In this document: one piece after another, positions 1 to 64,000 of the stretch
Layout: the number at the start of each line of letters is the position of its first letter
How positions within the stretch are numbered: the stretch's first letter is position 1
Assembly (NCBI GenBank): GCA_037444625.1
Contig: JBBIMA010000018.1
Span: 1-64,000 of the forward strand
Length of the DNA: 64,000 nt
Source: Solibacteraceae bacterium
GTDB lineage: Bacteria; Acidobacteriota; Terriglobia; Bryobacterales; Bryobacteraceae
Reading direction: 5' to 3'
Made by a program: the position numbers and the translations under genes
Notes under the pieces: generated by a model
Told to the model about the DNA's origin: nothing
Databases searched by the model: none
The model's input: only the letters and a program-made list of their open reading frames with translations

Positions 1-7
1 ACTTATT

Positions 8-83
8 TGGTGGACGGCATGGGATTCGAACCCACGACCCCGGCGTTGCGAACGCCGTGCTCTCCCAGCTGAGCTAGCCGCCC
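8..83 (-). tRNA. tRNA-Ala (anticodon CGC)
   Basis: The reverse complement reads GGGCGGCTAGCTCAGCTGGGAGAGCACGGCGTTCGCAACGCCGGGGTCGTGGGTTCGAATCCCATGCCGTCCACCA. It has a cloverleaf with the Ala identity pair G3:U70, a TTCGCAA anticodon loop, T-loop GGTTCGAATCC and an encoded CCA. Confidence 0.9.
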
Positions 84-156
84 ACGCGGCTCTTCACTCC
101 TACTATACCATCGCCGGCCGGAAGTCCGAAACCGCCGCCCGGCAATTTGCGCCATA

Positions 157-834
157 ATGGAAGCATCTGGGATGTTTCGCACGATCAAGGAGCAGGTCCA
201 GACCATCTTCCGGGAAGACCCGGCGGCGCGCAGCGTGCTGGAGATCCTGCTGTGTTACCCCGGCTTCCACGCCATTCTGCTCCACCGGCTGGCCCACAAG
301 CTGCACCGGCTGGGCGTGCCTTTGCTGCCCCGTTTGATCTCTCAATTCGGCCGCGCCGTGACCGGCATCGAGATCCACCCCGGCGCCAAGATCGGCCGGC
401 GTTTCTTCATTGACCACGGCATGGGCGTGGTGATCGGGGAGACGGCCGAAATCGGCGACGACGTGCTGCTCTATCAGGGCGTCACGCTGGGGGGCACCGG
501 CAAGGAGAAGGGCAAGCGCCATCCCACCATCGGCAACCACGTGGTGATCGGCGCGGGAGCCAAGGTGCTGGGCAACATTCGCATCGGCGACCACGTCAAG
601 ATCGGGGCCGGCTCGGTCGTCATCCACCCGGTGCCCGATCACTCCACCGTGGTGGGCATCCCCGGCCGGGTGGTGAGGATCGCGGGCGTCTCGGTCAACG
701 ACGAGCTGGAGCACGGCAGGCTGCCCGACCCCGAGGGGCAGGCGATCGAAGAGCTCAGCAGGCGGCTCGAGCAACTGGAGGCGCAGGTGCGCGCCCTGGC
801 CGAGCAGCGAGCGGCCGCCCATCCGGAGGTCTGA
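157..834 (+). CDS. cysE: serine O-acetyltransferase (short form)
   Basis: Left-handed beta-helix hexapeptide repeats with the SAT motifs [30 protein letters not shown] and [18 protein letters not shown]. Confidence 0.85.
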
Positions 835-893
835 GCGGCCAGCAAACCGCCGCCGGCGCCCTTCGCGCGCCGGGCTCTCGGTCCCTCTGCTAG

Positions 894-1781
894 GATGGAG
901 TTCTGCGGATCGGGATCCACACCTCGATCGCCGGCTCGCTGGAGAAGGCCGTCCGGCGGGCGGTCGAGCTGGGCGCTAACACGTTCCAGATCTTCACCGC
1001 CAGCCCCCGTTTGTGGTCCGAGCAGCCGCTGGACGGCGAAGCGGTGCGCCGCTTCCGAGCCGCCCGCGAGCAGGCGGATTTGACGCCCCTGGCGGTGCAC
1101 GACAATTATCTGATCAACCTGGCCTCGGCCGACCCGGCCTTGCGCGCCCGCTCGGTCGCCGCCTTCCGGCGGGAGATCCGCCGCGCGCTGGCGGTCGGGG
1201 CGGACTATCTGGTGACGCATCCCGGCCATCACCGGGGCCAGACGCCCGAGCAGGGCTTGCGCACCGCGGCCGATTCCTTGATCCGCGCCGCCCGCGGAAT
1301 CCGGGCGGCGGGCTTGACCTTGCTGTTGGAGAACACCGCCGGGGCCGGCTGCTCGCTGGGCGCAAGCCTGGAAGAGCTGGCGCTGTTGGGCGAGCTGGCC
1401 GGCTCGGCCCTGGACATGGAGCTGGGTTTCTGCCTGGACACGGCGCATTGCCTGGCGGCCGGCTACGACCTGGCCGGGGCCGAAGGGCTGCGCGCCACCG
1501 CCCGGCAGATCGCCGAGAAGCTCGGCTGGGGGAAGGTCCGGCTGATTCACGCCAACGACTCGAAGGCGCCGCTGGGCTCGCGCCGCGACCGGCACGAGCA
1601 CATCGGCCAGGGCGCCATCGGGCGCGCCGGTTTCCGCCGGATCCTGGCCCACCCGGAGTTCCGGCGCCTGCCCTTCATCCTGGAGACCCCCCGCCGCGAC
1701 CGTGACGACGACCGGCGCAACCTGCAACGATTGAAAGACCTATGCCCGAGAAGAACTACGACGCGCAGCGCATCGAGATGA
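894..1781 (+). CDS. nfo: endonuclease IV (AP endonuclease family 2); start unresolved
   Basis: The conserved N-terminus RIGIHTSIAGSLEKAVRRAVELGANTFQIFTASPRLW lies upstream of the first canonical start (TTG at 1011) in the same frame. A TIM-barrel HPGHH metal site is present. See the finding on the start codon. Confidence 0.8.
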   Translation, partial: DGVLRIGIHTSIAGSLEKAVRRAVELGANTFQIFTASPRLWSEQPLDGEAVRRFRAAREQADLTPLAVHDNYLINLASADPALRARSVAAFRREIRRALAVGADYLVTHPGHHRGQTPEQGLRTAADSLIRAARGIRAAGLTLLLENTAGAGCSLGASLEELALLGELAGSALDMELGFCLDTAHCLAAGYDLAGAEGLRATARQIAEKLGWGKVRLIHANDSKAPLGSRRDRHEHIGQGAIGRAGFRRILAHPEFRRLPFILETPRRDRDDDRRNLQRLKDLCPRRTTTRSASR

Positions 1782-4189
1782 AATGGCGCCGGCGCTGGGA
1801 GCAGATCCCGCTCTATCGCGCCGAGGCCAACCCCGCACGCCCCAAGTACTACGTGCTGGAAATGCTGCCCTACCCCAGCGGCACCCTGCATATGGGACAC
1901 CTGCGCAACTACACCATCGGGGACGCCGTGGCCCGCTACAAGCGCATGCGCGGCTTCAACGTGCTTCACCCCATGGGTTGGGACGCCTTCGGCCTGCCCG
2001 CCGAGAACGCCGCCATCGAGCGCGGCTTGCACCCGCGCGAGTGGACCCTGCGCAACATCGCCGAAATGACCCGCACCTTGCGGCGCTACGCCTTCAGCTA
2101 CGACTGGAGCCGCGAGATCTCGACCTGCGAGCCCGAGTACTACCGCTGGAACCAGTGGTTTTTCCTGAAAATGCTGGAGCGCGGGCTGGCCTACCGCAAG
2201 AAGTCCCTGGTCAACTGGTGCCCGGAATGCGGCACCGTGCTGGCCAACGAACAGGTGGTGGACGGCTGCTGCTGGCGCCATCCCCGCACGCCGGTCGAAC
2301 AGCGCGATCTGGAGCAGTGGTTCCTGAAGACCACCGCCTACGCCGAGCAACTGCTGGCGGACATCCGCCGGCTCGAGGGTCTCTGGCCCGAGCGCGTTCT
2401 GGCCATGCAGCGCAACTGGATCGGACGTTCCGAAGGGGCCGAGATCGTCTTTCGCCTGGAGGACGGCCGTCCCATCCCCGTCTTCACCACCCGCGTGGAC
2501 ACCATCTTCGGGGCCACCGGCCTGCTGCTGGCTCCGGAACATCCCCTGACGGCGGAGCTGGTGGAGGGCGAAGGCCGCCTCCGCGTCAAGGCCATGATTG
2601 ACAGCCGCGCCCAGAAGCAGCTCGCCGAGTTCGACAAGGAGGGCGTCTTCACCGGCCGCTACGCCGTCAACCCCTATAACGGCGAGCGCCTGCCGGTTTG
2701 GGTGGCCAACTTCGTGCTCCTGGAGTACGGCACGGGCGCCGTCATGGCGGTGCCCGCCCACGATCAGCGCGACTTCGAGTTCTGCCGCAAGTACGGCCTG
2801 GAAATCCGACCCGTCATCCGCCCCGCCGGCGGCGAGCCGGCCCGGGCCGACCTCCTCGAGGAGGCCTTCGTCGAGGACGGCGTGCTGGAGAATTCGGGCG
2901 AATTCTCCGGACTCTCCAGCGAGGAAGCCCGCCGCCGCATGACGGCCAAGGCCGAGCGGGAGGGCTTCGGCAGAGCCGCCGTCACCTATCGCCTGAAGGA
3001 CTGGGGAATCTCCCGGCAGCGTTACTGGGGCACGCCCATCCCCGTCGTCCACTGCCCGCAATGCGGCATCGTGCCGGTGCCTGAAAGCGAGTTGCCCGTC
3101 CTGCTGCCTCTGAACGTCCGCATCACCGGGCGCGGCCGCTCCCCGCTGGAGAGCGTGCCCGAGTTCGTCCAGGCCGCCTGCCCGCGCTGCGCCGCCCCGG
3201 CCCGCCGGGAAACCGACACCATGGACACCTTCGTGGACTCCTCCTGGTACTTTTACCGTTACTGCGATCCGCGCAACGACCGCCTGCCCTACGACCCCGA
3301 ACTGATCGCCTACTGGTTCCCGATTGACCAGTACATCGGCGGCATCGAGCACGCCATCCTGCACTTGATTTACTCGCGCTTCTTCTGCAAGGTCATGCGC
3401 GACATCGGCTTGATCCGGCACGACGAGCCGGTGCGCAGCCTCTTCACCCAGGGCATGGTGCTCAAGGACGGGGCGGCCATGTCGAAATCCCGCGGCAACG
3501 TCGTGGGGGCCGACGAGCTGGCCGACCGCTACGGCGCCGACACCGGCCGCCTGTTCGTGCTTTTCGCCGCCCCGCCCGAGAAGGAACTGGAGTGGCAGGA
3601 CGCCGGCGTCGAGGGCATGCACCGCTTCCTGGCCCGTACTTACCGCTTCCTGACCCGCAATGCCGAGCGAGCCCGCTCCGGCGCGGCCGGCGAGGCCGAG
3701 GCCGACCGCCAGGCCTTGCGCAAGCTGCACCAGACGGTCCGCAAGGTCACCCAGGATCTGGAGAGCCGCTGGCACTTCAACACCTCGATCGCCGCCGTCA
3801 TGGAGCTGATGAACGAACTGCACGCCCTGGAAGAACGCCTCTCCGGCCCCGTGCTCCAGGAAGCCCTGGAAAAGGTGACTCTCATGCTGGCCCCCTTCGT
3901 GCCCTACCTGGCCGAGGAGCTCTGGGAAGAGCTGGGACGCCAGGGACCGGTCTTCGACCAATCTTGGCCGGACTACGACCAGGAGCTGGCCCGCGAGGAG
4001 GAAGCCGAAATCGTGGTCCAGGTCAACGGGCGCGTGCGCAGCCGCATCCGGGCCGCCTTCGGCGCCTCGCGCGAGGAGCTCGAGCGGCGGGCCCTGGAAG
4101 ATGATAAAATCCAGGGCTTCCTCAAAGGCAGGCAGCTTGTCAAGGTGGTGGTCGTACCGGACAAGCTGGTCAACGTCGTCGTCCGCTAG
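1742..4189 (+). CDS. leuS: leucine--tRNA ligase
   Basis: 815 aa. The N-terminus aligns with bacterial LeuS (MPEKNYDAQRIE...YYVLEMLPYPSGTLHMGHLRNYTIGD). HMGH and KMSKS (AMSKSRGN) motifs, a CP1 editing region and a C-terminal VNGRVRSRI module are present. Confidence 0.97.
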   Translation: MPEKNYDAQRIEMKWRRRWEQIPLYRAEANPARPKYYVLEMLPYPSGTLHMGHLRNYTIGDAVARYKRMRGFNVLHPMGWDAFGLPAENAAIERGLHPREWTLRNIAEMTRTLRRYAFSYDWSREISTCEPEYYRWNQWFFLKMLERGLAYRKKSLVNWCPECGTVLANEQVVDGCCWRHPRTPVEQRDLEQWFLKTTAYAEQLLADIRRLEGLWPERVLAMQRNWIGRSEGAEIVFRLEDGRPIPVFTTRVDTIFGATGLLLAPEHPLTAELVEGEGRLRVKAMIDSRAQKQLAEFDKEGVFTGRYAVNPYNGERLPVWVANFVLLEYGTGAVMAVPAHDQRDFEFCRKYGLEIRPVIRPAGGEPARADLLEEAFVEDGVLENSGEFSGLSSEEARRRMTAKAEREGFGRAAVTYRLKDWGISRQRYWGTPIPVVHCPQCGIVPVPESELPVLLPLNVRITGRGRSPLESVPEFVQAACPRCAAPARRETDTMDTFVDSSWYFYRYCDPRNDRLPYDPELIAYWFPIDQYIGGIEHAILHLIYSRFFCKVMRDIGLIRHDEPVRSLFTQGMVLKDGAAMSKSRGNVVGADELADRYGADTGRLFVLFAAPPEKELEWQDAGVEGMHRFLARTYRFLTRNAERARSGAAGEAEADRQALRKLHQTVRKVTQDLESRWHFNTSIAAVMELMNELHALEERLSGPVLQEALEKVTLMLAPFVPYLAEELWEELGRQGPVFDQSWPDYDQELAREEEAEIVVQVNGRVRSRIRAAFGASREELERRALEDDKIQGFLKGRQLVKVVVVPDKLVNVVVR

Positions 4190-4199
4190 CGAGGTGCGC

Positions 4200-5501
4200 A
4201 TGCCCGACCGCAGAAGCTTCTTGAGCGCTTCCGCCGCCCTGACCACGCAGATCTTCACCGGCCGCCTGCGCGGGGCCAACGACCGCATCCGCATCGGCTT
4301 CATCGGCATGGGCCGCATGGGCATGGAGAATCTGCGCTTCGCCCTGCGCCACAACCTGGAGATCGCCGCGGTCTGCGACTGCTACCGGCCGCACCTGGAG
4401 GCGGCCCAGGCTTACGTGCGCCGCAACGGGCAACAGGCCAGGGCGCCGGCCGATTTTCGCGAAGTCCTGGCCGACGGCTCGATTGACGCCGTTTGCATCT
4501 CGACCCCCGACCACTGGCACGCCTACATGACGGTGGAAGCCTGCAAGGCGGGCAAGGACGTCTACGTCGAAAAGCCGCTCTGCACCTACCTGCTCGAGGG
4601 CCAGAAGATGGTCCAGGCGGCACGCAAATACAACCGGGTGGTGCAGGCGGGCACCATGCAACGCTCCGGCCTCCACTTTCAGCAGGCGGTGGAGTTGGTG
4701 CGCAGCGGCAAGATCGGCAAGGTCACCTTCTGCCGCACCTGGAACACGGGCAACATGCCCAGGGAAGGCATCGGCAACCCGCCCGACGAAGAGCGGATCC
4801 CCGAGGGCCTGGACTGGAACATGTGGCTCGGTCCGGCGCCCATGCGGCGCTTCAACGCCAACCGCTGGGGCGTGCATCCCGAGCTGACGCGCAAGCCCTT
4901 CCCTTACTTCCGCTACTTCTGGGACTACGCCGGCGGCTCGCTCACCGACTGGGGCGTGCACGTGCTGGACATCGTGCACATGGCCTTCAACGAGCCCATG
5001 CCCCGCTCGGTCACCGCTCTGGGCGGAAAATACTGGCTCACCGACAACCGCGAGACCCCGGACACCTTACTCGTTACGTTCGAGTATCCCGAAGGCTTCC
5101 TGGCTACTTACGAAAACCGGTTATGCAACGGGGAAGCGCCGCTGGGCCAGGGTTACGGCACCATGTTCCACGGGACCGAAGCCACCCTTTACGTCAACCG
5201 CAGCTTTTACCGCCTCATCCCGGAGCGCGGCTCGAAGCTCGAACCGGTCGAGGTCGAGCGCTCCAACAACGCCAACCTGGATCACTGGGCGAACTTCATC
5301 GAGTGCATGCGCACGCGCCGGCGGCCCATCTCCGACATCGAAACCTGTTACAAGACCACCGCCGCCTGCATCCTGGGCAACGTCTCGCTGCTGGCCGGGA
5401 CCCGCGTGGACTGGGACGCCGGGCGCCAGACCACCCTCCAGCCCGAGGCCCGCAAGTTCCTTTGGCGCGAATACCGCCACCCCTGGAAGCTGGAGGTCTG
5501 A
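4200..5501 (+). CDS. Gfo/Idh/MocA family oxidoreductase with twin-arginine (TAT) signal
   Basis: Starts MPDRRSFLSASAAL (an RR TAT motif) with GAGG 6 nt upstream. Rossmann IGFIGMGRMG plus the family C-terminal domain (TPDHWHA, EKPL). Confidence 0.8.
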   Translation: MPDRRSFLSASAALTTQIFTGRLRGANDRIRIGFIGMGRMGMENLRFALRHNLEIAAVCDCYRPHLEAAQAYVRRNGQQARAPADFREVLADGSIDAVCISTPDHWHAYMTVEACKAGKDVYVEKPLCTYLLEGQKMVQAARKYNRVVQAGTMQRSGLHFQQAVELVRSGKIGKVTFCRTWNTGNMPREGIGNPPDEERIPEGLDWNMWLGPAPMRRFNANRWGVHPELTRKPFPYFRYFWDYAGGSLTDWGVHVLDIVHMAFNEPMPRSVTALGGKYWLTDNRETPDTLLVTFEYPEGFLATYENRLCNGEAPLGQGYGTMFHGTEATLYVNRSFYRLIPERGSKLEPVEVERSNNANLDHWANFIECMRTRRRPISDIETCYKTTAACILGNVSLLAGTRVDWDAGRQTTLQPEARKFLWREYRHPWKLEV

Positions 5502-5559
5502 GAGGCCGGCCACACCCCACCCCCCGCAAGCCCGGGGCGCCGCCTGCCGGGGGGCTTGC

Positions 5560-5922
5560 TTACTCGGTGACGCGCTTGGCGGTCATCTCGAAGCTGCGTT
5601 CGCCGAAGTCCACCGTGAGCTTCAGCTCGTTGCCCGAGACCTTGCCCTTGTAGTTGATCCGGACCTCGTTGCCCCCGAACTCGCGCACCACCACGAAGCT
5701 GACTTCGTCCCCGCTCACCTTGCCTTCCTGAATGGGCGCGTCGCCCCGCGGGCTGGACACCGTCCCGGTCAGCTTGTCGCCCTCGACCTTGAAGGTGAAC
5801 AGGCTCGTGCGAGTCTGCCCGTCCGGCGTAGTGAATTCGGCCTTCCACTTGCCGGCCACCTCGGCCGCGAAGGCCGCCAGCGCCAGCGTGATAACCACCA
5901 CCGGAATGATTCGTGCTTTCAT
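5560..5922 (-). CDS. small secreted hypothetical protein (signal peptide)
   Basis: 120 aa with an N-terminal signal peptide MKARIIPVVVITLALAAFAA. K/E-rich beta-strand-like sequence and coding-like codon usage; no recognisable family. Confidence 0.5.
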   Translation of the reverse strand: MKARIIPVVVITLALAAFAAEVAGKWKAEFTTPDGQTRTSLFTFKVEGDKLTGTVSSPRGDAPIQEGKVSGDEVSFVVVREFGGNEVRINYKGKVSGNELKLTVDFGERSFEMTAKRVTE

Positions 5923-5969
5923 GCTCCCGATCTCCCGTCAGCGTCTAGATGACGCCGGTCCCGTCTATG

Positions 5970-7304
5970 TTACACCCCGCCCGCCTGGGTGCGCCCCCGG
6001 AGGCTGTCCGGGCAGCCGGCCTCCACCTGCTCCAGGGCCGCCTCCAACCGCTGGGCGAATTCGTCCACGTCCTCCCGGCCGACGTTCAGGGGCGGCGTAA
6101 TACGGATAACGTTGCCGTACAGCCCGCCCCGGCCGATCAGCAGGCGGTTCTCCCGGGCCGCTTCGAGCAATTGGGCGGTTTCCGCGGCCGCCGGCTCCTT
6201 GCCGGCGCGATCGCGCACCAGCTCGATAGCCTGCATCAGCCCCATGCCTCGCACGTCCCCGATCAGCGGATGCCGCTCGCGCAACTCCTCCAGCCGGGCG
6301 CGCAGCCAGGCCCCCGTGGCGGCCGCGTTCTCCAGCAGGCGGTGGGCCGCGATGTAGTCAATCACCGCCAGGGCGGCCGCAGCGGCCGCCGGATTGCCCC
6401 CGAACGTCGAGATGGTGGGCGGGGGCAGGGCGTCCGCCACCTCCGGCCGGGCCACCGTGAGCCCGATGGGCAGGCCGTTCGCCAGGCCTTTGGCGCTCAC
6501 GATGATGTCGGGCGTCACGCCCCAGTGCTCGATGGCGAACCAGCGCCCGCCCGTGCGGCCCCAGGCGGTCTGCACCTCGTCGGCAATGAACAGCCCGCCC
6601 GCTCGCCGGACAATCTCGGCCGCCAGAGTGAAATACTCAGGCGGCGGCGTGACGAACCCGCCCACGCCCTGGATGGGCTCGGCGATGAAAGCCGCCACCC
6701 GGCCGCCGGTGGCGGTGCGGATCAGCTCCTCCAGATCGCGCGCGCAACGCAGCTCGCAGGCCGGGTATTGCAGGCCGAACGCACAGCGGTAGCAGTACGC
6801 ATTGTGGGCGTGGACCACCCCGGCCGCCAGGGCCCCCGCCCGCCAGACGGCCTGCCCGGTCAGCCCCATGGCCAGCCCGGTGCGCCCGTGATAGGAATGG
6901 CGCAGCGCGATCACTTCATGGGCGCCGGTGTAGCAGCGCGCCGTCAGAATCGCCATCTCGTTGGCCTCGCTGCCGCTGTTGGAGAAGAACGACTTGGTCA
7001 GCCGGCCCCCGGGCGTCAGGCTCGCGATGCGCGCCGCCAGAGCGGCCATCGGCTCGGTGGCGAACAGCGTCGAGACGTGCTGGAGGCGGTCGAGTTGCTC
7101 GTGCACGCGGCGGGTCACCTCGGGGTTGACGTGCCCCACGCTGATCGTCACGATCCCGCCGAAGAAATCCAGATACTGGTTGCCATCGGCGTCCCAGACG
7201 AACTGATCGCGCGCCCGCACCAGCACCAGCGGCTCCCGATAGTAGTGAAAAACGGCCGGGAAAAGGAACCGCCGGTGGGCCTCGAGGATCTCCTGCTTGG
7301 TCAT
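5970..7304 (-). CDS. class III (omega/aspartate-family) PLP aminotransferase
   Basis: Begins MTKQEILEAHRRF. Contains SGSEANE, a DEVQTAWGRTG PLP region and the Schiff-base Lys in SAKGLANG. The upstream part of the listed ORF is low-complexity extension. Confidence 0.8.
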   Translation of the reverse strand: MTKQEILEAHRRFLFPAVFHYYREPLVLVRARDQFVWDADGNQYLDFFGGIVTISVGHVNPEVTRRVHEQLDRLQHVSTLFATEPMAALAARIASLTPGGRLTKSFFSNSGSEANEMAILTARCYTGAHEVIALRHSYHGRTGLAMGLTGQAVWRAGALAAGVVHAHNAYCYRCAFGLQYPACELRCARDLEELIRTATGGRVAAFIAEPIQGVGGFVTPPPEYFTLAAEIVRRAGGLFIADEVQTAWGRTGGRWFAIEHWGVTPDIIVSAKGLANGLPIGLTVARPEVADALPPPTISTFGGNPAAAAAALAVIDYIAAHRLLENAAATGAWLRARLEELRERHPLIGDVRGMGLMQAIELVRDRAGKEPAAAETAQLLEAARENRLLIGRGGLYGNVIRITPPLNVGREDVDEFAQRLEAALEQVEAGCPDSLRGRTQAGGV

Positions 7305-7443
7305 CGCCGCCGCACGAACCCCTCCGGGGAGTATAGAATGGACGCCGGTCGAAGGTCCAGCATCCTGCCGGCTTCCGGCCGCCGGGATGCGACCCGTGAC
7401 CGGCGCGGAAAGCAGGTCGCGCAAGCTCGGAAAGGAGTCCGCA

Positions 7444-8727
7444 ATGCTAGCGGCCAATCGCAGATCGTTCCTGTTGGGCTCGGCGGGCGCCGCCGGCCTG
7501 GTCAATCTGAACCCCTCCGCCTTAGGCGCCAACGAGCGGGTGGTGCTGGCCTTGATCGGGGCGCGCAATCAGGGGCGCAACGACGCCCTCCGCGCGATCA
7601 AGGCGGGCGCCCACTTCAAGACCCTGTGCGACGTGGACGAGGCCGTCATCGGCAAGGTGAGCGCCGAGCTGGCCCGGGCTCAAGGCAAGGCCCCGCAGCC
7701 TGAGAAGGACTTCCGGCGGGTGCTCGAGGACAAGGACATTGACGCCGTCCTGATCGCCACCCCCGACCACTGGCACGCCATCCCCACCATCCTCGCCTGC
7801 CAGGCGGGCAAGGACGTCTACATCGAGAAGCCCCTCTCGCAGACCATCCAGGAGGGCCGCCTGATGCGGGACGCCGCGCGCCGCTACAACCGCGTAGTAC
7901 AGGTGGGCACGCAACGCCGCAGCGGCGAGCACTTCAAGAGCGCCGTCGAGTACGCCGCCTCCGGCAAGCTGGGCAAGATCTGTATGATTCGGGCCTGGAT
8001 GCATCAGGTGCGGCGTTCGATCGGCCGGCCGCCCGACGAACCCGTTCCGCCCGGCGTGGACTACGACATGTGGCTGGGGCCGGCGCCCGAGCGGCCTTTC
8101 AACCGCAACCGCTTCCATTACAACTGGCGCTTCTTCTGGGATTACGGCAACAGCGAGCTGGGCAATCAGGGCGTCCACATGCTGGACGTGGCCCTGTGGC
8201 TGATCGCCACCCTGCGGGGCCTGGAGAATTGCCTGCCCCGGCGCGTCTCCGGCCAGGCCGGCATCTATTGGTTAGACGACGCCAAGGAGGTTCCGGACAC
8301 CCAGATCACCACCTACGACTACGGCGACTTCCTGCTGGTCTGGGAGCTACAGAGCTTTCAGAACGGCCATCCGCTGGAGGGCACCGACGCGGGCACCGCC
8401 TTCTATGGGACCGACGGCGTCCTGGTGGTGGACGGGCGCGGCTGGAAGGTCTACGGGCCCAAGGGCGAGCCGGGGCCTTCCGCCCCCGCCGCACGCGACT
8501 CCCACGCCGCCAACTTCCTGGAGTGCGTCAAGAGCCGCCGCCGGCCCAACGCCGACGTCGAGATCGGCCGGCTTTCCACCACCCTTTGCCACCTGGGCAA
8601 CATCGCCACCCGCCTGGGACGCGAAGTGCGCTTCGATCCCAAGACGGAGACCTTCCCGGGCGACAAGGAGGCCAACGCCCGGCTCGGCAAGTCGTATCGC
8701 AAGCCCTGGACGCTGCCCAAACTCTAG
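7444..8727 (+). CDS. Gfo/Idh/MocA family oxidoreductase with TAT signal (paralogue of 4200..5501)
   Basis: Starts MLAANRRSFLLGSAGAAG. TPDHWHA, EKPL and FNRNRF motifs are shared with the first paralogue. Confidence 0.8.
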   Translation: MLAANRRSFLLGSAGAAGLVNLNPSALGANERVVLALIGARNQGRNDALRAIKAGAHFKTLCDVDEAVIGKVSAELARAQGKAPQPEKDFRRVLEDKDIDAVLIATPDHWHAIPTILACQAGKDVYIEKPLSQTIQEGRLMRDAARRYNRVVQVGTQRRSGEHFKSAVEYAASGKLGKICMIRAWMHQVRRSIGRPPDEPVPPGVDYDMWLGPAPERPFNRNRFHYNWRFFWDYGNSELGNQGVHMLDVALWLIATLRGLENCLPRRVSGQAGIYWLDDAKEVPDTQITTYDYGDFLLVWELQSFQNGHPLEGTDAGTAFYGTDGVLVVDGRGWKVYGPKGEPGPSAPAARDSHAANFLECVKSRRRPNADVEIGRLSTTLCHLGNIATRLGREVRFDPKTETFPGDKEANARLGKSYRKPWTLPKL

Positions 8728-8743
8728 CGGGCGGCGCCGCCCT

Positions 8744-10306
8744 TCAGCCCTTCTGCTGCTCGACTTCGACCGGGCCGCCTTTGCCGGCGGCCGGCTTCGA
8801 GCCGAGCTGCTCGAGCACGGCCGGCAAGCTCAGCCCCAGCGCCTCCAGTTGCTGGAGCAGGCTGAAAACCACCGCCGGGCCGGTGCGCGCCAGGCGCGCC
8901 GCGCCCGTGCCGCCGCTGTCGCCCGTGCCCTGATCAATCACCACCAGCTTGTCAATGTTGCCCATGGGCGCGGCCACCGCGCTGAAGATGCCGGTGGAAG
9001 CTTGCAGAATCGAGGGCAGCTTCTCGAGCACGGTTTGCAGCTTGGCCGCTTCGTTGAACTGCTTCCAGGCTTCCGCCTTGCGCAGGATGGCGGCCGCCTC
9101 GGCCACGCCCTGCGCTTCGATGGCTTTGGCCTGCGCCAGGCCGACGGCTTCGATCTTGGAGGCCTCCGCCTTGCCCTCGGCTTCGATGGCGGCCGCCCGC
9201 CCGATGCCCTCCTTGCGCAGCTTTTCCTGCTCGGCTTCGGCCATGGCGATCAGGGCCGCCCGCCGGCCCTCGGCCTCCAGGATGGCGGCTTGCTTGGCGG
9301 CCTCGGCGCGCACGATGGCCGCTTGCCGCTCGGCGTCGGCCGGCTTGATGACGGTGGCTTCCAGCTCTTTCTGCTTGCGCAGCACCTCCTGTTCCTGAAC
9401 GGAGATCATCTCCTGGGTGCGGGTGCGCTCGATTTTGACCTCCTCGGCCACCACCGCCTGGCGGGCCTGCGCCTCCGAGAGGGGCCCGGCCTGCTTGGCC
9501 CGCGCCTTCTGCGTCTCGACTTCGGCCTGGTATTGCGCCTGGCGGATTTGAAAATCGCGCTCCGCCAGGGCGATCTCGGCTTCGGCCGCGAACTTAGCCC
9601 GCTCGCCTTCTTGCAGCGCCTGGGCGGAGCGGATCTTGGCGTCGCGGGTGGCTTCCGCCTCCCCGATGGTGGCGTCCCGCTTGACCTCGGCCGTGCGCCG
9701 CTTGCCCAGCGCGTCCAGATAACCTTCCTCGTCGCTGATCTCCTGGATGGTGAGCACGTCCACGCCCAGGCCCATCTTTTCCAGGTCCATGGCCGCTTCG
9801 CTGGTCAGCTTCTGGGCGAAGCTCTGCCGGTCGGAGTTGATCTCCTCGACCGTCAGCGTGCCCAGGATCGAGCGCAGGTGGCCCTCCAGCGTCTGGTAGA
9901 TCACCCGGTGCATCTGCTCCTGGTTCATGCCCAGGAAGCGCTCGGCGGCCGCTTGCAGGGAGGCGTCGTCGCTGCGGATCTTCACGTTGGCCACCGCTTT
10001 GACCGAGACCGGCACGCCCTTGAGCGTGTAGGCCCGCTTGATCTCCAGGGGAATGGTGATCACGTTCAGCGAGAGGTAGTCCACCTTCTCCAGCAGGGGG
10101 AATTTCAGCGCCGCCCCGCCCTTCACCATCCGGTAGCCCACCACCCGCCCGTCGGCCAGCCGCCGCTTGCGCCCGCTCAACACGGCCACCGTGTTGGGGG
10201 AAACCTTCAGGTAATTGCGGCTGAACAGCCAGGCCGCGATGAACAGGCCCAGAACGACCAGCAGCACGATGACCGGAAGGAACAACTGCGTGACGTCCTG
10301 CAACAT
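8744..10306 (-). CDS. floT: flotillin (SPFH/band-7 domain, FloT/YuaG-like)
   Basis: 520 aa with an N-terminal TM segment, an SPFH domain, then a long Ala/Glu-rich coiled-coil (AEAEQEKLRKEG, EAEGKAEASKIEA), typical of flotillin. Confidence 0.75.
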   Translation of the reverse strand: MLQDVTQLFLPVIVLLVVLGLFIAAWLFSRNYLKVSPNTVAVLSGRKRRLADGRVVGYRMVKGGAALKFPLLEKVDYLSLNVITIPLEIKRAYTLKGVPVSVKAVANVKIRSDDASLQAAAERFLGMNQEQMHRVIYQTLEGHLRSILGTLTVEEINSDRQSFAQKLTSEAAMDLEKMGLGVDVLTIQEISDEEGYLDALGKRRTAEVKRDATIGEAEATRDAKIRSAQALQEGERAKFAAEAEIALAERDFQIRQAQYQAEVETQKARAKQAGPLSEAQARQAVVAEEVKIERTRTQEMISVQEQEVLRKQKELEATVIKPADAERQAAIVRAEAAKQAAILEAEGRRAALIAMAEAEQEKLRKEGIGRAAAIEAEGKAEASKIEAVGLAQAKAIEAQGVAEAAAILRKAEAWKQFNEAAKLQTVLEKLPSILQASTGIFSAVAAPMGNIDKLVVIDQGTGDSGGTGAARLARTGPAVVFSLLQQLEALGLSLPAVLEQLGSKPAAGKGGPVEVEQQKG

Positions 10307-10330
10307 GAGAACTCCTTTCCGGCGCCCCTC

Positions 10331-10885
10331 TCAGGCGCCGCCCGCTTGCTGACGCACGATCACGGTTTCGCCCAGCACCTGTTCGATGCGGACGATCTCG
10401 TTCTCCGCGATCGCCTCGCCGTCCTGGGAGCGCGCGATCTTGTCCAGCAGCTCTTCGCCCAGCCGGCAGCGCACCTGTCCCACCCCGCCCTTGGGAATGG
10501 CCACCACCACCCGCGCCGGTTGCCCGACCAGGTCGGCCGAGCGCAGCTCGGTGCTGGCTTGCTGGCTCCAGAGGAAGCGCGCAAAGGCGTAAATGATCGA
10601 GGCGAACAGCACCCCGCTGGCGAAGCCCACCGCCGAGGCCGGCGCCGGCGAAGCGCCGTAGTAACTCGCGACCGCCCCGAAGCCCCCGAAGGCCGTCACG
10701 AATACGCTCAGGATGCGGGTGGAAAAGATGCCCGGCCCGCCGTGGTCCAGGTCATGATCCAGCCCGTCGCCCAAGTGCTCGAAGATCTCCCCGAATACCA
10801 GGGAGACCAACAGGAACAGGAAGCCCACCCCGGCGATGCCGAGGAAGATCGTGAAGGCGGAGATCTGCGTCAACCAGCCGGGCAT
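10331..10885 (-). CDS. NfeD-family membrane protein (flotillin partner, YuaF-like)
   Basis: 184 aa with N-terminal TM helices and a C-terminal OB-fold-like soluble domain. It sits immediately upstream of the flotillin gene in the conserved nfeD-floT arrangement. Confidence 0.7.
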   Translation of the reverse strand: MPGWLTQISAFTIFLGIAGVGFLFLLVSLVFGEIFEHLGDGLDHDLDHGGPGIFSTRILSVFVTAFGGFGAVASYYGASPAPASAVGFASGVLFASIIYAFARFLWSQQASTELRSADLVGQPARVVVAIPKGGVGQVRCRLGEELLDKIARSQDGEAIAENEIVRIEQVLGETVIVRQQAGGA

Positions 10886-10994
10886 GGGCCGACCTCAGCA
10901 AGCGCAGTCTAGCCCAGCCCGGCCCGGCAAGTCAAACCGTGCGCCGCCCCCGGGGACTCTCCGGCGAGGCCCGGGCGCCCGGGGGGCGTGCCCT

Positions 10995-11093
10995 TCAGCT
11001 CGACATCTTGCGCTTGCGGCGGCGCATGATCAACAGCACCAGCACACCGCCCGCAGCGATCCACAGAATGGCCGACAACAACGAGTTGTCCAT
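10995..11093 (-). CDS. 32-aa single-pass membrane peptide with polybasic tail
   Basis: Not in the ORF track. ATG is preceded by AAGGAGAGG at -5. Sequence MDNSLLSAILWIAAGGVLVLLIMRRRKRKMSS*, GC3-rich. Confidence 0.45.
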   Translation of the reverse strand: MDNSLLSAILWIAAGGVLVLLIMRRRKRKMSS

Positions 11094-11160
11094 TTATCCT
11101 CTCCTTTCTTCCTCAGTGATTCGCCCTGTACCCTCGGCTCGGCCGCTCATGGGACCCGCC

Positions 11161-12093
11161 TCACATCTGGAACGACTTCATCATCGGGAACAGGTTCTTG
11201 AACAATTGCAGCAAGCCCGGCCCGGCCGCCACCACCAGCATGGCCGGCAGAATGAAAAAGAAGATCGGGAAGACCAGCTTGACGCCCACCTTGGCGGCCC
11301 GCTCTTCGGCCTGCTGGCGCCGGCGCACGCGCATGAAGTCCGAGTGGGCGCGCAGGGAGTCCGCGATGCTGGTGCCGAAGCGGTCGGCCTGAATCAGGGT
11401 GGCCACCAGTTTGCGGATCTCGGGCTCGCCCGTGCGGTCGGCCAGGTTTTTCAGCGCCTCCTGCCGCCGCTTGCCCGCCCGCATCTCCAGGTTCACCAGG
11501 CTCAACTCCTGGCTGATCTCCGGGTGGCTCAGCGCCAGCTCCCGGCTCACGTTCACCATGGCTTGATCCAGCCCCAGGCCCGCTTCCATACAGACGATCA
11601 TCAGATCCAGGGCGTCCGGCAGCGACAAGCGCAGCTTCTCCTGCCGCCGGGCCACCAGGTGATCCAGCGCCATGTTGGGGGCGAAAAAGCCGGCCAGCGC
11701 GGCCGCCACCACCAGCACCGTGCGCAGCACCGGGCTGTCGGTGGCGTAATCGCGAAACAGCAGGGCCAGAATCAGCAGCGCCGCGCACAAGACCACCTTC
11801 AGCCCGTAGTAAATCTTGGGCGCGACCTCCGAGCGGATCCCCGCCGCCATCAGATACCGGCGGGTGACGGAAGTCTCCTGCGGCGAGATGGGAACCTTCT
11901 CGCCGATCTGCTCGACCAGGCGCACCAGCAGCGGCTTTTCGCCCGGCCCGGTCAAAGCGGCCGGCGCCTCGAGCGCCACCGGGCTGCCCAACTGCTCGTA
12001 CAGGCGCCGGGGGCGCACGTAGAGCCGGTAGCCGTAGGCGGTGATGCTGAGGGTCAGCAGCACGAACAGCGCGACGGAAACCAGCAGAGCCAT
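11161..12093 (-). CDS. tadC: Tad pilus inner-membrane platform protein TadC (T2SS-F family)
   Basis: 310 aa with a TM topology and conserved region typical of GspF/TadC. Confidence 0.85.
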   Translation of the reverse strand: MALLVSVALFVLLTLSITAYGYRLYVRPRRLYEQLGSPVALEAPAALTGPGEKPLLVRLVEQIGEKVPISPQETSVTRRYLMAAGIRSEVAPKIYYGLKVVLCAALLILALLFRDYATDSPVLRTVLVVAAALAGFFAPNMALDHLVARRQEKLRLSLPDALDLMIVCMEAGLGLDQAMVNVSRELALSHPEISQELSLVNLEMRAGKRRQEALKNLADRTGEPEIRKLVATLIQADRFGTSIADSLRAHSDFMRVRRRQQAEERAAKVGVKLVFPIFFFILPAMLVVAAGPGLLQLFKNLFPMMKSFQM

Positions 12094-12097
12094 GGCT

Positions 12098-13060
12098 TCA
12101 CACCTTGATGTCCACGATCTTGCGGATGGTCAGGTGCCCCAACAACAGGCCCACGATCGCTCCCGCGATGATGTATTTGCCGTCCGGGTCGGCCGCCATG
12201 GATTGCAGATATCCCGGGGCCACCACCATCAACCCCAGCATCAGCAGCACCGGCATGATCGTCAGCACCGCGCCGGTCACCCGGCCGTGCGCGCTGGCCG
12301 CCCGCACCTGTCCCTTGAGCTGGAACCGCTCCCGGATGATGCGCGCCAGCTTGGTCAGCACCTCGGCCAGGTTGCCGCCCGTCTCCCGTTGCAGCAGCAC
12401 CGCCGAGACGAAGAACTTGACGTCCAGCAAGGGGACCCGCTCGGCCAGGTTCTTCAGCGCCGTGTCAATCGGCAAACCCAGGTTCTGCTCGTTGAAGACC
12501 TTGCGGAACTCGGTGCTCAGCGGCGGCGAGGACTCCCCGGCCAGCATCTCCAGGCTGATGGAAAAGGCGTGGCCGGCGCGCATGGCCCGGGCCAGAAAGT
12601 CCAGCGCCTCGGGGAATTGTTCCTCGAAGGCGGCCAGCCGCAGTTTGCGCTGCCGCAGCACGTACAGATAGGGCAGCGCCGCCCCGGCCAGGGCGGCGGC
12701 GGTGGCGCTCAGCCAGGGGACCATCAACACGCGCAGCCACATCCCGATCAGGCCGCCCAGCAGGCCGGCCAGCATCATCTGCACCAGCAGGCCGCCCGCC
12801 GTCAGGGTCATGCCGGCCTGCTGGATGTGCGCCTCCATCTTGCGCAACAGGTCGAAACGCTCCAGCAGCCGGCCCAGCAGGGGCGCCTTCTCCGGCTCCA
12901 GCAACACCGTGGTGACCACCGTGGCGGCGCGCCCCCCGGCGGTCTCCAGCATGCCCGTGAGTTTCTTCTTCCGCTGCCCCTCCAGGAAGCGGAAGCCCAG
13001 GCCCAGGGTCAGCGCCACCAGGGCGAAAATCAGCAGAAAGGTAATGACCGCGGCCGTCAT
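12098..13060 (-). CDS. tadB: Tad pilus inner-membrane platform protein TadB
   Basis: 320 aa T2SS-F-like, 5 nt upstream of tadC. Confidence 0.85.
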   Translation of the reverse strand: MTAAVITFLLIFALVALTLGLGFRFLEGQRKKKLTGMLETAGGRAATVVTTVLLEPEKAPLLGRLLERFDLLRKMEAHIQQAGMTLTAGGLLVQMMLAGLLGGLIGMWLRVLMVPWLSATAAALAGAALPYLYVLRQRKLRLAAFEEQFPEALDFLARAMRAGHAFSISLEMLAGESSPPLSTEFRKVFNEQNLGLPIDTALKNLAERVPLLDVKFFVSAVLLQRETGGNLAEVLTKLARIIRERFQLKGQVRAASAHGRVTGAVLTIMPVLLMLGLMVVAPGYLQSMAADPDGKYIIAGAIVGLLLGHLTIRKIVDIKV

Positions 13061-13067
13061 GGCTCCC

Positions 13068-14426
13068 CTACCCGATCTCGACTTTGGTCTGGAAAACGGC
13101 CGCCGGCAACTGGATGCCGGCCGCCTTCAGACGTTCGCTGAACTTGGGCCGAATGCCCGTGGGACGGAAACGGCCCAGCACCTTGCCGTCCTCCCGGACC
13201 CCGGTCTTCTCGAACACGAAGATGTCCTGGCCGGTGACCTGATCGCCCTCCATGCCCACGCACTCCATCAAGTGCGTCACCCGGCGGCTGCCGTCGCTGA
13301 AGCGGGCGATCTGCACGAACAGGTCAATGGCCGAACTGATCTGCTGGCGGATGGCGCGCACCCCGATGTTGGAGTTGGCCATGCCCACCATCACCTCCAG
13401 CCGGCTGATGGCGTCCCGGGGCGAGTTGGCGTGGATGGTGGTGAGCGAGCCGTCGTGGCCGGTGTTCATGGCCTGGAGCATGTCCAGGGCCTCTTCGCCG
13501 CGCACCTCGCCCACGATGATGCGGTCCGGCCGCATGCGCAGGGCGTTGATCACCAACTGCCGGATCCGGATCGCGCCCTGGCCCTCGATGTTGGGCGGGC
13601 GGGCCTCCATGCGCGCCACGTGGATCTGCCGCAACTGAAGCTCGGCGGCGTCCTCGATGGTGACGATCCGCTCGTCCTCGGGGATGAAGCCCGAAAGCAC
13701 GTTCAGCAAGGTGGTCTTGCCCGCCCCGGTGCCGCCCGAAATCACGATGTTCAAGCGGGACCGCACACAGGCCTTCAGCACCTCGAGCATCCCCTCGGTC
13801 AGGGTCAGATTCCGCACCAGCTCGGCCGCGGTGATCGGATCCCGCCGGAAGCGCCGGATCGAGAGCAGCGGCCCGTCCACCGCCACCGGCGGGATCACGG
13901 CGTTGACGCGCGAGCCGTCGGGCAGCCGGGCGTCCACCATGGGCGAGGACTCGTCCACCCGCCGCCCCACCCGGGCCACGATCTTCTCGATGATCCGCAG
14001 CAGGTGCTGGTTGTCCTTGAACTCGACCGGCGTGCGCTGTAACTTGCCGTTGCGCTCCACGTACACCAGCCGGGGCGTGGTCACCAGGATGTCCGAGACG
14101 GTCGGATCCTGCAACAGCGGCTCCAGCGGTCCCAGACCGAAGACTTCGTTGAGAACCTCTTCGGTCACCCGCTCCTTCTCGGCCAGGCTCAGCGGAGTGC
14201 GCTCCTCTTCCACCAGCCGCGCCACCGCCGCCCGCACCTCCATGCGGACCCGCTCGCCCGCCAGCGACCCGAGCGCCTCCAGATTGATCCGCTCCAGCAG
14301 CTTGCGATGCAGAGCGAATTTCAGTTCCTGGTACTCGGGCGCCACCGCGGGCGTTTCCATCACCCGGTTGACCCAACCGGCTTCCATCGCCGCCCGGACG
14401 CCCGTCATCCCGCTGTCCACCGCCAT
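13068..14426 (-). CDS. cpaF: Tad pilus secretion ATPase CpaF/TadA
   Basis: Walker [10 protein letters not shown], Asp box, Walker B and His box of VirB11/TadA ATPases ([23 protein letters not shown]). Confidence 0.92.
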
Positions 14427-14462
14427 AGCCCGGCCTCCTTAAAGTCTTCCTTTCATCCCACC

Positions 14463-15638
14463 TCAGAAAAAGATGCCCAGCCTGGACTTGGCCTTTTCGG
14501 CCCGCTCCTCCGGCAGGCCCGCGATCTTGGCCGTCAGACGGCTGAACTGCCGGCCCAGCTCGCTGGCGGCCGGCAACAGATTCCCCTCCGAGTAACTCTC
14601 GTACAACTCCGGATAACTGTTGGGCAGACCGGCGAAGATCTCCAGCCCCAGAACCTTCTCCAGCTCGCCCTGGGTCAAGTCGGGCTGCCGGGGCATGCGG
14701 TTCAAAATCAACTGAAGGCGCTTCTGGCCGTAGCCGAAATCCAACAGATTCTGGGCGATTTGTTTCACCCGGTGCAGCGCCAGCACGTCGAAGGTCGCCA
14801 CCAGAAAGGCTTGATCCAGATCCGCCAGCACCGCCAGCGTCAGCGGCGTCAGGCTCCGCCCCAGGTCCACCACCACCCAGTCGTAGACCGTCCGCGTGAA
14901 GCGCAGCACTTGGCGGAACAGGTCCGGCGCCAGCGGCTCGGCCGTATCGGTCATGCGCGGCGCCGCAATCACCTCCACCTGCGGCTGGCCGTTCGACACC
15001 AGCGCCTTCCAGTAACTGCCGTCCAACCGGTGCAGATTGCGCACCGCGTCCAAAATCGAGTACTCGCTGCTCGCCTTCATCAGGAAGCTCAGCAGCCCGG
15101 TCTCCAGATCCAGGTCCGCCAGCAGCACGTCCTTCGAGGTCTGGCGCTGAAGCTCGACCCCCACGTGACAGGCCACCGTGGTCGCCCCGCAGCCGCCCTT
15201 GGCCGAGAGGAAGCCCAGGATCTTGCCCGGCTCGCGCACCGGCTGGCGCACCCGCGCCCGTTCGCTCGTCAGGCGGATCAGCGCCTTTTCCAGGGCGCCC
15301 TCCAGCGGAGGGTACAGGTACTCGCTGGCCCCCGCCCGGATCGCCGCCAGGATGGTCTCCGGCTCGACCGTGGTGCTCAGAGCGATCAGCATCGGCTGGG
15401 CCAGGGTGGATCGGATCCGGCGCAACGCCTCCTCGAAAGCGGGCCCCACCGCGCTCAGCTCCACCAACACCACGTCCGGACGAATTCGGTCCAGCTCGTC
15501 CAGGAATCGAGCCCAATCCTGGACCGCGGGCTGATCGAAAACGATCCGCGCGGGCGAACCGCGCAGCGAGAGCTGCACCTGGTTCCACAGTTCGCGATGC
15601 GCGACGATCAGCCCGATCTTGATTTCCTGCGCTATCAT
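14463..15638 (-). CDS. cpaE: pilus assembly protein CpaE/TadZ
   Basis: N-terminal receiver-like domain, then a ParA/MinD ATPase domain with deviant Walker A LSAKGGCGATT. Confidence 0.8.
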   Translation of the reverse strand: MIAQEIKIGLIVAHRELWNQVQLSLRGSPARIVFDQPAVQDWARFLDELDRIRPDVVLVELSAVGPAFEEALRRIRSTLAQPMLIALSTTVEPETILAAIRAGASEYLYPPLEGALEKALIRLTSERARVRQPVREPGKILGFLSAKGGCGATTVACHVGVELQRQTSKDVLLADLDLETGLLSFLMKASSEYSILDAVRNLHRLDGSYWKALVSNGQPQVEVIAAPRMTDTAEPLAPDLFRQVLRFTRTVYDWVVVDLGRSLTPLTLAVLADLDQAFLVATFDVLALHRVKQIAQNLLDFGYGQKRLQLILNRMPRQPDLTQGELEKVLGLEIFAGLPNSYPELYESYSEGNLLPAASELGRQFSRLTAKIAGLPEERAEKAKSRLGIFF

Positions 15639-15678
15639 TGCCGCCCCTGGGATCGAAAGCCTTGCGCTCAGCTCCTCC

Positions 15679-17193
15679 TCATGGATTGGGCGCCCCTTCG
15701 CTCTTGGGGCGCTCCGGACTGGGCGCCGGCGCCGGTGTGATCTGGATGGTCGGCGCAGCGGCCGCCGGCGCCGCTTTGGGCTCGGCCAGTTGCTCGACGG
15801 GCACCTTCTCCCGCACCGGCTTCACCGGCACCGGACCGGTCGCCTCCATCCCGGGCGTTCGCGGGGCGGCCGTGGGGGCCCCCTTCATGAAGGGCACCGG
15901 CATGCTCACCCCGGGCAGCGGCTGCCCCGGCGGGATGGGCCGCACCAGCTCAGGCGTCACCGCCACCAGCAGCTCGGTGTTGCTCTTGGTCAACGAGCGC
16001 GATTGAAACAGCTTGCCCAGCACCGGGATGTCTCCGATGCCCGGAATCTTGCTGAAGCTCTCGATCACCCGGTTGTCCAGCAGCCCGGCGATCAGGAAGC
16101 TCTGCCCGGATTCCAGCTCGATTTCGGTCTGCACCCGGCGGGTCGAGATGGCCGGAATGGTGAAACCCTGGAGCACGACCGCGTTGCTGTAATCCAGCGA
16201 GCTGACCTCGGGCGTCACCCTCAGCCGAATCGTCCCCCGGGGCGTGACCGTGGGCAGGAAGTTGATCCGCACGCCGAACTCGCGCCACTGGATGGTGATC
16301 GCGCCCGCCCCGGCTATGCCCGACTGCACCACCGGGATGGGGAACTCGCCGCCCGCCAGGAAACTGGCCCACTGCCCGTTCATGGCCAGCAGGTTCGGCT
16401 CGGCCAGCATCTCCAGCAGCCGCTTGCCTTGCAAAGCCCGGATGGTCGCCGCCAGGTCCAGGTCCGGGCGGAACAAAAAGATATTGAGCGCATCGGTCAG
16501 ACTGAAGACCGCCCCCTGCCCGGTGGCAAAGTCCGCCCGCGGCGCCTGGAACTGCTGGGTGGTGATCGAGCCTTGCGTGTTCAAGGCGCCGGTGGAGAAA
16601 ATGTTGGCCCCCAGCTCCTGCGAGGCCTGCCGGTCCACATTGGCGAAGCGCACCTTCAGCAGGATCTGCTGCTCGGCCGGGGGCGTCTTGACGTAGAGCA
16701 GGTTGACCGTCTTGCCCAGCGTCTCGGCGATCTGCACCGCCCGCTCGGCCGCGATGCGGTCGTTTACCGTGCCGCGCAGAAAGACGCTCTCTCCTTCGAG
16801 GGAAATGCTCACCTCCTGGCCCGGCAGCTCCTTCTCCAATTCCTGCCGCACCGCCTCCAGGCGCGCCGGACTGGGGCGCACCTTCAGATCGAACAACAGG
16901 CGGGCGCCGCCCTGCTGCCAGATGATGAGACTGGTTTCGCCCGGGGCCAGCCCGTTGACCAGCACTTCCTTGGGCGTGATGGCGACCGCCTCGGCGATCT
17001 TGCCGTCGGCCACCGAGACGCGCTGGATCACCGTCGGGCTTTCCACCACCAGGGACTTACCCGCCGTGACGAACAGGTCGCGCGCCCCGCCCGGCGGCTG
17101 CTGGGCCAGCACCACCGCTCGCGTTCCCAGGAAGGCGCCGATCAACAGGATCCAGATCGTCGAGAACAGCAACAACGCGCGGCGCGGCTTCAC
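15679..17193 (-). CDS. cpaC: Tad pilus secretin CpaC/RcpA
   Basis: GTG start with a signal peptide. BON/N-domains and a C-terminal secretin domain (GIPVLGKLFQS). Start overlaps cpaB stop as GTGA. Confidence 0.85.
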   Translation of the reverse strand: MKPRRALLLFSTIWILLIGAFLGTRAVVLAQQPPGGARDLFVTAGKSLVVESPTVIQRVSVADGKIAEAVAITPKEVLVNGLAPGETSLIIWQQGGARLLFDLKVRPSPARLEAVRQELEKELPGQEVSISLEGESVFLRGTVNDRIAAERAVQIAETLGKTVNLLYVKTPPAEQQILLKVRFANVDRQASQELGANIFSTGALNTQGSITTQQFQAPRADFATGQGAVFSLTDALNIFLFRPDLDLAATIRALQGKRLLEMLAEPNLLAMNGQWASFLAGGEFPIPVVQSGIAGAGAITIQWREFGVRINFLPTVTPRGTIRLRVTPEVSSLDYSNAVVLQGFTIPAISTRRVQTEIELESGQSFLIAGLLDNRVIESFSKIPGIGDIPVLGKLFQSRSLTKSNTELLVAVTPELVRPIPPGQPLPGVSMPVPFMKGAPTAAPRTPGMEATGPVPVKPVREKVPVEQLAEPKAAPAAAAPTIQITPAPAPSPERPKSEGAPNP

Positions 17194-18080
17194 GGTTTGA
17201 CCTCCGGATTGGGCCCGAACTTGGTCTCCGCGCGCTTGGCGCCGTGCAGCACCTCGACCACCAGCGGCGGCGGCTCCGGTTTGGGCTCCGCCTTGGGCGG
17301 GGCTTTGGGCGCCGGGGCGGCGGCCCGCCGCGGCGGCGCCGAGGGCGCCGAGATCGGGTTCACGAACGGCTGGCCGGTGAAAAGGTTGGCCAGCGCCGTG
17401 CCTTTGGTCTTGGCCACCTCGGTGTCCAGCGGGTTGCGCAACACCAACTGGATCCGGGTCTCGTTGCCCGCCAGCGTCAGAATCTCAGCCTGCTCCGGCG
17501 TCACCAGCAGGTTCACCACCGGCACCGAGACCGGCTTGCCTTCGGCGTCCTTCTGGATGTTCTGCCCCGCGGAAAGCACCTCGATGTTCTGGAGCACCGT
17601 TCGGGCCAGCGTGCCCAGGTTGGCCGGTGCGCCCGGCGGGTTGCCCGAGATCAACACATCCACCCTCATGCCGGGAACCACGAAGCCGCCCACGCCCACC
17701 ACCTCGTTCACCCGCACGGCCACGGCGCGCATCCCGGGCGGGATGGTGGCCGCCAGGCCTGCGCCGGCGCCCTTGGGCGCCAGCCGGGTCTCCAGAATCG
17801 GTTCGTCCTGATAAATGTTCGAGACCACGCCCCGCCCCACGATGTCTTCACGCTTCAAGACCGCGTTGGGAGGCACGGGGCCGGCCCATTCCACCTGGCG
17901 CAAATCGGGGTCGCGGATCAGAGTGCCTACCGGCAGGTTGCGCGCCGCCACCATCAGCAGCGTCGTGGCCGGCTTGGCCTGCTGGCCCAGACGGCTGGCC
18001 GTGAGGCGGTACACCAGGAAGCTGGCCACGCCCGATACCACCAGCGCGAAGACCAGCACCGACACAAATCGCTTATTCAT
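17190..18080 (-). CDS. cpaB: Flp pilus assembly protein CpaB/RcpC
   Basis: N-terminal TM anchor, SAF/RcpC domain, Pro/Ala-rich C-terminus. Confidence 0.8.
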   Translation of the reverse strand: MNKRFVSVLVFALVVSGVASFLVYRLTASRLGQQAKPATTLLMVAARNLPVGTLIRDPDLRQVEWAGPVPPNAVLKREDIVGRGVVSNIYQDEPILETRLAPKGAGAGLAATIPPGMRAVAVRVNEVVGVGGFVVPGMRVDVLISGNPPGAPANLGTLARTVLQNIEVLSAGQNIQKDAEGKPVSVPVVNLLVTPEQAEILTLAGNETRIQLVLRNPLDTEVAKTKGTALANLFTGQPFVNPISAPSAPPRRAAAPAPKAPPKAEPKPEPPPLVVEVLHGAKRAETKFGPNPEVKP

Positions 18081-18130
18081 TTGTGGTCCTCCACCCTGCC
18101 GGACAGATTACCGCAACCCAGTCGGAAAGA

Positions 18131-18157
18131 AAAGGGGCATGCGGGGGCATGCCCCCC
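18131..18157 (-). terminator. intrinsic terminator/attenuator directly after flp
   Basis: On the minus strand the sequence GGGGCATGC-CCCC-GCATGCCCC forms a 9-bp GC stem followed by TTTTCTTTCC. It lies between the flp stop (18169) and the cpaB start (18080). Confidence 0.5.
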
Positions 18158-18168
18158 TGAGATAACGA

Positions 18169-18366
18169 CTAGCTTCCGCCGCTACCCGACGCCGACGCAG
18201 CGGCCGCGCCGAGCTGGCTGTTCGCCACATTCCAGATCGTTTGCACGCTGCCGCCGGCGCCGATGAACAGGGCCGCGGAAGCCAGGGCCACGAAAGCCAG
18301 CAGCAAGGTGTACTCGACCAGGTCCTGGCCTTGCTCGTCCCGCAGGAAATTCTTCAGAAGTCTCAT
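18169..18366 (-). CDS. flp: Flp-family type IVb prepilin
   Basis: 65 aa, MRLLKNFLRDEQGQDLVEYTLLLAFVALASAALF. It has the Flp leader, the G/xxxxEY processing motif and a hydrophobic helix, and ends in a Ser/Gly/Ala-rich tail GAAAASASGSGGS. Confidence 0.85.
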   Translation of the reverse strand: MRLLKNFLRDEQGQDLVEYTLLLAFVALASAALFIGAGGSVQTIWNVANSQLGAAAASASGSGGS

Positions 18367-18370
18367 GCTG

Positions 18371-20083
18371 TCACTCTCCTCGCAAGAAGTTGGGCGAACC
18401 ATGGAGCGCCGCGGCCGCGAGACCCCGTTGCGGCTCGCCCGCTCCATGGACCGCCTGGGTGGCTCCGCGTGATCGCGCGATCACGCCGGCTTCGTCCGGC
18501 TCTCCGGCCGAAGCCTGAAACCGGGGGCCATCCGCCCCCTCCCTTCGAAAAACGATGGCGATGCCGTCGTCATACACCAGCCGCCATCGCCGGGATTCCT
18601 TGAGCAGACTGGCGAGGGCCGAATCGGCCCGCAGGACCGCCGTCCGGGGACCGTAGCGGTCCAGGCTCTCGCGCCAGTCGTAACGGCCCCGCACCAGATC
18701 CAATAGCTCGAGGCCCAGCCGGGCGCCGTAGAAATCGCTGCGCCCGTCAATGAATACCCGGGTGCGGGGATAAAGCCGGTAGATCAGGTAATCGCCCCAC
18801 TCGTCGTCCGAGAAAACGTCGCCGGCCAGCGCCTCCGGCCCCAGGGCCTGGATGGCGGCCGCCGGATAGCGCTTGGGATCGTAGTCGGCGCGGAATTTCT
18901 CGGGCGCGCCGGGCAGCCACAGCAGCGCACCCACGCCCGCCAGGGCGGCGGCGCTCAGCCAGGGCACGCGGGCGGCGCGGTCCACCTCGCCCAGCTCGGC
19001 GGAAAAGCCTCTCAGCGAGGCGGCCGCCCGGCGCAGCCACGCCGGGACGCCGGCCTCAGCCAGCCCGTCGAGGGCCTCGCGCAGGCTCCGGGCGATGATC
19101 GGGGCGGCCAGGAAGGCGAAAATCGGGATATTTCTGGCCGCGAGCAGCGCCAGGTGTCCCCAACCAAGGAGCAGGATTGCGTGCGTATACCGGCGCCGGC
19201 AGAGGCACCAGAAAGCCGCCACGGCGCCCGCCGCCAACAATGCTTCGAAGTAAATGGCCGCCGGATGATGGAAACTCAGCGACAGAAATTCGTTGATGTT
19301 ATTGAAATGGTAAGAGTCCGTGAGATACCGCAGGATGTGGGCGTGCAGGCGCCAGGTGTAAGGGTTCAGAAAGCTGGCGAGCAGGCAGCCGGCGGCGCAC
19401 AGCAGGTAGGGCCGGACTCGCAGGAGTGAGGCGCGGCGCTCGGCCGCCTCCGGACTCAACAGCCAGGCGGCCAGCTCGCCAGCGGCATAGGCGCCGATCA
19501 AAAGGATGCCCACGAAAAAGCCGCCGTGCAGGTTGGTCCACAGGATAGTGAGCGGCGGCAGCCACCAGAGCAGCCGGCGGCGGCCTTCCCGGACCTGCTC
19601 CAACAGGCCGTAAAAAATGATCACGAGCAGCAGGGTGAACAGATGGGGCCGCGCCAGCCAGTGGATCGAGGAGGCGGCCAGCGCCAGGAAGGTCACCCCG
19701 ATCGCCAGCAGCACGTCCCCGCTCTGGGCCCGCGCCAGGCGGTACAGGAGCGCTCCCCCGAGCGAGATTACGGCCAGGCTGGCCAGCACGACCGCCGCCA
19801 TGCCCCAGTGCAGATGCAGCCAGCCGAAGACCACGTCCCAAAGCCACTCCCAGGCGTACCAGGGCTGGCCCGCCTTGGTGAAGGAGAACAGGTCGCGCTC
19901 GGGCACGCGCCCGTGGGCCAGGATCCACTCGCCGGTGCGCAGGTGCCAGCCGGTGTCCCCGTCGCTCAGCATGGAGCGGGCCCCATCCAGGCGCAGGAAT
20001 AGAAGCAGCGCCGGCATCAGGAAGGCCGCGTCGGCCAAGGAAGGCATCCAGCCTATGCGCCGGCTTGGTCCAGGCTGCTTCAT
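18371..20083 (-). CDS. polytopic membrane protein, putative GT-C (ArnT/PMT-like) glycosyltransferase
   Basis: About 570 aa with more than 10 TM helices. An acidic first periplasmic loop (SDGDTGWHLRTGEW, PERD) precedes a ~180-aa C-terminal soluble domain. It lies 5 nt upstream of flp; start chosen at MKQPGPS. The Gly-rich N-terminal extension in the ORF track overlaps pilZ and is probably not translated. Confidence 0.45.
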   Translation of the reverse strand: MKQPGPSRRIGWMPSLADAAFLMPALLLFLRLDGARSMLSDGDTGWHLRTGEWILAHGRVPERDLFSFTKAGQPWYAWEWLWDVVFGWLHLHWGMAAVVLASLAVISLGGALLYRLARAQSGDVLLAIGVTFLALAASSIHWLARPHLFTLLLVIIFYGLLEQVREGRRRLLWWLPPLTILWTNLHGGFFVGILLIGAYAAGELAAWLLSPEAAERRASLLRVRPYLLCAAGCLLASFLNPYTWRLHAHILRYLTDSYHFNNINEFLSLSFHHPAAIYFEALLAAGAVAAFWCLCRRRYTHAILLLGWGHLALLAARNIPIFAFLAAPIIARSLREALDGLAEAGVPAWLRRAAASLRGFSAELGEVDRAARVPWLSAAALAGVGALLWLPGAPEKFRADYDPKRYPAAAIQALGPEALAGDVFSDDEWGDYLIYRLYPRTRVFIDGRSDFYGARLGLELLDLVRGRYDWRESLDRYGPRTAVLRADSALASLLKESRRWRLVYDDGIAIVFRREGADGPRFQASAGEPDEAGVIARSRGATQAVHGAGEPQRGLAAAALHGSPNFLRGE

Positions 20084-20088
20084 CGCAG

Positions 20089-20502
20089 TCACATCAACAG
20101 GTGGCGAAACGCCTCCAGGTTCTCCACCACGCCCATCCGCGGGCTTTCCGAGTCCCGGAATTTCATCTGGTGAACCCGAAAAGCCACCGCCGCCCGACCC
20201 TCCGCCGGCCGCGCCACCCGCACCGCGGTGGCTTGGCAGTACAGGCATTTGCGGCCGAAGGAGTGATTGGCGGGCAATTCCACCTCCAGATCCAAAAGCT
20301 GGCCGATCTTAGGCAAGCGGCCCGCCTCGCGCGAATTCCAAAGGACGAGCATTCCTCCCCGGCTGATATTGGCGGTCAGCCCCACCAATACGCGCGAATT
20401 TCCCCTCAACGTGGGCAAATGACAAGGAAGCTGCACCTCCAGCCGCGGGTCGAGACGCCGGTCCATCATCCTTGAGTATTGCCGTTCCCCGGTCTGATTC
20501 AA
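20089..20502 (-). CDS. PilZ domain protein (c-di-GMP binding)
   Basis: RxxxR (RRLDPRLEV) and DxSxGG-like (ANISRGGM) PilZ motifs; first gene of the minus-strand Tad cluster. Confidence 0.7.
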   Translation of the reverse strand: MNQTGERQYSRMMDRRLDPRLEVQLPCHLPTLRGNSRVLVGLTANISRGGMLVLWNSREAGRLPKIGQLLDLEVELPANHSFGRKCLYCQATAVRVARPAEGRAAVAFRVHQMKFRDSESPRMGVVENLEAFRHLLM

Positions 20503-20717
20503 GATTGAAAATGGATGACATGGTTTTGTTGACCGAGGTTAGCCGGTTGGATACCAGGCTTTGGTACGGCCTGCCGGGTGACGGCTAGCACTTTGGTAAC
20601 AGCCGGCCCGCCTGCGGGGTCGGTCCGGGGGCGCAATGGGGTCTGGGCAGGGCGGAGGGACGGCCCGCGGGGCGGGGGCCCGGGTACTATCCGGCCGCAG
20701 GCAGAACAGTTCTGGGA

Positions 20718-20743
20718 GTACCGTTTAAAACGTACCCTTTAAA
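20718..20743. promoter_or_regulatory. AT-rich divergent promoter region with direct repeat GTACC(G/C)TTTAAA x2
   Basis: GTACCGTTTAAAACGTACCCTTTAAA lies in an AT-rich island unusual for this GC content. It sits between the divergent pilZ/Tad operon and the LuxR regulator, followed by TATGCTATT (-10-like). Confidence 0.3.
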
Positions 20744-20855
20744 TTTTGTTTCACTTTCCCGTCCTCTGGTGCTATGCTATTCCCTACCGGAGTATCCGCC
20801 GCCTACGGCGTCGGCCCGCGGGCGCCTGAGGGGCGGAGCAAGGAAGGTGACGACA

Positions 20856-21635
20856 ATGGCGCGCGTGGCCCTATTCACCGACGAACCCGTGCTGGCTACC
20901 GGCTTGACGGCCACTCTGGCGGCCGCCCCCGGCCTCGAGTTGGTCTCCGTCGCCAGCGATCCCGCACGGCTGCCCGGCTGCCTCGAGGAGGTCCGGCCCG
21001 ACATCCTGGTGATGGATCTCATCCCCGAAGTCAGCTTCGGCCTGCTCAGCCAACTGCACCGCCAGGCGCCCGAGTGCCGGCTGGTGCTTTGGACCCGCAC
21101 CATCTCGATGGAGCTGGCCTACCAGGTGATGGACCTGGGCGTGCGCGGCATCCTGAAAAAGACCCTGCCCCCGGAACTGGTGGTCAAATGCCTGACCAAG
21201 GTGGCCGAAGGCGAGCTCTGGTTCGACAAGAGCCTCACCGCCAGCTTCCTCACCGCGCGCACGGTCTCGCTGACCAACCGCGAGAGCCAACTGGTGACGC
21301 TGCTGGCGCAGGGCCTCAAGAACAAGGAAATCGCCACCGCCTTGTCCATCTCGGAAGGCACCGTGAAGGTCTATCTCTCGCGCTTGTTCCAGAAGGTGGG
21401 GGTGAAAGACCGCTTCGAGCTGGCTCTTTACGGGCTGCGCAATCTCCAGAACCTGCAAAACCTCGGGGCCGGGCCGGTGGAATTCCTGCCCGCCGGAGAG
21501 CCGGGCCGTGCCCCGGCACGCTTCCAGCCCTTGCGCTCGCTGGTGGTCGAACGCCCCGAGGCGGCCTTCCGCCGGCCCATGCTGCCCGCCAAAGGGGCCG
21601 GCCCCCGCGTCGCTTTTGGAAACCAGAGAGCCTGA
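20856..21635 (+). CDS. LuxR/FixJ (NarL-type) response regulator
   Basis: ATG preceded by AGGAAGG. Receiver domain (LVMDL) plus a C-terminal LuxR HTH (NKEIATALSISEGTVKVYLSRLFQKVGV). Confidence 0.8.
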   Translation: MARVALFTDEPVLATGLTATLAAAPGLELVSVASDPARLPGCLEEVRPDILVMDLIPEVSFGLLSQLHRQAPECRLVLWTRTISMELAYQVMDLGVRGILKKTLPPELVVKCLTKVAEGELWFDKSLTASFLTARTVSLTNRESQLVTLLAQGLKNKEIATALSISEGTVKVYLSRLFQKVGVKDRFELALYGLRNLQNLQNLGAGPVEFLPAGEPGRAPARFQPLRSLVVERPEAAFRRPMLPAKGAGPRVAFGNQRA

Positions 21636-21678
21636 TTCGCCCAAGCAGGCCTATAATTAACCGAGGGTCACGGCGAGG

Positions 21679-23379
21679 ATGCTGGCGTGGTGGGCCATCG
21701 TCTCGGGTCTTACTGCGGCAAGACCGCGCCGCGTGGAAATCCCCAATTTCTTGCGCTGCGCCGCCCCGCCCCGCAGCCGCCGTTGGCCCTGCTTCGCCGC
21801 TTCGGCCGGCCTGCACCTGGCGGCGGTCCTCCTGCTGCCGGCGCTGAGCGACTGGCTGGCGGCTACCCAGCCGGCGGTCTGGGTGCGGCGCTACCGCTTG
21901 CTGCCCTCGGTCGAGATTCGCGTGCCCGAGCGCCTCTATCTGGCTTCGACCGGACGCTCGCCGGCCCGCAAGAGCCGCCCGAAGGCCGCGCCGCCCCGCC
22001 GCAACAGCCGGGCCGAAACGCCCGGACGGTCGAATAGGACCGACGGCACGCAGGCGGGCAACCGGCGGCCCAGGCGCTTTCAACTCCCGCGTTTGCGGGC
22101 GCGCCAGACCGACCAAACGCTGTTACAGCCCGATTTCCCCCCGGATCTTCCCGTGCTGAGCCGCATCAGCCTGCCCCAGGTCTTTTTCTGGGCCCCGCCC
22201 CCCTCGCCGGTCCTGCCCATCCGCAAGCCCTTCGTGATACCGGGCAGCGCCGAGCCGTTCGCCCAACTGCCCCGCCTTGACGCCCCGCCTCAACTGGCGC
22301 CGCCCAACTGGGAGACGCTGGCCAGGGAGCTGGCCGCCGCCTCGGCCCTGCAAGGCCGCCCGGACTCGCTCCTGCTGCCCGCCATCAGCCTGCCCATTCA
22401 GATAGCCGACTCGGCCGTTCCCCAGCCGCAGACGCACATCTCGGTGGACCGTTCGGTGGGCGATCCTCTGAGCGTGCTGGCGCTGAGCCCACGCGTACGA
22501 CCGCTGCGCGAGGAGTTGATCGTGCCGCCCGGCAACCAATTGGCCGAGCTGCTCAGCGCACCGGCCGGGTTAGGGCCGGGGGAAGGAGAAGGGGGCCGGC
22601 AGGGCGAAGGCGGAAAGGCGGGTGAGGGCGCCTCATCCAGCCCCGAGGCGGGCGCAGCCAGGACGGCGGCCGGCCGCGGGCCTGCCGCGGGCCAAACAGC
22701 CGCCGGTACGCAGGCGCAACGCGCCGCCGGCGCGACGGCAGCCTCCGCCGACACCCCACGGCAGCCTGGCGCCGATTCCCGGCCGGTGCCGGTTCGAGCC
22801 GATGGTGATGGCAGGACACCCTCCGCGGCGGGGTCGCCCACGGGGACTCAACTCGCCGCTGCCGGCCAGGCCCCCACGCCAGGAGCGGACCCGGCGGGTT
22901 CAGCCCTGCGCGTCGAACACCCCCCGGGCGGCGTCTTCGATGTCATCGTCGTGCAGCCCGGGCCGATCGAGGGCTTCCCCGAGTCCAGCGGGGCGCTCTC
23001 GGGCCGGCCGGTTTATTCGGTCTTCCTCAAGGTGGGCGCGCCGAGGGAATGGATTCTCCAGTATTGCGTCCCCGGAGAGGATCAGAGCGTGGTGGTCTCC
23101 GGCGGGGTCGTCCGGCTGGCGAATCCCTCGCCCGTCACCGCACCGTACCCTCGGCTCACCTACTTGCCCCCGTTGCGGCCGCGCCCCGGCGCCTACCTGA
23201 TGGTTCACGGCTTCCTGGATGCCGGGGGGCGATTCCAGCGGCTCCAAGTGCTGCGCGCGGCCGACCGCGAGGAAGGCGCAACGGTGCTGCCCGTATTGGA
23301 TCGCTGGGAATTCCGTCCGGCGATGCGCGACGGCCGCCCGGTGGAAGTGGAGATCCTGCTGGCTATCCCTCGCGGCTGA
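21679..23379 (+). CDS. TonB-C-like energy-transducer family protein (N-terminal TM, long Pro/Ala/Gly-rich linker)
   Basis: TM segment AASAGLHLAAVLLLPAL, a Pro-rich spacer, and a C-terminal TonB_C-like fold (VVSGGVVRLANPSP, LPVLDRWEFRPAMRDGRPVEVEILLAIP). Confidence 0.5.
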   Translation: MLAWWAIVSGLTAARPRRVEIPNFLRCAAPPRSRRWPCFAASAGLHLAAVLLLPALSDWLAATQPAVWVRRYRLLPSVEIRVPERLYLASTGRSPARKSRPKAAPPRRNSRAETPGRSNRTDGTQAGNRRPRRFQLPRLRARQTDQTLLQPDFPPDLPVLSRISLPQVFFWAPPPSPVLPIRKPFVIPGSAEPFAQLPRLDAPPQLAPPNWETLARELAAASALQGRPDSLLLPAISLPIQIADSAVPQPQTHISVDRSVGDPLSVLALSPRVRPLREELIVPPGNQLAELLSAPAGLGPGEGEGGRQGEGGKAGEGASSSPEAGAARTAAGRGPAAGQTAAGTQAQRAAGATAASADTPRQPGADSRPVPVRADGDGRTPSAAGSPTGTQLAAAGQAPTPGADPAGSALRVEHPPGGVFDVIVVQPGPIEGFPESSGALSGRPVYSVFLKVGAPREWILQYCVPGEDQSVVVSGGVVRLANPSPVTAPYPRLTYLPPLRPRPGAYLMVHGFLDAGGRFQRLQVLRAADREEGATVLPVLDRWEFRPAMRDGRPVEVEILLAIPRG

Positions 23380-23458
23380 TCCTGCGGCGGGCGGTACTTG
23401 ACCGATGGGGCTCCCTGTGTTAGGGTGTAGGCATCCCCCGCAGGAGGAGCCCCCAGCG

Positions 23459-24658
23459 ATGCACTCGCTCGTTGTCGGACTGATGGCCCCGGAGGGCCCC
23501 TTGCGCGAGTCGCTCAGCGCCTGCCTGCGCGATTTGCCTGTGCGGGTCTTTTTCGAACCGACAAGCCCCGCGGACTGGGGGGAGTTCCTCGAACGGCTGG
23601 CGCGGCTCGAAACCGACGCGCTGCTGGTGGACGCGGGACGCTGGGGCCAAGCCTTCCACGAGCTGGCGTCACGGGTCAAGTCGGTGAAGCCCGCCCCGCA
23701 CCTGATTGCGGCCGGCACCTCAGACGACGACGCGCTGCGCGCTCACCTGCTGCGCGCCGGGGCCGACGAGTTCCTGGCGCCCCCCTTCGAGCAGAGCCTG
23801 AAGCAGGCGCTGGCCCGGGTCGCCGAGCGCCGGTTGCGCGAGCTGGCGGGTGGCCGGGAGACCGGTAAGCTGGTCGGCCTGATCGGGGCCAAAGGCGGCT
23901 GCGGTGTGACTACCGTGGCCTACTTGCTGGCCCTGGCGCTGCGCCGGCTCACCCAGACCAAAGTTCTGCTGGCGGATCTGGACTGGCCCGGCGGCATGGT
24001 CGGCTTCCTGACCAAGGTTCAAACCCCGTATTCGCTGCTGGACGCCGCCCGGCAGATCCACCGGCTGGACTTGGGTTACTGGAAGACGTTGGTGGGCACG
24101 CACGAGACGGGCTTGGAGGTGCTGCCCGCGCCGGGTCCCGTGCCGCCGGAGACCATCAACGGGGAGCGGCTGCGCGGCGTGCTACGGTTCGCGCGCGCTT
24201 GCTACCAGTGGGTGGTGCTCGACTTGGGCGACTGCTGGCATGAGACCACACCCGTGCCGTGGGAGGATTTCGAGACCCTCTGGCTGGTGAGCGGCGGCGA
24301 CGTCATGAGCCTTTACCAGGCGCGCCGCGCGGCAGGGAGGCTGGCCGAGGGCGGGGCCGACACCGGGCGCCTGCGGCTTCTGCTCAACCGGTGGAAAGGC
24401 GCCGGCCTGCCGGCGGATCTGGTCGAGAGCCTGGTGGGTCTGCCCCCCTACGCCCGCCTGCCGGAGTCGGGCGAGCTGGAAGAGGCCCTTCAGGGTGACC
24501 GGCCCTGGAATCTGGATACCGGCCTGGGCAAGCAGGTTCTCAAGCTGGCGCGGCGCCTGTCGGGGGTGCCCGAGAACCGGCCGCAAGCCGGCCTCTCGCT
24601 GTTGCCCTGGCGGATCACTCTGCGGGAGCGGATTCCGCCGCCGGTCCCTCGCAGCTAG
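23459..24658 (+). CDS. second CpaE/TadZ-like ParA-family ATPase (orphan paralogue)
   Basis: ATG preceded by CAGGAGGAG. Pseudo-receiver N-domain plus deviant Walker A IGAKGGCGVTT; same architecture as cpaE at 14463..15638. Confidence 0.7.
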   Translation: MHSLVVGLMAPEGPLRESLSACLRDLPVRVFFEPTSPADWGEFLERLARLETDALLVDAGRWGQAFHELASRVKSVKPAPHLIAAGTSDDDALRAHLLRAGADEFLAPPFEQSLKQALARVAERRLRELAGGRETGKLVGLIGAKGGCGVTTVAYLLALALRRLTQTKVLLADLDWPGGMVGFLTKVQTPYSLLDAARQIHRLDLGYWKTLVGTHETGLEVLPAPGPVPPETINGERLRGVLRFARACYQWVVLDLGDCWHETTPVPWEDFETLWLVSGGDVMSLYQARRAAGRLAEGGADTGRLRLLLNRWKGAGLPADLVESLVGLPPYARLPESGELEEALQGDRPWNLDTGLGKQVLKLARRLSGVPENRPQAGLSLLPWRITLRERIPPPVPRS

Positions 24659-25004
24659 CGGCGAGCAGCTCGCGCACCGCATCCAAGGCCAGGGCGGCGG
24701 CGTGCGAGGAGGCGGGCGGAAGACCTCCGACGCATCCCTCAATCTCGGCCGCGGTCAGCCCGGCCAGCGCCCCGCGTTCCCGACCGTGGAGCCACTCAGC
24801 CAGCGCCGAGCCGCAGGCGATGGCGGGCGGGCAGCCCTGCGCCTTGAAGCGCACCGCCGCCACCCGGCCGGCCTGCCAGCGCACCCAAACTTGCAGCACG
24901 TCCCCGCAGGCCGGGTTCGATACCAGCACGGTCACGGCCGGCGCCGCAAGCCGGCCCGCGTAGCGCGGCCGGCGAAAATGATCCAGCAGTCGCTCGCTGT
25001 ACAT
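24615..25004 (-). CDS. NifU/IscU/SufU-like Fe-S cluster scaffold protein
   Basis: ERLLDHFRRPRYAG, NPACGD and GCPPAIA cluster-ligand motifs. Confidence 0.7.
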   Translation of the reverse strand: MYSERLLDHFRRPRYAGRLAAPAVTVLVSNPACGDVLQVWVRWQAGRVAAVRFKAQGCPPAIACGSALAEWLHGRERGALAGLTAAEIEGCVGGLPPASSHAAALALDAVRELLAASCEGPAAESAPAE

Positions 25005-25081
25005 GGCGGTTGTGATCCAATGTCCCTGATGCTCCTCTCCATTGTGGCCCAGGAAGGCGGCGCGGGCGGAGGCGGGCGGCC

Positions 25082-25495
25082 GTGACCGGTGCGCGCCTGG
25101 TGGTGGCGGGCCTGATCGAGCGCGAGGGGCGTCTGTTGATTTGCCGGCGCCGAGCCGAGGACCGCCACGGCCGGAAGTGGGAGTTCCCGGGAGGCAAGGC
25201 CGAGCCCGGCGAGAGCCCCGAGGCCGCTCTGCGCCGGGAGCTGGCCGAGGAACTGGGCGTGGAAGCCGAGATCGGCGAAGAGCTGGCCCGCTACCCCTAT
25301 CAATATCCGGGGCGCGAGCCCGTCCTGCTCGTCTTTTGCCGCGTGCGCGCTTGGAAGGGTGAACCTGAGAATCGCGCCTTTGCGGAAATCCGCTGGGAGA
25401 GCCCCGAGCGGCTGGGGCAGTATGACTTCCTGGAAGGCGACCGGGAGTTTCTGCGCCGTCTGGCGGGCGGGGAGCCGGGGCCGCGATGCGGCTGA
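25082..25495 (+). CDS. NUDIX hydrolase (MutT-like)
   Basis: Nudix box GGKAEPGESPEAALRRELAEELGV. Confidence 0.8.
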   Translation: MTGARLVVAGLIEREGRLLICRRRAEDRHGRKWEFPGGKAEPGESPEAALRRELAEELGVEAEIGEELARYPYQYPGREPVLLVFCRVRAWKGEPENRAFAEIRWESPERLGQYDFLEGDREFLRRLAGGEPGPRCG

Positions 25496-25632
25496 AAGGC
25501 GGCGCGGGCGGCTTGAAAGCCCGGGGGGCGGTGCGCTATGGTTGAAACTTCAGCACTTGGGGAGAAAAGGAGTTCAAGGTCTTGTTATCCTGTAAGGCTG
25601 TGAACTTTCCCGTCTCCGGAGGCCGTCCCTGA

Positions 25633-27801
<2,169 letters not shown>

Positions 27802-27823
27802 GCGGCGCCCGGGAGGAAACCCC

Positions 27824-28144
27824 ATGCAGCGGGTCTGCTTCCTGCTCAAGGTGAAGAAGGACCGCCTGGAGGAGTACAAGCGGCGGCACCGCGAGGTCTG
27901 GCCCGAGATGCTTCAGGCCCTGCGCGAGACCGGCTGGCATAACTACTCGCTGTTCCTGCGCGAGGACGGCCTGCTGGTGGGTTACCTGGAGACGCCCGAT
28001 TTTCAGAAGGCGCGGGAGGGCATGGCGGCGCGGGAGGTCAACGCCCGCTGGCAGCGCGAGATGGCGCCCTTTTTCGAGGAGCTGGAGGGGCGCCGTCCGG
28101 ACGAAGGCATGCGCCCGCTGGAAGAGGTCTTCCATCTGGACTGA
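27824..28144 (+). CDS. rhaM: L-rhamnose mutarotase
   Basis: 106 aa; aligns with RhaM/YiiL (EYKRRHREVWPEM, GWHNYSLFL, EVFHLD). Confidence 0.8.
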   Translation: MQRVCFLLKVKKDRLEEYKRRHREVWPEMLQALRETGWHNYSLFLREDGLLVGYLETPDFQKAREGMAAREVNARWQREMAPFFEELEGRRPDEGMRPLEEVFHLD

Positions 28145-28167
28145 GCGGGCCTCGGGCGGGGCGGTGC

Positions 28168-29451
28168 TCAGCGGGCGGCGGCCCGGTCCAGGTAATCGAG
28201 CACCAAGTGGGCCATCGTCCGGACGCCGACCGCCAGGGCGGCTTCGTCGGCGTCGAATTCCGGGGTGTGGAGCATGGCGGTGATGCCGCGGGCGGGGTTG
28301 GCCACGCCCAGCCAGAACATGGCCCCCGGAATTTGTTTCAAATAGAAGGCGAAGTCCTCCGCCCCCATCACCGGCGCCGCCCGCACCACGTTCCCCTCCC
28401 CCAGCACCCGCCGCAACACCGGCAGACTGGCCTCCACCAGCGCCGCGTCGTTCACCGTGGGCGGATTCGAGCGCGGCGACCAGCTCACCTCCGCCCGCGC
28501 CCCGTGCGCCCCCGCCACGCCGCTCACGATCTCCCCCACCAGAGCCATCGCCCGCCGGCGGATCGCCTCGTTGTGCGTCCGCAGCGTCCCCTCCATGCGC
28601 ACTTCCTCCGCCAGGATGTTGTGCCGGTTGCCGCCCTGGATGACGCCCACACTGAGCACCATCGGCTCGACCGGATCCAACCGCCGGCTGCGGACCGTCT
28701 GGAGAGCAGCGATGCACTCGGCCGCCACCACGATCGGGTCAATGCCTTCGTGCGGCCAGGCGGCGTGCACTCTCTTGCCCAGGATGCGGATGGTGAAGGA
28801 GTCCGAAGAGGCCAGCGCCGCACCGGGCGCATAGCCCACCTTGCCCGCCTCCAGGCGCGGGTCGGCATGGAAGGCGAAGATCGCCCGGGGCCGCGGGTTC
28901 TCCAGCGCGCCCTGACGGATCATCTCGGCCGCGCCCGATTCCTCTCCTTCCGGCGCCCCTTCTTCGGCAGGCTGAAAAATGAACTTCACCGAGCCGCGGA
29001 TCTCCCCGCGCATCCGGCTGAGCACTTCGGCCACCCCCAGGGCCACCGTCATGTGCACGTCGTGCCCGCAGGCGTGCTTGACGCCCGGGGTGCGCGAGCG
29101 GTAAGGGACGTCGAGGGTCTCGGTGATCGGCAGGGCGTCCATGTCGGCGCGCACCGCCACGGCCGGACCCGGCAGGGCGCCCTTCAGTAGGGCCACCACT
29201 CCGTGCCGGCTCACCCCGGTGCGCACCTCCTCCAGCCCCAGGGCGCGCAGCTTCTCGGCGATGACCCTTGAGGTGCGCTCCTCGCGGTTGGACAGCTCCG
29301 GATGCATATGAAAATCGCGCCGCTGGGCCGCCAGGGCCGGCTCCAGCGCCTCGACCGCGGCCGCGATGCGCTGCTCGCGACTCTGAGCAAACAACAGCCC
29401 GGGCATGACCAGCACCAACAGGCCGGCCGCCCGCAGAGTACGGGTCCCCAT
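28168..29451 (-). CDS. M20D-family amidohydrolase (aminoacylase/hippurate hydrolase-like), secreted
   Basis: Signal peptide; metal ligands HACGHD, VKFIFQPAEEG and the FAFH region. Confidence 0.8.
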   Translation of the reverse strand: MGTRTLRAAGLLVLVMPGLLFAQSREQRIAAAVEALEPALAAQRRDFHMHPELSNREERTSRVIAEKLRALGLEEVRTGVSRHGVVALLKGALPGPAVAVRADMDALPITETLDVPYRSRTPGVKHACGHDVHMTVALGVAEVLSRMRGEIRGSVKFIFQPAEEGAPEGEESGAAEMIRQGALENPRPRAIFAFHADPRLEAGKVGYAPGAALASSDSFTIRILGKRVHAAWPHEGIDPIVVAAECIAALQTVRSRRLDPVEPMVLSVGVIQGGNRHNILAEEVRMEGTLRTHNEAIRRRAMALVGEIVSGVAGAHGARAEVSWSPRSNPPTVNDAALVEASLPVLRRVLGEGNVVRAAPVMGAEDFAFYLKQIPGAMFWLGVANPARGITAMLHTPEFDADEAALAVGVRTMAHLVLDYLDRAAAR

Positions 29452-29488
29452 GGGGATTCAGATTAGCAGAAGGCCCGGGCGCGCGCCT

Positions 29489-30154
29489 TCAGTTCGACTC
29501 CGCCCCGCCGGAGCGCTCGCCCGCCGCCCCCTCCAGCAGCTCGCGGATCTGCTCATCGGTGTTCTGCGGGAAGTCGAAATACCACAGGCCCACCGAGTAG
29601 AAAGGCTCCGGAGTGAAATCGCAGACCACCTCGTCGGCCTCGCCTTCCAGCAGCTCGCAGGCCTGCGGCGCCGCGACCGGCGCGGCCACCACCAGGCGCG
29701 CCGGCTGCAAGGCGCGCAGGGCGGCCACCGCCGCCCGCATGGTCGAGCCGGTGGCAATGCCGTCGTCCACCAGGATCACGGTCCGCCCGGCGATCTGGAG
29801 CGGGGGCCGCGATCCCCGGTAGAGGCGCTCGCGGCGCTCCAGCTCGCGCTGCTCCTGCTCGGCCACTTCTTCGATCACCTGGGCGGGAATCCCCCAGAGC
29901 TCGACCACGGAGGGATTCAGCACTCGCACCCCGCCGCTGGCGATGGCCCCCATGGCCAGCTCCTCCTGCCCGGGAGCGCCCAGCTTGCGCACCACGAACA
30001 CCTCCAGCGGGGCACCCAGCGCCCGGGCCACTTCGCAGGCCACCACCACGCCGCCGCGAGGCAGCCCCAGCACCAGCACGTCCGGCCGGTTGCGGTACGC
30101 CGCCAACTTCTCCGCCAGTCGGCGCCCGGCTTCCGTCCGATCCCGGTAGCGCAT
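29489..30154 (-). CDS. phosphoribosyltransferase-domain protein
   Basis: PRPP-binding motif [14 protein letters not shown]. Confidence 0.7.
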
Positions 30155-30229
30155 GGCCGCAGAGCCAGTTTAAGACGAACGCCGGCCTCCGTGGCGATTT
30201 GACAGCGCGGCGCGGGAGCGGGCAAAGTA

Positions 30230-31387
30230 GTGGTTCCGCCCATGAAGGTTCTCGAGCCCGAAAGCCCCGAGCAGTTGGCCGAGACGCTGCGCGAGGCGGC
30301 CGCCGCGGGGCGCAGCATCGCGCTGGGGGGCGGCTTCAGCAAGCAGGCCATGGGAGGACCCGCGCCGCCGGCCGAGCTGACCGTCTCGACCCGAAGGCTG
30401 AACCGCGTCCTCGAGTATGACCCGCGCGACCTCACCGTCAGCGTGGAGGCCGGCATGAGCTTCGCCGACTTCAGCCGCCTGCTGGCCGGTCACGGCCAGA
30501 TGGCGCCGCTCGATCCCTTCCTGCCCGAGCAGGCCACGGTGGGGGGAGTGCTGGCGGCCAATATCAGCGGCCCCCGGCGTCGTCTGTACGGCACGGCGCG
30601 AGACATGCTGATCGGGATGCGCTTCGCCAGCCTGGAAGGCAAGTTGATCGAATCCGGCGGCATGGTGGTGAAGAACGTGGCCGGGTTGGATCTGGCCCGC
30701 CTGATGGTGGGCTCGTTCGGGACCCTGGCCGCCATCGTTTCGGCCAACTTCCGGCTGGCGCCCATCCCGCCCGGCTGGCGCACCTTCCTGCGCGCCTGCC
30801 CGAGCCTGGAGGCGGCGCTGGCGGCCCGGGATGCCGTCCTGGGCAGCCTGCTTCAGCCGGCGGCGCTGGACCTGCTGAATCCGGGCGCCGCTGTGCGGCT
30901 CGGGCGGGAGGGCTTCCTGGTGGCCCTGGAAGCGGGCGGCAGCCCGGCCGTGCTCGATCGCTACGCTCGGGAGCTGGCCGACTGGCGAGCGCTGGATCCG
31001 ACCGAAGCGGAGGCCTTCTGGCGCGGCGTGCGGGAATTCACGCCCCAGTTCCTGGCAGCCTGCCCGCAAGGCGCCGTGGTGCGCGTGGCCTCGACCCTCA
31101 CCGGGCTGAAACCGGTGCTGGAGGGGCTGGAAGTCCCCGCGCTGGCGCGCGCCGGCTCGGGCGTCGTATGGGCTTACTTCAGCCGTTGCGAGGCGGCCGC
31201 CGCCTGGGTCCGCCAAGCCGCCGAGCGAGGCTGGAAAGTGGTGATCGAGTTCGCCCCGCCGGAGCGCAAGCCGGAGCTTCCCTTGTGGCCGGCGCCGGGC
31301 CCGGATTTTCCCCTCATGCAGCGGCTGAAGGCGATGTTCGACCCGCGCGGGCTGCTGAACCGGGGCAGACTCTATGGCCGCATCTGA
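30230..31387 (+). CDS. glcE: FAD-binding oxidoreductase, glycolate oxidase GlcE-like subunit
   Basis: PCMH-type FAD-binding domain (GGGFSKQ..VEAGM..KNVAGLDL). Its stop overlaps the start of the next gene. Confidence 0.65.
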   Translation: MVPPMKVLEPESPEQLAETLREAAAAGRSIALGGGFSKQAMGGPAPPAELTVSTRRLNRVLEYDPRDLTVSVEAGMSFADFSRLLAGHGQMAPLDPFLPEQATVGGVLAANISGPRRRLYGTARDMLIGMRFASLEGKLIESGGMVVKNVAGLDLARLMVGSFGTLAAIVSANFRLAPIPPGWRTFLRACPSLEAALAARDAVLGSLLQPAALDLLNPGAAVRLGREGFLVALEAGGSPAVLDRYARELADWRALDPTEAEAFWRGVREFTPQFLAACPQGAVVRVASTLTGLKPVLEGLEVPALARAGSGVVWAYFSRCEAAAAWVRQAAERGWKVVIEFAPPERKPELPLWPAPGPDFPLMQRLKAMFDPRGLLNRGRLYGRI

Positions 31388-32678
31388 GACGGCAACGGCG
31401 GCGGGGCCGCGCCTGTTCGATCTGGACCGATGCGTGCACTGCGGCCTGTGCTTGAACGCCTGTCCGACCTACCGCGAGCTGGGCCTGGAGGCCGATTCGC
31501 CGCGCGGGCGGATTTACCAGATGGTGCGCGTAGCCGAAGGGGCCGCGTCCCTGACGGAATCCTACGTCCGGCACCTGGATTTGTGCCTGGCCTGCCGGGC
31601 TTGCGAAACCGCCTGTCCCTCGGGCGTACCTTACGGCCGCTTGATCGAGGCGGCCCGCGAGGCGATCGAGCGGGCGGTGCGCCGCCCGTGGCCGGCGCGT
31701 CTGGCGCGGCGGCTGGCGCTCGATTACCTGCTGCCCTCCCCTGCCCTGCTGCGACTGGCCGGCGGGCTGCTGTGGATTTACGAGGCCAGCGGGTTGCGGA
31801 AGCTGGCGGAGTCCTCCGGGTTGCTGGATGAGCTGGGCGCGCCGGGCAGGCTGGCCCGACTGGCGCCTTCCGCCGAACGGCCCTTCTTCTTCCGGCATCT
31901 GGGCAAGGTTTTCCCGGCCGAAGGCGAGCGGCGCTACCGGGTGGCGTTGCTGGCGGGCTGCGTGGCGAGCGTCTCCTTCGCTCGCCTGAACGAGGCGACC
32001 GTGCGGGTGCTCACCCGGAACGGCTGCGAGGTCAGCGTGCCGCCCGGGCAAACCTGCTGCGGCGCCCTGCACGCCCACACGGGACGACTCGCGAAGGCGC
32101 GCGAGCTGGCCCGGCGCAACATTGACGCCTTCCTGGCGGGCGGCTTCGACGCCATCCTGACCAACGCCGCCGGCTGCGGCTCGACCATGAAGGAATACGG
32201 TCAACTGCTCGAAGACGATCCCGCCTGGCGCGAGTCTGCGGCCCGTTTCGCGCGCTCGGTGCGGGACGTGACCGAATTCCTGTCTGCCATCGAGCCGGAT
32301 CCCCGGCTGGGTCCCGTCCCGGCCGTGGCCACCTATCAGGATTCCTGCCACCTGGCGCACGGGCAGAAGATCCGGGCCGCGCCCCGCAAGCTGTTGCGGG
32401 CCGTACCGGGCCTGGAGTTCCGCGAGCTGCCCTTCGCCGACCTCTGCTGCGGGAGCGCCGGCATCTACAACGCGATTCACGGGGAAATGGCCGACCGGAT
32501 CCTGCGCAGCCAGTTCGCCCGCATCAACGCCCTGGGAGTGGACCTGATCGCCACCGCCAACCCGGGCTGCATGTTGCAGCTCCGCTACGGCGCAGCCCGC
32601 TTCGGCCGCGGCCAGCGCGTCCGCCACGTCATCGAGGTGCTGGACGAGGCCTACCGCAACTACCGCCCGGAGCGGTAG
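31374..32678 (+). CDS. glcF: (Fe-S)-binding subunit, glycolate oxidase GlcF-like
   Basis: Two 4Fe-4S ferredoxin motifs (CVHCGLCLNACP, CLACRACETACP) plus two CCG domains. Confidence 0.75.
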   Translation: MAASETATAAGPRLFDLDRCVHCGLCLNACPTYRELGLEADSPRGRIYQMVRVAEGAASLTESYVRHLDLCLACRACETACPSGVPYGRLIEAAREAIERAVRRPWPARLARRLALDYLLPSPALLRLAGGLLWIYEASGLRKLAESSGLLDELGAPGRLARLAPSAERPFFFRHLGKVFPAEGERRYRVALLAGCVASVSFARLNEATVRVLTRNGCEVSVPPGQTCCGALHAHTGRLAKARELARRNIDAFLAGGFDAILTNAAGCGSTMKEYGQLLEDDPAWRESAARFARSVRDVTEFLSAIEPDPRLGPVPAVATYQDSCHLAHGQKIRAAPRKLLRAVPGLEFRELPFADLCCGSAGIYNAIHGEMADRILRSQFARINALGVDLIATANPGCMLQLRYGAARFGRGQRVRHVIEVLDEAYRNYRPER

Positions 32679-32711
32679 CTCCGGCCCGCCACGCGCAGGG
32701 CCGTCCCGGCC

Positions 32712-35408
<2,697 letters not shown>

Positions 35409-35468
35409 CGTGGGCTATTGTACTCCCGGCGGGACGAGGATCGGGCGGGCCCTGCCCGGGGCCGGTAC

Positions 35469-37286
35469 ATGCCGGGTCGCGGGGCCGCACACTATAATCG
35501 CAGGGTGCAACTCTCCGCTCTGGACTGGCTGGTCATCGGCTTGTATTTCCTGCTCAGCCTGGCGATCGGGCTGTATTACAAGGCCCGCGCCGGCCGCAGC
35601 ACGCAGGAGTTTTTCCTCTCCGGGCGCGACGTGCCCTGGTGGCTGGCGGGGACCTCGATGGTCGCCACCACCTTCGCCGCCGACACGCCTCTGGCGGTCA
35701 CCGGGCTGGTGGCCAAGGGCGGCATCGCGGGCAACTGGCTGTGGTGGAACTTCGTGGCGGGCGGCATGCTGACGGTGTTTTTCTACGCCCGGCTCTGGCG
35801 GCGGGCGGGCGTAATGACCGACGTCGAGTTCGCCGAACTGCGCTACGCCGGAGCCCCGGCCGCCTTCCTGCGGGGCTTCCGCGCCCTGTATCTGGGCCTG
35901 CCCATCAACTGCATCGTGCTGGGCTGGGTGAACCTGGCCATGGTCAAGATCCTCGAGCACGTGCTGGGCGTCTCCAAGATTCAGGCCCTGGGCCTGACGC
36001 TGGGCATGATCGCCCTGACCTCGCTGATCTCGACGCTTTCCGGCCTGTGGGGCGTGCTGGTGACGGATTTCTTCCAGTTCGCCATTGCCATGGGCATGGT
36101 CATCGTGCTGGCGGTTTTCGCGGTCGGGGCGGTTGGGGGAATGGACAGCCTGCTGGTGCGGCTGGAGGCGGTGGACCGCTTGCGCGCCGCAGCCTCCGGC
36201 GGGCAGGGCTCCCTGCTGAGTTTCGTGCCGGACCTGCACTCCGCCTGGATGCCCATGCTGACCTTCCTGGTCTATATCTCGCTGAACTGGTGGGCGACCT
36301 GGTATCCCGGGGCCGAGCCCGGCGGCGGCGGGTTCGTGGCCCAGCGCATGTTCTCGGCCAAGGATGAGAAGCATTCCCTGCTGGCCACCTTGTGGTTCCA
36401 GATCGCGCACTACGCCCTGCGTCCCTGGCCCTGGATCCTGACCGCGCTGGCGGCGCTGGTGTTGTATCCCGGCCTGGCCGATCCCGAGGTGGGCTACTTG
36501 CAAGTGATGGTCCACCACCTGCCTGCCTCACTCCGGGGGCTGATGGTGGCGGCCTTCGCGGCCGCCTTCATGTCCACCATCGCGACTCAGTTGAACTGGG
36601 GCGCCAGCTACCTGGTGAACGATTTTTATCGCCGCTTCGTGCGGCCGGGCGCCGGCGAGCGCCACTACGTGCTGGCCTCCCGGCTGGCGACCCTCCTTCT
36701 GACCTTGGTCTCGGCGGTGGTGACCTTCTACATGACCTCGATCGCGGCGGCCTGGAAGCTGCTGATCGTCACCGGCGCGGGCACCGGCGGCGTCCTGCTG
36801 CTGCGCTGGTACTGGTGGCGAATCAACGCCTGGAGCGAGGTTTCCTCGATGATCGCGGCCTTCGCGGTCTCCCTGACCATGCAGCTTGCCTGGGGCCTGG
36901 ACAGCGATGATCCCCTGGGCTTCGCCTGGATCATGATCGTCACCATCGCCCTCACCACGGCGGTTTGGCTGACGGTGACGCTGCTGACCCGGCCGGAGCC
37001 GGTGGAAACGCTGCTCGCCTTCTATCGCCGGGTGCGGCCCTCCGGCCCCGGTTGGGCGCCGATCGCCCGGCTGGCGTCGGAACTGCCTCGGCCGGCGGAC
37101 GGCCGGCGGAACCTGGCCGACGCCCTGGCCGGCTGCGTGCTGATTTACGGGGCGCTGTTCGGGGTGGGCAAGCTCTTGTTGAAACAATCCGGGACCGGGC
37201 TGTTGATGCTGGCCTGCGCCCTGGCGGCCGGGGCCTTCATCTACCGCGACCTCAGCCGGCGAGGCTGGCATGCGGCGGCGGATTAG
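35469..37286 (+). CDS. sodium:solute symporter (SSF) family transporter
   Basis: 13-14 TM helices. Alternative GTG start at 35505 sits right before TM1, with a TATAAT-like box at ~35492. The upstream 33804..35468 part of the listed 1160-aa ORF is antisense to acnA and spurious. Confidence 0.8.
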   Translation: MPGRGAAHYNRRVQLSALDWLVIGLYFLLSLAIGLYYKARAGRSTQEFFLSGRDVPWWLAGTSMVATTFAADTPLAVTGLVAKGGIAGNWLWWNFVAGGMLTVFFYARLWRRAGVMTDVEFAELRYAGAPAAFLRGFRALYLGLPINCIVLGWVNLAMVKILEHVLGVSKIQALGLTLGMIALTSLISTLSGLWGVLVTDFFQFAIAMGMVIVLAVFAVGAVGGMDSLLVRLEAVDRLRAAASGGQGSLLSFVPDLHSAWMPMLTFLVYISLNWWATWYPGAEPGGGGFVAQRMFSAKDEKHSLLATLWFQIAHYALRPWPWILTALAALVLYPGLADPEVGYLQVMVHHLPASLRGLMVAAFAAAFMSTIATQLNWGASYLVNDFYRRFVRPGAGERHYVLASRLATLLLTLVSAVVTFYMTSIAAAWKLLIVTGAGTGGVLLLRWYWWRINAWSEVSSMIAAFAVSLTMQLAWGLDSDDPLGFAWIMIVTIALTTAVWLTVTLLTRPEPVETLLAFYRRVRPSGPGWAPIARLASELPRPADGRRNLADALAGCVLIYGALFGVGKLLLKQSGTGLLMLACALAAGAFIYRDLSRRGWHAAAD

Positions 37287-40038
37287 CGGGCTGCTCGCCC
37301 TGGCGGCGGCCGCTTGGGCCGGCCCGGTCGAGTTCGGCCGGGAAGAGTTCGAGCGCGCCCTGCGCGAGCGCGGGCTGAATCCCGCCCGCTTCCGCCTGCG
37401 CACGGAGCTCGACACCGAGGCGCCCGAGAGTTATCGCATCGTCCCGGGCCTGATCACCGGAGGCGATCTGCGCGGCCTGATGTACGGGCTGCTCGAGGCG
37501 GCCGAGCAGATCCGCCACACCGGCCGCCTCTCGGCCGCCCGCGGCCGCCCGGCCACCGCCTTGCGCGGCATCCGGTGGTTCCTGCACAACCGGGACCTCG
37601 AACAAGACTGGTATTACTCCCGCCGGCACTGGCTGGATTTGTTCGCCTGGCTGGCGCGCTGCCGTTTCAATCGCTTCAATCTGGTCTTCGCGCACCAGAC
37701 CAATTATCTGGCCCCGCCCTATCCCTTCTGGCTCGCGCCGGAGGAATTCCCCGAGATTCGGGTGCCGGGGCTGGCGGCGCTGGAGCGCGAGCGGAACCTC
37801 GAGATGCTGCGGTTCGTCTCGCAGGCGGCCGCCGATCACGGCCTGGATTTCACCCTCGGCATCTGGGAGCACGACGTACAGCCCGGCATGAAACCCACGG
37901 TGGTCGGTCTGGGCCCCGATAACATCGGCCCCTACAGTTACGTCGCCCTGCGCAAACTGCTGGCCGCCTGCCCCGCCATTCGCAGCCTCCAGGTGCGGAC
38001 CAACGCGGAATCCGGCATTCCGCCCGAGCGCCAGGTTCCCTTTTACCGGGACTATGTGTTCCGCGCCCTGCGCGAGGCCGGCCGCCGCGTCACACTCGAT
38101 CTGCGCGCCTGGTCGCCGGCCCCGGGAATGATCGAGGCCGCCCGCAGCGCCGGCGTCCCTCTGCGGGTTTCGGCCAAATACTGGGCGGAACATCTCGGCC
38201 GGCCTTACCAGCCGGCGGAAACTTTCCCCGGCTACAGTTACTCGAACTTACTGGAAAAGCCCCGGCCTTACGAGTTCTTTTGGGAAGTCTGGGCGCTCGG
38301 TTCGCATCGCGTGCTGCTCTGGGGCGACCCGGATTACGTGCGCCGCGCCGTGCCCACCTTCGCGCTCTCCGGCTCGGCCGGCTTCGAGATTGACCCGCCC
38401 CTGGCCCAGAAAGGCTTCGGAAACCGGCCGGGCAAGTGGGGCGTGTTCACCCCGGCCGCGAAGGATCGCGTCTGGTGGACCTGGGAATTCGAACGTTACT
38501 GGCTCTTCTACCTGCTCTGGGGCCGGCTGAGCTACGATCCCAAGACTCCCTCCCGGGTCTGGACCGACCAGTTCCGCCGGCGTTTCGGCGCGGCCGCGAT
38601 GGACGCCCTGGAAGCCTACCAGGCGGCCGGCGGGGTGCTCAGCGAACTGGTGGCGGTTCACCTGGCCGATCCCAACATGTACTTGTGGCCGGAAGTCAAC
38701 CCCGGCGGGCTGATTGACGCGTATCTGGAAACGCCGCCCAGCGACTGGCGTTACGTGGCCTCCATCGCTGAGGCGGTCGAGAACCGCCTGAAGGGCGCCG
38801 CCTCCGCCAAGCAAACGCCTCATCAGACCGCCGCCCGGCTGCGCGCGACGGCGGCGCGGATCGAACAGGCGACGGCGCGGGCGCGGGCCGCGGCCGGCGC
38901 TTCCTCGCCCGAATGGCGGGCTTCGGAGCCGGATTTCCTGGTGCTGGCGTCGCTGGCGCGGTATCACGCCCACAAGCAGATCGCCGCCTATGAATTGGCG
39001 TGGTTCTACCGCACGGCCGAGCGGGAGGCCCTCCGGGCGGCTCGCCGGGAGCTGGAGGCCGCCCGGCAGGTCTGGCAGAGACTGGCCGCGCTGACCGACG
39101 GGCTCTATCCTGCCGAAATGGCCTACGGCCCGGCCGACGTCGGTCATTGGAAGGACCGGCTGCCCTACGTCGAGCATGATTTGAAGACCGTAGCCGAGCG
39201 GGAGCGCATCTTCGAGCAACTGGGCCGGTTCGATTACGGTTTCGATTTCGGCGGGCCGGTGGCGCGCCCCCGGGGCGGGGCCGCCTACCGCAACTATCCT
39301 TACATTTGGAGCCACACGGTCGAGCCGCGCTTTCAGGCGGTCGGTCCGGACACCGAGTTCTCCGAGGAGCGTGGCTACGGCTGGCTGAGCGCCGGCCCTC
39401 GCCGGGCGCACGCCTTGCCGCTTGCACCTTATGCGGAGATTCGCTCAGCGGTGAAAGAGCCCCGGCGGCTGCCCGAAAACGTGCTCTACGGAGACTGGAT
39501 CGAGGGCCGTGGGGCGCAGACCTTCCGGGTGCGAACCGGAGAGGGCCGCTTCCGGGTCCTAAGGCTCGGCCCCGACGGCCCCCATGACGCCGGGCTGCTG
39601 GCCGCCCGGCAAGGCTATCTGGACGTCGTGTTTCCCGAGGGCCTCTGGCTGGCCGGCGGCCTGGTCCTCCGGCGGGAGCCGCCCCACCCGCCCGAGGCGC
39701 TGCCGCCGCCGCCCAAGCCTGCCCCTCGCCCGACCATCCTCCATGAAGCGCCCGCGAGCGCCCCGCCCGGCCGGCCCCTCAAGCTGGCCCTGCGGATTTG
39801 GCCCGCCCCGGCCGGCGTGCGCCTCCATTACCGCCCCGTGAATCAACTGGCGCGGTTCAAGACCTTGGAGGCGACCGGCCCGCAACCGGTCTTTGTCATT
39901 TCCGGCGAAGACTTGTCGCCCCGCTGGGACTTGATGTATTACTTCGAAATTCTGGGCCGCGCCGGCGCCGGCTGGTTCCAGCCCGATCCCGCCCTAGCCA
40001 CGCCTTACTACGTAATCAGGATCGAAGAAGGACCCTGA
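37270..40038 (+). CDS. large secreted hypothetical protein, possibly a TIM-barrel glycoside-hydrolase-like enzyme
   Basis: 922 aa with signal peptide MRRRISGLLALAAAAWA. NRFNLVFAHQ..FTLGIWEH resembles glycosidase barrel strands; no family assigned. Confidence 0.45.
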   Translation: MRRRISGLLALAAAAWAGPVEFGREEFERALRERGLNPARFRLRTELDTEAPESYRIVPGLITGGDLRGLMYGLLEAAEQIRHTGRLSAARGRPATALRGIRWFLHNRDLEQDWYYSRRHWLDLFAWLARCRFNRFNLVFAHQTNYLAPPYPFWLAPEEFPEIRVPGLAALERERNLEMLRFVSQAAADHGLDFTLGIWEHDVQPGMKPTVVGLGPDNIGPYSYVALRKLLAACPAIRSLQVRTNAESGIPPERQVPFYRDYVFRALREAGRRVTLDLRAWSPAPGMIEAARSAGVPLRVSAKYWAEHLGRPYQPAETFPGYSYSNLLEKPRPYEFFWEVWALGSHRVLLWGDPDYVRRAVPTFALSGSAGFEIDPPLAQKGFGNRPGKWGVFTPAAKDRVWWTWEFERYWLFYLLWGRLSYDPKTPSRVWTDQFRRRFGAAAMDALEAYQAAGGVLSELVAVHLADPNMYLWPEVNPGGLIDAYLETPPSDWRYVASIAEAVENRLKGAASAKQTPHQTAARLRATAARIEQATARARAAAGASSPEWRASEPDFLVLASLARYHAHKQIAAYELAWFYRTAEREALRAARRELEAARQVWQRLAALTDGLYPAEMAYGPADVGHWKDRLPYVEHDLKTVAERERIFEQLGRFDYGFDFGGPVARPRGGAAYRNYPYIWSHTVEPRFQAVGPDTEFSEERGYGWLSAGPRRAHALPLAPYAEIRSAVKEPRRLPENVLYGDWIEGRGAQTFRVRTGEGRFRVLRLGPDGPHDAGLLAARQGYLDVVFPEGLWLAGGLVLRREPPHPPEALPPPPKPAPRPTILHEAPASAPPGRPLKLALRIWPAPAGVRLHYRPVNQLARFKTLEATGPQPVFVISGEDLSPRWDLMYYFEILGRAGAGWFQPDPALATPYYVIRIEEGP

Positions 40039-40114
40039 GCCAGCCGCTCCCGGGGCGAATTTCCTGTTTTCATTTCCCGCCGCCGGGAGCATACTATTTA
40101 CCGGGAGGTGCCCG

Positions 40115-40474
40115 ATGCCGGTATCCAGGCTCGTGCAGTTGATCCGCCGCGCCAAGCCCCTGACCCTCGAGGAAGGCCTGAACATCCTCAAGCGGGATCA
40201 TTACCGCTGCCAGTACTGCGGTCTGGACGGCGCGGCCAGCTTCGAGAACTACCTGGTGATGTCGGTGGATTTCGTCGTACCGCGGGCCAAAGGCGGCAAG
40301 AAGGAGCCGCGCAACCTGGTGGCCGCCTGCCGCCCGTGCAATCTCCTCAAGGGCCGCCGCTCCTTCCACAGCTTCGAGGAGGCTAAAGCTTACGTGCTCA
40401 AGCGCCGCGAGGAACTGCGCAAGGAGTGGGAATCCCGGATGGCGCGCTTGAAGGGCCACCGGGCGGCCGGCTAG
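40115..40474 (+). CDS. stand-alone HNH endonuclease
   Basis: HYRCQYCG..H..N..AACRPCNLLKG is an HNH/ββα-Me zinc-finger nuclease motif; 119 aa. Confidence 0.7.
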   Translation: MPVSRLVQLIRRAKPLTLEEGLNILKRDHYRCQYCGLDGAASFENYLVMSVDFVVPRAKGGKKEPRNLVAACRPCNLLKGRRSFHSFEEAKAYVLKRREELRKEWESRMARLKGHRAAG

Positions 40475-40550
40475 CCGGCCGGGGCGCGCTGCTCCACCCG
40501 CCTCTCCCGGGCGGGGCGGTTCCCCCCGCCCGCGGCGTACAATAGCGCCG

Positions 40551-42035
40551 ATGCTCACCCGCCGCCAGTTCTGCGCTGCGCCGGTCATCTTCGCCCGCAG
40601 GCCGCCGGAGCGCCCCAACTTCCTCTTCCTCATCTCCGACGACCACGCGGGCTATGTGCTGGGGGCGGACGGCGACCGCCTGGCGCGCACTCCCAACCTG
40701 GACCGCCTCGCCGCCCAGGGCGTTCGTTTCGCCCGCCATTATTGCAACGCGCCGGTGTGCACCCCTTCCCGCCAGTCGTTTCTCACCGGCCTGATGCCCC
40801 ACGCCGTCGGGGTTACCGTGCTCCGAACCGCCCTCCGCGAGGACCAGCCTACTTTGGCCCGGCAGTTGCGCGCCGCCGGTTACTCGACCGCCGTCTTCGG
40901 CAAGATGCATTTCAACCGCCCTCCCGCCCCGGGCCAGCACGGCTTCCAGCTCGTGATGACCGAGGCGGCCGTGGCCGAGGGCTGGAACCGCGAGGTGCGC
41001 CCGCGCCCCGTCCCGCCGGAGATCAAGACCAAGCCCCCCTGGCGGCCCTTCAAAGATCCGGCGCGCATCTGGCTCAACGCCGACAAACTTCCTTTCCCGC
41101 GTTATGACGAAGAGATGCGCGGCACTTACATCGCCCGCCGGGCCGCACGCTTCCTGGAGGAACACCAAGGCGGGCCTTTCGCCCTCTGGGTCAGTTTTCA
41201 GGAGCCGCATTCGCCCTTCGATTTCCCGGTGGAGGACCGCGACCTGTTCGATCCCGCACGCTTCTCCCCGCCCCCGGTGGGACCGGAGGACGCCTGGCAG
41301 ATCCCGCTCATCTTTCGCGGACTGAGCGAGCGCGACAAACAGGGCATCATCGCCGCCTACTATACTTCCGTAGCTTTCCTGGACCGGAACATCGGCCGCG
41401 TGCTGGAGGCGCTCCGGCGGACGGGGCTGGAGCGCAACACTCTGGTCGTCTACATGGGCGACAACGGCTATTGCCTGGGGCATCACGGGCGCTTCGAGAA
41501 GCACTGCTGCTACGAACCGGCCATCCGCATTCCGCTGCTGGTGCGCCGGCCGGGTCGCACCCGCCCGGCCGTGGTGCGCGATCTCACCGAAGCCGTGGAC
41601 ATCGCCCCCACGGTGCTCGATCTGCTGGGAGTCGAGCCGCTTCCCAACCCGCACGGGCGGAGCCTCCGTCCCTATCTGGAAGGCCGCCGGCCGGCACAGC
41701 CGCGCGACTACATCTTCAGCGAGTATCTGGAAAACGAAGAGGCCTGCGTCCGCACCGCCCGCTTCAAGCTGGTCTTCTGCTCCGGCCGGCGGGAGCGCCA
41801 GGACGGCTACCGGACCGACCGCCCCACGCCCGGGCGCTGGATCCGGCTCTACGACCTGGAGGCCGATCCCGGCGAGTTCACCGACGTTGCGGGGAAGTAT
41901 CCCGAGCAGGCGGCTCACTTGCAACGCCTGATGCTGGAGCATTTCCGCCGGACGCATCCCGAGGCGGCCGCCGAGCCCAAGGGACTCTCGGTTCCCGAAG
42001 CGATCGAGTTTTACCTTCGCCCGCGCGACGCTTAG
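40551..42035 (+). CDS. sulfatase (formylglycine-dependent)
   Basis: CTPSR FGly motif with LFLISDDHAG. N-terminal RRQF resembles a TAT motif. Confidence 0.85.
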   Translation: MLTRRQFCAAPVIFARRPPERPNFLFLISDDHAGYVLGADGDRLARTPNLDRLAAQGVRFARHYCNAPVCTPSRQSFLTGLMPHAVGVTVLRTALREDQPTLARQLRAAGYSTAVFGKMHFNRPPAPGQHGFQLVMTEAAVAEGWNREVRPRPVPPEIKTKPPWRPFKDPARIWLNADKLPFPRYDEEMRGTYIARRAARFLEEHQGGPFALWVSFQEPHSPFDFPVEDRDLFDPARFSPPPVGPEDAWQIPLIFRGLSERDKQGIIAAYYTSVAFLDRNIGRVLEALRRTGLERNTLVVYMGDNGYCLGHHGRFEKHCCYEPAIRIPLLVRRPGRTRPAVVRDLTEAVDIAPTVLDLLGVEPLPNPHGRSLRPYLEGRRPAQPRDYIFSEYLENEEACVRTARFKLVFCSGRRERQDGYRTDRPTPGRWIRLYDLEADPGEFTDVAGKYPEQAAHLQRLMLEHFRRTHPEAAAEPKGLSVPEAIEFYLRPRDA

Positions 42036-42119
42036 CCCGACCCGAACTTCCCGGCATCCACGCCGCCTCAGGGCAGCCTGTCGAACCGCACCGCGCCCGG
42101 CGCGATATACTGCCGCTTT

Positions 42120-43679
42120 ATGCTTTGGCCCGCAATCTTCACCGTGGCGTGGACCCTGGCGGCGGCGCCCGTCCCGGCGGTCCATAACGTCCGGGATTAC
42201 GGCGCCCGCGGCGACGGGCGCAGCAAAGACACGGCCGCCATCCAGAAGGCCCTGGACGCCGCGGCCCGCCAGGGCGGCGGCGTGGTTCTGCTGCCCCCCG
42301 GCACCTACCTTTCCGGGACCCTGCACCTGCGCAGCCGCGTGGCCCTGGAGATCGCCGCCGGGGCCACGCTGGCCGCCAGTCCCGAGGCGGCCGACTTCGA
42401 CAAGTACGAAGAGCTTCCCTTCAAACCGGTGGACGATCACGAGACCACCTACTTCCGCCACGCCCTGCTGGCCGGCGAGGACCTGGAGGACATCGCCCTC
42501 TACGGCGCGGGCGTGGTGGACGGCAACCGCTCCAAGCGCGGCGGACCCAAGCCCATCGCCCTGAAGCGCTGCCGGCGCGTCTCCCTGCGCGGCCTCACCG
42601 TCCGCAATTCGCCCAACTACGCGGTCAGCCTGCTCGGTTGCGAGGACGTCGAGCTGGAGGGCCTCCGCATCCTGAATTCCTACTGCGACGGCATTGATCC
42701 GGATTGCTCGCGTTTCGTCCGCATCTCGAACTGCTACGTGGATTCCTGGGACGACGCCATCGTGCTGAAGGCCAGCCAGGCGCTGGGCGAGCCCCGCCCC
42801 ACCGAGCACGTCACCGTCACCAACTGCGTGCTGCGCACCAGTTGCAACCATTTCAAGCTGGGCACCGAGAGCCGGGGTGACTTCCGCAATATCGTCCTGT
42901 CGAATTGCGTGATGCTGAACCGGGAGGCGGGACGCCCGGCCACCAGCGCCATCGCCTTGGAATCAGTGGACGGGGCGCGCATCGAGCGCGTGGCGATCTC
43001 GAACGTGGCGGTCCAAGGGGCCCGCACGCCGATCTTCCTGCGCCTGGGCAACCGGGGGCGGGGCATGCAGCCGCCGGTCCCCGGCGCCCTACAGGACGTC
43101 TCGATCGCGAACGTCTCCGCCGCGGGCGGCGTGCTGGCCAGCTCGATCACAGGACTGCCGGGCCATCCGGTTCGCAACATCAGCCTTTCCGATATCCGCA
43201 TCGCCATGGCCGGCGGAGGCAAGTTCGCCGGAACCGAGGTCCCCGAGCATCCCGCCAAGTATCCCGAGGCCAGCATGTTCGGCGAACTGCCCGCGCACAC
43301 CCTCTACGTGCGGCACGTCCAGGGACTCACCCTGCGCAACCTCAAGACCGGCTGGAGCCGTCCCGATGAGCGCCCCGCCCTGCTGTTGGACGACGTGCGC
43401 AGTTTCCAGATCCACGGCTTCCAGGCGGAGAGCGCCGCCGGTCCGCTGCCCCTCATCTGGTTAAAAGATTCAGCCGGCGGGCTGCTGAGCGGATCCCGCC
43501 TCGCGGCGCCCCTGGCCCTGTTCCTGCGCGTCAGCGGCCGCGCCAGCGGGGACATCAGCCTGGTGGGCAACGACCTGCGCCAGGCCCGTCGCCTGGTGGA
43601 CCTGGAGGGCGGCGCCGACCCGTTCGCGGTCGCCTCGACCGCCAACCTGACGGCCGGGAAGATCCCGCCCATAGACTGA
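42120..43679 (+). CDS. glycoside hydrolase family 28-like (pectin-lyase fold)
   Basis: Signal peptide, VRDYGARGDGRSKDTAAIQKALDAA and NSYCDGIDPD..DDAIVLKAS parallel beta-helix motifs. Confidence 0.75.
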   Translation: MLWPAIFTVAWTLAAAPVPAVHNVRDYGARGDGRSKDTAAIQKALDAAARQGGGVVLLPPGTYLSGTLHLRSRVALEIAAGATLAASPEAADFDKYEELPFKPVDDHETTYFRHALLAGEDLEDIALYGAGVVDGNRSKRGGPKPIALKRCRRVSLRGLTVRNSPNYAVSLLGCEDVELEGLRILNSYCDGIDPDCSRFVRISNCYVDSWDDAIVLKASQALGEPRPTEHVTVTNCVLRTSCNHFKLGTESRGDFRNIVLSNCVMLNREAGRPATSAIALESVDGARIERVAISNVAVQGARTPIFLRLGNRGRGMQPPVPGALQDVSIANVSAAGGVLASSITGLPGHPVRNISLSDIRIAMAGGGKFAGTEVPEHPAKYPEASMFGELPAHTLYVRHVQGLTLRNLKTGWSRPDERPALLLDDVRSFQIHGFQAESAAGPLPLIWLKDSAGGLLSGSRLAAPLALFLRVSGRASGDISLVGNDLRQARRLVDLEGGADPFAVASTANLTAGKIPPID

Positions 43680-43697
43680 CCTCTGGGGGCACCCGAG

Positions 43698-44873
43698 TTG
43701 CGCCGCCTGCTTCCGCTGATGTTCGCCGCCTGCACCCCGCTCGTCCCCCAGGCCATTCAGACGCCGGGCCTCCAGGAGTGGCGTTTCGGCGCCGGCATCC
43801 AGTTCACGGGCATTTACACCTACCGAACCTACGCCGACCTGGACGGCGACGGGCGCCTGGAGCCGGTGGACGATCGTTTCGACCTAGGCGCCCGCCGGGC
43901 CCGCTTCACCTTGAACGGCCGGATCCGCGAGGACCTGGATTTCCGGATCATTTTCTACTACGACAACATCGGGCGCGACCGCTTGACCGGCACTCGCGGC
44001 ACCCCCAACGAGAGCAACGTGGGCATCTGGGACGCCTTCTGGAGCTGGCACGCCCATTCCTCCTGGGCTCATGTCACCATCGGTTATTTCCGCCCTTAGA
44101 TCGGCCGCGAACATCTCACCTCCGGTTTTCAGACTAACTCCAACATGGACAAACTCCCCACCCAAATTTACCTTCGCAACCACGTCATCGGACGCTCTAA
44201 CGGAAGGGAAACCGGAATCAATTTGGGCGGATTGTATCTCGGCCGGGGTTGGAGCTTGAACTACAATGCAGGCTTTTTCGACACCAGTCACGAAAAGGTC
44301 ACCGGCCAGGCTTACGGCGCCGCCCGCTGGTCGCCCCTATGGACCGCTCGCGCCGCCCTGACCCTGGGCGATCCCGAGATGAGCCACTACGGCCTCGACT
44401 ACCAGATCAATTACTTCGGCCGGCGGCGGGGCATTACCGGAGCCTTCAATTACTCCCGGCAAGGCCGCACCAACGTCTTCCTTAAGAACGAACTGGCGGG
44501 TCTGGACCTGCTGGCTAACTACCGGAACCTGAATTTCGACGCCGAATGCGAGTGGATGAGGCGCCGGCGCCCGGACGGCGCGCGCTATACCGATCGCGTA
44601 TGGCACCTGCGGGCCGGTTACAACCTTCCGGCCCGGGGAACGTGGCTGGAGCCCGTGCTGGCCGTCATGCATTTCACAGGCGGCCCGCTCTCCCCCTGGG
44701 CCGACGGGCGCGACCGCCTGCTGGAGACGGGCCTGAACTGGTATGTCCGCCAGACACGGATCAAGTTCAACCTGCATTACACCCGCCAGCGGGGCCGGCC
44801 CCTCTCCAGCTACGATGACGGCAAGCTCCGGCGCGGCGACATGGTGGGACTCGGCATCCAGTTCGTCTACTGA
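43698..44873 (+). pseudogene. outer-membrane porin-like beta-barrel gene interrupted by one in-frame TAG (44097-44099)
   Basis: ORFs 43698..44099 and 44145..44873 share a frame; no other stop occurs between them. Signal peptide/lipobox-like N-terminus, alternating beta-strand pattern and an aromatic C-terminus (GIQFVY). Confidence 0.5.
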
Positions 44874-44897
44874 AGCCGGGGCGCTGGGCAGGCCGGC

Positions 44898-45433
44898 TTA
44901 TCGGGCCGCCGGCGCCGAGCGGACCAGAATCACCGAGCGCACCCGCGACACCGAACCGGGCGGGCGCGCCACCCGAGCCCGGAGCAGGACCTGAACTCCC
45001 TGGGCGGCCCCCGGCAGCCATCCGAAACTGATCAACTCGGCGGGCGCAGGTTTCTCCCGATCCTCGGGAACCGCCTCCCAGCGCCCGAATTCCTCGGCGA
45101 GCGCCCCCAGGGTGAGCCCGGTTTGCGCCCTCAGAATCAGAGTCGCCCGGACCACCGGCGCCTCGGGATCGTGGTCCGCCGCCAGGACCAACTCGGCCCG
45201 CTCGGCCTCCCCGGTCTTCCAGCTCAGCTCGGCCTGATTGGGCGGCTGCGGCCGCAGCTCCCCGCCGAAACGCTGCTGAAGCTCGCGGGAGCGGACCTCG
45301 CTTTGCCCCAGAGCGACCACCCACTGCCGAACCCACTGCGCGTTCATCGCCGATTCACTCCTTTGCCCGAGGCCCGCCGGTGGCGGCGCCGCCAGCACCG
45401 CCAAGGCCCCCATCCACCAACCGGCCTTCACCA
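44898..45433 (-). CDS. small secreted hypothetical protein
   Basis: Start MVKAGWWMGALAVLAAPPPAG (signal peptide) overlaps the stop of the upstream gene (ATGGTGA). Coding-like composition. Confidence 0.45.
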
Positions 45434-46777
45434 TTTGTCGTCTATGATCTTCTCCAGGGCGAAGGCGTCCTTCTCCAAGGGCCGGTCCTTGTATGGCAAG
45501 CTGTACTGGCTCAGCGGCCCCTTGCCGTACTTGGCGTCGAACCACTCCTTGGCCTTCTGGTAGTTATCGCAGGGCGCGCCGGCGGCCTGCCCGGCCTGAG
45601 CCGCCGCGTCACTTACCGCCCCCTGAGCCTGCGCCGCCGCCTGCTCAAGCTGCGCCGCCGCACCCTTCACCGCGCCCTCAGCCTGCGAGGCCGCGTCTTT
45701 GGCCGCCTGCTCGGCCTGCGGCAAGTGACTCCCCAGGGCCTGCGCGACCTGCGGCAGCGGGTTCTTGGCCGCCTGCTCGGCCACCTCGGCCGGAATGTTC
45801 ATGGCCTTGTGGGTCGCGCTCTCCAAGGTTCGCATGGCCTCGGCGGTGGCGCCCTCGGCCGCTCGGAACTGGGCCGCCTTGAAGTACTGCTCGATGTGCC
45901 GGCCCTCGTGCATCATGGTCTTGGCCAGTTCCTTCTGGTCGAACTCGCTCAGAGGGCTCTTCTCGAACAGATGGCCGTTAAAGACCATGCCCCAACCGGC
46001 GGCGTCGGCCATGCCGAACAGGGTGGGCGGGTCGTCCCAGCCGGCGGCCGCATCCACGGACCGGCTGATGGTCGGCACGGGGATGCCCAGGTCCCTGAAT
46101 TGCTTTTCCTGTAGCTTCTTGACCGCCTCGAAGCGCTCCTCCGGTTTGAGGTTGTCCCAGTTGTCGGCCACCTGGGACTTGAAGTCTTTGACGAAGCCTT
46201 CGATTTGGGCCGGATCGGCGAAGCCCTTGCCCATGCAAAGATCGTCGGCCTTGGCGGCCGTCTGCTTGCAGCCTTCGACGATAGCCCCCACCGGCTTGTT
46301 GCCGAAATTCTGGGCGGCGTCGGTCAGGGCCTTGCCGAGAGCCGCCGCCGAAGCGGCCAGTTGCTTTCCCGTGGCAGCCAGCGCTCCCTGGGCCTGGCCG
46401 AGCAAGTTCCTGCCTTCAGCCTCCAGCGCCCGCGCCCGCCCCAGCGCCTCGTCCGCCAGGCGGTTGACCCTGGCGCCGGCGTCTCTGAGCGCCGGATCGT
46501 TCAGGATCGAGGAGGCCCATCCCAGGGCCGCGTTCCGGTCGAAATCCCGGCCGAAGGCGGACATCACGTCGGCGTACTTGCAAATGTCGCGCTCGGCCAG
46601 GATCTGGTAAGAGCGCGCCTTCTGGATCGCCTCTTGGACGGCTTCTCGGACCGCCGCCTCGCCCAGGCCCGCATACTGCTCGGGGAAAAACTCGCGCAAA
46701 TGCGAGCCCATCCGCTGCTGGAAATCCCGCTCGGCCGCCTGCGCCAATTGGGTCATCTGCTCGGGTCGGATGTTCAT
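45428..46777 (-). CDS. hypothetical 449-aa protein with HExxH motif and Ala/Gln-rich repeats
   Basis: K/E/Q-rich composition, atypical for spurious ORFs at this GC content. HEGRH (HExxH) motif and AQAQGA/AAQA repeats; no signal peptide. The plus-strand ORFs here are low-complexity antisense junk. Confidence 0.5.
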   Translation of the reverse strand: MNIRPEQMTQLAQAAERDFQQRMGSHLREFFPEQYAGLGEAAVREAVQEAIQKARSYQILAERDICKYADVMSAFGRDFDRNAALGWASSILNDPALRDAGARVNRLADEALGRARALEAEGRNLLGQAQGALAATGKQLAASAAALGKALTDAAQNFGNKPVGAIVEGCKQTAAKADDLCMGKGFADPAQIEGFVKDFKSQVADNWDNLKPEERFEAVKKLQEKQFRDLGIPVPTISRSVDAAAGWDDPPTLFGMADAAGWGMVFNGHLFEKSPLSEFDQKELAKTMMHEGRHIEQYFKAAQFRAAEGATAEAMRTLESATHKAMNIPAEVAEQAAKNPLPQVAQALGSHLPQAEQAAKDAASQAEGAVKGAAAQLEQAAAQAQGAVSDAAAQAGQAAGAPCDNYQKAKEWFDAKYGKGPLSQYSLPYKDRPLEKDAFALEKIIDDKW

Positions 46778-46871
46778 CGCGCCGCCCCTGCCGGTTCTGC
46801 GACATTATACACAACCGCCCGGGAGGACGCGTGCGCCCCGGGGGACCAGCCGGCCGGCGCCGCCTTGAATT

Positions 46872-47960
46872 ATGCTGGGAGCCATGGCCGAGACCATCTA
46901 TCAGAACCGGCGCGCCGTGCAGTTGGAGAACGGGCTGTTGAGGGTCACCCTACTGGTCGAAGGCGGGCACGTGGCCGAAATCCGGGATCTGGCCGGCGGG
47001 GTGAATCCCTTGTGGACGCCGCCCTGGCCCTCGATCGAACCCTCCGGTTACGATCCCGACCGGCACCCGGAGTACGGCCGGAATGCCGAGAGCCGGCTGC
47101 TGGCCGGAATCATGGGCCACAACCTCTGTATGGATATCTTCGGCGGCCCCTCCGAGGAGGAAGCGGCCGCCGGTCTGCCCGTGCACGGGGAGGCCTCGGT
47201 GGCGCCCTACCGCGTGGAGGCGGCAGAGGGCGAGCTGAGGGCGGAGGCCGAGTTGCCCGAAGCGCGGCTGCGGCTGCAAAGGACGCTGCGCCTGGCGCCG
47301 GGGGCCCGCCTGGTGGAATTCACGGAAACGGTCGAAAATGTTTCCGCCACCGACCGCCCCATCGCCTGGACCCAGCACGTCACCCTCGGCCCTCCCTTCC
47401 TGGCCAAAGGCCGCACCCAGTTCCGCGCCTCCGCCACCCGCTCGAAGGTCTTCGAGTCCGCCTTCTGCCCGGCCGGCGACCACTTGCTGGCCGGCGCGGA
47501 GTTCGACTGGCCTTGGGCGCCCCTGCGGCAGGGCGGCCTCACCGACTTGCGCATCTTCACCGACGCCCCGGTCTCCGGCGCCTTAACAACCCACCTGATC
47601 GATCCGGCCCGGGAGCAGGCCTTATTCCTGGACTGGTCGCCTGAGTCCCGCCTGGCCTTCGGCTACGTCTGGAAACAGGCTGATTTTCCCTGGCTGGGCA
47701 TCTGGGAGGAAAACCACAGCCGGCTGACTCCCCCTTGGAACGGGCGCACCCTCACCCGCGGCATGGAGTTCGGCGTCTCCCCCATGCCCGAGACCCGGCG
47801 GGCAATGATCAGCCGGGGCAGCCTGTTCGGTGTCCCAGCCTACCGCTGGATTCCGGCCCGCAGCCGGGTGGAAGTCCGCTACTGCGCCTTCCTGATTCCC
47901 GCACCGGCCCTCCCGGAGGAGGCGGTCTGGGAGGGCGGCGATCGGCTGCGCCTGGAATGA
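46872..47960 (+). CDS. aldose 1-epimerase/galactose-mutarotase-like domain protein
   Basis: Beta-sandwich-like sequence with conserved His/Glu-containing segments; weak assignment. Confidence 0.35.
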   Translation: MLGAMAETIYQNRRAVQLENGLLRVTLLVEGGHVAEIRDLAGGVNPLWTPPWPSIEPSGYDPDRHPEYGRNAESRLLAGIMGHNLCMDIFGGPSEEEAAAGLPVHGEASVAPYRVEAAEGELRAEAELPEARLRLQRTLRLAPGARLVEFTETVENVSATDRPIAWTQHVTLGPPFLAKGRTQFRASATRSKVFESAFCPAGDHLLAGAEFDWPWAPLRQGGLTDLRIFTDAPVSGALTTHLIDPAREQALFLDWSPESRLAFGYVWKQADFPWLGIWEENHSRLTPPWNGRTLTRGMEFGVSPMPETRRAMISRGSLFGVPAYRWIPARSRVEVRYCAFLIPAPALPEEAVWEGGDRLRLE

Positions 47961-48037
47961 GCGGCCCCCGGCGCGGGAAACATTTGGTTGACGCGGCTTC
48001 CGCCCGGTCCCTACAATGAAGGGAGCAAGGAGGCCCT

Positions 48038-48208
48038 ATGCTGCGGTCAATTGGGTTGCCTGAGCTGCTCATCATCTTGGGCGTCGCCGTCCTGCTGTTC
48101 GGCGGCAAGAAGATTCCCGAGGTGGCCAAGGGCTTGGGCGAAGGCATTCGGAATTTCAAGACCGCCTTGAAAGGCGAAGAGAAGCCCGAAGAAAAAAAGC
48201 AGGCGTAG
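48038..48208 (+). CDS. tatA: Sec-independent translocase protein TatA
   Basis: Not in the ORF track. AAGGAGG lies 5 nt upstream. Sequence [56 protein letters not shown]. Confidence 0.85.
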
Positions 48209-48396
48209 GCTTCCGGCGGCGGCTCGCACTTCGAGCCGCTCTGGATTCGGGTTCCCACCGATAGGTTCCCCGGGGCTGCGGCCCCGGCTCTCAGCCCTGC
48301 CGGCATCCAGCGGGCAGGGCCGTCCCGGCACCGGAAATCCCGGCTCAGCAAGAGAGGCGCCGGCAAGCAGGGCGCGCGCCCTCGCCCAACGAAAAA

Positions 48397-48422
48397 CCCC
48401 GCGCCGGGGGCGCGGGGTTTTT
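48397..48422. terminator. bidirectional intrinsic terminator between tatA and hupB
   Basis: AAAAACCCCGCGCC-GGG-GGCGCGGGGTTTTT, a perfect GC hairpin flanked by A- and T-tracts. Confidence 0.65.
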
Positions 48423-48447
48423 CAGGCTTGGCTTTCCGCGCGTTGCG

Positions 48448-48753
48448 CTACTTCTTCTTGGGCGGAACGATGGCGTCCTTGACCGCCTTGGCGACCCGGA
48501 ACTTGACCACTTTCTTGGCCGGGATCTTGATGGCTTCGCCGGTGGCGGGGTTGCGCCCGATGCGCGCCTTGCGCTCGGCACGCACCAGCTTGCCGATACC
48601 AGGCATCACGAACATGCCGCTCTTCTTGGTCTCCCGGACCGCGATGTCGGCGTAAGTCTCTAGAAACTGTTTGGCCACCTTGTTGGGTACGTCACAGGTG
48701 GTGGCGATTTCCCGGATCAGTTGCGTTTGCGTCATCCGCTTGACTTCAGCCAT
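48448..48753 (-). CDS. hupB: DNA-binding protein HU
   Basis: MAEVKRMTQTQLIREIA..GIGKLVRAERKARIGRNPATGEAIKIPAKKVVKF is the HU fold. AAGGAGGG lies 4 nt upstream of this ATG. Confidence 0.9.
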   Translation of the reverse strand: MAEVKRMTQTQLIREIATTCDVPNKVAKQFLETYADIAVRETKKSGMFVMPGIGKLVRAERKARIGRNPATGEAIKIPAKKVVKFRVAKAVKDAIVPPKKK

Positions 48754-48976
48754 AACCCTCCTTCTCGATTCTCCCGATTGAACCGTTGCGGCGGCGGGCC
48801 CGGGGGCGAAAGCCGCCGGCGACGACTTCAAATCGCTTTTCATGATAAGGAAAGTCGGGCGCGAAGTAAAGAGAAAAGTTGCACGAAACGCCCGATTTTC
48901 GGGCCTGCGGAAGCAGGCCGGCGCCCGGCAGGGCCGAAAACGCGCCCTCGGAACCACCCGGCCCGGCCGGGCCCGT

Positions 48977-50014
48977 TCAGCAGGCGGCCGCCCGGGCCTG
49001 CTCGGCCGGCGGCGCCAGGCCCAGCAGCCGCCGCAGTTCCTCCTCCAGGCGCTCGCGCACCTCCCGGTGCTCCTTGAGAAACTGGCGGGCGTTTTCCCGC
49101 CCCTGGCCGATCCGCTCGCCGCGGTAGCTCAGCCAGGAGCCGCTCTTCTCGATCAGGTCGCGGCTCAGCCCGAGATCCAGCAGGTCGGCTTCCCGCGAGA
49201 TCCCCTGGCCGTGGATCAGGTCGAACTCCGCTTCGCGGAAGGGCGCCGCCACCTTGTTCTTGACCACCCGGACCCGGGTCCGGCTGCCCACCACCCCGTC
49301 GTTCTCCTTCAGGCTGGCGGTGCGCCGCACATCCACCCGCACCGAGGCGTAGAACTTCAAGGCTCGCCCCCCGGTGGTGGTTTCCGGATTGCCGAACATC
49401 ACGCCGATCTTCTCCCGGATCTGGTTGATGAAAATCAGGCAGGTGTTAGTGCGCGAGACCGCTCCGGCCAGCTTGCGCAGCGCCTGGGACATCAGGCGCG
49501 CCTGGAGACCCACAAAGCTCTCGCCCATCTCTCCCTCCAGCTCGGCCTTGGGCACCAGGGCCGCCACCGAATCAATCACGATTACGTCCAGAGCGCCGGA
49601 GGCCACCAGGGCGCCGGTGATCTCCAGCGCCTGCTCGCCGTAATCGGGCTGGGAAACCAGCAGATTGTCGGTGTCCACCCCCAGGCTCCGGGCATAGACC
49701 GGATCCAGGGCGTGTTCGGCGTCAATGAAGGCGGCGGTGCCCCCCGCCTTCTGCGCCTCGGCGATCACCTGGAGCGCGATCGTGGTCTTGCCGGAAGCTT
49801 CCGGGCCGAAGATCTCCACGATCCGCCCCCGGGGAAAGCCTCCCACCCCCAGCGCGGCGTCCAGCGAAAGGGAGCCGCTGGAGATCACCGAGACCGGCAG
49901 GATGCTGTCGGAGCCCAGCCGCAGGACGGACCCCTTGCCGAACTGCTTTTCCATCTGGCTGAGCACCTGGTCAACGGCGCGCCGGCGTTCGTCGCCGGAC
50001 GAGTTCCTGGACAT
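48977..50014 (-). CDS. recA: recombinase RecA (downstream paralogue)
   Basis: Walker [11 protein letters not shown]1/L2 loops ([19 protein letters not shown]), complete C-terminal domain. Confidence 0.95.
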
Positions 50015-50079
50015 AGAGCGCCCTCCGGAGCACTCTATTTGGTGGGTTCCGGCGGCGGTTGATCTCAGCCCAAAGCGAC

Positions 50080-51153
50080 TCAGCGGCCGCGCGCGGCCGC
50101 AGCCGGAGCGGGCTTGGCGGGCGGCTCGGGCGCCGGGGCGGGGCTCTCGGCGGGAGCGCGCACCAGCCCGAGGGCGCGGCGCAGCTCGGCTTCCAGCCGG
50201 TCGGCCACCTCGGGGTTGTCGCGCAGGAATTGCCGGGCGTTCTCGCGCCCCTGTCCGATGCGCTCGCCTTTGTAGCTGTACCAGGAGCCGCTCTTCTCAA
50301 CCAGGTTGTGCGCCACGCCCAAGTCAATCAGGTCTCCCTCGCGCGAGATGCCCTGCCCGTAGAGGATGTCGAACTCGGCTTCGCGGAAGGGCGCCGCCAG
50401 CTTGTTCTTCACGATTTTGACCTTGGTGCGGCTGCCCACCACGGTTTCGCCCTCCTTGATGGCCGCCACGCGCCGGATGTCGGCCCGGACGCTGGCGTAG
50501 AACTTCAGGGCGCGTCCGCCGGTGGTGGTCTCCGGGTTGCCGAACATCACGCCGATCTTCTCCCGGATCTGGTTGATGAAGATCAGACAGGTGTTGGACT
50601 TCGACACGATGCCGGTGAGCTTGCGCAAGGCCTGCGACATCAGCCGGGCCTGCACGCCCACGTAGGCCTCGCCCATCTCCCCGTCCAGTTCCGCTTTGGG
50701 CACCAGGGCGGCCACCGAGTCAATCACCAGCACGTCAATCGAACCGGAGCTGATCAGGGCGCTGGTGATCTCCAGGGCCTGCTCGGCGTAATCCGGCTGG
50801 GAGACCAGCAGATTGTCGGTATCCACGCCGAGCTGGCGGGCGTAAATCGGATCCAGGGCGTGCTCGACGTCAATGAAGGCCGCCATCCCTCCCGCCTTCT
50901 GGGCGCTGGCCACCACGTGCAGGGCGATGGTGGTCTTGCCGGAGGCCTCCGGGCCGAAGATCTCGCTGATGCGGCCGCGGGGGAAGCCGCCGATGCCCAG
51001 GGCGGCGTCCAGGGAGATCGAACCGGTGGGGATGGTGGCCACCGGCACGATCGCCTCGCGCGAACCCAGCCGCAGGATCGAACCCTTGCCGAACTGTTTC
51101 TCGATCTGGCTCAGGGTGAGGCCCAGGGCGCGTGCGCGTTCCTTGTCGTCCAT
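50080..51153 (-). CDS. recA: recombinase RecA (upstream paralogue)
   Basis: Same motifs. About 80% aa identity to the downstream copy, with long near-identical DNA stretches. Confidence 0.95.
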
Positions 51154-51231
51154 AGGGGATCCTTTCCGCGGCCGGCGGGGCCGGCGACAAGTCAGATTAT
51201 ACCCCTTCGCAGGGCCCGGCCCGAAGGCGCC

Positions 51232-52188
51232 CTACAGGCGCGGAGCGTAATAGCCCTTGCGCGCCCTCACCACCAGATCCCGCCGCCCCTTGACTCTGAC
51301 GTCCACGGCCTGGTAGCGCCCGTCGGTGCGCAGCGGCTCGGGCCGGTAAAAGATGTTGTACTGGTGGCGCAGCTCGTTGGCGATGTTTTCAAACGACTGG
51401 GCCAGGTCTTCGATCTTGAAGGGGAATAGAGCCAGGCCGCCGGTCTCCGCCGCCATGTACTTCAGCACCCTGTCGCCGTCGGTCTCCAGCCGGGTGACGT
51501 TGGTCGAGATCGTGTAGACGACGGCGTCGGCCTTTTGGGCCATCTCGAGCGCCTGATCGCGCGTCACCCGGCTCTGGTTGTCCTCCCCGTCGCTCAAGAC
51601 CACCACCGCCCGGCGAAACTTGTGCCGGGGCTGTTCCTGCATGAGCTTGTCGCGACAGGCGAAGTAGATGGCCTCGTACAGGGAGGTACCCCCGCCGGGA
51701 CGCAGCTCGCGGATGGCGGCCGCCAGCCTTTCCGGATCCTCCGTCAGGTCGGCGACCAGCTCGACCGAAGTGTCGAAGCTGACCACCAGGGCCTTGTCGT
51801 AACGCGGGCGCATCACGCTGTTGAGAAACTCGATGGCCGCCTCCTGGATGAAGCGGAAGCGCGGCCGGACGCTGTTGCTGGTGTCCAACAGCAGCGCGAT
51901 GCGCAAAGGCAGGTCGCTCTCGGCGGCGAACTCCAGGATCTTCTGGGGACGCTTGTCCTCGATGACCTCGAAATCGTCCCGCCCCAGGTTGGTGATGAAG
52001 CGGCCCTTGCGGTCGGTGACCGTAAACAGCAGATTGACCCGGGTCACGTCCAGGATGATGCGGGTCTTCTCGTCGTCGAGCTGGAGCGCTTCTCCTCCGG
52101 GCTTCGGGCGTTGAGTCCGGACGCCGGGCTGCTGCACCCCGGCGGCCAGTGCGCTCAGCAGGCCCGCACAGGCCAGCCACCCCTTCAT
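51232..52188 (-). CDS. secreted von Willebrand factor A (VWA) domain protein
   Basis: Signal peptide; MIDAS motif DTSNS with downstream T and D residues. Confidence 0.75.
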   Translation of the reverse strand: MKGWLACAGLLSALAAGVQQPGVRTQRPKPGGEALQLDDEKTRIILDVTRVNLLFTVTDRKGRFITNLGRDDFEVIEDKRPQKILEFAAESDLPLRIALLLDTSNSVRPRFRFIQEAAIEFLNSVMRPRYDKALVVSFDTSVELVADLTEDPERLAAAIRELRPGGGTSLYEAIYFACRDKLMQEQPRHKFRRAVVVLSDGEDNQSRVTRDQALEMAQKADAVVYTISTNVTRLETDGDRVLKYMAAETGGLALFPFKIEDLAQSFENIANELRHQYNIFYRPEPLRTDGRYQAVDVRVKGRRDLVVRARKGYYAPRL

Positions 52189-52218
52189 GACGATCTCCCT
52201 CCCCGATTATACCCGCCG

Positions 52219-53562
52219 TCAGCGCAGGTTGTACTTCTTCATCTTGTAGCGCAGGGTGTCGCGCGTGATGCGCAGCAGCCGCGCCGCCTGGGTTTGGTTG
52301 CCGTTGGTCTTCTCCAGAGCCCGCAGCAGCAGTTGCCGCTCGCTCTCGGCCAGCGAGAGGCCCTCCTCCGGGATGTCCGGAGCCGCCTGGGCCCAAGCCG
52401 CCGAGCGCAGCTCCTCCCTGCCCAGCGAGATGGGCAGGCTGGCCGGCGTGATGCGCGAGGATTCCTCCAGGATCATCGCCCGCTCGATGGCGTTGCGCAG
52501 CTCCCGGACGTTGCCCGGCCAGTCATGCTGCAACAGCAGCCGCTCGGCTTCCGGCGCCACTCCCTCGATATGCCGTTTGAACTTCCGGTTGTAGTGCTCG
52601 ATGAAGAACTCCGCCAGCGGCAGGATGTCTTCCTTGCGCTCGCGCAGGGGCGGAATCAGAATCTGGATCACGTTCAGGCGGAAGTACAGGTCCTGGCGGA
52701 AGGCCCCTTCCCGCACCGCCTCCCGCAGGTTCTTGTTGGTGGCGGCGATGAAGCGCACGTCCACCCGGATGTCCTTCAGCCCGCCCAGCCGGCGGAAACT
52801 CTGCTCCTCGAGCACGCGCAGCAGCTTGGCCTGAAGGGTGAGCGGAATCTCCCCGATCTCGTCCAGAAACAGCGTGCCTCGATCGGCCAGCTCGAACAGG
52901 CCGCGCTTCTGCGCCCGGGCGTCGGTGAAAGCGCCCTTCTCGTAGCCGAACAGTTCGCTTTCCAGCAGCGTCTCCGGAATGGCCGCGCAGTTGATCGCGA
53001 TGAACGGCTCGGCCTGCCGCGGGCTCTCGTAATGCAGCGTCTTGGCGATCAGGTCCTTGCCCGTGCCGTTCTCGCCCTCCAGCAGAATGGTGGCCGCTTC
53101 GCTGGCCGCCACCTTGCGCACGAAGCTGATCACCTCGCGCATGGCGGCCGATTCGGCCACCACCTCCCGCTTGATGGGCGCCACTTCCTCGGTCACGTCC
53201 TTGACGGCCGCCAGGGCGCCCGCCGTCTGCCCGGCCTCATCCGTCAGCGGGGCGGTCCGCACCAGCACCAGCCGCTCGGATCCCTCCTCGGTGCGCAGCC
53301 GGACGGTGCCGTGCAGCGAGGCGCCCGGCTGCTGGAATCCCTCCAGCAATCCGCAGCCGCTCTCGCAGCCCTTGCAGCGAAAGACCTCCCGGCAACTGCG
53401 CCCCACCATCTGCGAGGCCTCCAGCCCGAACAACCGCTCCGCCGCCCGGTTCACGCCGCAGATCACCAGGTCGCGATCGTAGAGGATCAGGGCTTCGGAG
53501 AGTTGATCGAAAACCGCTTCCAGCAGGCCGGGGCGCTGCCACTGTGGGAGTAGTTTCGACAT
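52219..53562 (-). CDS. sigma-54-dependent transcriptional activator (PAS + AAA+ + Fis HTH, no receiver)
   Basis: GAFTDA, ESELFGYEKGAF and a C-terminal HTH. The N-terminal PAS domain carries four Cys (CREVFRCKGCESGC). Confidence 0.85.
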   Translation of the reverse strand: MSKLLPQWQRPGLLEAVFDQLSEALILYDRDLVICGVNRAAERLFGLEASQMVGRSCREVFRCKGCESGCGLLEGFQQPGASLHGTVRLRTEEGSERLVLVRTAPLTDEAGQTAGALAAVKDVTEEVAPIKREVVAESAAMREVISFVRKVAASEAATILLEGENGTGKDLIAKTLHYESPRQAEPFIAINCAAIPETLLESELFGYEKGAFTDARAQKRGLFELADRGTLFLDEIGEIPLTLQAKLLRVLEEQSFRRLGGLKDIRVDVRFIAATNKNLREAVREGAFRQDLYFRLNVIQILIPPLRERKEDILPLAEFFIEHYNRKFKRHIEGVAPEAERLLLQHDWPGNVRELRNAIERAMILEESSRITPASLPISLGREELRSAAWAQAAPDIPEEGLSLAESERQLLLRALEKTNGNQTQAARLLRITRDTLRYKMKKYNLR

Positions 53563-53633
53563 GCGGCGGGGTTACCTTTCATTATACGCCAGGCTGGGTG
53601 ATTTCACCCACCCCGCCGCCCTTCACACCGGGC

Positions 53634-54980
53634 TCACTTGCCCACGCAGAACCGCGCGAAAATCCGCTCGAGCACGTCCTCGGCCGTGGCCGCACCGGTG
53701 ATCCCCCCGATCGCCTCCAGCGCGCCGTAGAGATCCAGCAGCAGCAGCTCATGCGGCAGCGCGGAAACGCCCTGCCAGGCCTTTTCCAGCCGCCCCCGCG
53801 CCTCCTCAAGCAGGCTCTGGTGGCGCACGCTGGTGATGAAGCCCGGCTGAATCTCGCCCGCCTCGGGCGCCGCCGCCTCCAAAATTCGCCGGCGCAGATT
53901 CTCCAGGCCCTCCCCGGTCAGGGCGGAGACCACGACGTGGGGTTCGGCCAGCTCGGCCCGCCGCGGCAAGTCGCACTTGTTGCCCACCAGAAGAAACCGC
54001 CCCTGAGTGCGAGCCCGCTCGATCAGGGCCAAGTCCTCCGCCTCGACGGGCGCCGACAGATCCACCACCACCAAGGTCAAGTCCGCGTCCGCCATCGCCT
54101 GGAAGGTCCGCTGGACGCCCAGGCTCTCCACCAGGTCGCCGGAGGCGCGCACCCCGGCCGTGTCCGTGAACTTGATGGGGATGCCCTCCAGGCAGGCCAG
54201 CTCGGAAACCAGATCCCGCGTGGTGCCCGGAATCTCGGTGACGATCGCGCGCTCCCGCTCCAGCAGCCGGTTGAACAGGCTGCTCTTGCCCACGTTAGGC
54301 CGGCCGACGATGGCCAGCGCCAGACCCTCGTGCACCAGCTTGCCGTAAGCGTAGCTGGCGGCCAATTCGGAAACCTCCTTCAGCAGCGGTCCGAGCAGGC
54401 GGGCGATCTCCTCGGGGCCGGCCACCGGCACGTCGTCCTCGGCGAAGTCAATGCCCGCCTCCAGCAGCGCGATCAGCTCGAGCAGCTTCTCCCGGATGGG
54501 CGCCAGCCGGCGCGAGACCGACCCTTCGGCCTGCTGGGCGGCGATGCGGGCCTGGTACAGCGTGGTCGCTTCGATCAGGTCGCGCACCGCCTCAGCCTGC
54601 GGCAGGTCAATGCGGCCGTGCACGAAGGCGCGCAGCGTGAATTCTCCCGGCCCCGCCGGCCGGGCTCCCAAAGCCACCGCCCGGGCGACGCAGTAGCGCA
54701 GCACCACCGGCGAGCCGTGGCAGGAGATCTCGACCAGATCCTCGGCGGTGTAGGAGTGCGGGCGGGCGAAAAAGCTGACCAGCACCCGGTCCACCGCCTG
54801 CCCTTCCGGATCGGGCAGCTCGGCCAGCCGCATTCTCCACGGCCGCCACTCCGGCGGCTTGGGAAAGCGCAAGAGGCGCTCGGCGATCTGGCGCGCCCGC
54901 TCGCCCGAGATCCGCACGATACCCAGGCCGCCGCGCCCCGGCGGGGTCGAAACGGCCACGATGGTGTCGCCGAGATCCAT
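53634..54980 (-). CDS. mnmE: tRNA modification GTPase MnmE
   Basis: G-domain motifs GRPNVGKSS and DTAG; C-terminal CVGK. Confidence 0.95.
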
Positions 54981-54998
54981 GGCGGGCGCCGCGCCCGC

Positions 54999-55571
54999 TC
55001 AGGGCGCGCCTTCACCGCCGGGCGAGCGGAACCGGCAGCCCTGCGCCGCATCCCCCGCCCTGAGATGAGCCGGCGGGGAAGGATACACCACCACGTGCCG
55101 GCCCGGACCCAGACCCTGGCTCTGGCTGTACACGCCGGCTTGGTCGCGCAACGCCAGGTGAATGATGCGCCGCTCGCGGCTGCTCATCGGGCTGAAGGGG
55201 AAGGGCCGGCCGGTCCGCCGCACGCGCTCGGCCGCGGCCGCCGCGCTCAAACGCAGCTCCTCGATGCGCAGCAGGCGGTAGTCGTTGGCGTCCAAGCAAA
55301 TCCGCTCGTGATCCTCGGAGGGAATCCGGAGCATCTGAATCGCCAGATGCTCCAGGGCCAGCAGCAGCTCGGCCTTGTTTTCCAGCAGCAGATCCGCGTC
55401 CGGCCCCGAGAACTTGACCACGATCTCCGGGCTCTCCCAATCCCTGTCCTGGACGGCGCCCTCGGCGATCTCGAAGCGCAGCCGAAGGCGGGCCCGTTCG
55501 AGAATCGGACGCAGAAAACGCTCCAGGCGCGGGCGCAAGGCCCCCAGGGTATACTTGCGCTTCCGATTCAC
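54999..55571 (-). CDS. jag: RNA-binding protein Jag/KhpB (KH + R3H)
   Basis: GTG start overlapping the yidC stop (GTGA). R3H motif IHLALRD. The upstream part of the listed ORF overlaps yidC and is not coding. Confidence 0.8.
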   Translation of the reverse strand: MNRKRKYTLGALRPRLERFLRPILERARLRLRFEIAEGAVQDRDWESPEIVVKFSGPDADLLLENKAELLLALEHLAIQMLRIPSEDHERICLDANDYRLLRIEELRLSAAAAAERVRRTGRPFPFSPMSSRERRIIHLALRDQAGVYSQSQGLGPGRHVVVYPSPPAHLRAGDAAQGCRFRSPGGEGAP

Positions 55572-57256
55572 CGTCCGGCCTTTTTCCTCCTGCGGGATTC
55601 CGCCCCGCCCGGCGCAGCCTTGGCCATGGCGGGCGCGGGCAGAACGGCGGGCGCGGGCATGGTCTTGTTGATCAACACCTGCTGGGCGATGCCCACCAGA
55701 TTGCTGGTCAGCCAGTACAGCACCAGGCCGCTCGAAAAATGGTAGAACATGAAGCCGAACACCAGGGGCATCAGCAGCATCATGCGCTGCTGCATCGGAT
55801 CGGCCGTGGTGGCGGGCGTCATCTTTTGCATGGCGAACTGCGAGACGATCATGGCCACCGGCAAGATTCGAATGGGCAACTGCTCGGGCTGGGATAGATC
55901 CGTCACCCACAGCCAGCTCGCCCCGCGCAGCTCGATGGCCACCGTCAACACATTGTAAAAGCCGATGAAAAAGGGAATCTGGAGCAGCATCGGGATGCAG
56001 CCCCCCATCGGGTTGACCCCGTGCTTCTTGTACAGCTCCATGAGCTCCTGGTTCTGCTGCTGCTTGCGCGGATCACGCAGGCTGATGCCCTTGTACTTCT
56101 CGTTGATGGCCGCGATCTGGGGCTGAAGGGCCTGCATCTTCTTCATGGACTTCAGGCTGGAGAACTTCAGCGGCAGCAAGGCGAAGTTGATGAACACCGT
56201 CACCAGCACGATGGCCCAGCCGTAGTTGCCCACGACATTGTGGTGCACCCACTTCAGGATCAGGAACAGGGGCTTGGCGATGAAGCCGAACCAGGTGCCG
56301 AAGTCCACCACCTGCTCCAGCCGGCGGTCCACCTGCCGGAGCACGTCCAGATCCTTGGGCCCCACGAAAACCGCAAACTCGTTGCGCGCCGCCCCGCCCA
56401 CGCCGACCCCCACGTGCGGCACCTCCTTGGCCTCCCGCGGGGAAGGCACCGCATCGCTCAGGGTTTGGATTTCCACGCTCCGGCCGGCGGGCGGCAGGAA
56501 CACGGCCGCGAAGTAGCCGTCCTGGATGCCCGCGAACAAGAACGGCCCGGAGGCGCTCACAGGACCGTTCTTGGCGGCTTTGGCCTCCTCGGTGATCAGC
56601 TTGCCGGCGGCCGGATCGAAATGCAGCGTCCGCTGTCGGGCCGCCGGATTGTCCACCGCCGGATCGCCGAAGCCTCCCCGCCATTGGACCAGATGGGGCA
56701 GCGGGCCCGAGCCGTCCCGGGCTTCCGAGATAAAGCGCCACAGGTAACGGGCCTTCTCGAAGCGGAAAGACTTGCGCACCCAGAGGCGCCCGTCGGAAAA
56801 CTCGTAGTCCACGCCCAAACCGTCGGCGGCCGGACGGGCTGCGAACAGGGCCTGGTTGACCTCCAGGGCAGGCTGGCGGTCCTTGAAGGACAGCGCGAAC
56901 GGATAGCCGGTCTTTGCGGCGGCCGCCGTGTTGACCAATTGCAAGGCCTTGCCCGAGGCGTCCTTGTATTTCTTCAGCTCCCAAGCCAGCACGACCGCGC
57001 CCCGGTTCGACAGCCGGATGCGGTACAGATCGGTCTCGATGGTCTGTTGTTCCGGTTTGGCCGCCGAAATCGGTGGGGTGAGTTTGGCCTCAGGCGCGGC
57101 GGGCGGGGCGGGCGGCGGAGTCTCGGCCGGCTGGGCCGCCGGAGCGGGCGCTTTCGCCGGGGCGGGCGGCGGCCCGTACATCTTGTGGTAGGCGTAGGGG
57201 GCCAGGAACATCACTACGCCGGTCAGCAAGAAGGCCAGCAGGAGCCGCCATTCCAT
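55568..57256 (-). CDS. yidC: membrane protein insertase YidC
   Basis: Start MEWRLLLAFLLTG, a periplasmic domain, five C-terminal TM helices, K-rich tail. Confidence 0.95.
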   Translation of the reverse strand: MEWRLLLAFLLTGVVMFLAPYAYHKMYGPPPAPAKAPAPAAQPAETPPPAPPAAPEAKLTPPISAAKPEQQTIETDLYRIRLSNRGAVVLAWELKKYKDASGKALQLVNTAAAAKTGYPFALSFKDRQPALEVNQALFAARPAADGLGVDYEFSDGRLWVRKSFRFEKARYLWRFISEARDGSGPLPHLVQWRGGFGDPAVDNPAARQRTLHFDPAAGKLITEEAKAAKNGPVSASGPFLFAGIQDGYFAAVFLPPAGRSVEIQTLSDAVPSPREAKEVPHVGVGVGGAARNEFAVFVGPKDLDVLRQVDRRLEQVVDFGTWFGFIAKPLFLILKWVHHNVVGNYGWAIVLVTVFINFALLPLKFSSLKSMKKMQALQPQIAAINEKYKGISLRDPRKQQQNQELMELYKKHGVNPMGGCIPMLLQIPFFIGFYNVLTVAIELRGASWLWVTDLSQPEQLPIRILPVAMIVSQFAMQKMTPATTADPMQQRMMLLMPLVFGFMFYHFSSGLVLYWLTSNLVGIAQQVLINKTMPAPAVLPAPAMAKAAPGGAESRRRKKAGR

Positions 57257-57334
57257 GCGAGGCTCCTCCGGCCCGATCTTGCCCGTCCTGTCCTGCCGGC
57301 CGCCGCCTTCCGCCATCAGCGTCTCCCGGGCGCC

Positions 57335-57583
57335 TCACGCCACCGGATCGAAGCCTCCCTCCCGGAAGGGGTGGCAGCGCGAGAGCCGCTTCAGGCCCAG
57401 CCAGACGCCGCGCCGCAGCCCGTAACGCCGCACGGCTTGCGCCATGTATTCCGAGCAGGTGGGATAAAAACGGCAGGCTGCGGGCAGCCAGGGCGAGACG
57501 GCCAGCTTGTAAAAACGTAGCAGCGCCAGAGCCGCCCGGGCGCCGCCGCCGGGGCCGGCCTCCTGCGGCGTCATTTCAGGCAT
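57335..57583 (-). CDS. yidD: membrane protein insertion efficiency factor YidD
   Basis: [55 protein letters not shown]. Confidence 0.85.
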
Positions 57584-57963
57584 CGCGCAAACAGCCTCTC
57601 GACCGCTTCCAGCAACTCCTCGAAGGGAGCATCCAAAACAGCCTTGCGCGCCTGGATCACCACGTCCCAACCCGGCCCCAACCGCCAGAGGTTGCGCCGC
57701 ACAGCCTCCCGCAGGCGCCGCTTGATCCGATTGCGAACCACCGCCTTGCCCAGGGCCCGCGGGGCCGCCAGCCCCACGCGGGGACCCACGCCCCCTTCCC
57801 GCGCCGCGCAGAAAGCCGCGAAGTAAGGGTTGCTGATCCTGCTGCCCGCCTCATACACTCTGCGGAAGTCGGCCCGGCGCAGCAGCCGCGCGCTCTTGGG
57901 AAACCCGAAACTCCGCTTGGCTTCCTCGATCGGATTACTTCGCCCAGCGGACGGCCCGCTCAT
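57571..57963 (-). CDS. rnpA: ribonuclease P protein component
   Basis: [17 protein letters not shown] and [14 protein letters not shown] RnpA motifs. Confidence 0.85.
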
Positions 57964-58102
57964 CGCTGACCGTCAGCTTCCAACGGCCCTTGGCCCGGCG
58001 GCGCGACAGCACGGCGCGCCCATCCCGGCTGCGCATGCGCGCCCGAAACCCGTGCGTCTTGGCTCTCCGGCGATTGTTCGGCTGATAGGTGCGTTTGGGC
58101 AT
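57935..58102 (-). CDS. rpmH: 50S ribosomal protein L34
   Basis: Not in the ORF track. Sequence [46 protein letters not shown]... matches the L34 signature. Its 3' end appears to overlap the rnpA start; coordinates +/-2. Confidence 0.85.
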
Positions 58103-58284
58103 TCCGGGATCTCCCCTTCAGCGGCCGGCGCTGCCAGGCCGCGGGGCGGCGCTGTCGGCCAAATCTCAGTATAGACAGGGGGTTTCCGGAGTGTCAAACC
58201 GCCCCACCCGGCCCCTTTGGTAACCTGCGCCGCCCCGGCGCCGTGTAGTATGCTGGAGTTGGATTTTCAATCCGATCCGGAGGT

Positions 58285-59445
58285 TTGCTCATGGCAGCGC
58301 GAAAGCTGGCCTGGCTCGCCGCCGGCTGCATGTTGCTGGCCGGCGCAGGCCTGGCGCAGACGTCATCCATCGCCGGAGAAGTCAAGGGCGAAGACGGCAA
58401 GCCCCTCCAGGGCGCTCTCATCAAGATCGAACGTCTGGACATCAAGGGCAACTATAAAGTCAAGACCAACAAGAAAGGCGAGTACTTCCACGCCGGACTG
58501 CCCCTGGGCACCTACCGCGTGGTGCTGGAAGTCAACGGCAAGGACGTGGACCGCGTGGACAACGTGCGCACCCGGCTGGGCGATCCCACGGTCATCAACT
58601 TCGATCTCCAGCGCATCAAGCAGCGGGCCGAGGCGCTCCAGCGCGCGGCCGAGACCGGCCAATTGACCGCCGACCAGTTGCGCGAGATGTCCCCCGAGCA
58701 GCGTGCCGCCCTGGAGAAGGCCGCCAAGGAACGCCAGGCCCAACTGGCCAAGAACCGGGCCCTCAACGACGCCTTCAACGCGGGCATGACGGCCCTCCAG
58801 GGCAAACAGTTCGAGCCGGCCATCGAGGCCTTCACCAAGGCGGCCGAGATTGATCCCAAGCAGCACGTGGTTTGGGCCCACCTGGCCGATTCCTATATCG
58901 GGCTGGCCGGCGTCAAGACCGGCGCCGAGCAGCAAGCCGCTCTGGAAAAAGGCCTGGCCAATTACCTGAAAGCGATCGAGATCAAGCCCGACGAGGCCGC
59001 CTATCACAACAACTACGCCCTGGCGCTGGCCCGCGCCAAGCGCTTCCAGGAAGCCCAGGCCGAGCTGACCAAGGCCGCTCAGATAGACCCGCCCAACGCG
59101 GGGCGCTACTTCTACAACCTGGGCGCTCTGCTGGTCAATTCGGGCCAGAACGAGCCGGCGGGCGAGGCCTTCAAGAAGGCCATCGAGGCCGATCCCAATT
59201 ACGCCGACGCCCATTACCAGTACGGCGTCTCCTTGATGGCCAAGGCGCAGGTCACGCCCGAGGGCAAGGTGGTCCCGCCGCCCGGCGCCCGGGAAGCCTT
59301 CGAAAAGTACCTGCAACTGAAGCCGAACGGCCCGTTCGCTGAATCCGCCAAGGGCATGATCGCCACCATGGAGGCGGGCGTTCAGACGCAGTACTCCAAT
59401 CCCGAAGCCGAAGCGAAGAAGAAAAAGGCCACGCGCAAGAAGTAG
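58285..59445 (+). CDS. secreted TPR-repeat protein with N-terminal carboxypeptidase-regulatory-like domain
   Basis: Signal peptide, a CarbopepD_reg-like beta-sandwich (GEVKGEDGKPLQGALIKIERLD) and multiple TPR repeats. Confidence 0.6.
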   Translation: MLMAARKLAWLAAGCMLLAGAGLAQTSSIAGEVKGEDGKPLQGALIKIERLDIKGNYKVKTNKKGEYFHAGLPLGTYRVVLEVNGKDVDRVDNVRTRLGDPTVINFDLQRIKQRAEALQRAAETGQLTADQLREMSPEQRAALEKAAKERQAQLAKNRALNDAFNAGMTALQGKQFEPAIEAFTKAAEIDPKQHVVWAHLADSYIGLAGVKTGAEQQAALEKGLANYLKAIEIKPDEAAYHNNYALALARAKRFQEAQAELTKAAQIDPPNAGRYFYNLGALLVNSGQNEPAGEAFKKAIEADPNYADAHYQYGVSLMAKAQVTPEGKVVPPPGAREAFEKYLQLKPNGPFAESAKGMIATMEAGVQTQYSNPEAEAKKKKATRKK

Positions 59446-59481
59446 GGCGGACCGGGGACGGCCGGCGGAAAGGGAGGCGCC

Positions 59482-59766
59482 ATGGTGCGGGCTGTGTTGT
59501 ACCTGTTGCTGGCTGTCCTGGCGATCACCTTCCTGCGCTCGATCATCGGGATTCTGGGAAAGCTGATCGCGGGCCTGCTGGCGCCCGGCCCCCCCTCCAG
59601 CAGCCCGCCCGTCTCACCCGGCGGCGAGCTCAAGCGCGATCCGGTCTGCGGCGTCTACATCTCGACCGCCTCCTCGCTGAAGCTGACCGAGGGCGGCCAG
59701 GTGATCCACTTCTGCTCGACCGCCTGCCGGGACAAGTACCGCCAGAGCCGCCGGGAGCGCGGCTGA
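59482..59766 (+). CDS. small membrane protein with C-terminal YHS/TRASH-like Cys domain
   Basis: N-terminal TM helix; DPVCGVYISTASS...FCSTACRDKY. Confidence 0.5.
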   Translation: MVRAVLYLLLAVLAITFLRSIIGILGKLIAGLLAPGPPSSSPPVSPGGELKRDPVCGVYISTASSLKLTEGGQVIHFCSTACRDKYRQSRRERG

Positions 59767-59824
59767 GGCCGGCGCCTTCCCCCGCCAGGTGCGGGAGAGT
59801 CGCCCGGCCGCTACATTAGGAGGT

Positions 59825-59913
59825 GGAGGAATGGCCGAGCGGTCGAAGGCGGCGGTCTTGAAAACCGCTAGGGCCGAAAGGCCCTCGGGGGTTCGAATCC
59901 CTCTTCCTCCGCC
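59825..59913 (+). tRNA. tRNA-Ser (anticodon UGA), class II
   Basis: GGAGGAATGGCCGAGCGGTCGAAGGC..CTTGAAA..TAGGGCCGAAAGGCCCTC..GGTTCGAATCC. Long variable arm, discriminator G, encoded CC. Confidence 0.85.
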
Positions 59914-61427
59914 GCGATCAACAGCCAGTTCCTCCGGAACCTGAACAACGGGCCGGGTTGAGAAGCGGCAGGCCGCTTTTTCGATCAACAACGACCCGCT
60001 GCGCCGAAGGCGCCCCCACTCGGCCATCGGCCGCCTTCAACTTGCCGTGCCGGCCGGTCCAGTCACAGCGGTGCCGGAGGCAGAGCGGCCGCCTGAGATC
60101 CTGGGTCGCTCCAAGCGCTTCGTCAGGGGGGTGATCTGCTGCCGGCCGTTGTCTGGGAATCAAGGAATCCTCGCCTTCGAGACTCAGGCGATAACAGCCC
60201 TGCAACGGGATCCCGCCCACCGGGTAAGCCCCGGTTGCCCCTCGTGGCAGATCCTGGGACCGGTCGCAGCGGTATCGAGCGGGATGCACTTACTGCGCAA
60301 CCTCGGCAGAAGCTGTAGGAGCGTGTGCGTGCTTCTCAGGTTGCCCACAGCGGTCGGCCTTGAGCCGGATGACCGACGGCAGCCTCTCGTTGCCTGCGTC
60401 CGTCGGTCAGCACGGGAAGGACGGCGAGCCTTCCAGGGTGCTACATTCTGGACGGAAGGCGGGAATCATGGAACGGAAGATACCCCTGGCTCGGGTGGGC
60501 GAAATCATGAAGGCGGTTCTGTCTGAACTGAAGGACGCAGGGGGGCAGGCGAGGGTGAAGGATCTTCTGGAGCGTGTTGAGCCGAAACTCGGGCTCACGC
60601 CGTACGAGAAGGAAACCTATGCTAAATCCGGCTATGTGCGCTGGCGTGCGATCGTCCACTTCTATTCGATAGGTTGCGTCAAGGCCGGATACATTCAAAA
60701 GTCGGGCGGAAGGTGGTTTCTCACCGAGGAAGGAGCCGAAGCGCTCAAGCAGCCGGCCGAAGAGTTCGCCCGCTCGGTGGGACAGAAATATAGAGCCGCA
60801 ATGATGTCTCGCCCCGGCGATGAGAGCGGGGAGGTCGAAGAAGAGGAGACCGAGAAGATCGTGCGGCAGACGGCCTATGAGCAGGCTGTCGAGCAGGCCA
60901 GGGCCGAGATCGAAGACCACATTAACAACCTCGGTCCATACGATTTTCAGAAGCTCGTCGCCGAGCTCCTGATGGCAATGGGGTATCACGTTCCATTCGT
61001 TGCGCCGCCCGGCAGGGATGGCGGCATAGACATCGTCGCTTACCGTGATCCCCTTGGGGTATCCACGCCGAGGATAAGAGTTCAGGTGAAGCACCGGGAC
61101 AACAAGTTCACCGTGAGAGAGATCCGAGAACTCGAGGCACTGCTGCGCAAGGAGGGAGACATTGGGCTGGTTGTGTCGTCGGGCGGATTTACAGCCGAGG
61201 TCCGGCGAGAGATCCGGGCTTCCACAAAACACATCGAGGCGATAGATCTGGACCGCCTCGTGACCCTGTGGCAACAATACTATGAGAGCGTTCGGGAGTC
61301 GGGAAAGGCGTTGCTGCCGCTTGTGAAGCTGTACTTCCTGGCCCCGGCAGAGGAATAGGCCCAATGAGGCCAGGGTAAAGCGCACGTTAGGGACAGCAAG
61401 GAACCAGAGGGGATGGCCCGCTCCGCA
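59914..61427. mobile_element. small tRNA-Ser-associated integrated island (integrase-less remnant) carrying mrr
   Basis: Bounded by the intact tRNA-Ser 3' end and a 57-nt direct repeat of it. Visibly lower GC than the flanks. No integrase ORF. Confidence 0.45.
60468..61358 (+). CDS. mrr: Mrr-type (type IV) restriction endonuclease
   Basis: Mrr_N winged-helix, then the Mrr_cat PD-(D/E)xK core (DFQKLVAELLMAMGY..GRDGGIDIVAY..VQVKHR). Lower GC than neighbouring genes. Confidence 0.75.
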   Translation: MERKIPLARVGEIMKAVLSELKDAGGQARVKDLLERVEPKLGLTPYEKETYAKSGYVRWRAIVHFYSIGCVKAGYIQKSGGRWFLTEEGAEALKQPAEEFARSVGQKYRAAMMSRPGDESGEVEEEETEKIVRQTAYEQAVEQARAEIEDHINNLGPYDFQKLVAELLMAMGYHVPFVAPPGRDGGIDIVAYRDPLGVSTPRIRVQVKHRDNKFTVREIRELEALLRKEGDIGLVVSSGGFTAEVRREIRASTKHIEAIDLDRLVTLWQQYYESVRESGKALLPLVKLYFLAPAEE

Positions 61428-61484
61428 CTTGAAAACCGCTAGGGCCGAAAGGCCCTCGGGGGTTCGAATCCCTCTTGCTCCGCC
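61428..61484 (+). repeat. attR-like direct repeat: duplicate of tRNA-Ser 3' half (57 nt, 1 mismatch)
   Basis: CTTGAAAACCGCTAGGGCCGAAAGGCCCTCGGGGGTTCGAATCCCTCTT(G)CTCCGCC versus 59857..59913. Confidence 0.75.
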
Positions 61485-61884
61485 GGCCCGGCCCGCACCC
61501 CTCACCGGCGCGCCCCAGCGCTGAAATCCCCGCGGCATGTCGCCGAGTCGCGCCCGGGGCGTGTGCTATCATGGGATGCTTCTCGACTTGGGCGGAGGAT
61601 CTCGGGCTCCGGCCGCCGCAGCATCAAACCCTGGCTCTGGACCGAACGCACCTGAGACGGAATTGGGCGCCGCGAATCTCAAGGAGCTGGTTGCCGCAAT
61701 CGGGGATGAATTGCTGGCGCGCATCGCCGGCGCCGGGCCGGGCTTGCCCGCCGGGGACGGCCGCAGCGGCGAGCAGGCCTGCACGGGCTGCCGGAAGCAG
61801 TGCGTCGAGAGCTGCCCCTCCCGCGCCCAGGCCGTGATCGCCGCCGGGGCCGAGCGCATCTCGGCCGGGGAAGGCGTCGCCGGG

Positions 61885-62544
61885 GTGGACGCCTCGATCG
61901 CGCGCCTCATAGACCACACCCTGCTCAAGCCGGAGGCCACCCGGGACGACATCCGGCGCCTGTGCGCCGAGGCCCGCCGCTACGGCTTCGCCAGCGTCTG
62001 CGTCAATCCCTACTGGACCGCTCTGGCCGCCCGGGAACTGGCCGGCTCGCCGGTGAAGGTCTGCGCGGTGGCGGGCTTCCCCCTGGGGGCAAGCCTGGCC
62101 TCGATCAAGAAGGCCGAGGCGGAAGCCGCTCTGCAGGACGGCGCCCGCGAAATTGACATGGTCATGAACATCGGAGCCTTGCGGTCGGGCGAGCTGGAGG
62201 TGGTCGAGCAGGAGATCCGCCTGGCGGCCGATGCCTGCCATCGCCGGGGCGCGATCCTGAAGGTCATCCTGGAGACCGGCCTGCTGGAGGACGGCCAGAA
62301 GGCGGCGGCCTGCGTGCTGGCCAAGCTGGCGGGGGCCGATTTCGTGAAGACCTCCACGGGCTTCGGTCCTTCCGGCGCCACGGTGCGCGACGTAGCCCTG
62401 ATGCGTCTGGTGGTCGGCCCCGGAATGGGGGTGAAAGCGGCCGGCGGGATACGCACGCGGCAGGATCTGGAACGGATGGTGGCGGCCGGTGCCACGCGCA
62501 TCGGGGCCAGCGCCGGCGTGCGCATTCTGGAAGGGACGGCCTGA
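61885..62544 (+). CDS. deoC: deoxyribose-phosphate aldolase
   Basis: Start placed at an in-frame GTG ([17 protein letters not shown]). Strong alignment to DeoC ([22 protein letters not shown], Schiff-base Lys). The upstream 116 codons of the listed ORF are probably non-coding. Confidence 0.85.
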
Positions 62545-62550
62545 TCCGAC

Positions 62551-64000
62551 ATGGCGGGACCGGGCGCATCGGCGGTGCGTTTCCGCGAGCGGGCGGAACT
62601 GCTGGACTTCCTGTTGGGCGTGGCGGCCGTCACCTCGGAGACCCTCAACCTGGACAAGCTGATGGCCGACCTGGCGGCCATCATCGCCAAGGTCATTCCT
62701 TACGAGCTGTTCGCCATCCTGCTTTACAGCGAGAGGCTGGGCGCGCTGCGCATCCGTTACGCCATCGGCCATCGCGAGGAGATCGTGCGCAACCTGCTCA
62801 TCGCCCTGGGCGAGGGCATCACGGGCGCGGCCGCCGCCGCCCGGGAGGCGATCCTGGTTCCCGACGTGCGCAAGGACTCGCGTTACCTGAGCGGGCTGGA
62901 CGCGGTGCGCTCGGAGCTGGCCGCACCCATGGTGGCGCGCGGCAAGCTGGTGGGCGTCATTGACATACAGTCCACCCGCCTGAACGCCTACAGCGAATAC
63001 GACCGGGCCCTGCTGAAGCTCATCGCCTCGCGCGCCGCCACCGCCATTGACAACGCCCGCCTTTACCGGCGGGTCGAGCGGCAGAACCGCACCCTGGCGG
63101 TGCTGGCCCGGCTGGCCCGCGACTTCTCGATTTTGGATCTGGAGCGCCTGCTCGGGCGCATCGCTCAGGCGGTCAAGCACCTGATCAACTACGACGCCTT
63201 CAGCATCCTGCTGGTGGACGAGGAGCACGCCTGCCTGCGCCACCGCTTCAGCCTGCGCTACGACCAGCGCGTCGAGCTGGACCAGATCCCGCTGGGCAAA
63301 GGCATCACCGGGGCGGCGGCCGAGCTCGGCCAGGTCGTGCGGGCCGACAACACGCTGGCCGATCCGCGCTACATTCCCTCCCATCCCGACATCCGCTCGG
63401 AAGTGGCCGTGCCCCTGATGGTGCGGGATCGGGTGATCGGCGTGATGGACCTCGAGAGCGAACGCTACGCCTACTTCACCGAAGATCACGTGCGCATGCT
63501 CAGCCTGCTGGCCCCCCAGATCGCCATCGCGGTCGAGAACGCACGCCTTTACGAAGAGCTCAGCCAGCGCAAGCGCCAGATGGAGAGGGACCTGGAGGCG
63601 GCGCGCGATTTGCAATCCGCCCTGCTGTGGCGCAGCGTGCCGGAAATCGAGGGCTTGGAGATCGCCCTGGGCTACCGGCCGGCCCGGCAGATCAGCGGCG
63701 ACCTCTATCACTTCTTCCCCGAGGAAAGCGGCCCGGCGCTGATCGCCCTGGGCGACGTCAGCGGCAAGGGCGTGGCGGCCGCCCTCTACGGGGCGCTGGT
63801 CAACGGCCTGCTAATGATGCTGGCGCCGCGCCGCCCCTCGCCGGCCGCCCTGCTGAAGGCCCTCAACGAGGCCCTGCTCGGCCGGCAGGTGGACGCCCGC
63901 TACGTCTCCCTGCTGGCCTTGCGCTGGCTGCCCGCCGAGCGGCGCCTGGTCTTCGCCAACGCAGGCAACCTGCCGCCCGTGATCTGCCGCGAGGGCCGCC
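62551..64000 (+). CDS. GAF-GAF-PP2C (SpoIIE/RsbU-type) serine phosphatase, 3'-truncated by window end
   Basis: Not in the ORF track because it has no stop in the window. Two GAF domains, then PP2C motifs (DVSGKGVAAALY). Confidence 0.75.
   Translation, partial: MAGPGASAVRFRERAELLDFLLGVAAVTSETLNLDKLMADLAAIIAKVIPYELFAILLYSERLGALRIRYAIGHREEIVRNLLIALGEGITGAAAAAREAILVPDVRKDSRYLSGLDAVRSELAAPMVARGKLVGVIDIQSTRLNAYSEYDRALLKLIASRAATAIDNARLYRRVERQNRTLAVLARLARDFSILDLERLLGRIAQAVKHLINYDAFSILLVDEEHACLRHRFSLRYDQRVELDQIPLGKGITGAAAELGQVVRADNTLADPRYIPSHPDIRSEVAVPLMVRDRVIGVMDLESERYAYFTEDHVRMLSLLAPQIAIAVENARLYEELSQRKRQMERDLEAARDLQSALLWRSVPEIEGLEIALGYRPARQISGDLYHFFPEESGPALIALGDVSGKGVAAALYGALVNGLLMMLAPRRPSPAALLKALNEALLGRQVDARYVSLLALRWLPAERRLVFANAGNLPPVICREGR

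Follow-up and report, generated by a model that had tools for sequence, protein, structure and literature searches.

A Tad/Flp pilus locus whose pilin gene adjoins a gene for a predicted GT-C glycosyltransferase

Few bacterial adhesins are as widespread as Tad/Flp pili. The canonical proteobacterial tad/cpa loci (Aggregatibacter, Caulobacter; Rhizobium, Azospirillum, Ralstonia and Burkholderia plasmid loci) have in common with the locus described here the genes flp, cpaB/rcpC, the secretin gene, tadZ, cpaF/tadA, tadB and tadC, in similar order, and a Flp leader with a G|xxxxEY site. Canonical loci also carry a prepilin peptidase gene beside flp and genes for TadE, TadF and TadG, often with TadD/CpaD; instead of these accessory genes, the present locus has genes for a PilZ protein, a protein of predicted GT-C fold and a 32-aa peptide. 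No homologue of the GT-C protein was found in any of the eight canonical loci examined. A tad locus without tadV has a precedent in Bdellovibrio bacteriovorus, whose tad loci lack TadV and which relies for Flp processing on the T4aP peptidase PilD, shared and encoded elsewhere; PilZ-domain genes also lie near tad genes there. In Bdellovibrio, however, the tad genes are dispersed, TadZ is fused to TadA and no pilin-coupled glycosyltransferase has been reported, whereas the present locus is compact.

With respect to the pilin gene, the GT-C gene resembles tfpW, which encodes the arabinosyltransferase of P. aeruginosa group IV pilin: in both, compared by description, a membrane GT-C gene adjoins the major pilin gene. 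TfpW modifies pilin Ser/Thr residues and has 11 TM segments, a DDX motif in periplasmic loop 1 and a periplasmic C-terminal domain. It differs in serving a type IVa pilus, in being encoded downstream of pilA rather than, as in this Tad system, upstream of the pilin gene, and in the C-terminal domain, which consists of TPRs in TfpW and is predicted to be alpha/beta and AglB-like here. TfpO/PilO (P. aeruginosa 1244, Acinetobacter) is likewise a dedicated pilin glycosylase encoded beside its pilin gene. It glycosylates the pilin C-terminal Ser, and 88% of the Flp sequences encoded next to the GT-C gene end in [A/G]-Ser. TfpO and PglL belong to the Wzy_C/O-antigen-ligase family, whereas the GT-C protein has no Wzy_C match and its predicted fold is that of STT3, AglB and DPY19. 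The GT66 enzymes STT3, AglB and PglB are only 9–14% identical to it, without a sequence-level match, and have 13 TM segments as opposed to about 11. Characteristic of GT66 are also a WWDYG motif in the C-terminal domain and an N-x-S/T acceptor sequon; the sequon is absent from the Flp of this locus and present in only 36 of 102 related Flp sequences, so N-glycosylation of Flp is unlikely. As for Flp itself, Flp1 of A. actinomycetemcomitans is glycosylated; in the Tad pilus of Caulobacter no density for a glycan is seen, and Flp glycosylation is therefore not general. No dedicated Flp-modifying enzyme was found described in the literature searched.

Layout of the locus

The locus lies in a 64-kb stretch of DNA of a Bryobacteraceae-like soil bacterium that was analysed in full (the window). 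It and its neighbours comprise the following features.

8744..10306, minus strand: flotillin (SPFH/Band 7), FloT-like, partner of NfeD; Band_7 91.9 bits
10331..10885, minus strand: NfeD-like membrane protein; NfeD C-terminal domain 20.4 bits, below cutoff
10995..11093, minus strand: 32-aa single-pass membrane peptide MDNSLLSAILWIAAGGVLVLLIMRRRKRKMSS with polybasic C-terminal tail; strong Shine-Dalgarno AAAGGAGAGG
11161..12093, minus strand: tadC, platform protein; Pfam T2SSF
12098..13060, minus strand: tadB, platform protein; Pfam T2SSF
13068..14426, minus strand: cpaF/tadA, secretion ATPase; T2SSE 212 bits, TadA-family TIGR03819 339.5 bits
14463..15638, minus strand: tadZ/cpaE, ParA/MinD-type ATPase with receiver-like N-terminal domain
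15679..17193, minus strand: cpaC/rcpA, secretin; Pfam Secretin, T2SS-T3SS_pil_N and BON
17190..18080, minus strand: cpaB/rcpC; TIGR03177 207.5 bits, Pfam RcpC and SAF
18122..18158, minus strand: 12-bp GC hairpin followed by a U-tract, directly 3' of flp
18169..18366, minus strand: flp, Flp/type IVc prepilin, 65 aa; G|QDLVEY motif read from the sequence
18371..20083 (from ATG), minus strand: predicted 570-aa polytopic GT-C-fold glycosyltransferase of an unannotated family
20089..20469, minus strand: stand-alone PilZ-domain protein, 126 aa, predicted c-di-GMP receptor
20769..21635, plus strand: NarL/FixJ-type response regulator; Pfam GerE and Response_reg, NarL-like in NCBIfam
21679..23379, plus strand: 566-aa protein with N-terminal TM segment, Pro/Arg/Ala-rich linker and weak TonB_C-like C-terminus
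23405..24658, plus strand: second TadZ/CpaE-like ParA ATPase paralogue; weak ParA-family match, CpaE_hom 65 bits

The initial annotation had proposed that the core Tad genes are all present and co-oriented, and Pfam and NCBIfam matches confirmed this. The flp, cpaB, cpaC, tadZ, cpaF, tadB and tadC genes lie on the minus strand, and the six assembly proteins CpaF/TadA, TadB, TadC, RcpA/CpaC, RcpC/CpaB and TadZ/CpaE were all matched (6/6), their genes being contiguous; TadZ/CpaE matched Pfam AAA_31, CbiA and, weakly, Response_reg, as well as NCBIfam CpaE_hom. The genes for PilZ and the 570-aa polytopic protein stand before flp, and those for the 32-aa peptide and the NfeD-flotillin pair follow tadC. 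When co-occurrence was examined across genomes, the order PilZ, 570-aa protein, flp, cpaB through tadC and 32-aa peptide, with the response regulator divergent from PilZ, was found in about 80 Bryobacterales species-level genomes. This recurrence argues against chance adjacency, and the proposal of a distinct variant of the Tad architecture stands, the variant being conserved across Bryobacterales.

Not all of the genes first assigned to this variant belong to it. PilZ, the GT-C-like protein and the 32-aa peptide do travel with flp-tad. By tblastn the peptide follows tadC in almost all related loci whose sequence extends to that point, and a stricter pattern search found 36 copies in 28 loci, some in tandem; its family matches did not go beyond a sub-threshold likeness to an LPXTG-anchor TM/basic tail. 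The nfeD-flotillin pair, in contrast, falls outside the variant. NfeD-flotillin pairs are a common stand-alone operon, and this arrangement is present here, with the Band 7/SPFH flotillin gene preceded by that of an NfeD membrane protein (weak NfeD_TM match in its orthologues; flotillin 338.7 bits against the FloT model, below the 700-bit equivalog cutoff). The pair adjoins the Tad locus only in the window and in its two closest relatives (L176 and L004, 90% and 74% identity), and the approximately 80 other related loci have other genes in that place. A promoter-like site and a GC hairpin between nfeD and the 32-aa ORF offer weak evidence of a boundary. The pair is probably a separate unit and not part of the Tad system.

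The reported lack of a prepilin peptidase, of TadE/F and of TadG is true within the 64 kb and, as a trait of the system, only local. A Pfam scan of the sizeable ORFs found neither Peptidase_A24/TadV nor TadE/F or TadG, and TadD was not seen in Pfam scans of the window ORFs. We also built local HMMs from annotated TadV and TadE/G proteins, which do detect such genes in related Acidobacterial loci; the TadV model had no match in the window, where a nearby tadV had been looked for as a possible refutation, and the only match of the TadE/G model was Flp itself (E 0.0024). In related loci, however, the local HMMs found a TadV-like gene within 10 kb in nine Bryobacterales cases and TadE/F/G-like genes just upstream of the GT-C gene in 18 of 84, and one locus (L030) has Pfam Tad/TadE matches. 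Because some relatives carry these genes close by, their absence is a local feature. From the local absence of TadV one cannot conclude that the system works without a peptidase; we expect TadV and the minor pilins to be encoded elsewhere in the genome, and genes missing from the locus should not be read as missing from the organism.

These comparisons bear on the idea of a self-contained alternative Tad machine, in which flotillin microdomains organise assembly and neither a dedicated peptidase nor pseudopilins are used. The nfeD and flotillin genes are co-oriented with the tad genes and close to them, they adjoin the tad genes in the two closest relatives too, and HflK/HflC, likewise of the SPFH family, is encoded about 6 kb downstream of one Burkholderia plasmid tad locus. 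We nevertheless regard such a machine as very improbable: the pair is missing from all the other related loci, nine relatives have a TadV-like gene near the locus and 18 have TadE/F/G-like genes there, the Flp leader retains the canonical cleavage site, which implies processing by a peptidase, and PilD can process Flp in Bdellovibrio.

The 570-aa GT-C-fold protein

The 570-aa protein (residues numbered from window:18371-20086, one codon upstream of the ATG) has no Pfam, NCBIfam or PDB-sequence match. HMM searches place it in no known Tad family, and it matches none of the described GT-C families either (Pfam STT3, PMT, PMT_2, GT87, Arabinose_trans etc.). Nine of ten distant homologues likewise lack a Pfam or NCBIfam match, and family profiles A1 and A2 found nothing among PDB sequences. 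Structure prediction bore out the earlier guess that the protein is GT-C-like. The AF2 model (pLDDT 86.3, pTM 0.86) has as its top structural matches the protein-glycosylating GT-Cs STT3, AglB, DPY19, PglB and Pmt, a Foldseek search with the model returned the same set, and the predicted alpha/beta C-terminal domain resembles that of AglB. Identity to solved GT-Cs is only 8–16%, the fold being taken from the predicted model; on that model, the GT-C fold is most like that of the oligosaccharyltransferases STT3, AglB and PglB. The family is very large, with more than 12,000 50%-identity clusters at E<=1e-10, and one distant member carries TPRs.

The topology model has 11 TM segments, N-in/C-out, with Arg-rich cytoplasmic loops (positive-inside). 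All family-conserved polar residues are periplasmic in this model, including D42-G-D44 of loop 1, which sits about 10 residues past TM1. Profile A1 has an invariant D44 and a D42 conserved to at least 90%, and D42 keeps that degree of conservation in A2, at 30% identity. An acidic motif in the first periplasmic loop and a cytoplasmic N-terminus, as in the GT-C superfamily, are therefore present, with catalytic equivalence putative. The polar residues that are invariant or nearly so at 30% identity (D42, H48, D65, E80, R146, H148, H187, E266, R318 and D447/R449/D451) lie at the membrane-periplasm interface. This pattern is typical of an active site, in which D42 and D44 would have a putative catalytic role.

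A GT-C fold could also belong to a non-enzymatic structural or assembly factor, such as a membrane scaffold or pilin chaperone that replaces the missing accessory proteins. Non-catalytic GT-C-like proteins exist, and one, PIG-U/GAB1, is among the structural matches; in addition, the protein has no sequence match to any characterised glycosyltransferase, and TadD, TadE/F/G and TadV are missing from the locus. The active-site-like conservation at 30% identity makes this improbable, as do the relatives that possess TadV and TadE/F/G and still retain the GT-C gene. Furthermore, GT2 and sugar-nucleotide synthesis genes accompany the gene in three related loci (L086, L178 and L180), where GT2 genes flank it.

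Flp and its coupling to the GT-C gene

Flp has the processing site and the hydrophobic helix of a type IVc prepilin, reading MRLLKNFLRDEQG|QDLVEYTLLLAFVALASAALF; the leader is MRLLKNFLRDEQG and the mature pilin is 52 aa long (43 to 55 residues among Bryobacterales copies), with a tail ending ...AAAASASGSGGS. Its match to Pfam Flp_Fap is weak and sub-threshold (E 0.039). The flp ATG follows the GT-C stop by 4 nt, and its GAGGAG Shine-Dalgarno lies within the 3' end of the GT-C gene. In 76 of 84 loci flp is directly downstream of the GT-C gene; among 77 related loci the gap is -4 nt in 22 and 60 nt or less in 70. The hairpin 3' of flp folds as RNA at -30.1 kcal/mol (z = -3.7; 0/200 shuffles fold as well), and similar GGGGGCAUGCCCCC-type hairpins follow flp in many related loci. 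It resembles an intrinsic terminator or an attenuator that separates the pilin gene from the assembly genes.

The C-terminal residue of Flp is Ser in 90 of 102 distinct related Bryobacterales sequences (88%). Counted over distinct tails, the terminal residue is Ser in 79/91, while Ser makes up only 16% of the remaining tail. Only one of eight proteobacterial Flps from loci without such a GT-C ends in Ser, a comparison limited by the small control set and by the shared ancestry of the Bryobacterales sequences. Three further Flps (L178, L155 and L166) also have the terminal Ser. It is not universal among GT-C-linked Tad loci: the two Flps of L180 end ...GGV and ...TDV, and that of L177, where the GT-C gene is about 10 kb from flp, ends ...SSLQ.

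In Acidobacteriota, Desulfobacterota and Nitrospirota the GT-C family is found within Tad loci or next to them, and members from other phyla, at 31–35% identity, are also Tad-linked. At some of these loci the gene is accompanied by GT2 and amino-sugar synthesis genes; the window has no donor-synthesis genes (GT2, flippase). In the Desulfobacteraceae locus L178 the order is GT2, GT-C, GT2, Flp, A24, RcpC and so on, and in L180 two DegT genes, an epimerase, an acetyltransferase, a GT2 and the GT-C gene lie directly upstream of two Flp genes and a complete tad operon. The Nitrospirae locus L179 has the order tadZ-cpaF-tadB-tadC-GT-C-...-PMT_2, and in the P0256 subfamily a tad operon is 4–5 kb away in about 18 of about 30 long loci. 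The linkage to Tad is not exclusive, as there are no tad genes within 10 kb of one Bryobacterales paralogue (L071). The coupling of the pilin gene to a predicted membrane glycosyltransferase recurs in several phyla and is not known to have been described.

An alternative is that the GT-C protein is co-regulated with the pilus and adds sugar to a substrate different from the major pilin, such as a minor pilin, CpaB or the secretin, LPS/lipid A, or an adhesive exopolysaccharide working with Tad pili. The structural neighbours include lipid- and glycan-modifying GT-Cs of the AftA, ArnT, ALG and PimE types besides oligosaccharyltransferases. The gene is found at the far end of the tad operon, or kilobases from flp, in L179, L159 and the P0256 subfamily, and the Flps of L180 and L177 lack the terminal Ser. 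In relatives it is accompanied by other membrane proteins, by GT-Cs of the GT87 and PMT_2 types and by a DUF362/SQHop-like module, suggesting that the glycan pathway is a larger one. We consider another target rather unlikely. Near-overlap with flp in 70/77 Bryobacterales loci mirrors pilA-tfpO and pilA-tfpW, the closest structural matches modify proteins, the C-terminal domain is oligosaccharyltransferase-like, and conservation of the terminal Ser is specific to loci in which flp and the GT-C gene adjoin.

Proposed Flp glycosylation and control of the locus

Taken as a whole, the data are best explained by a Tad/Flp (type IVc) operon with a dedicated Flp glycosyltransferase, analogous to TfpW/TfpO, an explanation we think probable if not strongly so; the operon would be functional and its design lineage-specific but widely conserved. 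The divergently transcribed NarL-type response regulator would provide regulation. A first transcription unit would supply the c-di-GMP-binding PilZ, the glycosyltransferase and the Flp prepilin, and cpaB-cpaC-tadZ-cpaF-tadB-tadC and the 32-aa membrane peptide would follow the attenuator hairpin. Flp would enter the inner membrane with its leader cytoplasmic and its Ser/Ala-rich C-terminal tail periplasmic, where the acidic loop-1 motif and the C-terminal domain of the GT-C protein are predicted to face it. Adjacency points to Flp as the acceptor. The GT-C protein would move a sugar from a polyprenyl-phosphate-linked donor to the Flp tail, in Bryobacterales probably to the terminal Ser. A prepilin peptidase encoded elsewhere would then cleave the pilin, and CpaF/TadB/TadC would polymerise it via the CpaB/CpaC conduit. 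PilZ may link assembly, or the modification step, to c-di-GMP.

More tentatively, we speculate that the whole 570-aa family (Acidobacteriota, Desulfobacterota, Nitrospirota and others) consists of unnamed oligosaccharyltransferase-like GT-Cs whose ancestral and principal function is to O-glycosylate Tad/Flp pilins, in many cases at the C-terminal Ser. It would then comprise the missing Flp glycosyltransferase, the Tad counterpart of TfpO/TfpW, which in Bryobacterales would be controlled by c-di-GMP via the co-transcribed PilZ and, with the 32-aa peptide, would mark out a Tad subtype of its own. The unannotated GT-C family, coupled genetically to flp and with relatives in at least three phyla, is a candidate Flp-modifying enzyme. 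If this is true, pilin-specific glycosylation extends from type IVa to type IVc pili and a very large 'hypothetical protein' family gains a function. The new oligosaccharyltransferase-like enzyme would have a short, simple acceptor (a helix of about 50 residues with an Ala/Ser tail), which may be useful for glycoengineering.

The PilZ protein is a predicted c-di-GMP receptor and its gene the predicted first gene of the flp transcription unit. It scores 22.7 bits against Pfam PF07238 (cutoff 22.5) and has both c-di-GMP motifs, RxxxR as RLDPR and NxSxxG as NISRGG. Its start is at 20469, not 20502, because the M(M)DRR start is conserved in relatives. A PilZ match lies within 800 nt upstream of the GT-C gene in 65 related loci, 53 of which have both motifs. 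The NarL/FixJ-type regulator is kept, divergent, in 55 related loci and is likely the transcriptional regulator of the Tad locus. Co-oriented with it is the gene for the 566-aa protein, whose sole match is the sub-threshold TonB_C and whose homologues adjoin the regulator in about 25 or more loci. The second ParA ATPase, encoded beyond it, groups with TadZ by BLAST.

Gene content of the Tad locus

Genes in the window (68% G+C) were called by GC3, ORF listing and translation, and identified with Pfam and NCBIfam. These methods revealed an unbroken minus-strand block running from 20469 to 8744, preceded by a divergent unit.

Genes of the Tad block, in order of transcription, and of the divergent unit
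20089-20469, minus: PilZ (Pfam PilZ at cutoff)
18371-20083, minus: 570-aa polytopic protein, without a family match
18169-18366, minus: flp (G|QDLVEY motif)
17190-18080, minus: cpaB/rcpC (TIGR03177, 207 bits)
15679-17193, minus: secretin cpaC (Pfam Secretin)
14463-15638, minus: tadZ/cpaE (ParA-type ATPase)
13068-14426, minus: cpaF/tadA (T2SSE, 212 bits)
12098-13060, minus: tadB (T2SSF)
11161-12093, minus: tadC (T2SSF)
10995-11093, minus: 32-aa ORF, kept in relatives
10331-10885, minus: NfeD-like (weak NfeD match)
8744-10306, minus: flotillin (Band_7, FloT-like)
20769-21635, plus: NarL/FixJ-type response regulator, divergent, upstream of the Tad block
21679-23379, plus: 566-aa TM/low-complexity protein, weak TonB_C-like end, divergent unit
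23405-24658, plus: second TadZ-like ParA ATPase with a receiver-like N-terminus, divergent unit

The gene inventory in the initial annotation proved correct by Pfam and NCBIfam, with the PilZ start as the sole correction; we placed it at 20469 by the M(M)DRRxxxR N-terminus kept in relatives. GC3 is lower in the 5' module (PilZ 0.77, the 570-aa gene 0.81 and flp 0.83, versus 0.88-0.93 in the downstream tad genes), a difference that may stem from expression or from the history of this module. An extra TadZ/CpaE-like copy comparable to that at 23405-24658 also lies upstream in a relative of 68% identity (L007).

The locus had been described as lacking a prepilin peptidase and the TadE/F pseudopilins, and within the window this is so. 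Pfam detected no Peptidase_A24, TadE or Tad match in any sizeable ORF of the 64 kb, and the sole other unexplained polytopic ORF proved to be a sodium:solute symporter. As an independent and more sensitive search, HMMs for TadV and TadE/G were made from proteins annotated as such in four to five tad loci on proteobacterial plasmids and run against every six-frame ORF of the window and of the ~180 loci that had been fetched; in the window they matched nothing except Flp itself. The absence does not extend to the lineage, however: the same HMMs found TadV-like ORFs at varying positions (E 1e-18 to 1e-28) in nine related loci of Bryobacterales, and in 18 of 84 related loci they found TadE/F/G clusters, most of which lie immediately 5' of the 570-aa gene. 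Because the lineage has TadV, because the leader of the window's Flp retains the canonical cleavage site, and because Bdellovibrio tad loci without TadV have their Flp processed by PilD (2026 preprint), the peptidase is most likely encoded elsewhere, outside the window. Two near-identical loci labelled Nevskia soli and uncultured Gammaproteobacteria have the Bryobacterales-type gene order, and in both TadV comes immediately before the 570-aa gene; their names reflect either mis-binning or horizontal transfer.

A GT-C-fold protein coupled to flp

The 570-aa protein matched no Pfam or NCBIfam family. Its word-sharing homologues number at least 2,700, all annotated as hypothetical and none with a precomputed Pfam domain, and phmmer against 1.84 billion cluster representatives returned 22,010 matches at E<=1e-3, 12,220 at <=1e-10 and 1,644 at <=1e-30. 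Nine of ten distant members likewise have no Pfam domain, and one carries C-terminal TPRs. Profiles built from close and from diverse alignments found nothing meaningful among PDB sequences, and thus no sequence link to solved GT-Cs.

An AlphaFold2 model from a 59-sequence alignment was confident (pLDDT 86.3, pTM 0.86), and its top fold matches were protein-glycosylating GT-Cs such as STT3, AglB and PglB, families that Foldseek returned as well. From model helices and hydropathy we derived 11 TM segments in an N-in/C-out topology, the cytoplasmic loops being rich in Arg. All residues kept across homologues of 30% identity lie on the periplasmic side (numbered from one codon upstream of the ATG): D42(-G-D44), H48, D65 and E80 in loop 1; H142/R146/H148, W183/H187, N241/E266 and R318; and, in the C-terminal domain, (D/E)-W-G-x-Y-L-I-Y and D447-G-R-x-D451. 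In the model the residues are arranged as expected for the active site of a GT-C. The fold and the residue layout support the earlier guess that the protein is "GT-C-like", and its predicted structure identifies it as a GT-C-fold enzyme of an unnamed family.

To follow the gene across genomes, we scanned GTDB with a single genome for each species and obtained 589 relatives; the best 80 loci are almost all from Bryobacterales MAGs, with 47-68% identity. When the window's proteins were searched by tblastn and all called genes were clustered, one order emerged, which holds wherever the contig reaches: a divergent response regulator, then PilZ, GT-C, flp (1-3 copies), cpaB, cpaC, tadZ, cpaF, tadB, tadC and the 32-aa peptide. 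Within Bryobacterales, therefore, PilZ, the GT-C gene and the peptide do travel with flp-tad. Flp lies directly downstream of the GT-C gene in 76/84 loci; no tad genes lie near one GT-C paralogue (L071). Of 77 loci, 22 have a 4-nt overlap between GT-C stop and flp start, 36 an interval within 10 nt either way and 70 one of at most 60 nt. The interval is 4 nt in the window, where the flp Shine-Dalgarno sequence sits within the GT-C coding sequence. A 12-bp GC hairpin with a U-tract follows flp (dG -30 kcal/mol, z -3.7) and recurs in relatives. Together with the spacing, it suggests that PilZ-GT-C-flp form one unit with attenuated read-through into the assembly genes. At E<=1, Rfam gave no riboswitch match in 18000-20900, for c-di-GMP or any other ligand, and its only matches window-wide were two tRNAs.

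A PilZ match lies within 800 nt upstream of the GT-C gene in 65 related loci. The protein is a plausible c-di-GMP receptor, since it reaches the Pfam threshold and both RxxxR and NxSRxG are present in 53 of the 65; CpaF, TadZ and the GT-C protein are candidate targets. At the other end of the operon, the 32-aa ORF has a strong Shine-Dalgarno sequence and the pattern x3-6-[IL]W[IL]xAG-TM-RRRKRK, is sometimes duplicated, and matches no family. A GlyGly-CTERM or other sorting signal was rejected, as the GG is not kept and lies inside the TM segment. The peptide is a genuine component of this Tad subtype. In a Nitrospirae locus (L179), tadC is followed at ~4330-4415, before the GT-C gene, by a TM mini-ORF of 27 aa (MTIDVNTWLLVFIAVELALIFVRLGKK), which occupies the same position and may be a Nitrospirota analogue.

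The NfeD-flotillin pair had been counted as part of the variant, and here the earlier description does not hold: the pair follows the operon only in the window and in relatives of 90% (L176) and 74% (L004) identity. In about 32 other loci its place is taken by a squalene-cyclase-repeat protein, a TAT-signal DUF362 protein, a ~500-aa membrane protein and sometimes GT87. Promoter and terminator scans gave counts at chance level, and a hairpin 3' of the 32-aa ORF was no better than shuffles; the probable operon boundary before nfeD is set mainly by synteny. What defines this distinct Tad variant is the conserved combination of PilZ, GT-C, its coupling to flp and the 32-aa peptide, but neither NfeD-flotillin nor the lack of a peptidase.

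The downstream neighbors form a recurrent module beside tad operons of Acidobacteriota and Desulfobacterota (L001, L008, L010 and about 30 others, at ~19.3-21.6 kb; also L085, L178 and L180). It comprises a prenyltransferase-like squalene-cyclase-repeat protein of ~290 aa, the TAT-signal DUF362 protein and the ~500-aa polytopic protein, which has no Pfam match and keeps a "QAGDLSSHxYN" or "QDGPSHxYN" motif after TM1. This last family is absent from the window; tested as a remote paralogue of the GT-C, it showed no detectable relationship by BLAST or hhalign (probability 1.3%). GT-Cs of known families also occur at the 3' end of tad operons: GT87 in some Bryobacterales (L022, 20237-21334) and PMT_2 in Nitrospirae (L179, 8257-9825). 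On a Burkholderia sp. FXe9 plasmid (L168, 16225-19241), HflK/HflC, of the SPFH family like flotillin, lie ~6 kb downstream of a canonical tad locus, a single case that may be coincidence.

Tad linkage in other phyla and Flp as candidate acceptor

Members of the GT-C family outside Bryobacterales, 31-35% identical to the window's protein and from organisms of 37-60% G+C, also lie beside tad genes or sugar genes.

Neighborhoods of GT-C genes outside Bryobacterales
L178, Desulfobacteraceae: TadG/TadE... DUF362, two membrane proteins, GT2, GT-C, GT2, Flp, A24 peptidase, RcpC, secretin, TadZ, CpaF, TadB, TadC
L180, 83% identical to the P0173 subfamily (Desulfobacterota/Nitrospirota): amino-sugar synthesis genes (two DegT, an epimerase/dehydratase, an acetyltransferase), GT2, GT-C, response regulator, two Flp, A24, full tad operon
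L179, Nitrospirae: tadZ-cpaF-tadB-tadC-GT-C-DUF192-...-PMT_2
L085, 42% G+C: tadC, SQHop-like, DUF362, GT-C
L086, 39% G+C: GT-C, GT2, epimerase

In a further subfamily (P0256), a convergent tad operon lies 4-5 kb off in about 18 of about 30 loci with enough flank; by a rough estimate, a random gene would fall within 8 kb of a tad locus in only ~1% of cases. In several phyla, then, gene neighborhoods tie this GT-C family strongly to sugar-donor genes and Tad pili.

Flp is bitopic, and its C-terminal tail is periplasmic, on the same side as the conserved GT-C residues. If the GT-C modifies Flp, this tail would be predicted to dock between loop 1 (D42/D44) and the (D/E)WGxY motif of the C-terminal domain. 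Mature Bryobacterales Flps have 43-55 residues and a variable tail of Ala, Ser, Thr and Asn. Of 102 distinct sequences, 90 end in Ser and three in Thr (Ser in 79 of 91 distinct 8-residue tails); the Ser share of the nine preceding positions is only 16%. Among control Flps from proteobacterial plasmid tad loci without the GT-C, 1/8 ends in Ser (Fisher p = 2e-6, uncorrected for phylogeny). These controls were located via CpaF; tblastn with Flp gave no match on the plasmids, as the query is short and of low complexity. A 585-aa Sphingobium protein encoded just upstream of flp was considered as a GT-C and rejected, being TadG-like with one TM segment and no similarity.

An [A/G]-Ser end also occurs in the Desulfobacteraceae Flp (...AAAS) and at two loci of 49-52% G+C. 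However, the L180 Flps end ...GGV and ...TDV, and that of L177, whose GT-C gene is ~10 kb from flp, ends ...SSLQ. Because of these counter-examples, we propose the terminal Ser as a possible glycosylation site at the level of the lineage and not as a family rule. N-glycosylation of Flp was rejected as unlikely, since the window's Flp lacks an N-x-S/T sequon and just 36/102 relatives have one.

Full-text literature searches found no Tad locus described as having a GT-C coupled to the pilin. Glycosylation, with RcpC implicated, is reported for Flp1 of A. actinomycetemcomitans; no glycan density was seen in the Caulobacter Tad pilus. In logic and topology the 570-aa protein is closest to TfpW, a GT-C adjoining pilA in P. 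aeruginosa that crosses the membrane 11 times and exposes both its DDX-bearing loop 1 and its C-terminal domain to the periplasm. In predicted fold it is closest to STT3, AglB and PglB. As regards the putative acceptor, the nearest parallel is TfpO: this enzyme glycosylates type IVa pilins at their C-terminal Ser, a target that the terminal Ser of the adjoining Flp recalls. By Pfam and NCBIfam, however, the sequence of the 570-aa protein falls in none of these families. The main rival reading is that the GT-C protein modifies another pilus- or envelope-associated substrate; we lean slightly toward Flp glycosylation as the most likely function of the gene. The Tad locus offers a concrete, testable candidate for Tad pilin glycosylation, through which a very large unannotated GT-C family would gain a role.

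Other features of the window

Two tandem full-length recA paralogues lie at 48977-50014 and 50080-51153, both on the minus strand (Pfam RecA E ~1e-134 to 1e-136, also RecA_C). The ~1.6 kb after tRNA-Ser(tga) (59825-59913), at 59914-61536, hold no GC3-supported ORF and have lower G+C (0.646 in the 60-62 kb bin); they may mark the scar of an integration or what is left of a degraded element. On the plus strand, a 922-aa protein without a Pfam match (37270-40038) is followed immediately by a small HNH endonuclease ORF (40115-40474) and then by sulfatase and GH28 genes.

Follow-up and report, generated by a model that had tools for sequence, protein, structure and literature searches.

The 570-residue membrane protein encoded immediately before the Flp pilin gene of this locus appears, on balance, to be a GT-C membrane glycosyltransferase of the Tad system by which Flp would be O-glycosylated, with the terminal serine of the pilin as the likeliest acceptor. 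Few bacterial adhesion organelles are as widespread as Tad/Flp pili, whose pilins are bare helices of 40–60 residues. The literature that we searched describes no glycosyltransferase or other enzyme devoted to Flp modification, and within that literature the suggestion of a preliminary description, that a dedicated Flp glycosylation module would be new for Tad pili, stands. Because a predicted GT-C gene precedes flp and the pilin carries an unusual, serine-tipped tail, Flp is probably glycosylated, its sugar coat being added by a dedicated enzyme. The protein is most likely a dedicated Flp O-glycosyltransferase that belongs to a new sequence family and is analogous to the pilin-modifying enzymes TfpW and TfpO of type IVa pili. 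It had been put forward as a putative pilin glycosyltransferase, and every part of that proposal that could be tested in silico (fold, loops, linkage to flp, and pilin tail) held.

The gene pair, from an acidobacterium of soil, lies in a full Tad locus, which reads along the minus strand as pilZ, GT-C candidate, flp, rcpC, secretin, tadZ, tadA, tadB, and tadC (Table 1; the window is the whole 64-kb stretch of DNA that was analysed). The stop codon of the membrane gene occupies positions 18371–18373 and the flp ATG begins at 18366, a spacing of 4 nt where 5 nt had previously been given. A Shine-Dalgarno sequence for flp (AGGAGAG, read from the sequence) is embedded in the final codons of the membrane gene, and translation of flp is probably coupled to that of the GT-C candidate. 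On the other side, 5 nt separate the end of the PilZ gene from the ATG at 20083. The start of the candidate is uncertain by 12 codons, since an identical protein in NCBI (P0001) begins at Met13 and comprises 558 residues. The PilZ-domain product contains the motifs RxxxR (RRLDPR) and N-x-S-x-x-G (NISRGG), as read from its sequence. Beyond flp, the terminator-like element consists of a 12-bp G+C-rich hairpin (18131–18158) followed by UUUUCUUU (18123–18130), and folding of the minus-strand RNA over 18085–18172 gave -39.7 kcal/mol (z -2.4). This hairpin, which would serve as a terminator, was seen by folding and is absent from the list produced by a simple consensus terminator scan. Searches of the 64-kb window found no prepilin peptidase, no pseudopilins, and no GT2 polyprenyl-phosphate sugar synthase, GtrA-type flippase, or DprE1/E2-like gene, and neither the locus nor the window as a whole contains polysaccharide-synthesis genes. 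A second Tad locus, suspected at 50–55 kb from the sizes of open reading frames, was rejected when Pfam identified two recA genes, a VWA protein, a sigma-54 activator, and mnmE there.

Table 1. Features of the Tad locus and its surroundings, with positions in the window
Feature	Position	Strand	Evidence or remark
tadB and tadC platform proteins	11161..13126 (open frames 12098-13126, 11161-12129)	minus	Pfam T2SSF in both
tadA/cpaF secretion ATPase	13068..14426	minus	Pfam T2SSE 1e-62
tadZ/cpaE ParA-like ATPase	14463..15638	minus	Pfam AAA_31, CbiA
rcpA/cpaC secretin	15679..17193	minus	Pfam Secretin 7e-42, T2SS-T3SS_pil_N, BON
rcpC/cpaB	17190..18080	minus	Pfam RcpC 4e-28, SAF
Terminator-like element	18123..18158	minus	10 nt past flp stop; RNA fold
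flp, 65-aa Flp/Tad prepilin	18169..18366	minus	Translation, G/xxxxEY motif, sub-threshold Flp_Fap, Tad context
GT-C candidate gene	18371..20083	minus	570 aa from ATG 20083; polytopic membrane protein
PilZ-domain protein, 137 aa	20089..20502	minus	Pfam PilZ E 1.3e-4, 22.7 bits vs cut-off 22.5
Response regulator with GerE/LuxR output domain	20769..21635	plus, divergent	Pfam GerE 2e-18, Response_reg

The membrane gene is real and conserved, with more than 3200 homologues of its product and 31,614 cluster representatives at E ≤ 1e-3. Its linkage to flp is not a one-off either. Between one and five flp genes lie directly downstream of the GT-C gene in 73/78 related Bryobacterales loci, and the pairing recurs in a clade at ~38% identity, where GT-C and flp are followed by a prepilin peptidase gene. 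Two related loci (L001 and L002) share the order pilZ, GT-C, flp, rcpC onward, with the PilZ gene in the equivalent position, and the divergent response regulator neighbours the locus in both of these and in L209. The GT-C gene is tied to the Tad locus no less than to flp, because rcpC follows the GT-C gene without an intervening flp in 3 of the 78 loci and a prepilin peptidase follows it in L209. The original picture of a polytopic protein abutting a Flp pilin with an unusual tail is borne out by the placement of both genes on the minus strand, by this conserved pairing, and by the tail statistics given below.

AF2 secondary structure combined with hydropathy predicts 11 transmembrane helices, with the N terminus inside and the C terminus outside, in keeping with an earlier count of 10 or more. 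The other two hallmarks that had been named, an acidic first periplasmic loop and a C-terminal periplasmic domain, are likewise present and are among the conserved parts of the family: loop 1, after TM1, holds DGD (residues 41–43) and ERD (62–64), and a periplasmic alpha/beta domain of ~125 residues is predicted at about 392–515, with a disordered, unconserved tail at 520–570. Across relatives down to 29% identity, 33 positions are conserved at 90% or more; 27 of them fall in the periplasmic domain or in loops predicted to be periplasmic, 5 at the periplasmic ends of helices, and none in cytoplasmic loops. These positions include D41, D64, E79, H141, R145, H147, H186, and R317, residues that are conserved also in members of the family with no link to pili. 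Within loop 1, D43 is conserved along with D41, D64, and E79.

The predicted model shows a GT-C glycosyltransferase fold. Its transmembrane core resembles those of solved GT-C enzymes, its top structural matches are STT3B, AglB, and yeast or human OST, and its C-terminal domain is closest to the minimal AglB-S2 domain, with DPY19 and AftA nearly equal in the structural comparison. The O-antigen ligase WaaL (7tpg_B) gave no structural match (E 1.2, probability 0.07). As modelled, the fold has more in common with N-oligosaccharyltransferases than with ArnT or PMT, and it is not of the Wzy_C/PglL type. Among the models first suggested (ArnT, PMT, PglL, and Wzy_C), the common idea of a GT-C fold survives, the N-oligosaccharyltransferases take the place of nearest match, and the Wzy_C/PglL type drops out.

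The connection to GT-C enzymes is purely structural, because no sequence or profile method ties the family to known glycosyltransferases. Pfam and NCBIfam gave zero matches for the 570-residue protein, and Pfam returned nothing relevant for 10 distant members or, at E values up to 10, for 41 homologues (alignment A1), with no STT3, PMT_2, PMT, or Wzy_C found. Neither phmmer nor two profile searches of PDB sequences retrieved a glycosyltransferase or an OST, and hhalign comparisons of the family profile with PMT_2, GT87, and unannotated polytopic neighbours in one locus (L084) gave probabilities below 1%. The cluster representatives counted above make up a very large unannotated membrane-protein family for which neither Pfam nor NCBIfam has a model. 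Its distant members (29–31% identity) occur in GT-C/GT2 gene arrays without an adjoining flp, where their neighbours are GT87, PMT_2, and DUF2079 genes and a 234-residue GT2, a setting that fits the use of lipid-linked sugar donors.

We regard the 65-residue product as a Flp pilin because of its G/xxxxEY motif and its Tad context, despite a Pfam Flp_Fap match under threshold (E 0.039; 14.2 bits vs a cut-off of 32.2). It comprises the leader MRLLKNFLRDEQG, which ends in glycine, a cleavage region that reads EQG before the cut and QDLVEYTLLLAFVALASAAL after it, a mature part that starts QDLVEYTLLL and includes a hydrophobic helix, and the tail AAAASASGSGGS before the stop; mature Flp has 52 residues and its tail is uncharged. 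Comparison of 110 unique linked Flps with 122 control Flp pilins upholds the view that the tail is unusual, both in length and in its serine tip. Linked Flps are ~7 residues longer than the controls, and a C-terminal serine ends 87% of them vs 7% of the controls, a contrast that is confounded by phylogeny because the control Flps belong to other phyla. The C-terminal serine of the linked Flps is selected; the entropy of their terminal residue is 0.88 bit, as against 1.7–3.0 bit at the nine positions before it. Their tails are rich in alanine and serine and variable in sequence and length (84 distinct last-six strings; 12–23 residues). About 13% have another final residue, and in the 38%-identity clade the pilin terminates in ...SAAAV.

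From these observations we infer GT-C catalysis with Flp as acceptor, an O-linkage at its terminal serine, and a lipid-linked donor. The pilZ, GT-C, and flp genes would be carried on one short transcript that ends at the hairpin. The hydrophobic N-terminal helix of the Flp prepilin would lodge in the bilayer of the inner membrane, leaving the final ~20 residues, an uncharged tail of alanine, serine, threonine, and glycine, on the periplasmic face; the conserved DGD loop and the His/Arg-rich loops of the GT-C enzyme would lie at the periplasmic membrane surface. The enzyme would move a sugar from a polyprenyl-phosphate-linked donor onto hydroxyls of the tail, most plausibly that of the almost invariant C-terminal serine, and modified Flp would be polymerised via TadA/B/C and exported via the secretin.

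Pilin-dedicated glycosyltransferases are known from other systems. TfpW (P. aeruginosa group IV: Pa5196, PA7) is a GT-C arabinosyltransferase encoded beside pilA that O-glycosylates serine and threonine residues of the pilin (bioRxiv 10.1101/2020.04.19.049825). The likeness is that of a GT-C enzyme gene directly beside a pilin gene, here with a gap of 4 nt and in 73/78 loci. The window protein is nonetheless set apart by the description of TfpW: the tfpW gene lies downstream of pilA, whereas the present gene lies upstream of flp; TfpW has a TPR C-terminal domain, in place of which we find an OST-like alpha/beta domain and no TPR; it serves a globular type IVa pilin rather than a helical Tad (type IVc) pilin of 52 residues; and it needs a dedicated D-Araf (DprE1/E2) cluster, of which the window has no counterpart. 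TfpO (PilO, P. aeruginosa group I) attaches a glycan to the C-terminal serine of its pilin (bioRxiv 10.1101/2020.04.19.049825). Here too a pilin-dedicated, pilin-adjacent gene and a pilin with a C-terminal serine go together, a functional analogy that speaks of possible activity and not of ancestry. TfpO and PglL belong to the Wzy_C/WaaL class, whereas the window protein has neither a Wzy_C Pfam domain nor a WaaL-like fold. ArnT, PMT, and DPY19, which use polyprenyl-monophosphate sugars, differ in that the window protein has no PMT_2 or PMT Pfam match and its family gives no hhalign signal against a neighbouring PMT_2 protein.

For Flp pilins themselves, Flp1 of A. actinomycetemcomitans is reported to be glycosylated, its mass going from ~5.1 to 6.2–6.5 kDa (PMC6182317, citing Inoue 2000). 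That pilin resembles the present one as a Flp pilin with reported glycosylation, and the literature searched does not name the enzyme responsible. A GT-C gene is not known from the tad locus of A. actinomycetemcomitans. The only Tad pilus solved by cryo-EM, that of Caulobacter, shows no glycan (PMC10710030), which counts against reading Flp as glycosylated.

An unlikely but substantial alternative is that the protein is an active GT-C enzyme with an acceptor other than Flp, such as another envelope molecule co-regulated with the pilus, be it a lipid, a glycan (exopolysaccharide or adhesin), or a further Tad component like the secretin, RcpC, or a pseudopilin, with adhesion and pilus production induced jointly, perhaps under c-di-GMP control through the PilZ protein. 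The evidence for the fold serves this explanation equally well, and a canonical PilZ gene immediately upstream speaks for it; an adjoining PilZ is typical of c-di-GMP-controlled polysaccharide systems (BcsA, Alg44). Some Tad-linked members have no flp directly after them, and the arrays that harbour the distant members are such as one meets in envelope glycan synthesis. However, the gene keeps a tight, conserved place directly 5′ of flp, within the transcript of the pilin and not among polysaccharide genes, which are absent from the locus and the window, and its partner pilin has a clade-specific longer tail with a selected terminal serine. Loss of catalysis, leaving a protein that serves Flp subunits as a membrane chaperone, as a docking platform, or in assembly, much like the non-enzymatic pilin accessory proteins of some type IVa systems, is very improbable in our view. 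It would accord with a gene that adjoins flp and is probably translationally coupled to it, and with the absence of donor pathway genes nearby, but, as in active GT-C enzymes, it is polar and charged residues of the periplasmic loops that are most strongly conserved, rather than the lipid-facing helices, and the identical residues are conserved in family members that have nothing to do with pili.

The structural matches raise another candidate, a divergent PglB/AglB-type N-oligosaccharyltransferase that would take a preassembled glycan from its polyprenyl-diphosphate carrier and attach it en bloc to a Flp asparagine. OSTs carry WWDYG and then a helix, together with a DK/MI motif, in the C-terminal domain (PMC3703281). 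The window protein has a conserved D-E-W-G-D-Y (427–432) followed by a helix at the start of that domain, its W-G-D-Y being a possible counterpart of WWDYG, and a DXD-type motif, D41-G-D43, in loop 1; both features favour this candidate, as do the top matches to STT3B, AglB, and OST and the closeness of the C-terminal domain to AglB-S2. DPY19 and AftA match that domain almost as well, however, and the protein differs from STT3, AglB, and PglB (GT66) in lacking any sequence-level kinship (no Pfam STT3 match even at E 10), a true WWDYG, an identifiable DK/MI motif, and a second DXD, in having 11 predicted transmembrane helices vs 13, and in the want of a conserved sequon in its acceptor. The N-x-S/T sequon is present in about a third of linked Flps (41/111, 37%; for example ANTSAS), and none was found in the mature Flp of the window. 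Since the window Flp lacks the sequon and only this share of linked Flps carries it, N-glycosylation is ranked as improbable.

If the favoured reading of Flp as O-glycosylated is true, Flp glycosylation becomes accessible to genetics for the first time, glycosyltransferases encoded beside pilin genes have arisen for type IVc pili and not only for type IVa, and a function can be assigned to part of a large unannotated membrane-protein family. The conserved C-terminal serine and the small size of the pilin make the prediction readily checkable, and an enzyme that tags a short serine-tipped C-terminal peptide could serve glycoengineering. Bryobacterales are a dominant group of soil bacteria, and for soil microbiology the favoured reading suggests surface attachment of abundant Acidobacteriota by sugar-coated pili.

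A bolder version, which we put forward tentatively as possible although doubtful, is that the protein founds a third class of bacterial pilin glycosyltransferase, one that was recruited independently: a sequence-orphan GT-C family with a DXD loop and an AglB-like C-terminal domain, which would recognise Flp by its free C-terminal serine and would glycosylate Tad (type IVc) pili throughout the Bryobacterales. Were this so, the surface chemistry of a helical, domain-less Tad pilin would come from sugars and not from protein, and the family would be a candidate O-glycosylating relative of the N-oligosaccharyltransferases. Import from archaea together with the Tad system, as a relative of AglB, was considered and is not supported, the distant members in Anaerolineae lying in ordinary arrays of GT-C genes that have no connection with pili. 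One member of the family, P0190, has, unlike the window protein, C-terminal TPR repeats like those of TMTC and TfpW.

The polytopic membrane protein encoded beside flp belongs, on its predicted structure, to the GT-C superfamily at the level of fold, with no sequence family assignment. Neither the single protein nor two family profiles matched anything in sequence searches of Pfam, NCBIfam and PDB. A word-indexed search found more than 3200 family matches, every one annotated "hypothetical protein" and belonging to Bryobacteraceae or other Acidobacteriota, and an exhaustive search found 31,614 cluster representatives at E ≤ 1e-3 (6,488 at E ≤ 1e-30). The AlphaFold2 model, with 41 homologues as input, is confident (pLDDT 84.1, pTM 0.84), disorder being confined to residues 520–570. 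Its structure matches are led by human STT3B (score 18.4, 436 residues aligned), A. fulgidus AglB (16.8), DPY19 (15.2), ArnT and PglB (both 14.6), followed by ALG12, Pmt4, AftA, Pmt2, ALG3, PIG-M, AftD, ALG9, AftB, PimE and others (14.2 down to 9.5); 19 GT-C structures rank ahead of the first unrelated one. All Foldseek matches at E < 0.1 (23/23) are OST, AftA, DPY19, AglB, PglB, ArnT or Pmt4 chains. Transporters are at noise level in that search, as is the O-antigen ligase WaaL (E 1.2, probability 0.07), which we took as a stand-in for the TfpO/PglL class.

Conservation in this family is concentrated on the predicted periplasmic side. Model helices, hydropathy and the positive-inside rule together predict 11 helices, N-in/C-out, with a periplasmic C-terminal domain. 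Across 115 representatives (identity down to 29%), conservation reaches at least 90% at 33 positions: 27 are in the C-terminal domain or in periplasmic loops, 5 at periplasmic helix ends, 1 at the cytoplasmic start of TM1, and 0/33 in cytoplasmic loops. Conserved residues include D41 of a D41-G-D43 motif about ten residues past TM1, D64, E79, an H141-W-L-A-R-P-H147 loop, N184-L-H186, R317, and the D-E-W-G-D-Y stretch, with a helix after it, that opens the C-terminal domain. The preliminary description had named an acidic first loop, 10 or more TM helices and a C-terminal periplasmic domain as GT-C hallmarks and had proposed topology prediction as a check; the acidic residues after TM1, the predicted topology and the structure matches all agree with it. 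On this topology, the pattern is that of an enzyme that, like GT-C enzymes, has its active site on the periplasmic face of the membrane, and the periplasmic clustering speaks against a purely structural role.

Within the window (68% G+C), a complete Tad locus is present whose pilin transcription unit seems to be made up of pilZ, the membrane gene and flp, given the short gaps between them, an flp ribosome-binding site (AGGAGAG) inside the final codons of the membrane gene, the tad genes downstream (rcpC, secretin, tadZ, tadA, tadB, tadC, in that order 3′ of flp) and a hairpin. PilZ gene end and membrane gene start are 5 nt apart. The layout had been described correctly before, except that the gap preceding flp measures 4 nt and not 5 nt. 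The identical NCBI protein starts at Met13 (558 aa). The translated prepilin has the leader MRLLKNFLRDEQG and a mature part of 52 aa that starts with QDLVEYTLLL and ends in AAAASASGSGGS. The hairpin, 12 bp of G+C located 10 nt past the flp stop and followed by UUUUCUUU, is absent from the output of a simple terminator scan. Neither the Tad locus (10331–20502) nor the rest of the 64-kb window yielded a prepilin peptidase gene (Peptidase_A24/TadV) or a recognisable gene for a TadE/F pseudopilin; in three more distant relatives' loci (L208, L209, L210) an A24 peptidase lies directly 3′ of the GT-C or flp gene. The PilZ-domain protein carries both c-di-GMP-binding motifs (RRLDPR and NISRGG), and its gene opens the unit here and in the relatives' loci L001 and L002, which hints at c-di-GMP as a regulator of pilin production or modification or of the Tad motor. 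Directly 3′ of tadC, on the same strand, are NfeD-like and SPFH/Band 7 genes, and a GerE response regulator next to the Tad locus has an unannotated protein as its neighbour in the window, L001 and L002 (3/3).

Coordinates of the features discussed (window unless a relative's locus is named)
Feature	Position	Strand	Remark
Membrane protein (GT-C) gene	ATG 20083 to TGA 18373–18371	-	570 aa
flp	ATG 18366	-	65-aa prepilin
PilZ-domain gene	20089–20502	-	
NfeD-like and SPFH/Band 7 genes	8744–10894	-	
Unannotated protein	21679–23379	+	~550–580 aa; weak TonB_C match only
Same, L001	4757–6496		
Same, L002	4904–6547		
943-aa ORF	37207–40038	+	
HNH endonuclease gene	40016–40474	+	
HU-like gene	48448–49128		
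Tandem recA genes	48977–51231	-	
rpmH–mnmE cluster	53634–58102	-	

The link to flp is conserved among near relatives. L001 and L002, on megabase contigs, keep the order pilZ, membrane gene, flp, rcpC, secretin, tadZ, tadA, tadB, tadC; flp there overlaps the membrane gene by 4 nt, and a second flp is sometimes present. With one genome scanned per species, at least 593 relatives were confirmed, the best 80 of which are all from Bryobacterales, Solibacteraceae or Terriglobia MAGs, bar one labelled Gammaproteobacteria. Among these best 80, one to five same-strand Flp genes lie downstream in 73 of the 78 loci extending past the gene (0–241 nt from the end of the protein match to the first Flp motif), and rcpC is the next gene in 3/5 loci lacking a downstream Flp. 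In a clade about 38% identical the order is GT-C, flp, prepilin peptidase; in another, at 39%, it is GerE regulator, GT-C, prepilin peptidase, rcpC, secretin, tadZ, tadA. Members at 29–31% identity (Anaerolineae and elsewhere; loci L084, L085, L086, L211, L212) occupy multi-gene arrays with no adjoining flp, holding GT87, PMT_2 and DUF2079 genes, a 234-aa GT2 and several ~500-aa polytopic proteins without Pfam match; these look like uncharacterised envelope-glycan gene clusters. Pilus context in near relatives and non-pilus arrays in distant ones therefore indicate a broad GT-C family, one large branch of which is now part of the Tad locus. In L086, a Flp_Fap gene and rcpC lie 6.6 kb downstream of the family member.

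Flps encoded beside the GT-C gene have an unusual tail, as the preliminary description had proposed for the window's pilin. We compared 110–111 unique mature linked Flps with 122 unique ATAIEYGLIA-type Flps from a metagenome pattern scan (0 with GT-C family motifs in the flank). The last residue is Ser in 86–87% of linked Flps (Thr in a further 4%) versus 7% of controls (Lys in 43%), a contrast confounded by phylogeny because the controls come from other phyla; median mature length is 47 aa (modal) versus 40 aa. The within-clade pattern is independent of the control set: the last position has an entropy of 0.88 bit, compared with 1.7–3.0 bit for the nine preceding ones. The tail extends 12–23 residues beyond a conserved Ile/Leu-Trp, its last eight residues are nearly uncharged (Ala 37%, Ser 25%, Thr 9%, Asn 8%, Gly 7%), and there are 84 distinct last-six strings. 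In these sequences the tail drifts freely, with selection retaining the terminal Ser. A Flp in L208 (2335–2520), whose neighbouring GT-C member shares 38% identity with the window's, ends in ...VLSAAAV; terminal Ser is therefore not obligatory for every Tad-linked member, and the rule holds for the Bryobacterales clade.

Type IV prepilins hold their N-terminal helix in the inner-membrane bilayer, with the C-terminus outside. In the Caulobacter Tad pilus structure the C-terminal end is on the filament surface (PMC10710030). The Flp tail would therefore be displayed at the periplasmic membrane surface, the site of the GT-C active centre. We think it rather probable that the enzyme moves a sugar from a polyprenyl-phosphate-linked donor onto hydroxyls of the Flp tail ahead of pilus assembly, the terminal Ser being the likeliest acceptor. 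This dedicated Flp glycosylation, suggested earlier, is supported as far as computation goes: the GT-C fold, the periplasmic placing of conserved residues, flp synteny and selection on the terminal Ser are shown, and enzyme activity, acceptor, linkage and donor are inferred.

Comparable type IVa systems are TfpW, a GT-C enzyme encoded beside pilA that O-arabinosylates pilin, and TfpO, which modifies the C-terminal Ser of its own pilin with an O-antigen unit (bioRxiv 10.1101/2020.04.19.049825). Our protein is likest TfpW in predicted working and TfpO in acceptor logic. It lacks the TPR domain of the former and the Wzy_C domain and WaaL-like fold of the latter, and as far as tested falls outside both groups. 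A. actinomycetemcomitans Flp1 is reported to be glycosylated (PMC6182317), but the literature consulted names no enzyme for it. Full-text literature searches turned up neither a glycosyltransferase described from a tad locus nor any account of this family, in line with the earlier claim of novelty for Tad pili. A GT-C glycosyltransferase encoded beside a pilin is a known kind of system; what is new in this putative one is its unannotated family and its attachment to the Tad/Flp pilus. A 917-aa family representative, P0190, has a C-terminal block of TPR repeats, recalling TfpW and the TMTC/PMT-clan protein O-glycosyltransferases.

An active GT-C enzyme could instead modify a non-Flp acceptor co-regulated with pili, a reading supported by the PilZ neighbour, the distant members in non-pilus contexts and the loci without an intervening flp; we regard this as unlikely, given the gene's place in the pilin transcript, the special tail of linked Flps and the lack of polysaccharide genes. 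In favour of a divergent N-oligosaccharyltransferase are the structural resemblance to OSTs, the DXD motif and the segment W-G-D-Y. The nearest fold is indeed that of STT3/AglB/PglB, but their sequence-defined features are lacking: the WWDYG and DK/MI motifs (defined in PMC3703281) are missing, STT3 profiles give zero matches, and N-x-S/T, present in 37% of linked Flps, does not occur in the window's Flp, making this reading very improbable. Least probable is a non-catalytic chaperone for the pilin, since the conserved charged periplasmic residues are common to non-pilus members too.

Elsewhere in the window, a bacterial DNA-binding (HU-like) gene comes after two tandem full-length recA genes (78% identical over 326 residues; both Pfam RecA ~1e-135). 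Another cluster comprises rpmH, rnpA, a YidD-like ORF, yidC, a Jag-like ORF and mnmE. Clusters of the rpmH-rnpA-yidC-mnmE type usually lie near the replication origin, and the cumulative GC skew minimum (~58–60 kb) is at this one; no dnaA was seen beside it, the adjoining plus-strand gene encoding a TPR/CarboxypepD_reg protein. The 943-aa ORF has no Pfam match, and its end is overlapped by the HNH endonuclease gene, downstream of which lie sulfatase and GH28 genes.

Follow-up and report, generated by a model that had tools for sequence, protein, structure and literature searches.

A tandem pair of diverged recA genes, probably old and vertically inherited, in Bryobacteraceae-like Acidobacteria

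RESULTS AND DISCUSSION

Two complete recA genes at one locus

The window, by which we mean the entire 64-kb stretch of DNA analyzed here, carries two neighboring recA genes, an upstream copy that we call type A and a downstream copy that we call type B, between genes that serve as synteny anchors. Read in the direction of transcription, the features of the locus are as follows.

51232 to 52188, reverse strand: VWA-domain gene directly upstream of type A (TIGR03436 acidobact_VWFA, 222 bits), synteny anchor
51196 to 51201, reverse strand: TATAAT, a perfect -10-like hexamer, 42 nt upstream of the type A start codon
50080 to 51153, reverse strand: recA type A (open reading frame with TIGR02012 match), positional ortholog of the lone recA in close relatives
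50015 to 50079, reverse strand: A-B spacer of 65 nt, containing the B-box and the type B Shine-Dalgarno sequence GGAGGG
50040 to 50067, reverse strand: B-box, the fixed-spacing bipartite motif TGAGA-N18-CACCA, about 25 nt upstream of the type B start
48977 to 50014, reverse strand: recA type B (open reading frame with TIGR02012 match), the paralog with faster evolution
48882 to 48904, reverse strand: conserved hairpin downstream of type B, GCCCGAAAATCGGGC and then GTTTCGTG, which failed the T-run rule of the terminator scan
48448 to 48753, reverse strand: HU/IHF-family gene (101 aa), synteny anchor, with its own promoter TTTACT-N17-TATCAT at 48842 to 48870

The original prediction of two intact, same-strand, tandem recA genes holds, with open reading frames of 357 aa (type A) and 345 aa (type B) lying 65 nt apart, and its figure of about 80% protein identity agrees with the 78% over 309 aa obtained by BLASTP and the 76.8% over 341 aligned codons. 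Both copies span positions 1 to 320 of the 321 positions of the RecA equivalog model TIGR02012, scoring 541.0 bits (type A) and 540.5 bits (type B) with a cutoff of 325.3, and database proteins 100% identical to the window's A and B carry the Pfam domains RecA_N and RecA_C (PF00154 and PF21096). Residues are numbered here as in E. coli RecA, checked against PDB 2rec_A. The P-loop residues K72 and T73, the catalytic E96, the Walker B residue D144, and the allosteric Q194 are present in both window copies, and the same set is invariant across 119 type A and 116 type B sequences. The predicted retention of Walker A/B and of the L1 and L2 loops in both copies is thereby borne out, and the other functional residues that we checked are also intact. 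L1/L2 residues R169, R196, K198, F203, G204, G211, and G212 are invariant in clades A and B; DNA site II (R226, R227, R243, and K245) is basic throughout both clades, with K/R exchanges only; and the filament interface and trans-ATPase residues (K6/R28, K216, F217, R222, K248, K250, E123, E154, S172, and R176) are invariant or K/R-conservative in both. Residue comparison revealed no inactivating substitution in either window copy, which disposes of the possibility that one of them had been disabled. The C-terminal tails had been correctly quoted as different: that of type A is Pro/Ala-rich with a conserved end, ...AAAR[GS]R, and that of type B is short and variable. The two window proteins have pI values of 8.5 (A) and 6.9 (B). 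Both genes encode a complete RecA, for which ATP-dependent strand-exchange and coprotease activities are putative.

Conservation and loss of the tandem arrangement

Comparison with related genomes shows the tandem A-B arrangement to be recurrent. The order VWA-recA(A)-recA(B)-HU-TatA is found in at least 10 independent Bryobacteraceae-like assemblies (seen in loci L081, L082, L084 to L086, L093, L094/95, and L096), two of which, L092 and L176, have extra genes between A and B. A VWA gene lies 5' of type A in every related locus examined, and in related loci a Bac_DNA_binding gene of 94 to 101 aa comes after type B or, in the single-copy loci L087 to L091, after type A. There are at least 18 further contig-length matches between the A and B hit lists, both of which are biased to the nearest 120 relatives of each copy. 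Among the matches listed for 80 genome-contig and 80 metagenome-contig loci, a scattered sample drawn outside the nearest relatives, a second recA-like gene occurs in 1 and 3 loci, respectively, with L096 as the sole true A-B pair. None of the named hits could be recognized as a cultured isolate.

Type B has been cleanly lost at least twice, in at least two sublineages, with L087 to L091 as examples of the resulting single-copy loci. The single-copy recA genes are pure type A, so that an A×B chimera is ruled out, and we found no deletion scar in these relatives, the resemblance to the A-B spacer being no better than that of shuffled sequence. Type B is dispensable in some lineages, an observation that counts against the explanation of the pair favored below.

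Distinct upstream signals and a shared downstream hairpin

The position of the TATAAT hexamer upstream of type A is kept in all 10 aligned loci and in L176; a simple promoter scan did not call the site because its -35 element is weak. The signal upstream of type B is of another kind, and the A and B upstream signals are unrelated to each other. The B-box has a single exact site in the window and occurs once per tandem locus, always within the A-B spacer. In the linked loci, 9 of 9 have its core, TGAGA-N18-CAC, ahead of type B, as do 5 of 6 nonlinked type-B-like loci, compared with 1 of 146 other recA upstream regions and a background of about 0.0013 per 130 nt. We regard the B-box as a candidate type-B-specific promoter or operator; a promoter role is something that we infer, since the motif fits no tested sigma-factor or LexA consensus. 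Judged by eye, its spacing and sequence are unfit for a sigma-70, sigma-54, sigma-32, ECF, or mycobacterial RecA-NDp promoter.

The terminator scan detected no intrinsic-terminator signature in the A-B spacer, and the corresponding spacers of relatives (47 to 80 nt) are likewise free of T-runs. The hairpin downstream of type B follows type B in tandem loci and directly follows type A in single-copy relatives, and likely marks the end of the recA transcription unit. A second hairpin, predicted over the ribosome-binding site and start codon of type B, was discarded, being conserved only in the closest relative and unremarkable in comparison with shuffled sequence (z = -1.05). Rfam yielded nothing in the recA region; two sub-threshold matches fall on the terminator after the HU gene.

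With respect to the SOS response, we compared both upstream regions with 12 LexA and damage-response motifs from the literature, allowing up to 1 to 2 mismatches, and neither region gave a match. The search for LexA boxes upstream of each recA that had been proposed was thus negative for these 12 motifs, and the LexA motif of the host lineage may differ. GTTC-N7-GTTC is not enriched in the window (35 matches versus 33.7 expected), and its only exact occurrence near recA (51080 to 51094) lies inside the codons of the conserved QFGKGS motif and is therefore treated as chance. Neither lexA nor recX is present in the 64-kb window. That no recX follows recA had been noted before and is confirmed, and a recA-recX operon is rejected, as the HU-family gene comes next after type B. 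In the single-copy relatives L087 to L090, recX is located about 2 kb upstream of the VWA-recA genes.

Phylogeny of the two recA types

Types A and B form separate clades (bootstrap 85 and 91, respectively) that are sisters beside the RecA of Terriglobales, and the RecA sequences of deltaproteobacteria included in the tree lie at a great distance from A plus B. Support for the monophyly of A plus B is moderate, with a bootstrap of 68 from neighbor joining only. Trees of A and of B for nine genomes are congruent, with 4 of 7 splits in common (P = 0.0005) and a Mantel correlation of r = 0.69 (p = 0.003), and we conclude that the pair has codiverged across at least nine genomes.

These trees bear on the possibility that type B is a xenolog, namely, the native recA of a sister Bryobacterales lineage that was anciently transferred with its promoter to a position beside the resident type A and then passed on vertically. 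Such an origin would account for the B-box-bearing type-B-like recA genes that lie at unrelated loci with no adjacent type A (L019, L026, L029, and L150) and that tend to branch early in clade B, and it would fit both the unrelated upstream signals of the two types and the moderate support for their monophyly. However, type B is placed precisely at the junction of type A with the hairpin that ends type A in single-copy relatives, no other clade is as close to A as B is or as close to B as A is, and the pair codiverges over nine genomes. We consider ancient transfer unlikely, and duplication within the lineage followed by vertical inheritance remains the preferred reading.

Asymmetric evolution of type A and type B

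Purifying selection acts on both types, with Ka/Ks of about 0.06 for A and about 0.11 for B. Type B is the faster of the two (KaB/KaA of 1.2 to 3.3, mean protein-distance ratio of 2.1), and codon bias is stronger in type A, whose Nc is lower and whose GC3 is higher than that of type B in all 7 genomes compared. Each clade has diagnostic fixed substitutions at sites invariant in the outgroup, A95V and G122A in type A and K184R and S185T in type B. Besides these last two, the window's type B has Y264H, K245R, and I225V. H264 is found in 7 of 8 tandem type B copies, versus 1 of 7 type-B-like singletons; Y264 is a residue that we take to contact the adenine of ATP, and the functional meaning proposed here for Y264H draws on mutant work in E. 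coli. K23, D224, and N304 vary across clade B. Roles in RecA have been established experimentally for K23 and N304 (PMC3164682), and the window's type B keeps both, so that its sequence gives no indication of lost function.

Could the two proteins simply do the same job and be kept for more RecA? Both are complete and have identical catalytic, DNA-binding, and interface residues, the genes are co-oriented with no terminator between them, and type B can be lost, all of which would be expected of plain redundancy or dosage. Redundancy does not, however, sit well with a roughly 2-fold rate asymmetry, differing but individually conserved upstream signals, a consistent difference in codon bias, and the clade-fixed substitutions at outgroup-invariant sites; moreover, redundant duplicates are not normally kept at a Ks of about 0.7 or more with a Ka/Ks of about 0.1. 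We find it quite improbable. The question of subfunctionalization posed by the original prediction is accordingly a legitimate one, as A and B have unlike upstream signals, codon bias, evolutionary rates, and tails and depart from each other at a few functional-site residues.

Divergence and age of the pair

The window's A and B genes are 75.9% identical at the nucleotide level and 57.5% identical at third codon positions, even with a GC3 of about 0.90 in both, and their Ks is about 0.74. Only two identical runs of at least 20 nt are shared, of 44 and 22 nt, and the earlier impression of long, nearly identical DNA stretches is not upheld by these values. Nucleotide identity between A and B is 0.69 to 0.76 within a genome and 0.67 to 0.77 between genomes, and concerted evolution of the two genes is absent.

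A recent tandem duplication or ongoing gene conversion, as first suggested, could draw on the 44-nt run, which slightly exceeds the longest A-B run between genomes (38 nt). This run, however, consists of the codons of the invariant L2 loop in a genome with a GC3 of about 0.90, and the near-saturated synonymous sites, the lack of any excess of A-B identity inside a genome, the separate and well-supported clades, and the congruent A and B trees leave this reading with a negligible probability. An assembly artefact, such as a repeat expanded in error or two strains joined into a chimera, is just as improbable: although the window is a metagenome-assembled contig and artefactual internal RecA repeats exist in some short database contigs (P0012 and P0123), 24% of nucleotides differ between the copies, A and B have separate orthologs, and independent assemblies of JGI, ENA, and NCBI data sets, some with contigs of 0.2 to 1.6 Mb, show this gene order as well.

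A proposed division of labor

We conclude that the two genes are probably an old, vertically inherited recA paralog pair, plausibly under separate regulation, that is typical of a large group of Bryobacteraceae-like Acidobacteria. Type A, with its conserved -10 box, strongest codon bias, slowest evolution, and invariant functional sites, would be the main housekeeping recombinase, and type B would be an accessory RecA. As the 65-nt spacer holds no terminator, type B could be read through from the type A promoter. It would in addition be under its own signal, TGAGA-N18-CAC, which is kept even where type A is not adjacent and which most likely drives condition-specific expression via a non-sigma-70 factor or a regulator. 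The distinct conserved motifs suggest separate regulation, with read-through from type A being possible. Given the identical interface residues, A and B could form mixed as well as separate filaments, and Y264H, K245R, and the clade-variable K23 and N304 suggest an altered ATPase or strand-exchange activity or an altered partner interaction in type B. The result may be a functional division like that shown experimentally for RecA1 and RecA2 of Myxococcus.

A more specific version of this proposal, which we regard as rather improbable, is a two-recombinase system in which A would be constitutive and B would respond to a specific stress, for example, desiccation, starvation, or oxidative damage. 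An alternative sigma factor or a regulator other than LexA would act at the B-box to induce B, which would copolymerize with A and, by way of H264, alter ATP turnover in the filament. If this were true, type B would tune recombination or take over part of the regulatory role of RecX or LexA, and the pair would be a bacterial counterpart of the Rad51/Dmc1 division and would reveal a new class of damage-response promoter.

Acidobacteria are an abundant, poorly studied soil phylum, and the pair has useful features for further work in that the genes are adjacent and natural type B "knock-outs" exist among close relatives. The sharply defined motif specific to type B gives direct access to a damage or stress response that may be independent of LexA. 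In addition, phylogenies and genome-quality checks widely rely on recA as a single-copy marker. In this group, a conserved pair would therefore be mistaken for contamination or could confuse marker trees.

Comparison with known recA duplicates

The best-described parallel is Myxococcus xanthus, in which recA1 (MXAN_1441) and recA2 (MXAN_1388) coexist and RecA1 alone is capable of strand exchange and LexA cleavage in vitro (PMC7029660). As in the acidobacterial pair, two full-length recA genes are present lineage-wide, with a conserved ATPase core, L1, and L2 and with divergence mainly toward the two termini; RecA of E. coli is more acidic than the proteins of either pair (pI of 7.0 and 6.5 there, 8.5 and 6.9 here); and the two genes have different promoters, predicted here from upstream motifs (PMC7029660). 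In contrast, the Myxococcus proteins are 64.6% identical, compared with 77% here, and their genes are unlinked with neither in an operon, whereas A and B are adjacent, co-oriented, and probably cotranscribable; a LexA box accompanies recA2 (PMC7029660), whereas the motifs searched here revealed none for A or B. Because A and B are sisters within the Acidobacteria, the acidobacterial duplication is independent of the myxobacterial one. A shared origin is rejected and the resemblance is one of analogy.

Other bacteria provide looser parallels. Bacillus megaterium likewise has two intact recA genes in one genome, both damage-inducible and repair-capable according to the account of Nahrstedt et al. 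(2005) given in PMC7029660, but it is a Firmicute and represents an independent event, and its genes are not known to be in tandem or to be kept across a family. In Acaryochloris marina, multiple recA copies are retained, the paralogs can replace a deleted recA in E. coli and are now expressed differently, and some of the duplications are ancient (PMC11086944); there, however, the copies are many, with several plasmid-borne and strain-specific, in an expanding genome (PMC11086944), in contrast to the one stable chromosomal tandem pair of conserved synteny described here. Eukaryotic Rad51 and Dmc1 resemble A and B by analogy only, as two related strand-exchange proteins with conserved cores that can act on the same DNA substrate. 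Their duplication is nonhomologous, the meiotic context and accessory factors are wholly different, and mixed filaments of A and B are only a possibility suggested by the residues at the interface. Overall, recA is a textbook single-copy gene whose retained, diverged duplicates have been studied in few bacteria (PMC7029660). The situation is rare but already known, and the acidobacterial pair is a new, independent, and family-wide example of it.

Two full-length recA genes and their neighborhood

The two recA genes, here called type A (upstream) and type B (downstream), names also used for their orthologs, are co-oriented and separated by 65 nt.

Recombinase genes (coordinates, strand, feature)
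50080-51153, minus, recA type A, upstream ORF of 357 aa
48977-50014, minus, recA type B, downstream ORF of 345 aa

Both copies are intact, as the original prediction held: each gives a full-length match to the RecA equivalog TIGR02012, a curated model (541 bits for type A and 540.5 bits for type B; cutoff, 325.3) and keeps its functional residues. BLASTP aligns 309 residues of the two proteins at 78% identity, with 92% positives. An acidobacterial VWA-domain gene lies upstream of type A and an HU-family gene follows type B, in agreement with the predicted absence of a recX after the pair; neither recX nor lexA was found anywhere in the 64-kb window. Database entries identical to both RecA proteins exist, and among the matches listed the closest named relatives are Bryobacteraceae/Bryobacterales MAGs. 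Further out, 5' of the VWA gene (52219-57316, minus), synteny with the related loci L084 and L085 places a PAS/sigma-54 activator gene, mnmE, jag (R3H), and yidC. In many bacteria this gene cluster is found close to the origin of replication. Across the window, just two Rfam hits pass the gathering threshold, tRNA genes at 11-83 (minus) and 59825-59911 (plus), with none in the recA region.

The gene order VWA-recA(A)-recA(B)-HU-TatA was found at the related database loci L081, L082, L084, L085, L086, L093, L094, L095, and L096, and comparison of the type A and type B match lists suggests at least 18 further pairs.

Related loci carrying both genes
L081 (JGI 3300031463): VWA-recA(A)-recA(B)-HU-TatA
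L082 (GCA_900174565.1): VWA-recA(A)-recA(B)-HU-TatA
L093 (GCA_964363615.1): VWA-recA(A)-recA(B)-HU-TatA
L094 and L095 (a very common Bryobacteraceae lineage, 63 index blocks): VWA-recA(A)-recA(B)-HU-TatA
L092, 6094-7062: TraB/PrgY/GumN-family gene between type A and type B
L176, 2722-4945: TraB/PrgY/GumN-family gene and an unknown 388-aa gene between type A and type B

An assembly repeat error is ruled out, since the copies differ at 24% of nucleotides and the same order has been assembled independently, on contigs of up to 1.6 Mb. Two database RecA entries with internally repeated RecA segments, P0012 (445 aa) and P0123 (459 aa), are apparently artefacts of assembly or gene calling.

Age and inheritance of the pair

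Long, nearly identical DNA stretches had been taken to indicate recent duplication or gene conversion, and neither the stretches nor the interpretation is supported. In the codon alignment the copies share 75.9% nucleotide identity (82%, 88%, and 57.5% at codon positions 1, 2, and 3, with GC3 at ~0.90 in both), with Ks of ~0.74, Ka of ~0.18, and Ka/Ks of ~0.24. No more than two identical runs are 20 nt or longer (44 and 22 nt), and the 44-nt run is coding sequence of the invariant L2 loop. Across seven genomes with both genes, A-B nucleotide identity within genomes (0.69 to 0.76) is indistinguishable from that between genomes (0.67 to 0.77) and the longest shared runs are alike, leaving no sign of concerted evolution. 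Recent duplication or conversion is thus refuted.

In a neighbor-joining tree of 332 RecA sequences (100 bootstraps), all upstream copies fall in clade A (133 sequences; bootstrap, 85) and all downstream copies in clade B (124 sequences; bootstrap, 91). Clades A and B group with each other (bootstrap 68, with four stragglers), and Terriglobales RecA is in turn the sister of both combined (bootstrap 76), a placement that rules out import of type B from a distant phylum or a phage. In the nine genomes with both genes, the A and B trees have 4 of 7 splits in common (0.2 expected by chance; P = 0.0005) and their distance matrices are correlated (r = 0.69; Mantel p = 0.003). The pair has been passed down jointly from the ancestor of lineages in which type A proteins today share only ~80 to 85% identity.

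Some relatives carry type A only. Loci L087 to L091, from close relatives (type A 93 to 94% identical), have the order VWA-recA(A)-HU-TatA-DUF4432 and L083 has VWA-recA(A)-purH; both lineages nest among pair carriers in the tree, which implies that type B was lost at least twice. In these relatives recA is pure type A over its whole length, tail included, and no remnant of type B or the spacer is detectable. The losses were clean deletions, so type B is dispensable in some settings. The genes upstream of VWA in single-copy relatives differ from those in the window, and a recX lies ~2 kb upstream of VWA-recA (L087, 3214-3750; L088; L089; L090, 3206-3745); the flanks of the pair-carrying loci examined showed none. 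A different kind of tandem occurs on other Acidobacteriia/Terriglobia contigs, where a much more divergent recA-like ORF (41 to 47% identity over ~230 to 270 aa) directly follows recA (L006, 6165-6821; L097, 4967-5722; L123, 5215-5934).

Regulatory DNA

Conserved elements (coordinates, strand, feature)
51196-51201, minus, TATAAT upstream of type A, perfectly conserved in every locus aligned
50040-50067, minus, type B motif TGAGA-N18-CAC(C/T)(A/T) in the A-B spacer, invariant and with fixed spacing
48890-48904, minus, conserved hairpin, then GTTTCGTG, 3' of type B and just ahead of the HU promoter

No other conserved element surrounds the TATAAT in the aligned loci. The A-B spacer spans 47 to 80 nt across loci and contains no terminator-like T-run. 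Where genes are inserted (L092 and L176), the type B motif stays just upstream of type B, and it also precedes type-B-like recA genes at the unrelated loci L019, L026, L029, L150, and L162. It occurs in 1 of 146 other recA upstream regions, with a background frequency of ~0.0013 per 130 nt. The motif lacks dyad symmetry and matched none of the known promoter or operator consensus sequences tried; we infer a non-sigma-70 promoter or activator site. The hairpin and GTTTCGTG follow type B in tandem loci and directly follow type A in single-copy loci. Taken together, the TATAAT, the spacer without a terminator-like T-run, the type B motif, and the shared end hairpin suggest as the simplest model that A and B would be transcribed as one unit from the TATAAT promoter, with an added internal signal specific to type B.

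None of 12 known LexA-box types, which may not include that of this lineage, was found upstream of either gene. An exact GTTC-N7-GTTC, the pattern of alphaproteobacterial/Acidobacterium-type LexA boxes, lies inside the type A coding sequence (51080-51094, minus), with a one-mismatch version at the equivalent place in type B (49929-49943). Chance is the probable explanation, since the sequence codes for the conserved QFGKGS motif and the window shows no enrichment of the pattern. A predicted 11-bp hairpin (50013-50038) pairs the type B RBS and start codon with the bases immediately preceding them; among the relatives it persists in L084 alone, the closest one, and overall it does no better than shuffled controls. 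The region ahead of the HU-family gene (48754-48870, minus; equivalent region in L081 to L095) holds a conserved promoter, TTTACT-N17-TATCAT, and a long 5' leader that is strongly conserved, has GGTTCAATCGGGAGAATCGAGAAGGAGG at its end, and is common to tandem and single-copy loci.

Protein divergence

Residues are numbered as in E. coli RecA, verified against PDB 2rec_A. In both clades and both window copies, the P-loop (K72, T73), E96, D144, Q194, the L1/L2 residues (R169, R196, K198, F203, G204, G211, G212), the interface/trans-ATPase residues (K216, F217, R222, K248, K250), and the extended interface (E123, E154, S172, R176) are invariant or conservatively K/R, bearing out the predicted retention of the Walker A/B motifs and both loops. 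Eleven positions are diagnostic between the clades. Polarized by outgroups, type A has fixed A95V, adjoining the catalytic residue E96, and G122A, both at positions that no outgroup varies, and type B has fixed K184R, S185T, and I225V. Y264H is present in 81 of 116 type B members, and H264 in 7 of 8 tandem type B copies versus 1 of 7 type-B-like genes without an adjacent type A. Y264 is the 8-azido-ATP crosslink site, and its mutation is reported to reduce ATP hydrolysis and strand exchange more strongly than it does the inactivation of LexA. K23, D224, K245, and N304 vary in clade B and are invariant in clade A; the window type B keeps K23, D224, and N304 and carries R245 and H264. In E. coli, K23 is among the residues whose mutation specifically impairs LexA cleavage, and N304 among those whose mutation abolishes recombination while sparing LexA cleavage (PMC3164682).

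The acidic C-terminal tail found in E. coli RecA is missing from both proteins (pI 8.5 for type A, 6.9 for type B, and 5.1 for E. coli RecA). Type B ends in a short, variable tail; that of type A is Pro/Ala-rich with a conserved AAAR[GS]R end, and its extreme C terminus (50083-50112, minus), P-A-x-A-A-(A)-R-[GS/A]-R, is kept across divergent genomes, single-copy ones included, and could be an interaction peptide.

Amino acid change is 1.2 to 3.3 times faster in type B than in type A for the same genome pairs (mean B/A protein-distance ratio, 2.1). Both are strongly constrained, with Ka/Ks between the window and L081 of ~0.06 for type A and ~0.11 for type B. Type A has a lower effective number of codons and higher GC3 than type B in all seven of seven genomes, which is consistent with higher type A expression.

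Interpretation and known recA duplicates

We consider it likely, from these comparisons of sequence, that the genes are an ancient paralog pair, both functional and co-inherited in a large Bryobacteraceae-like group, with members that have diverged in regulation and probably in function; the chief recombinase would be type A, with type B as an accessory RecA that could be controlled separately. The strongest alternative, an old transfer of type B with its promoter within the order instead of duplication in situ, seems less likely. Plain dosage redundancy is disfavored by the asymmetries between the copies in rate, codon use, upstream signals, and residues. The pair has practical relevance because recA is in use as a single-copy marker gene.

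The literature searched contained no description of a recA pair from Acidobacteria. Retained duplicates are partly characterized in Myxococcus xanthus: its two genes are unlinked, a LexA box is present at only one of them, and in vitro strand exchange and LexA cleavage are confined to RecA1 (PMC7029660). The same paper cites a case in Bacillus megaterium, and Acaryochloris marina has many recA copies with diverged expression (PMC11086944). The acidobacterial pair is an event independent of these, since its two types are each other's sister group inside the phylum. Retained recA duplicates being already known elsewhere, the acidobacterial pair adds another such case, which differs from those of Myxococcus, B. 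megaterium, and Acaryochloris in being tandem, in being syntenic across a family-level group, and in having a specific motif upstream of type B.
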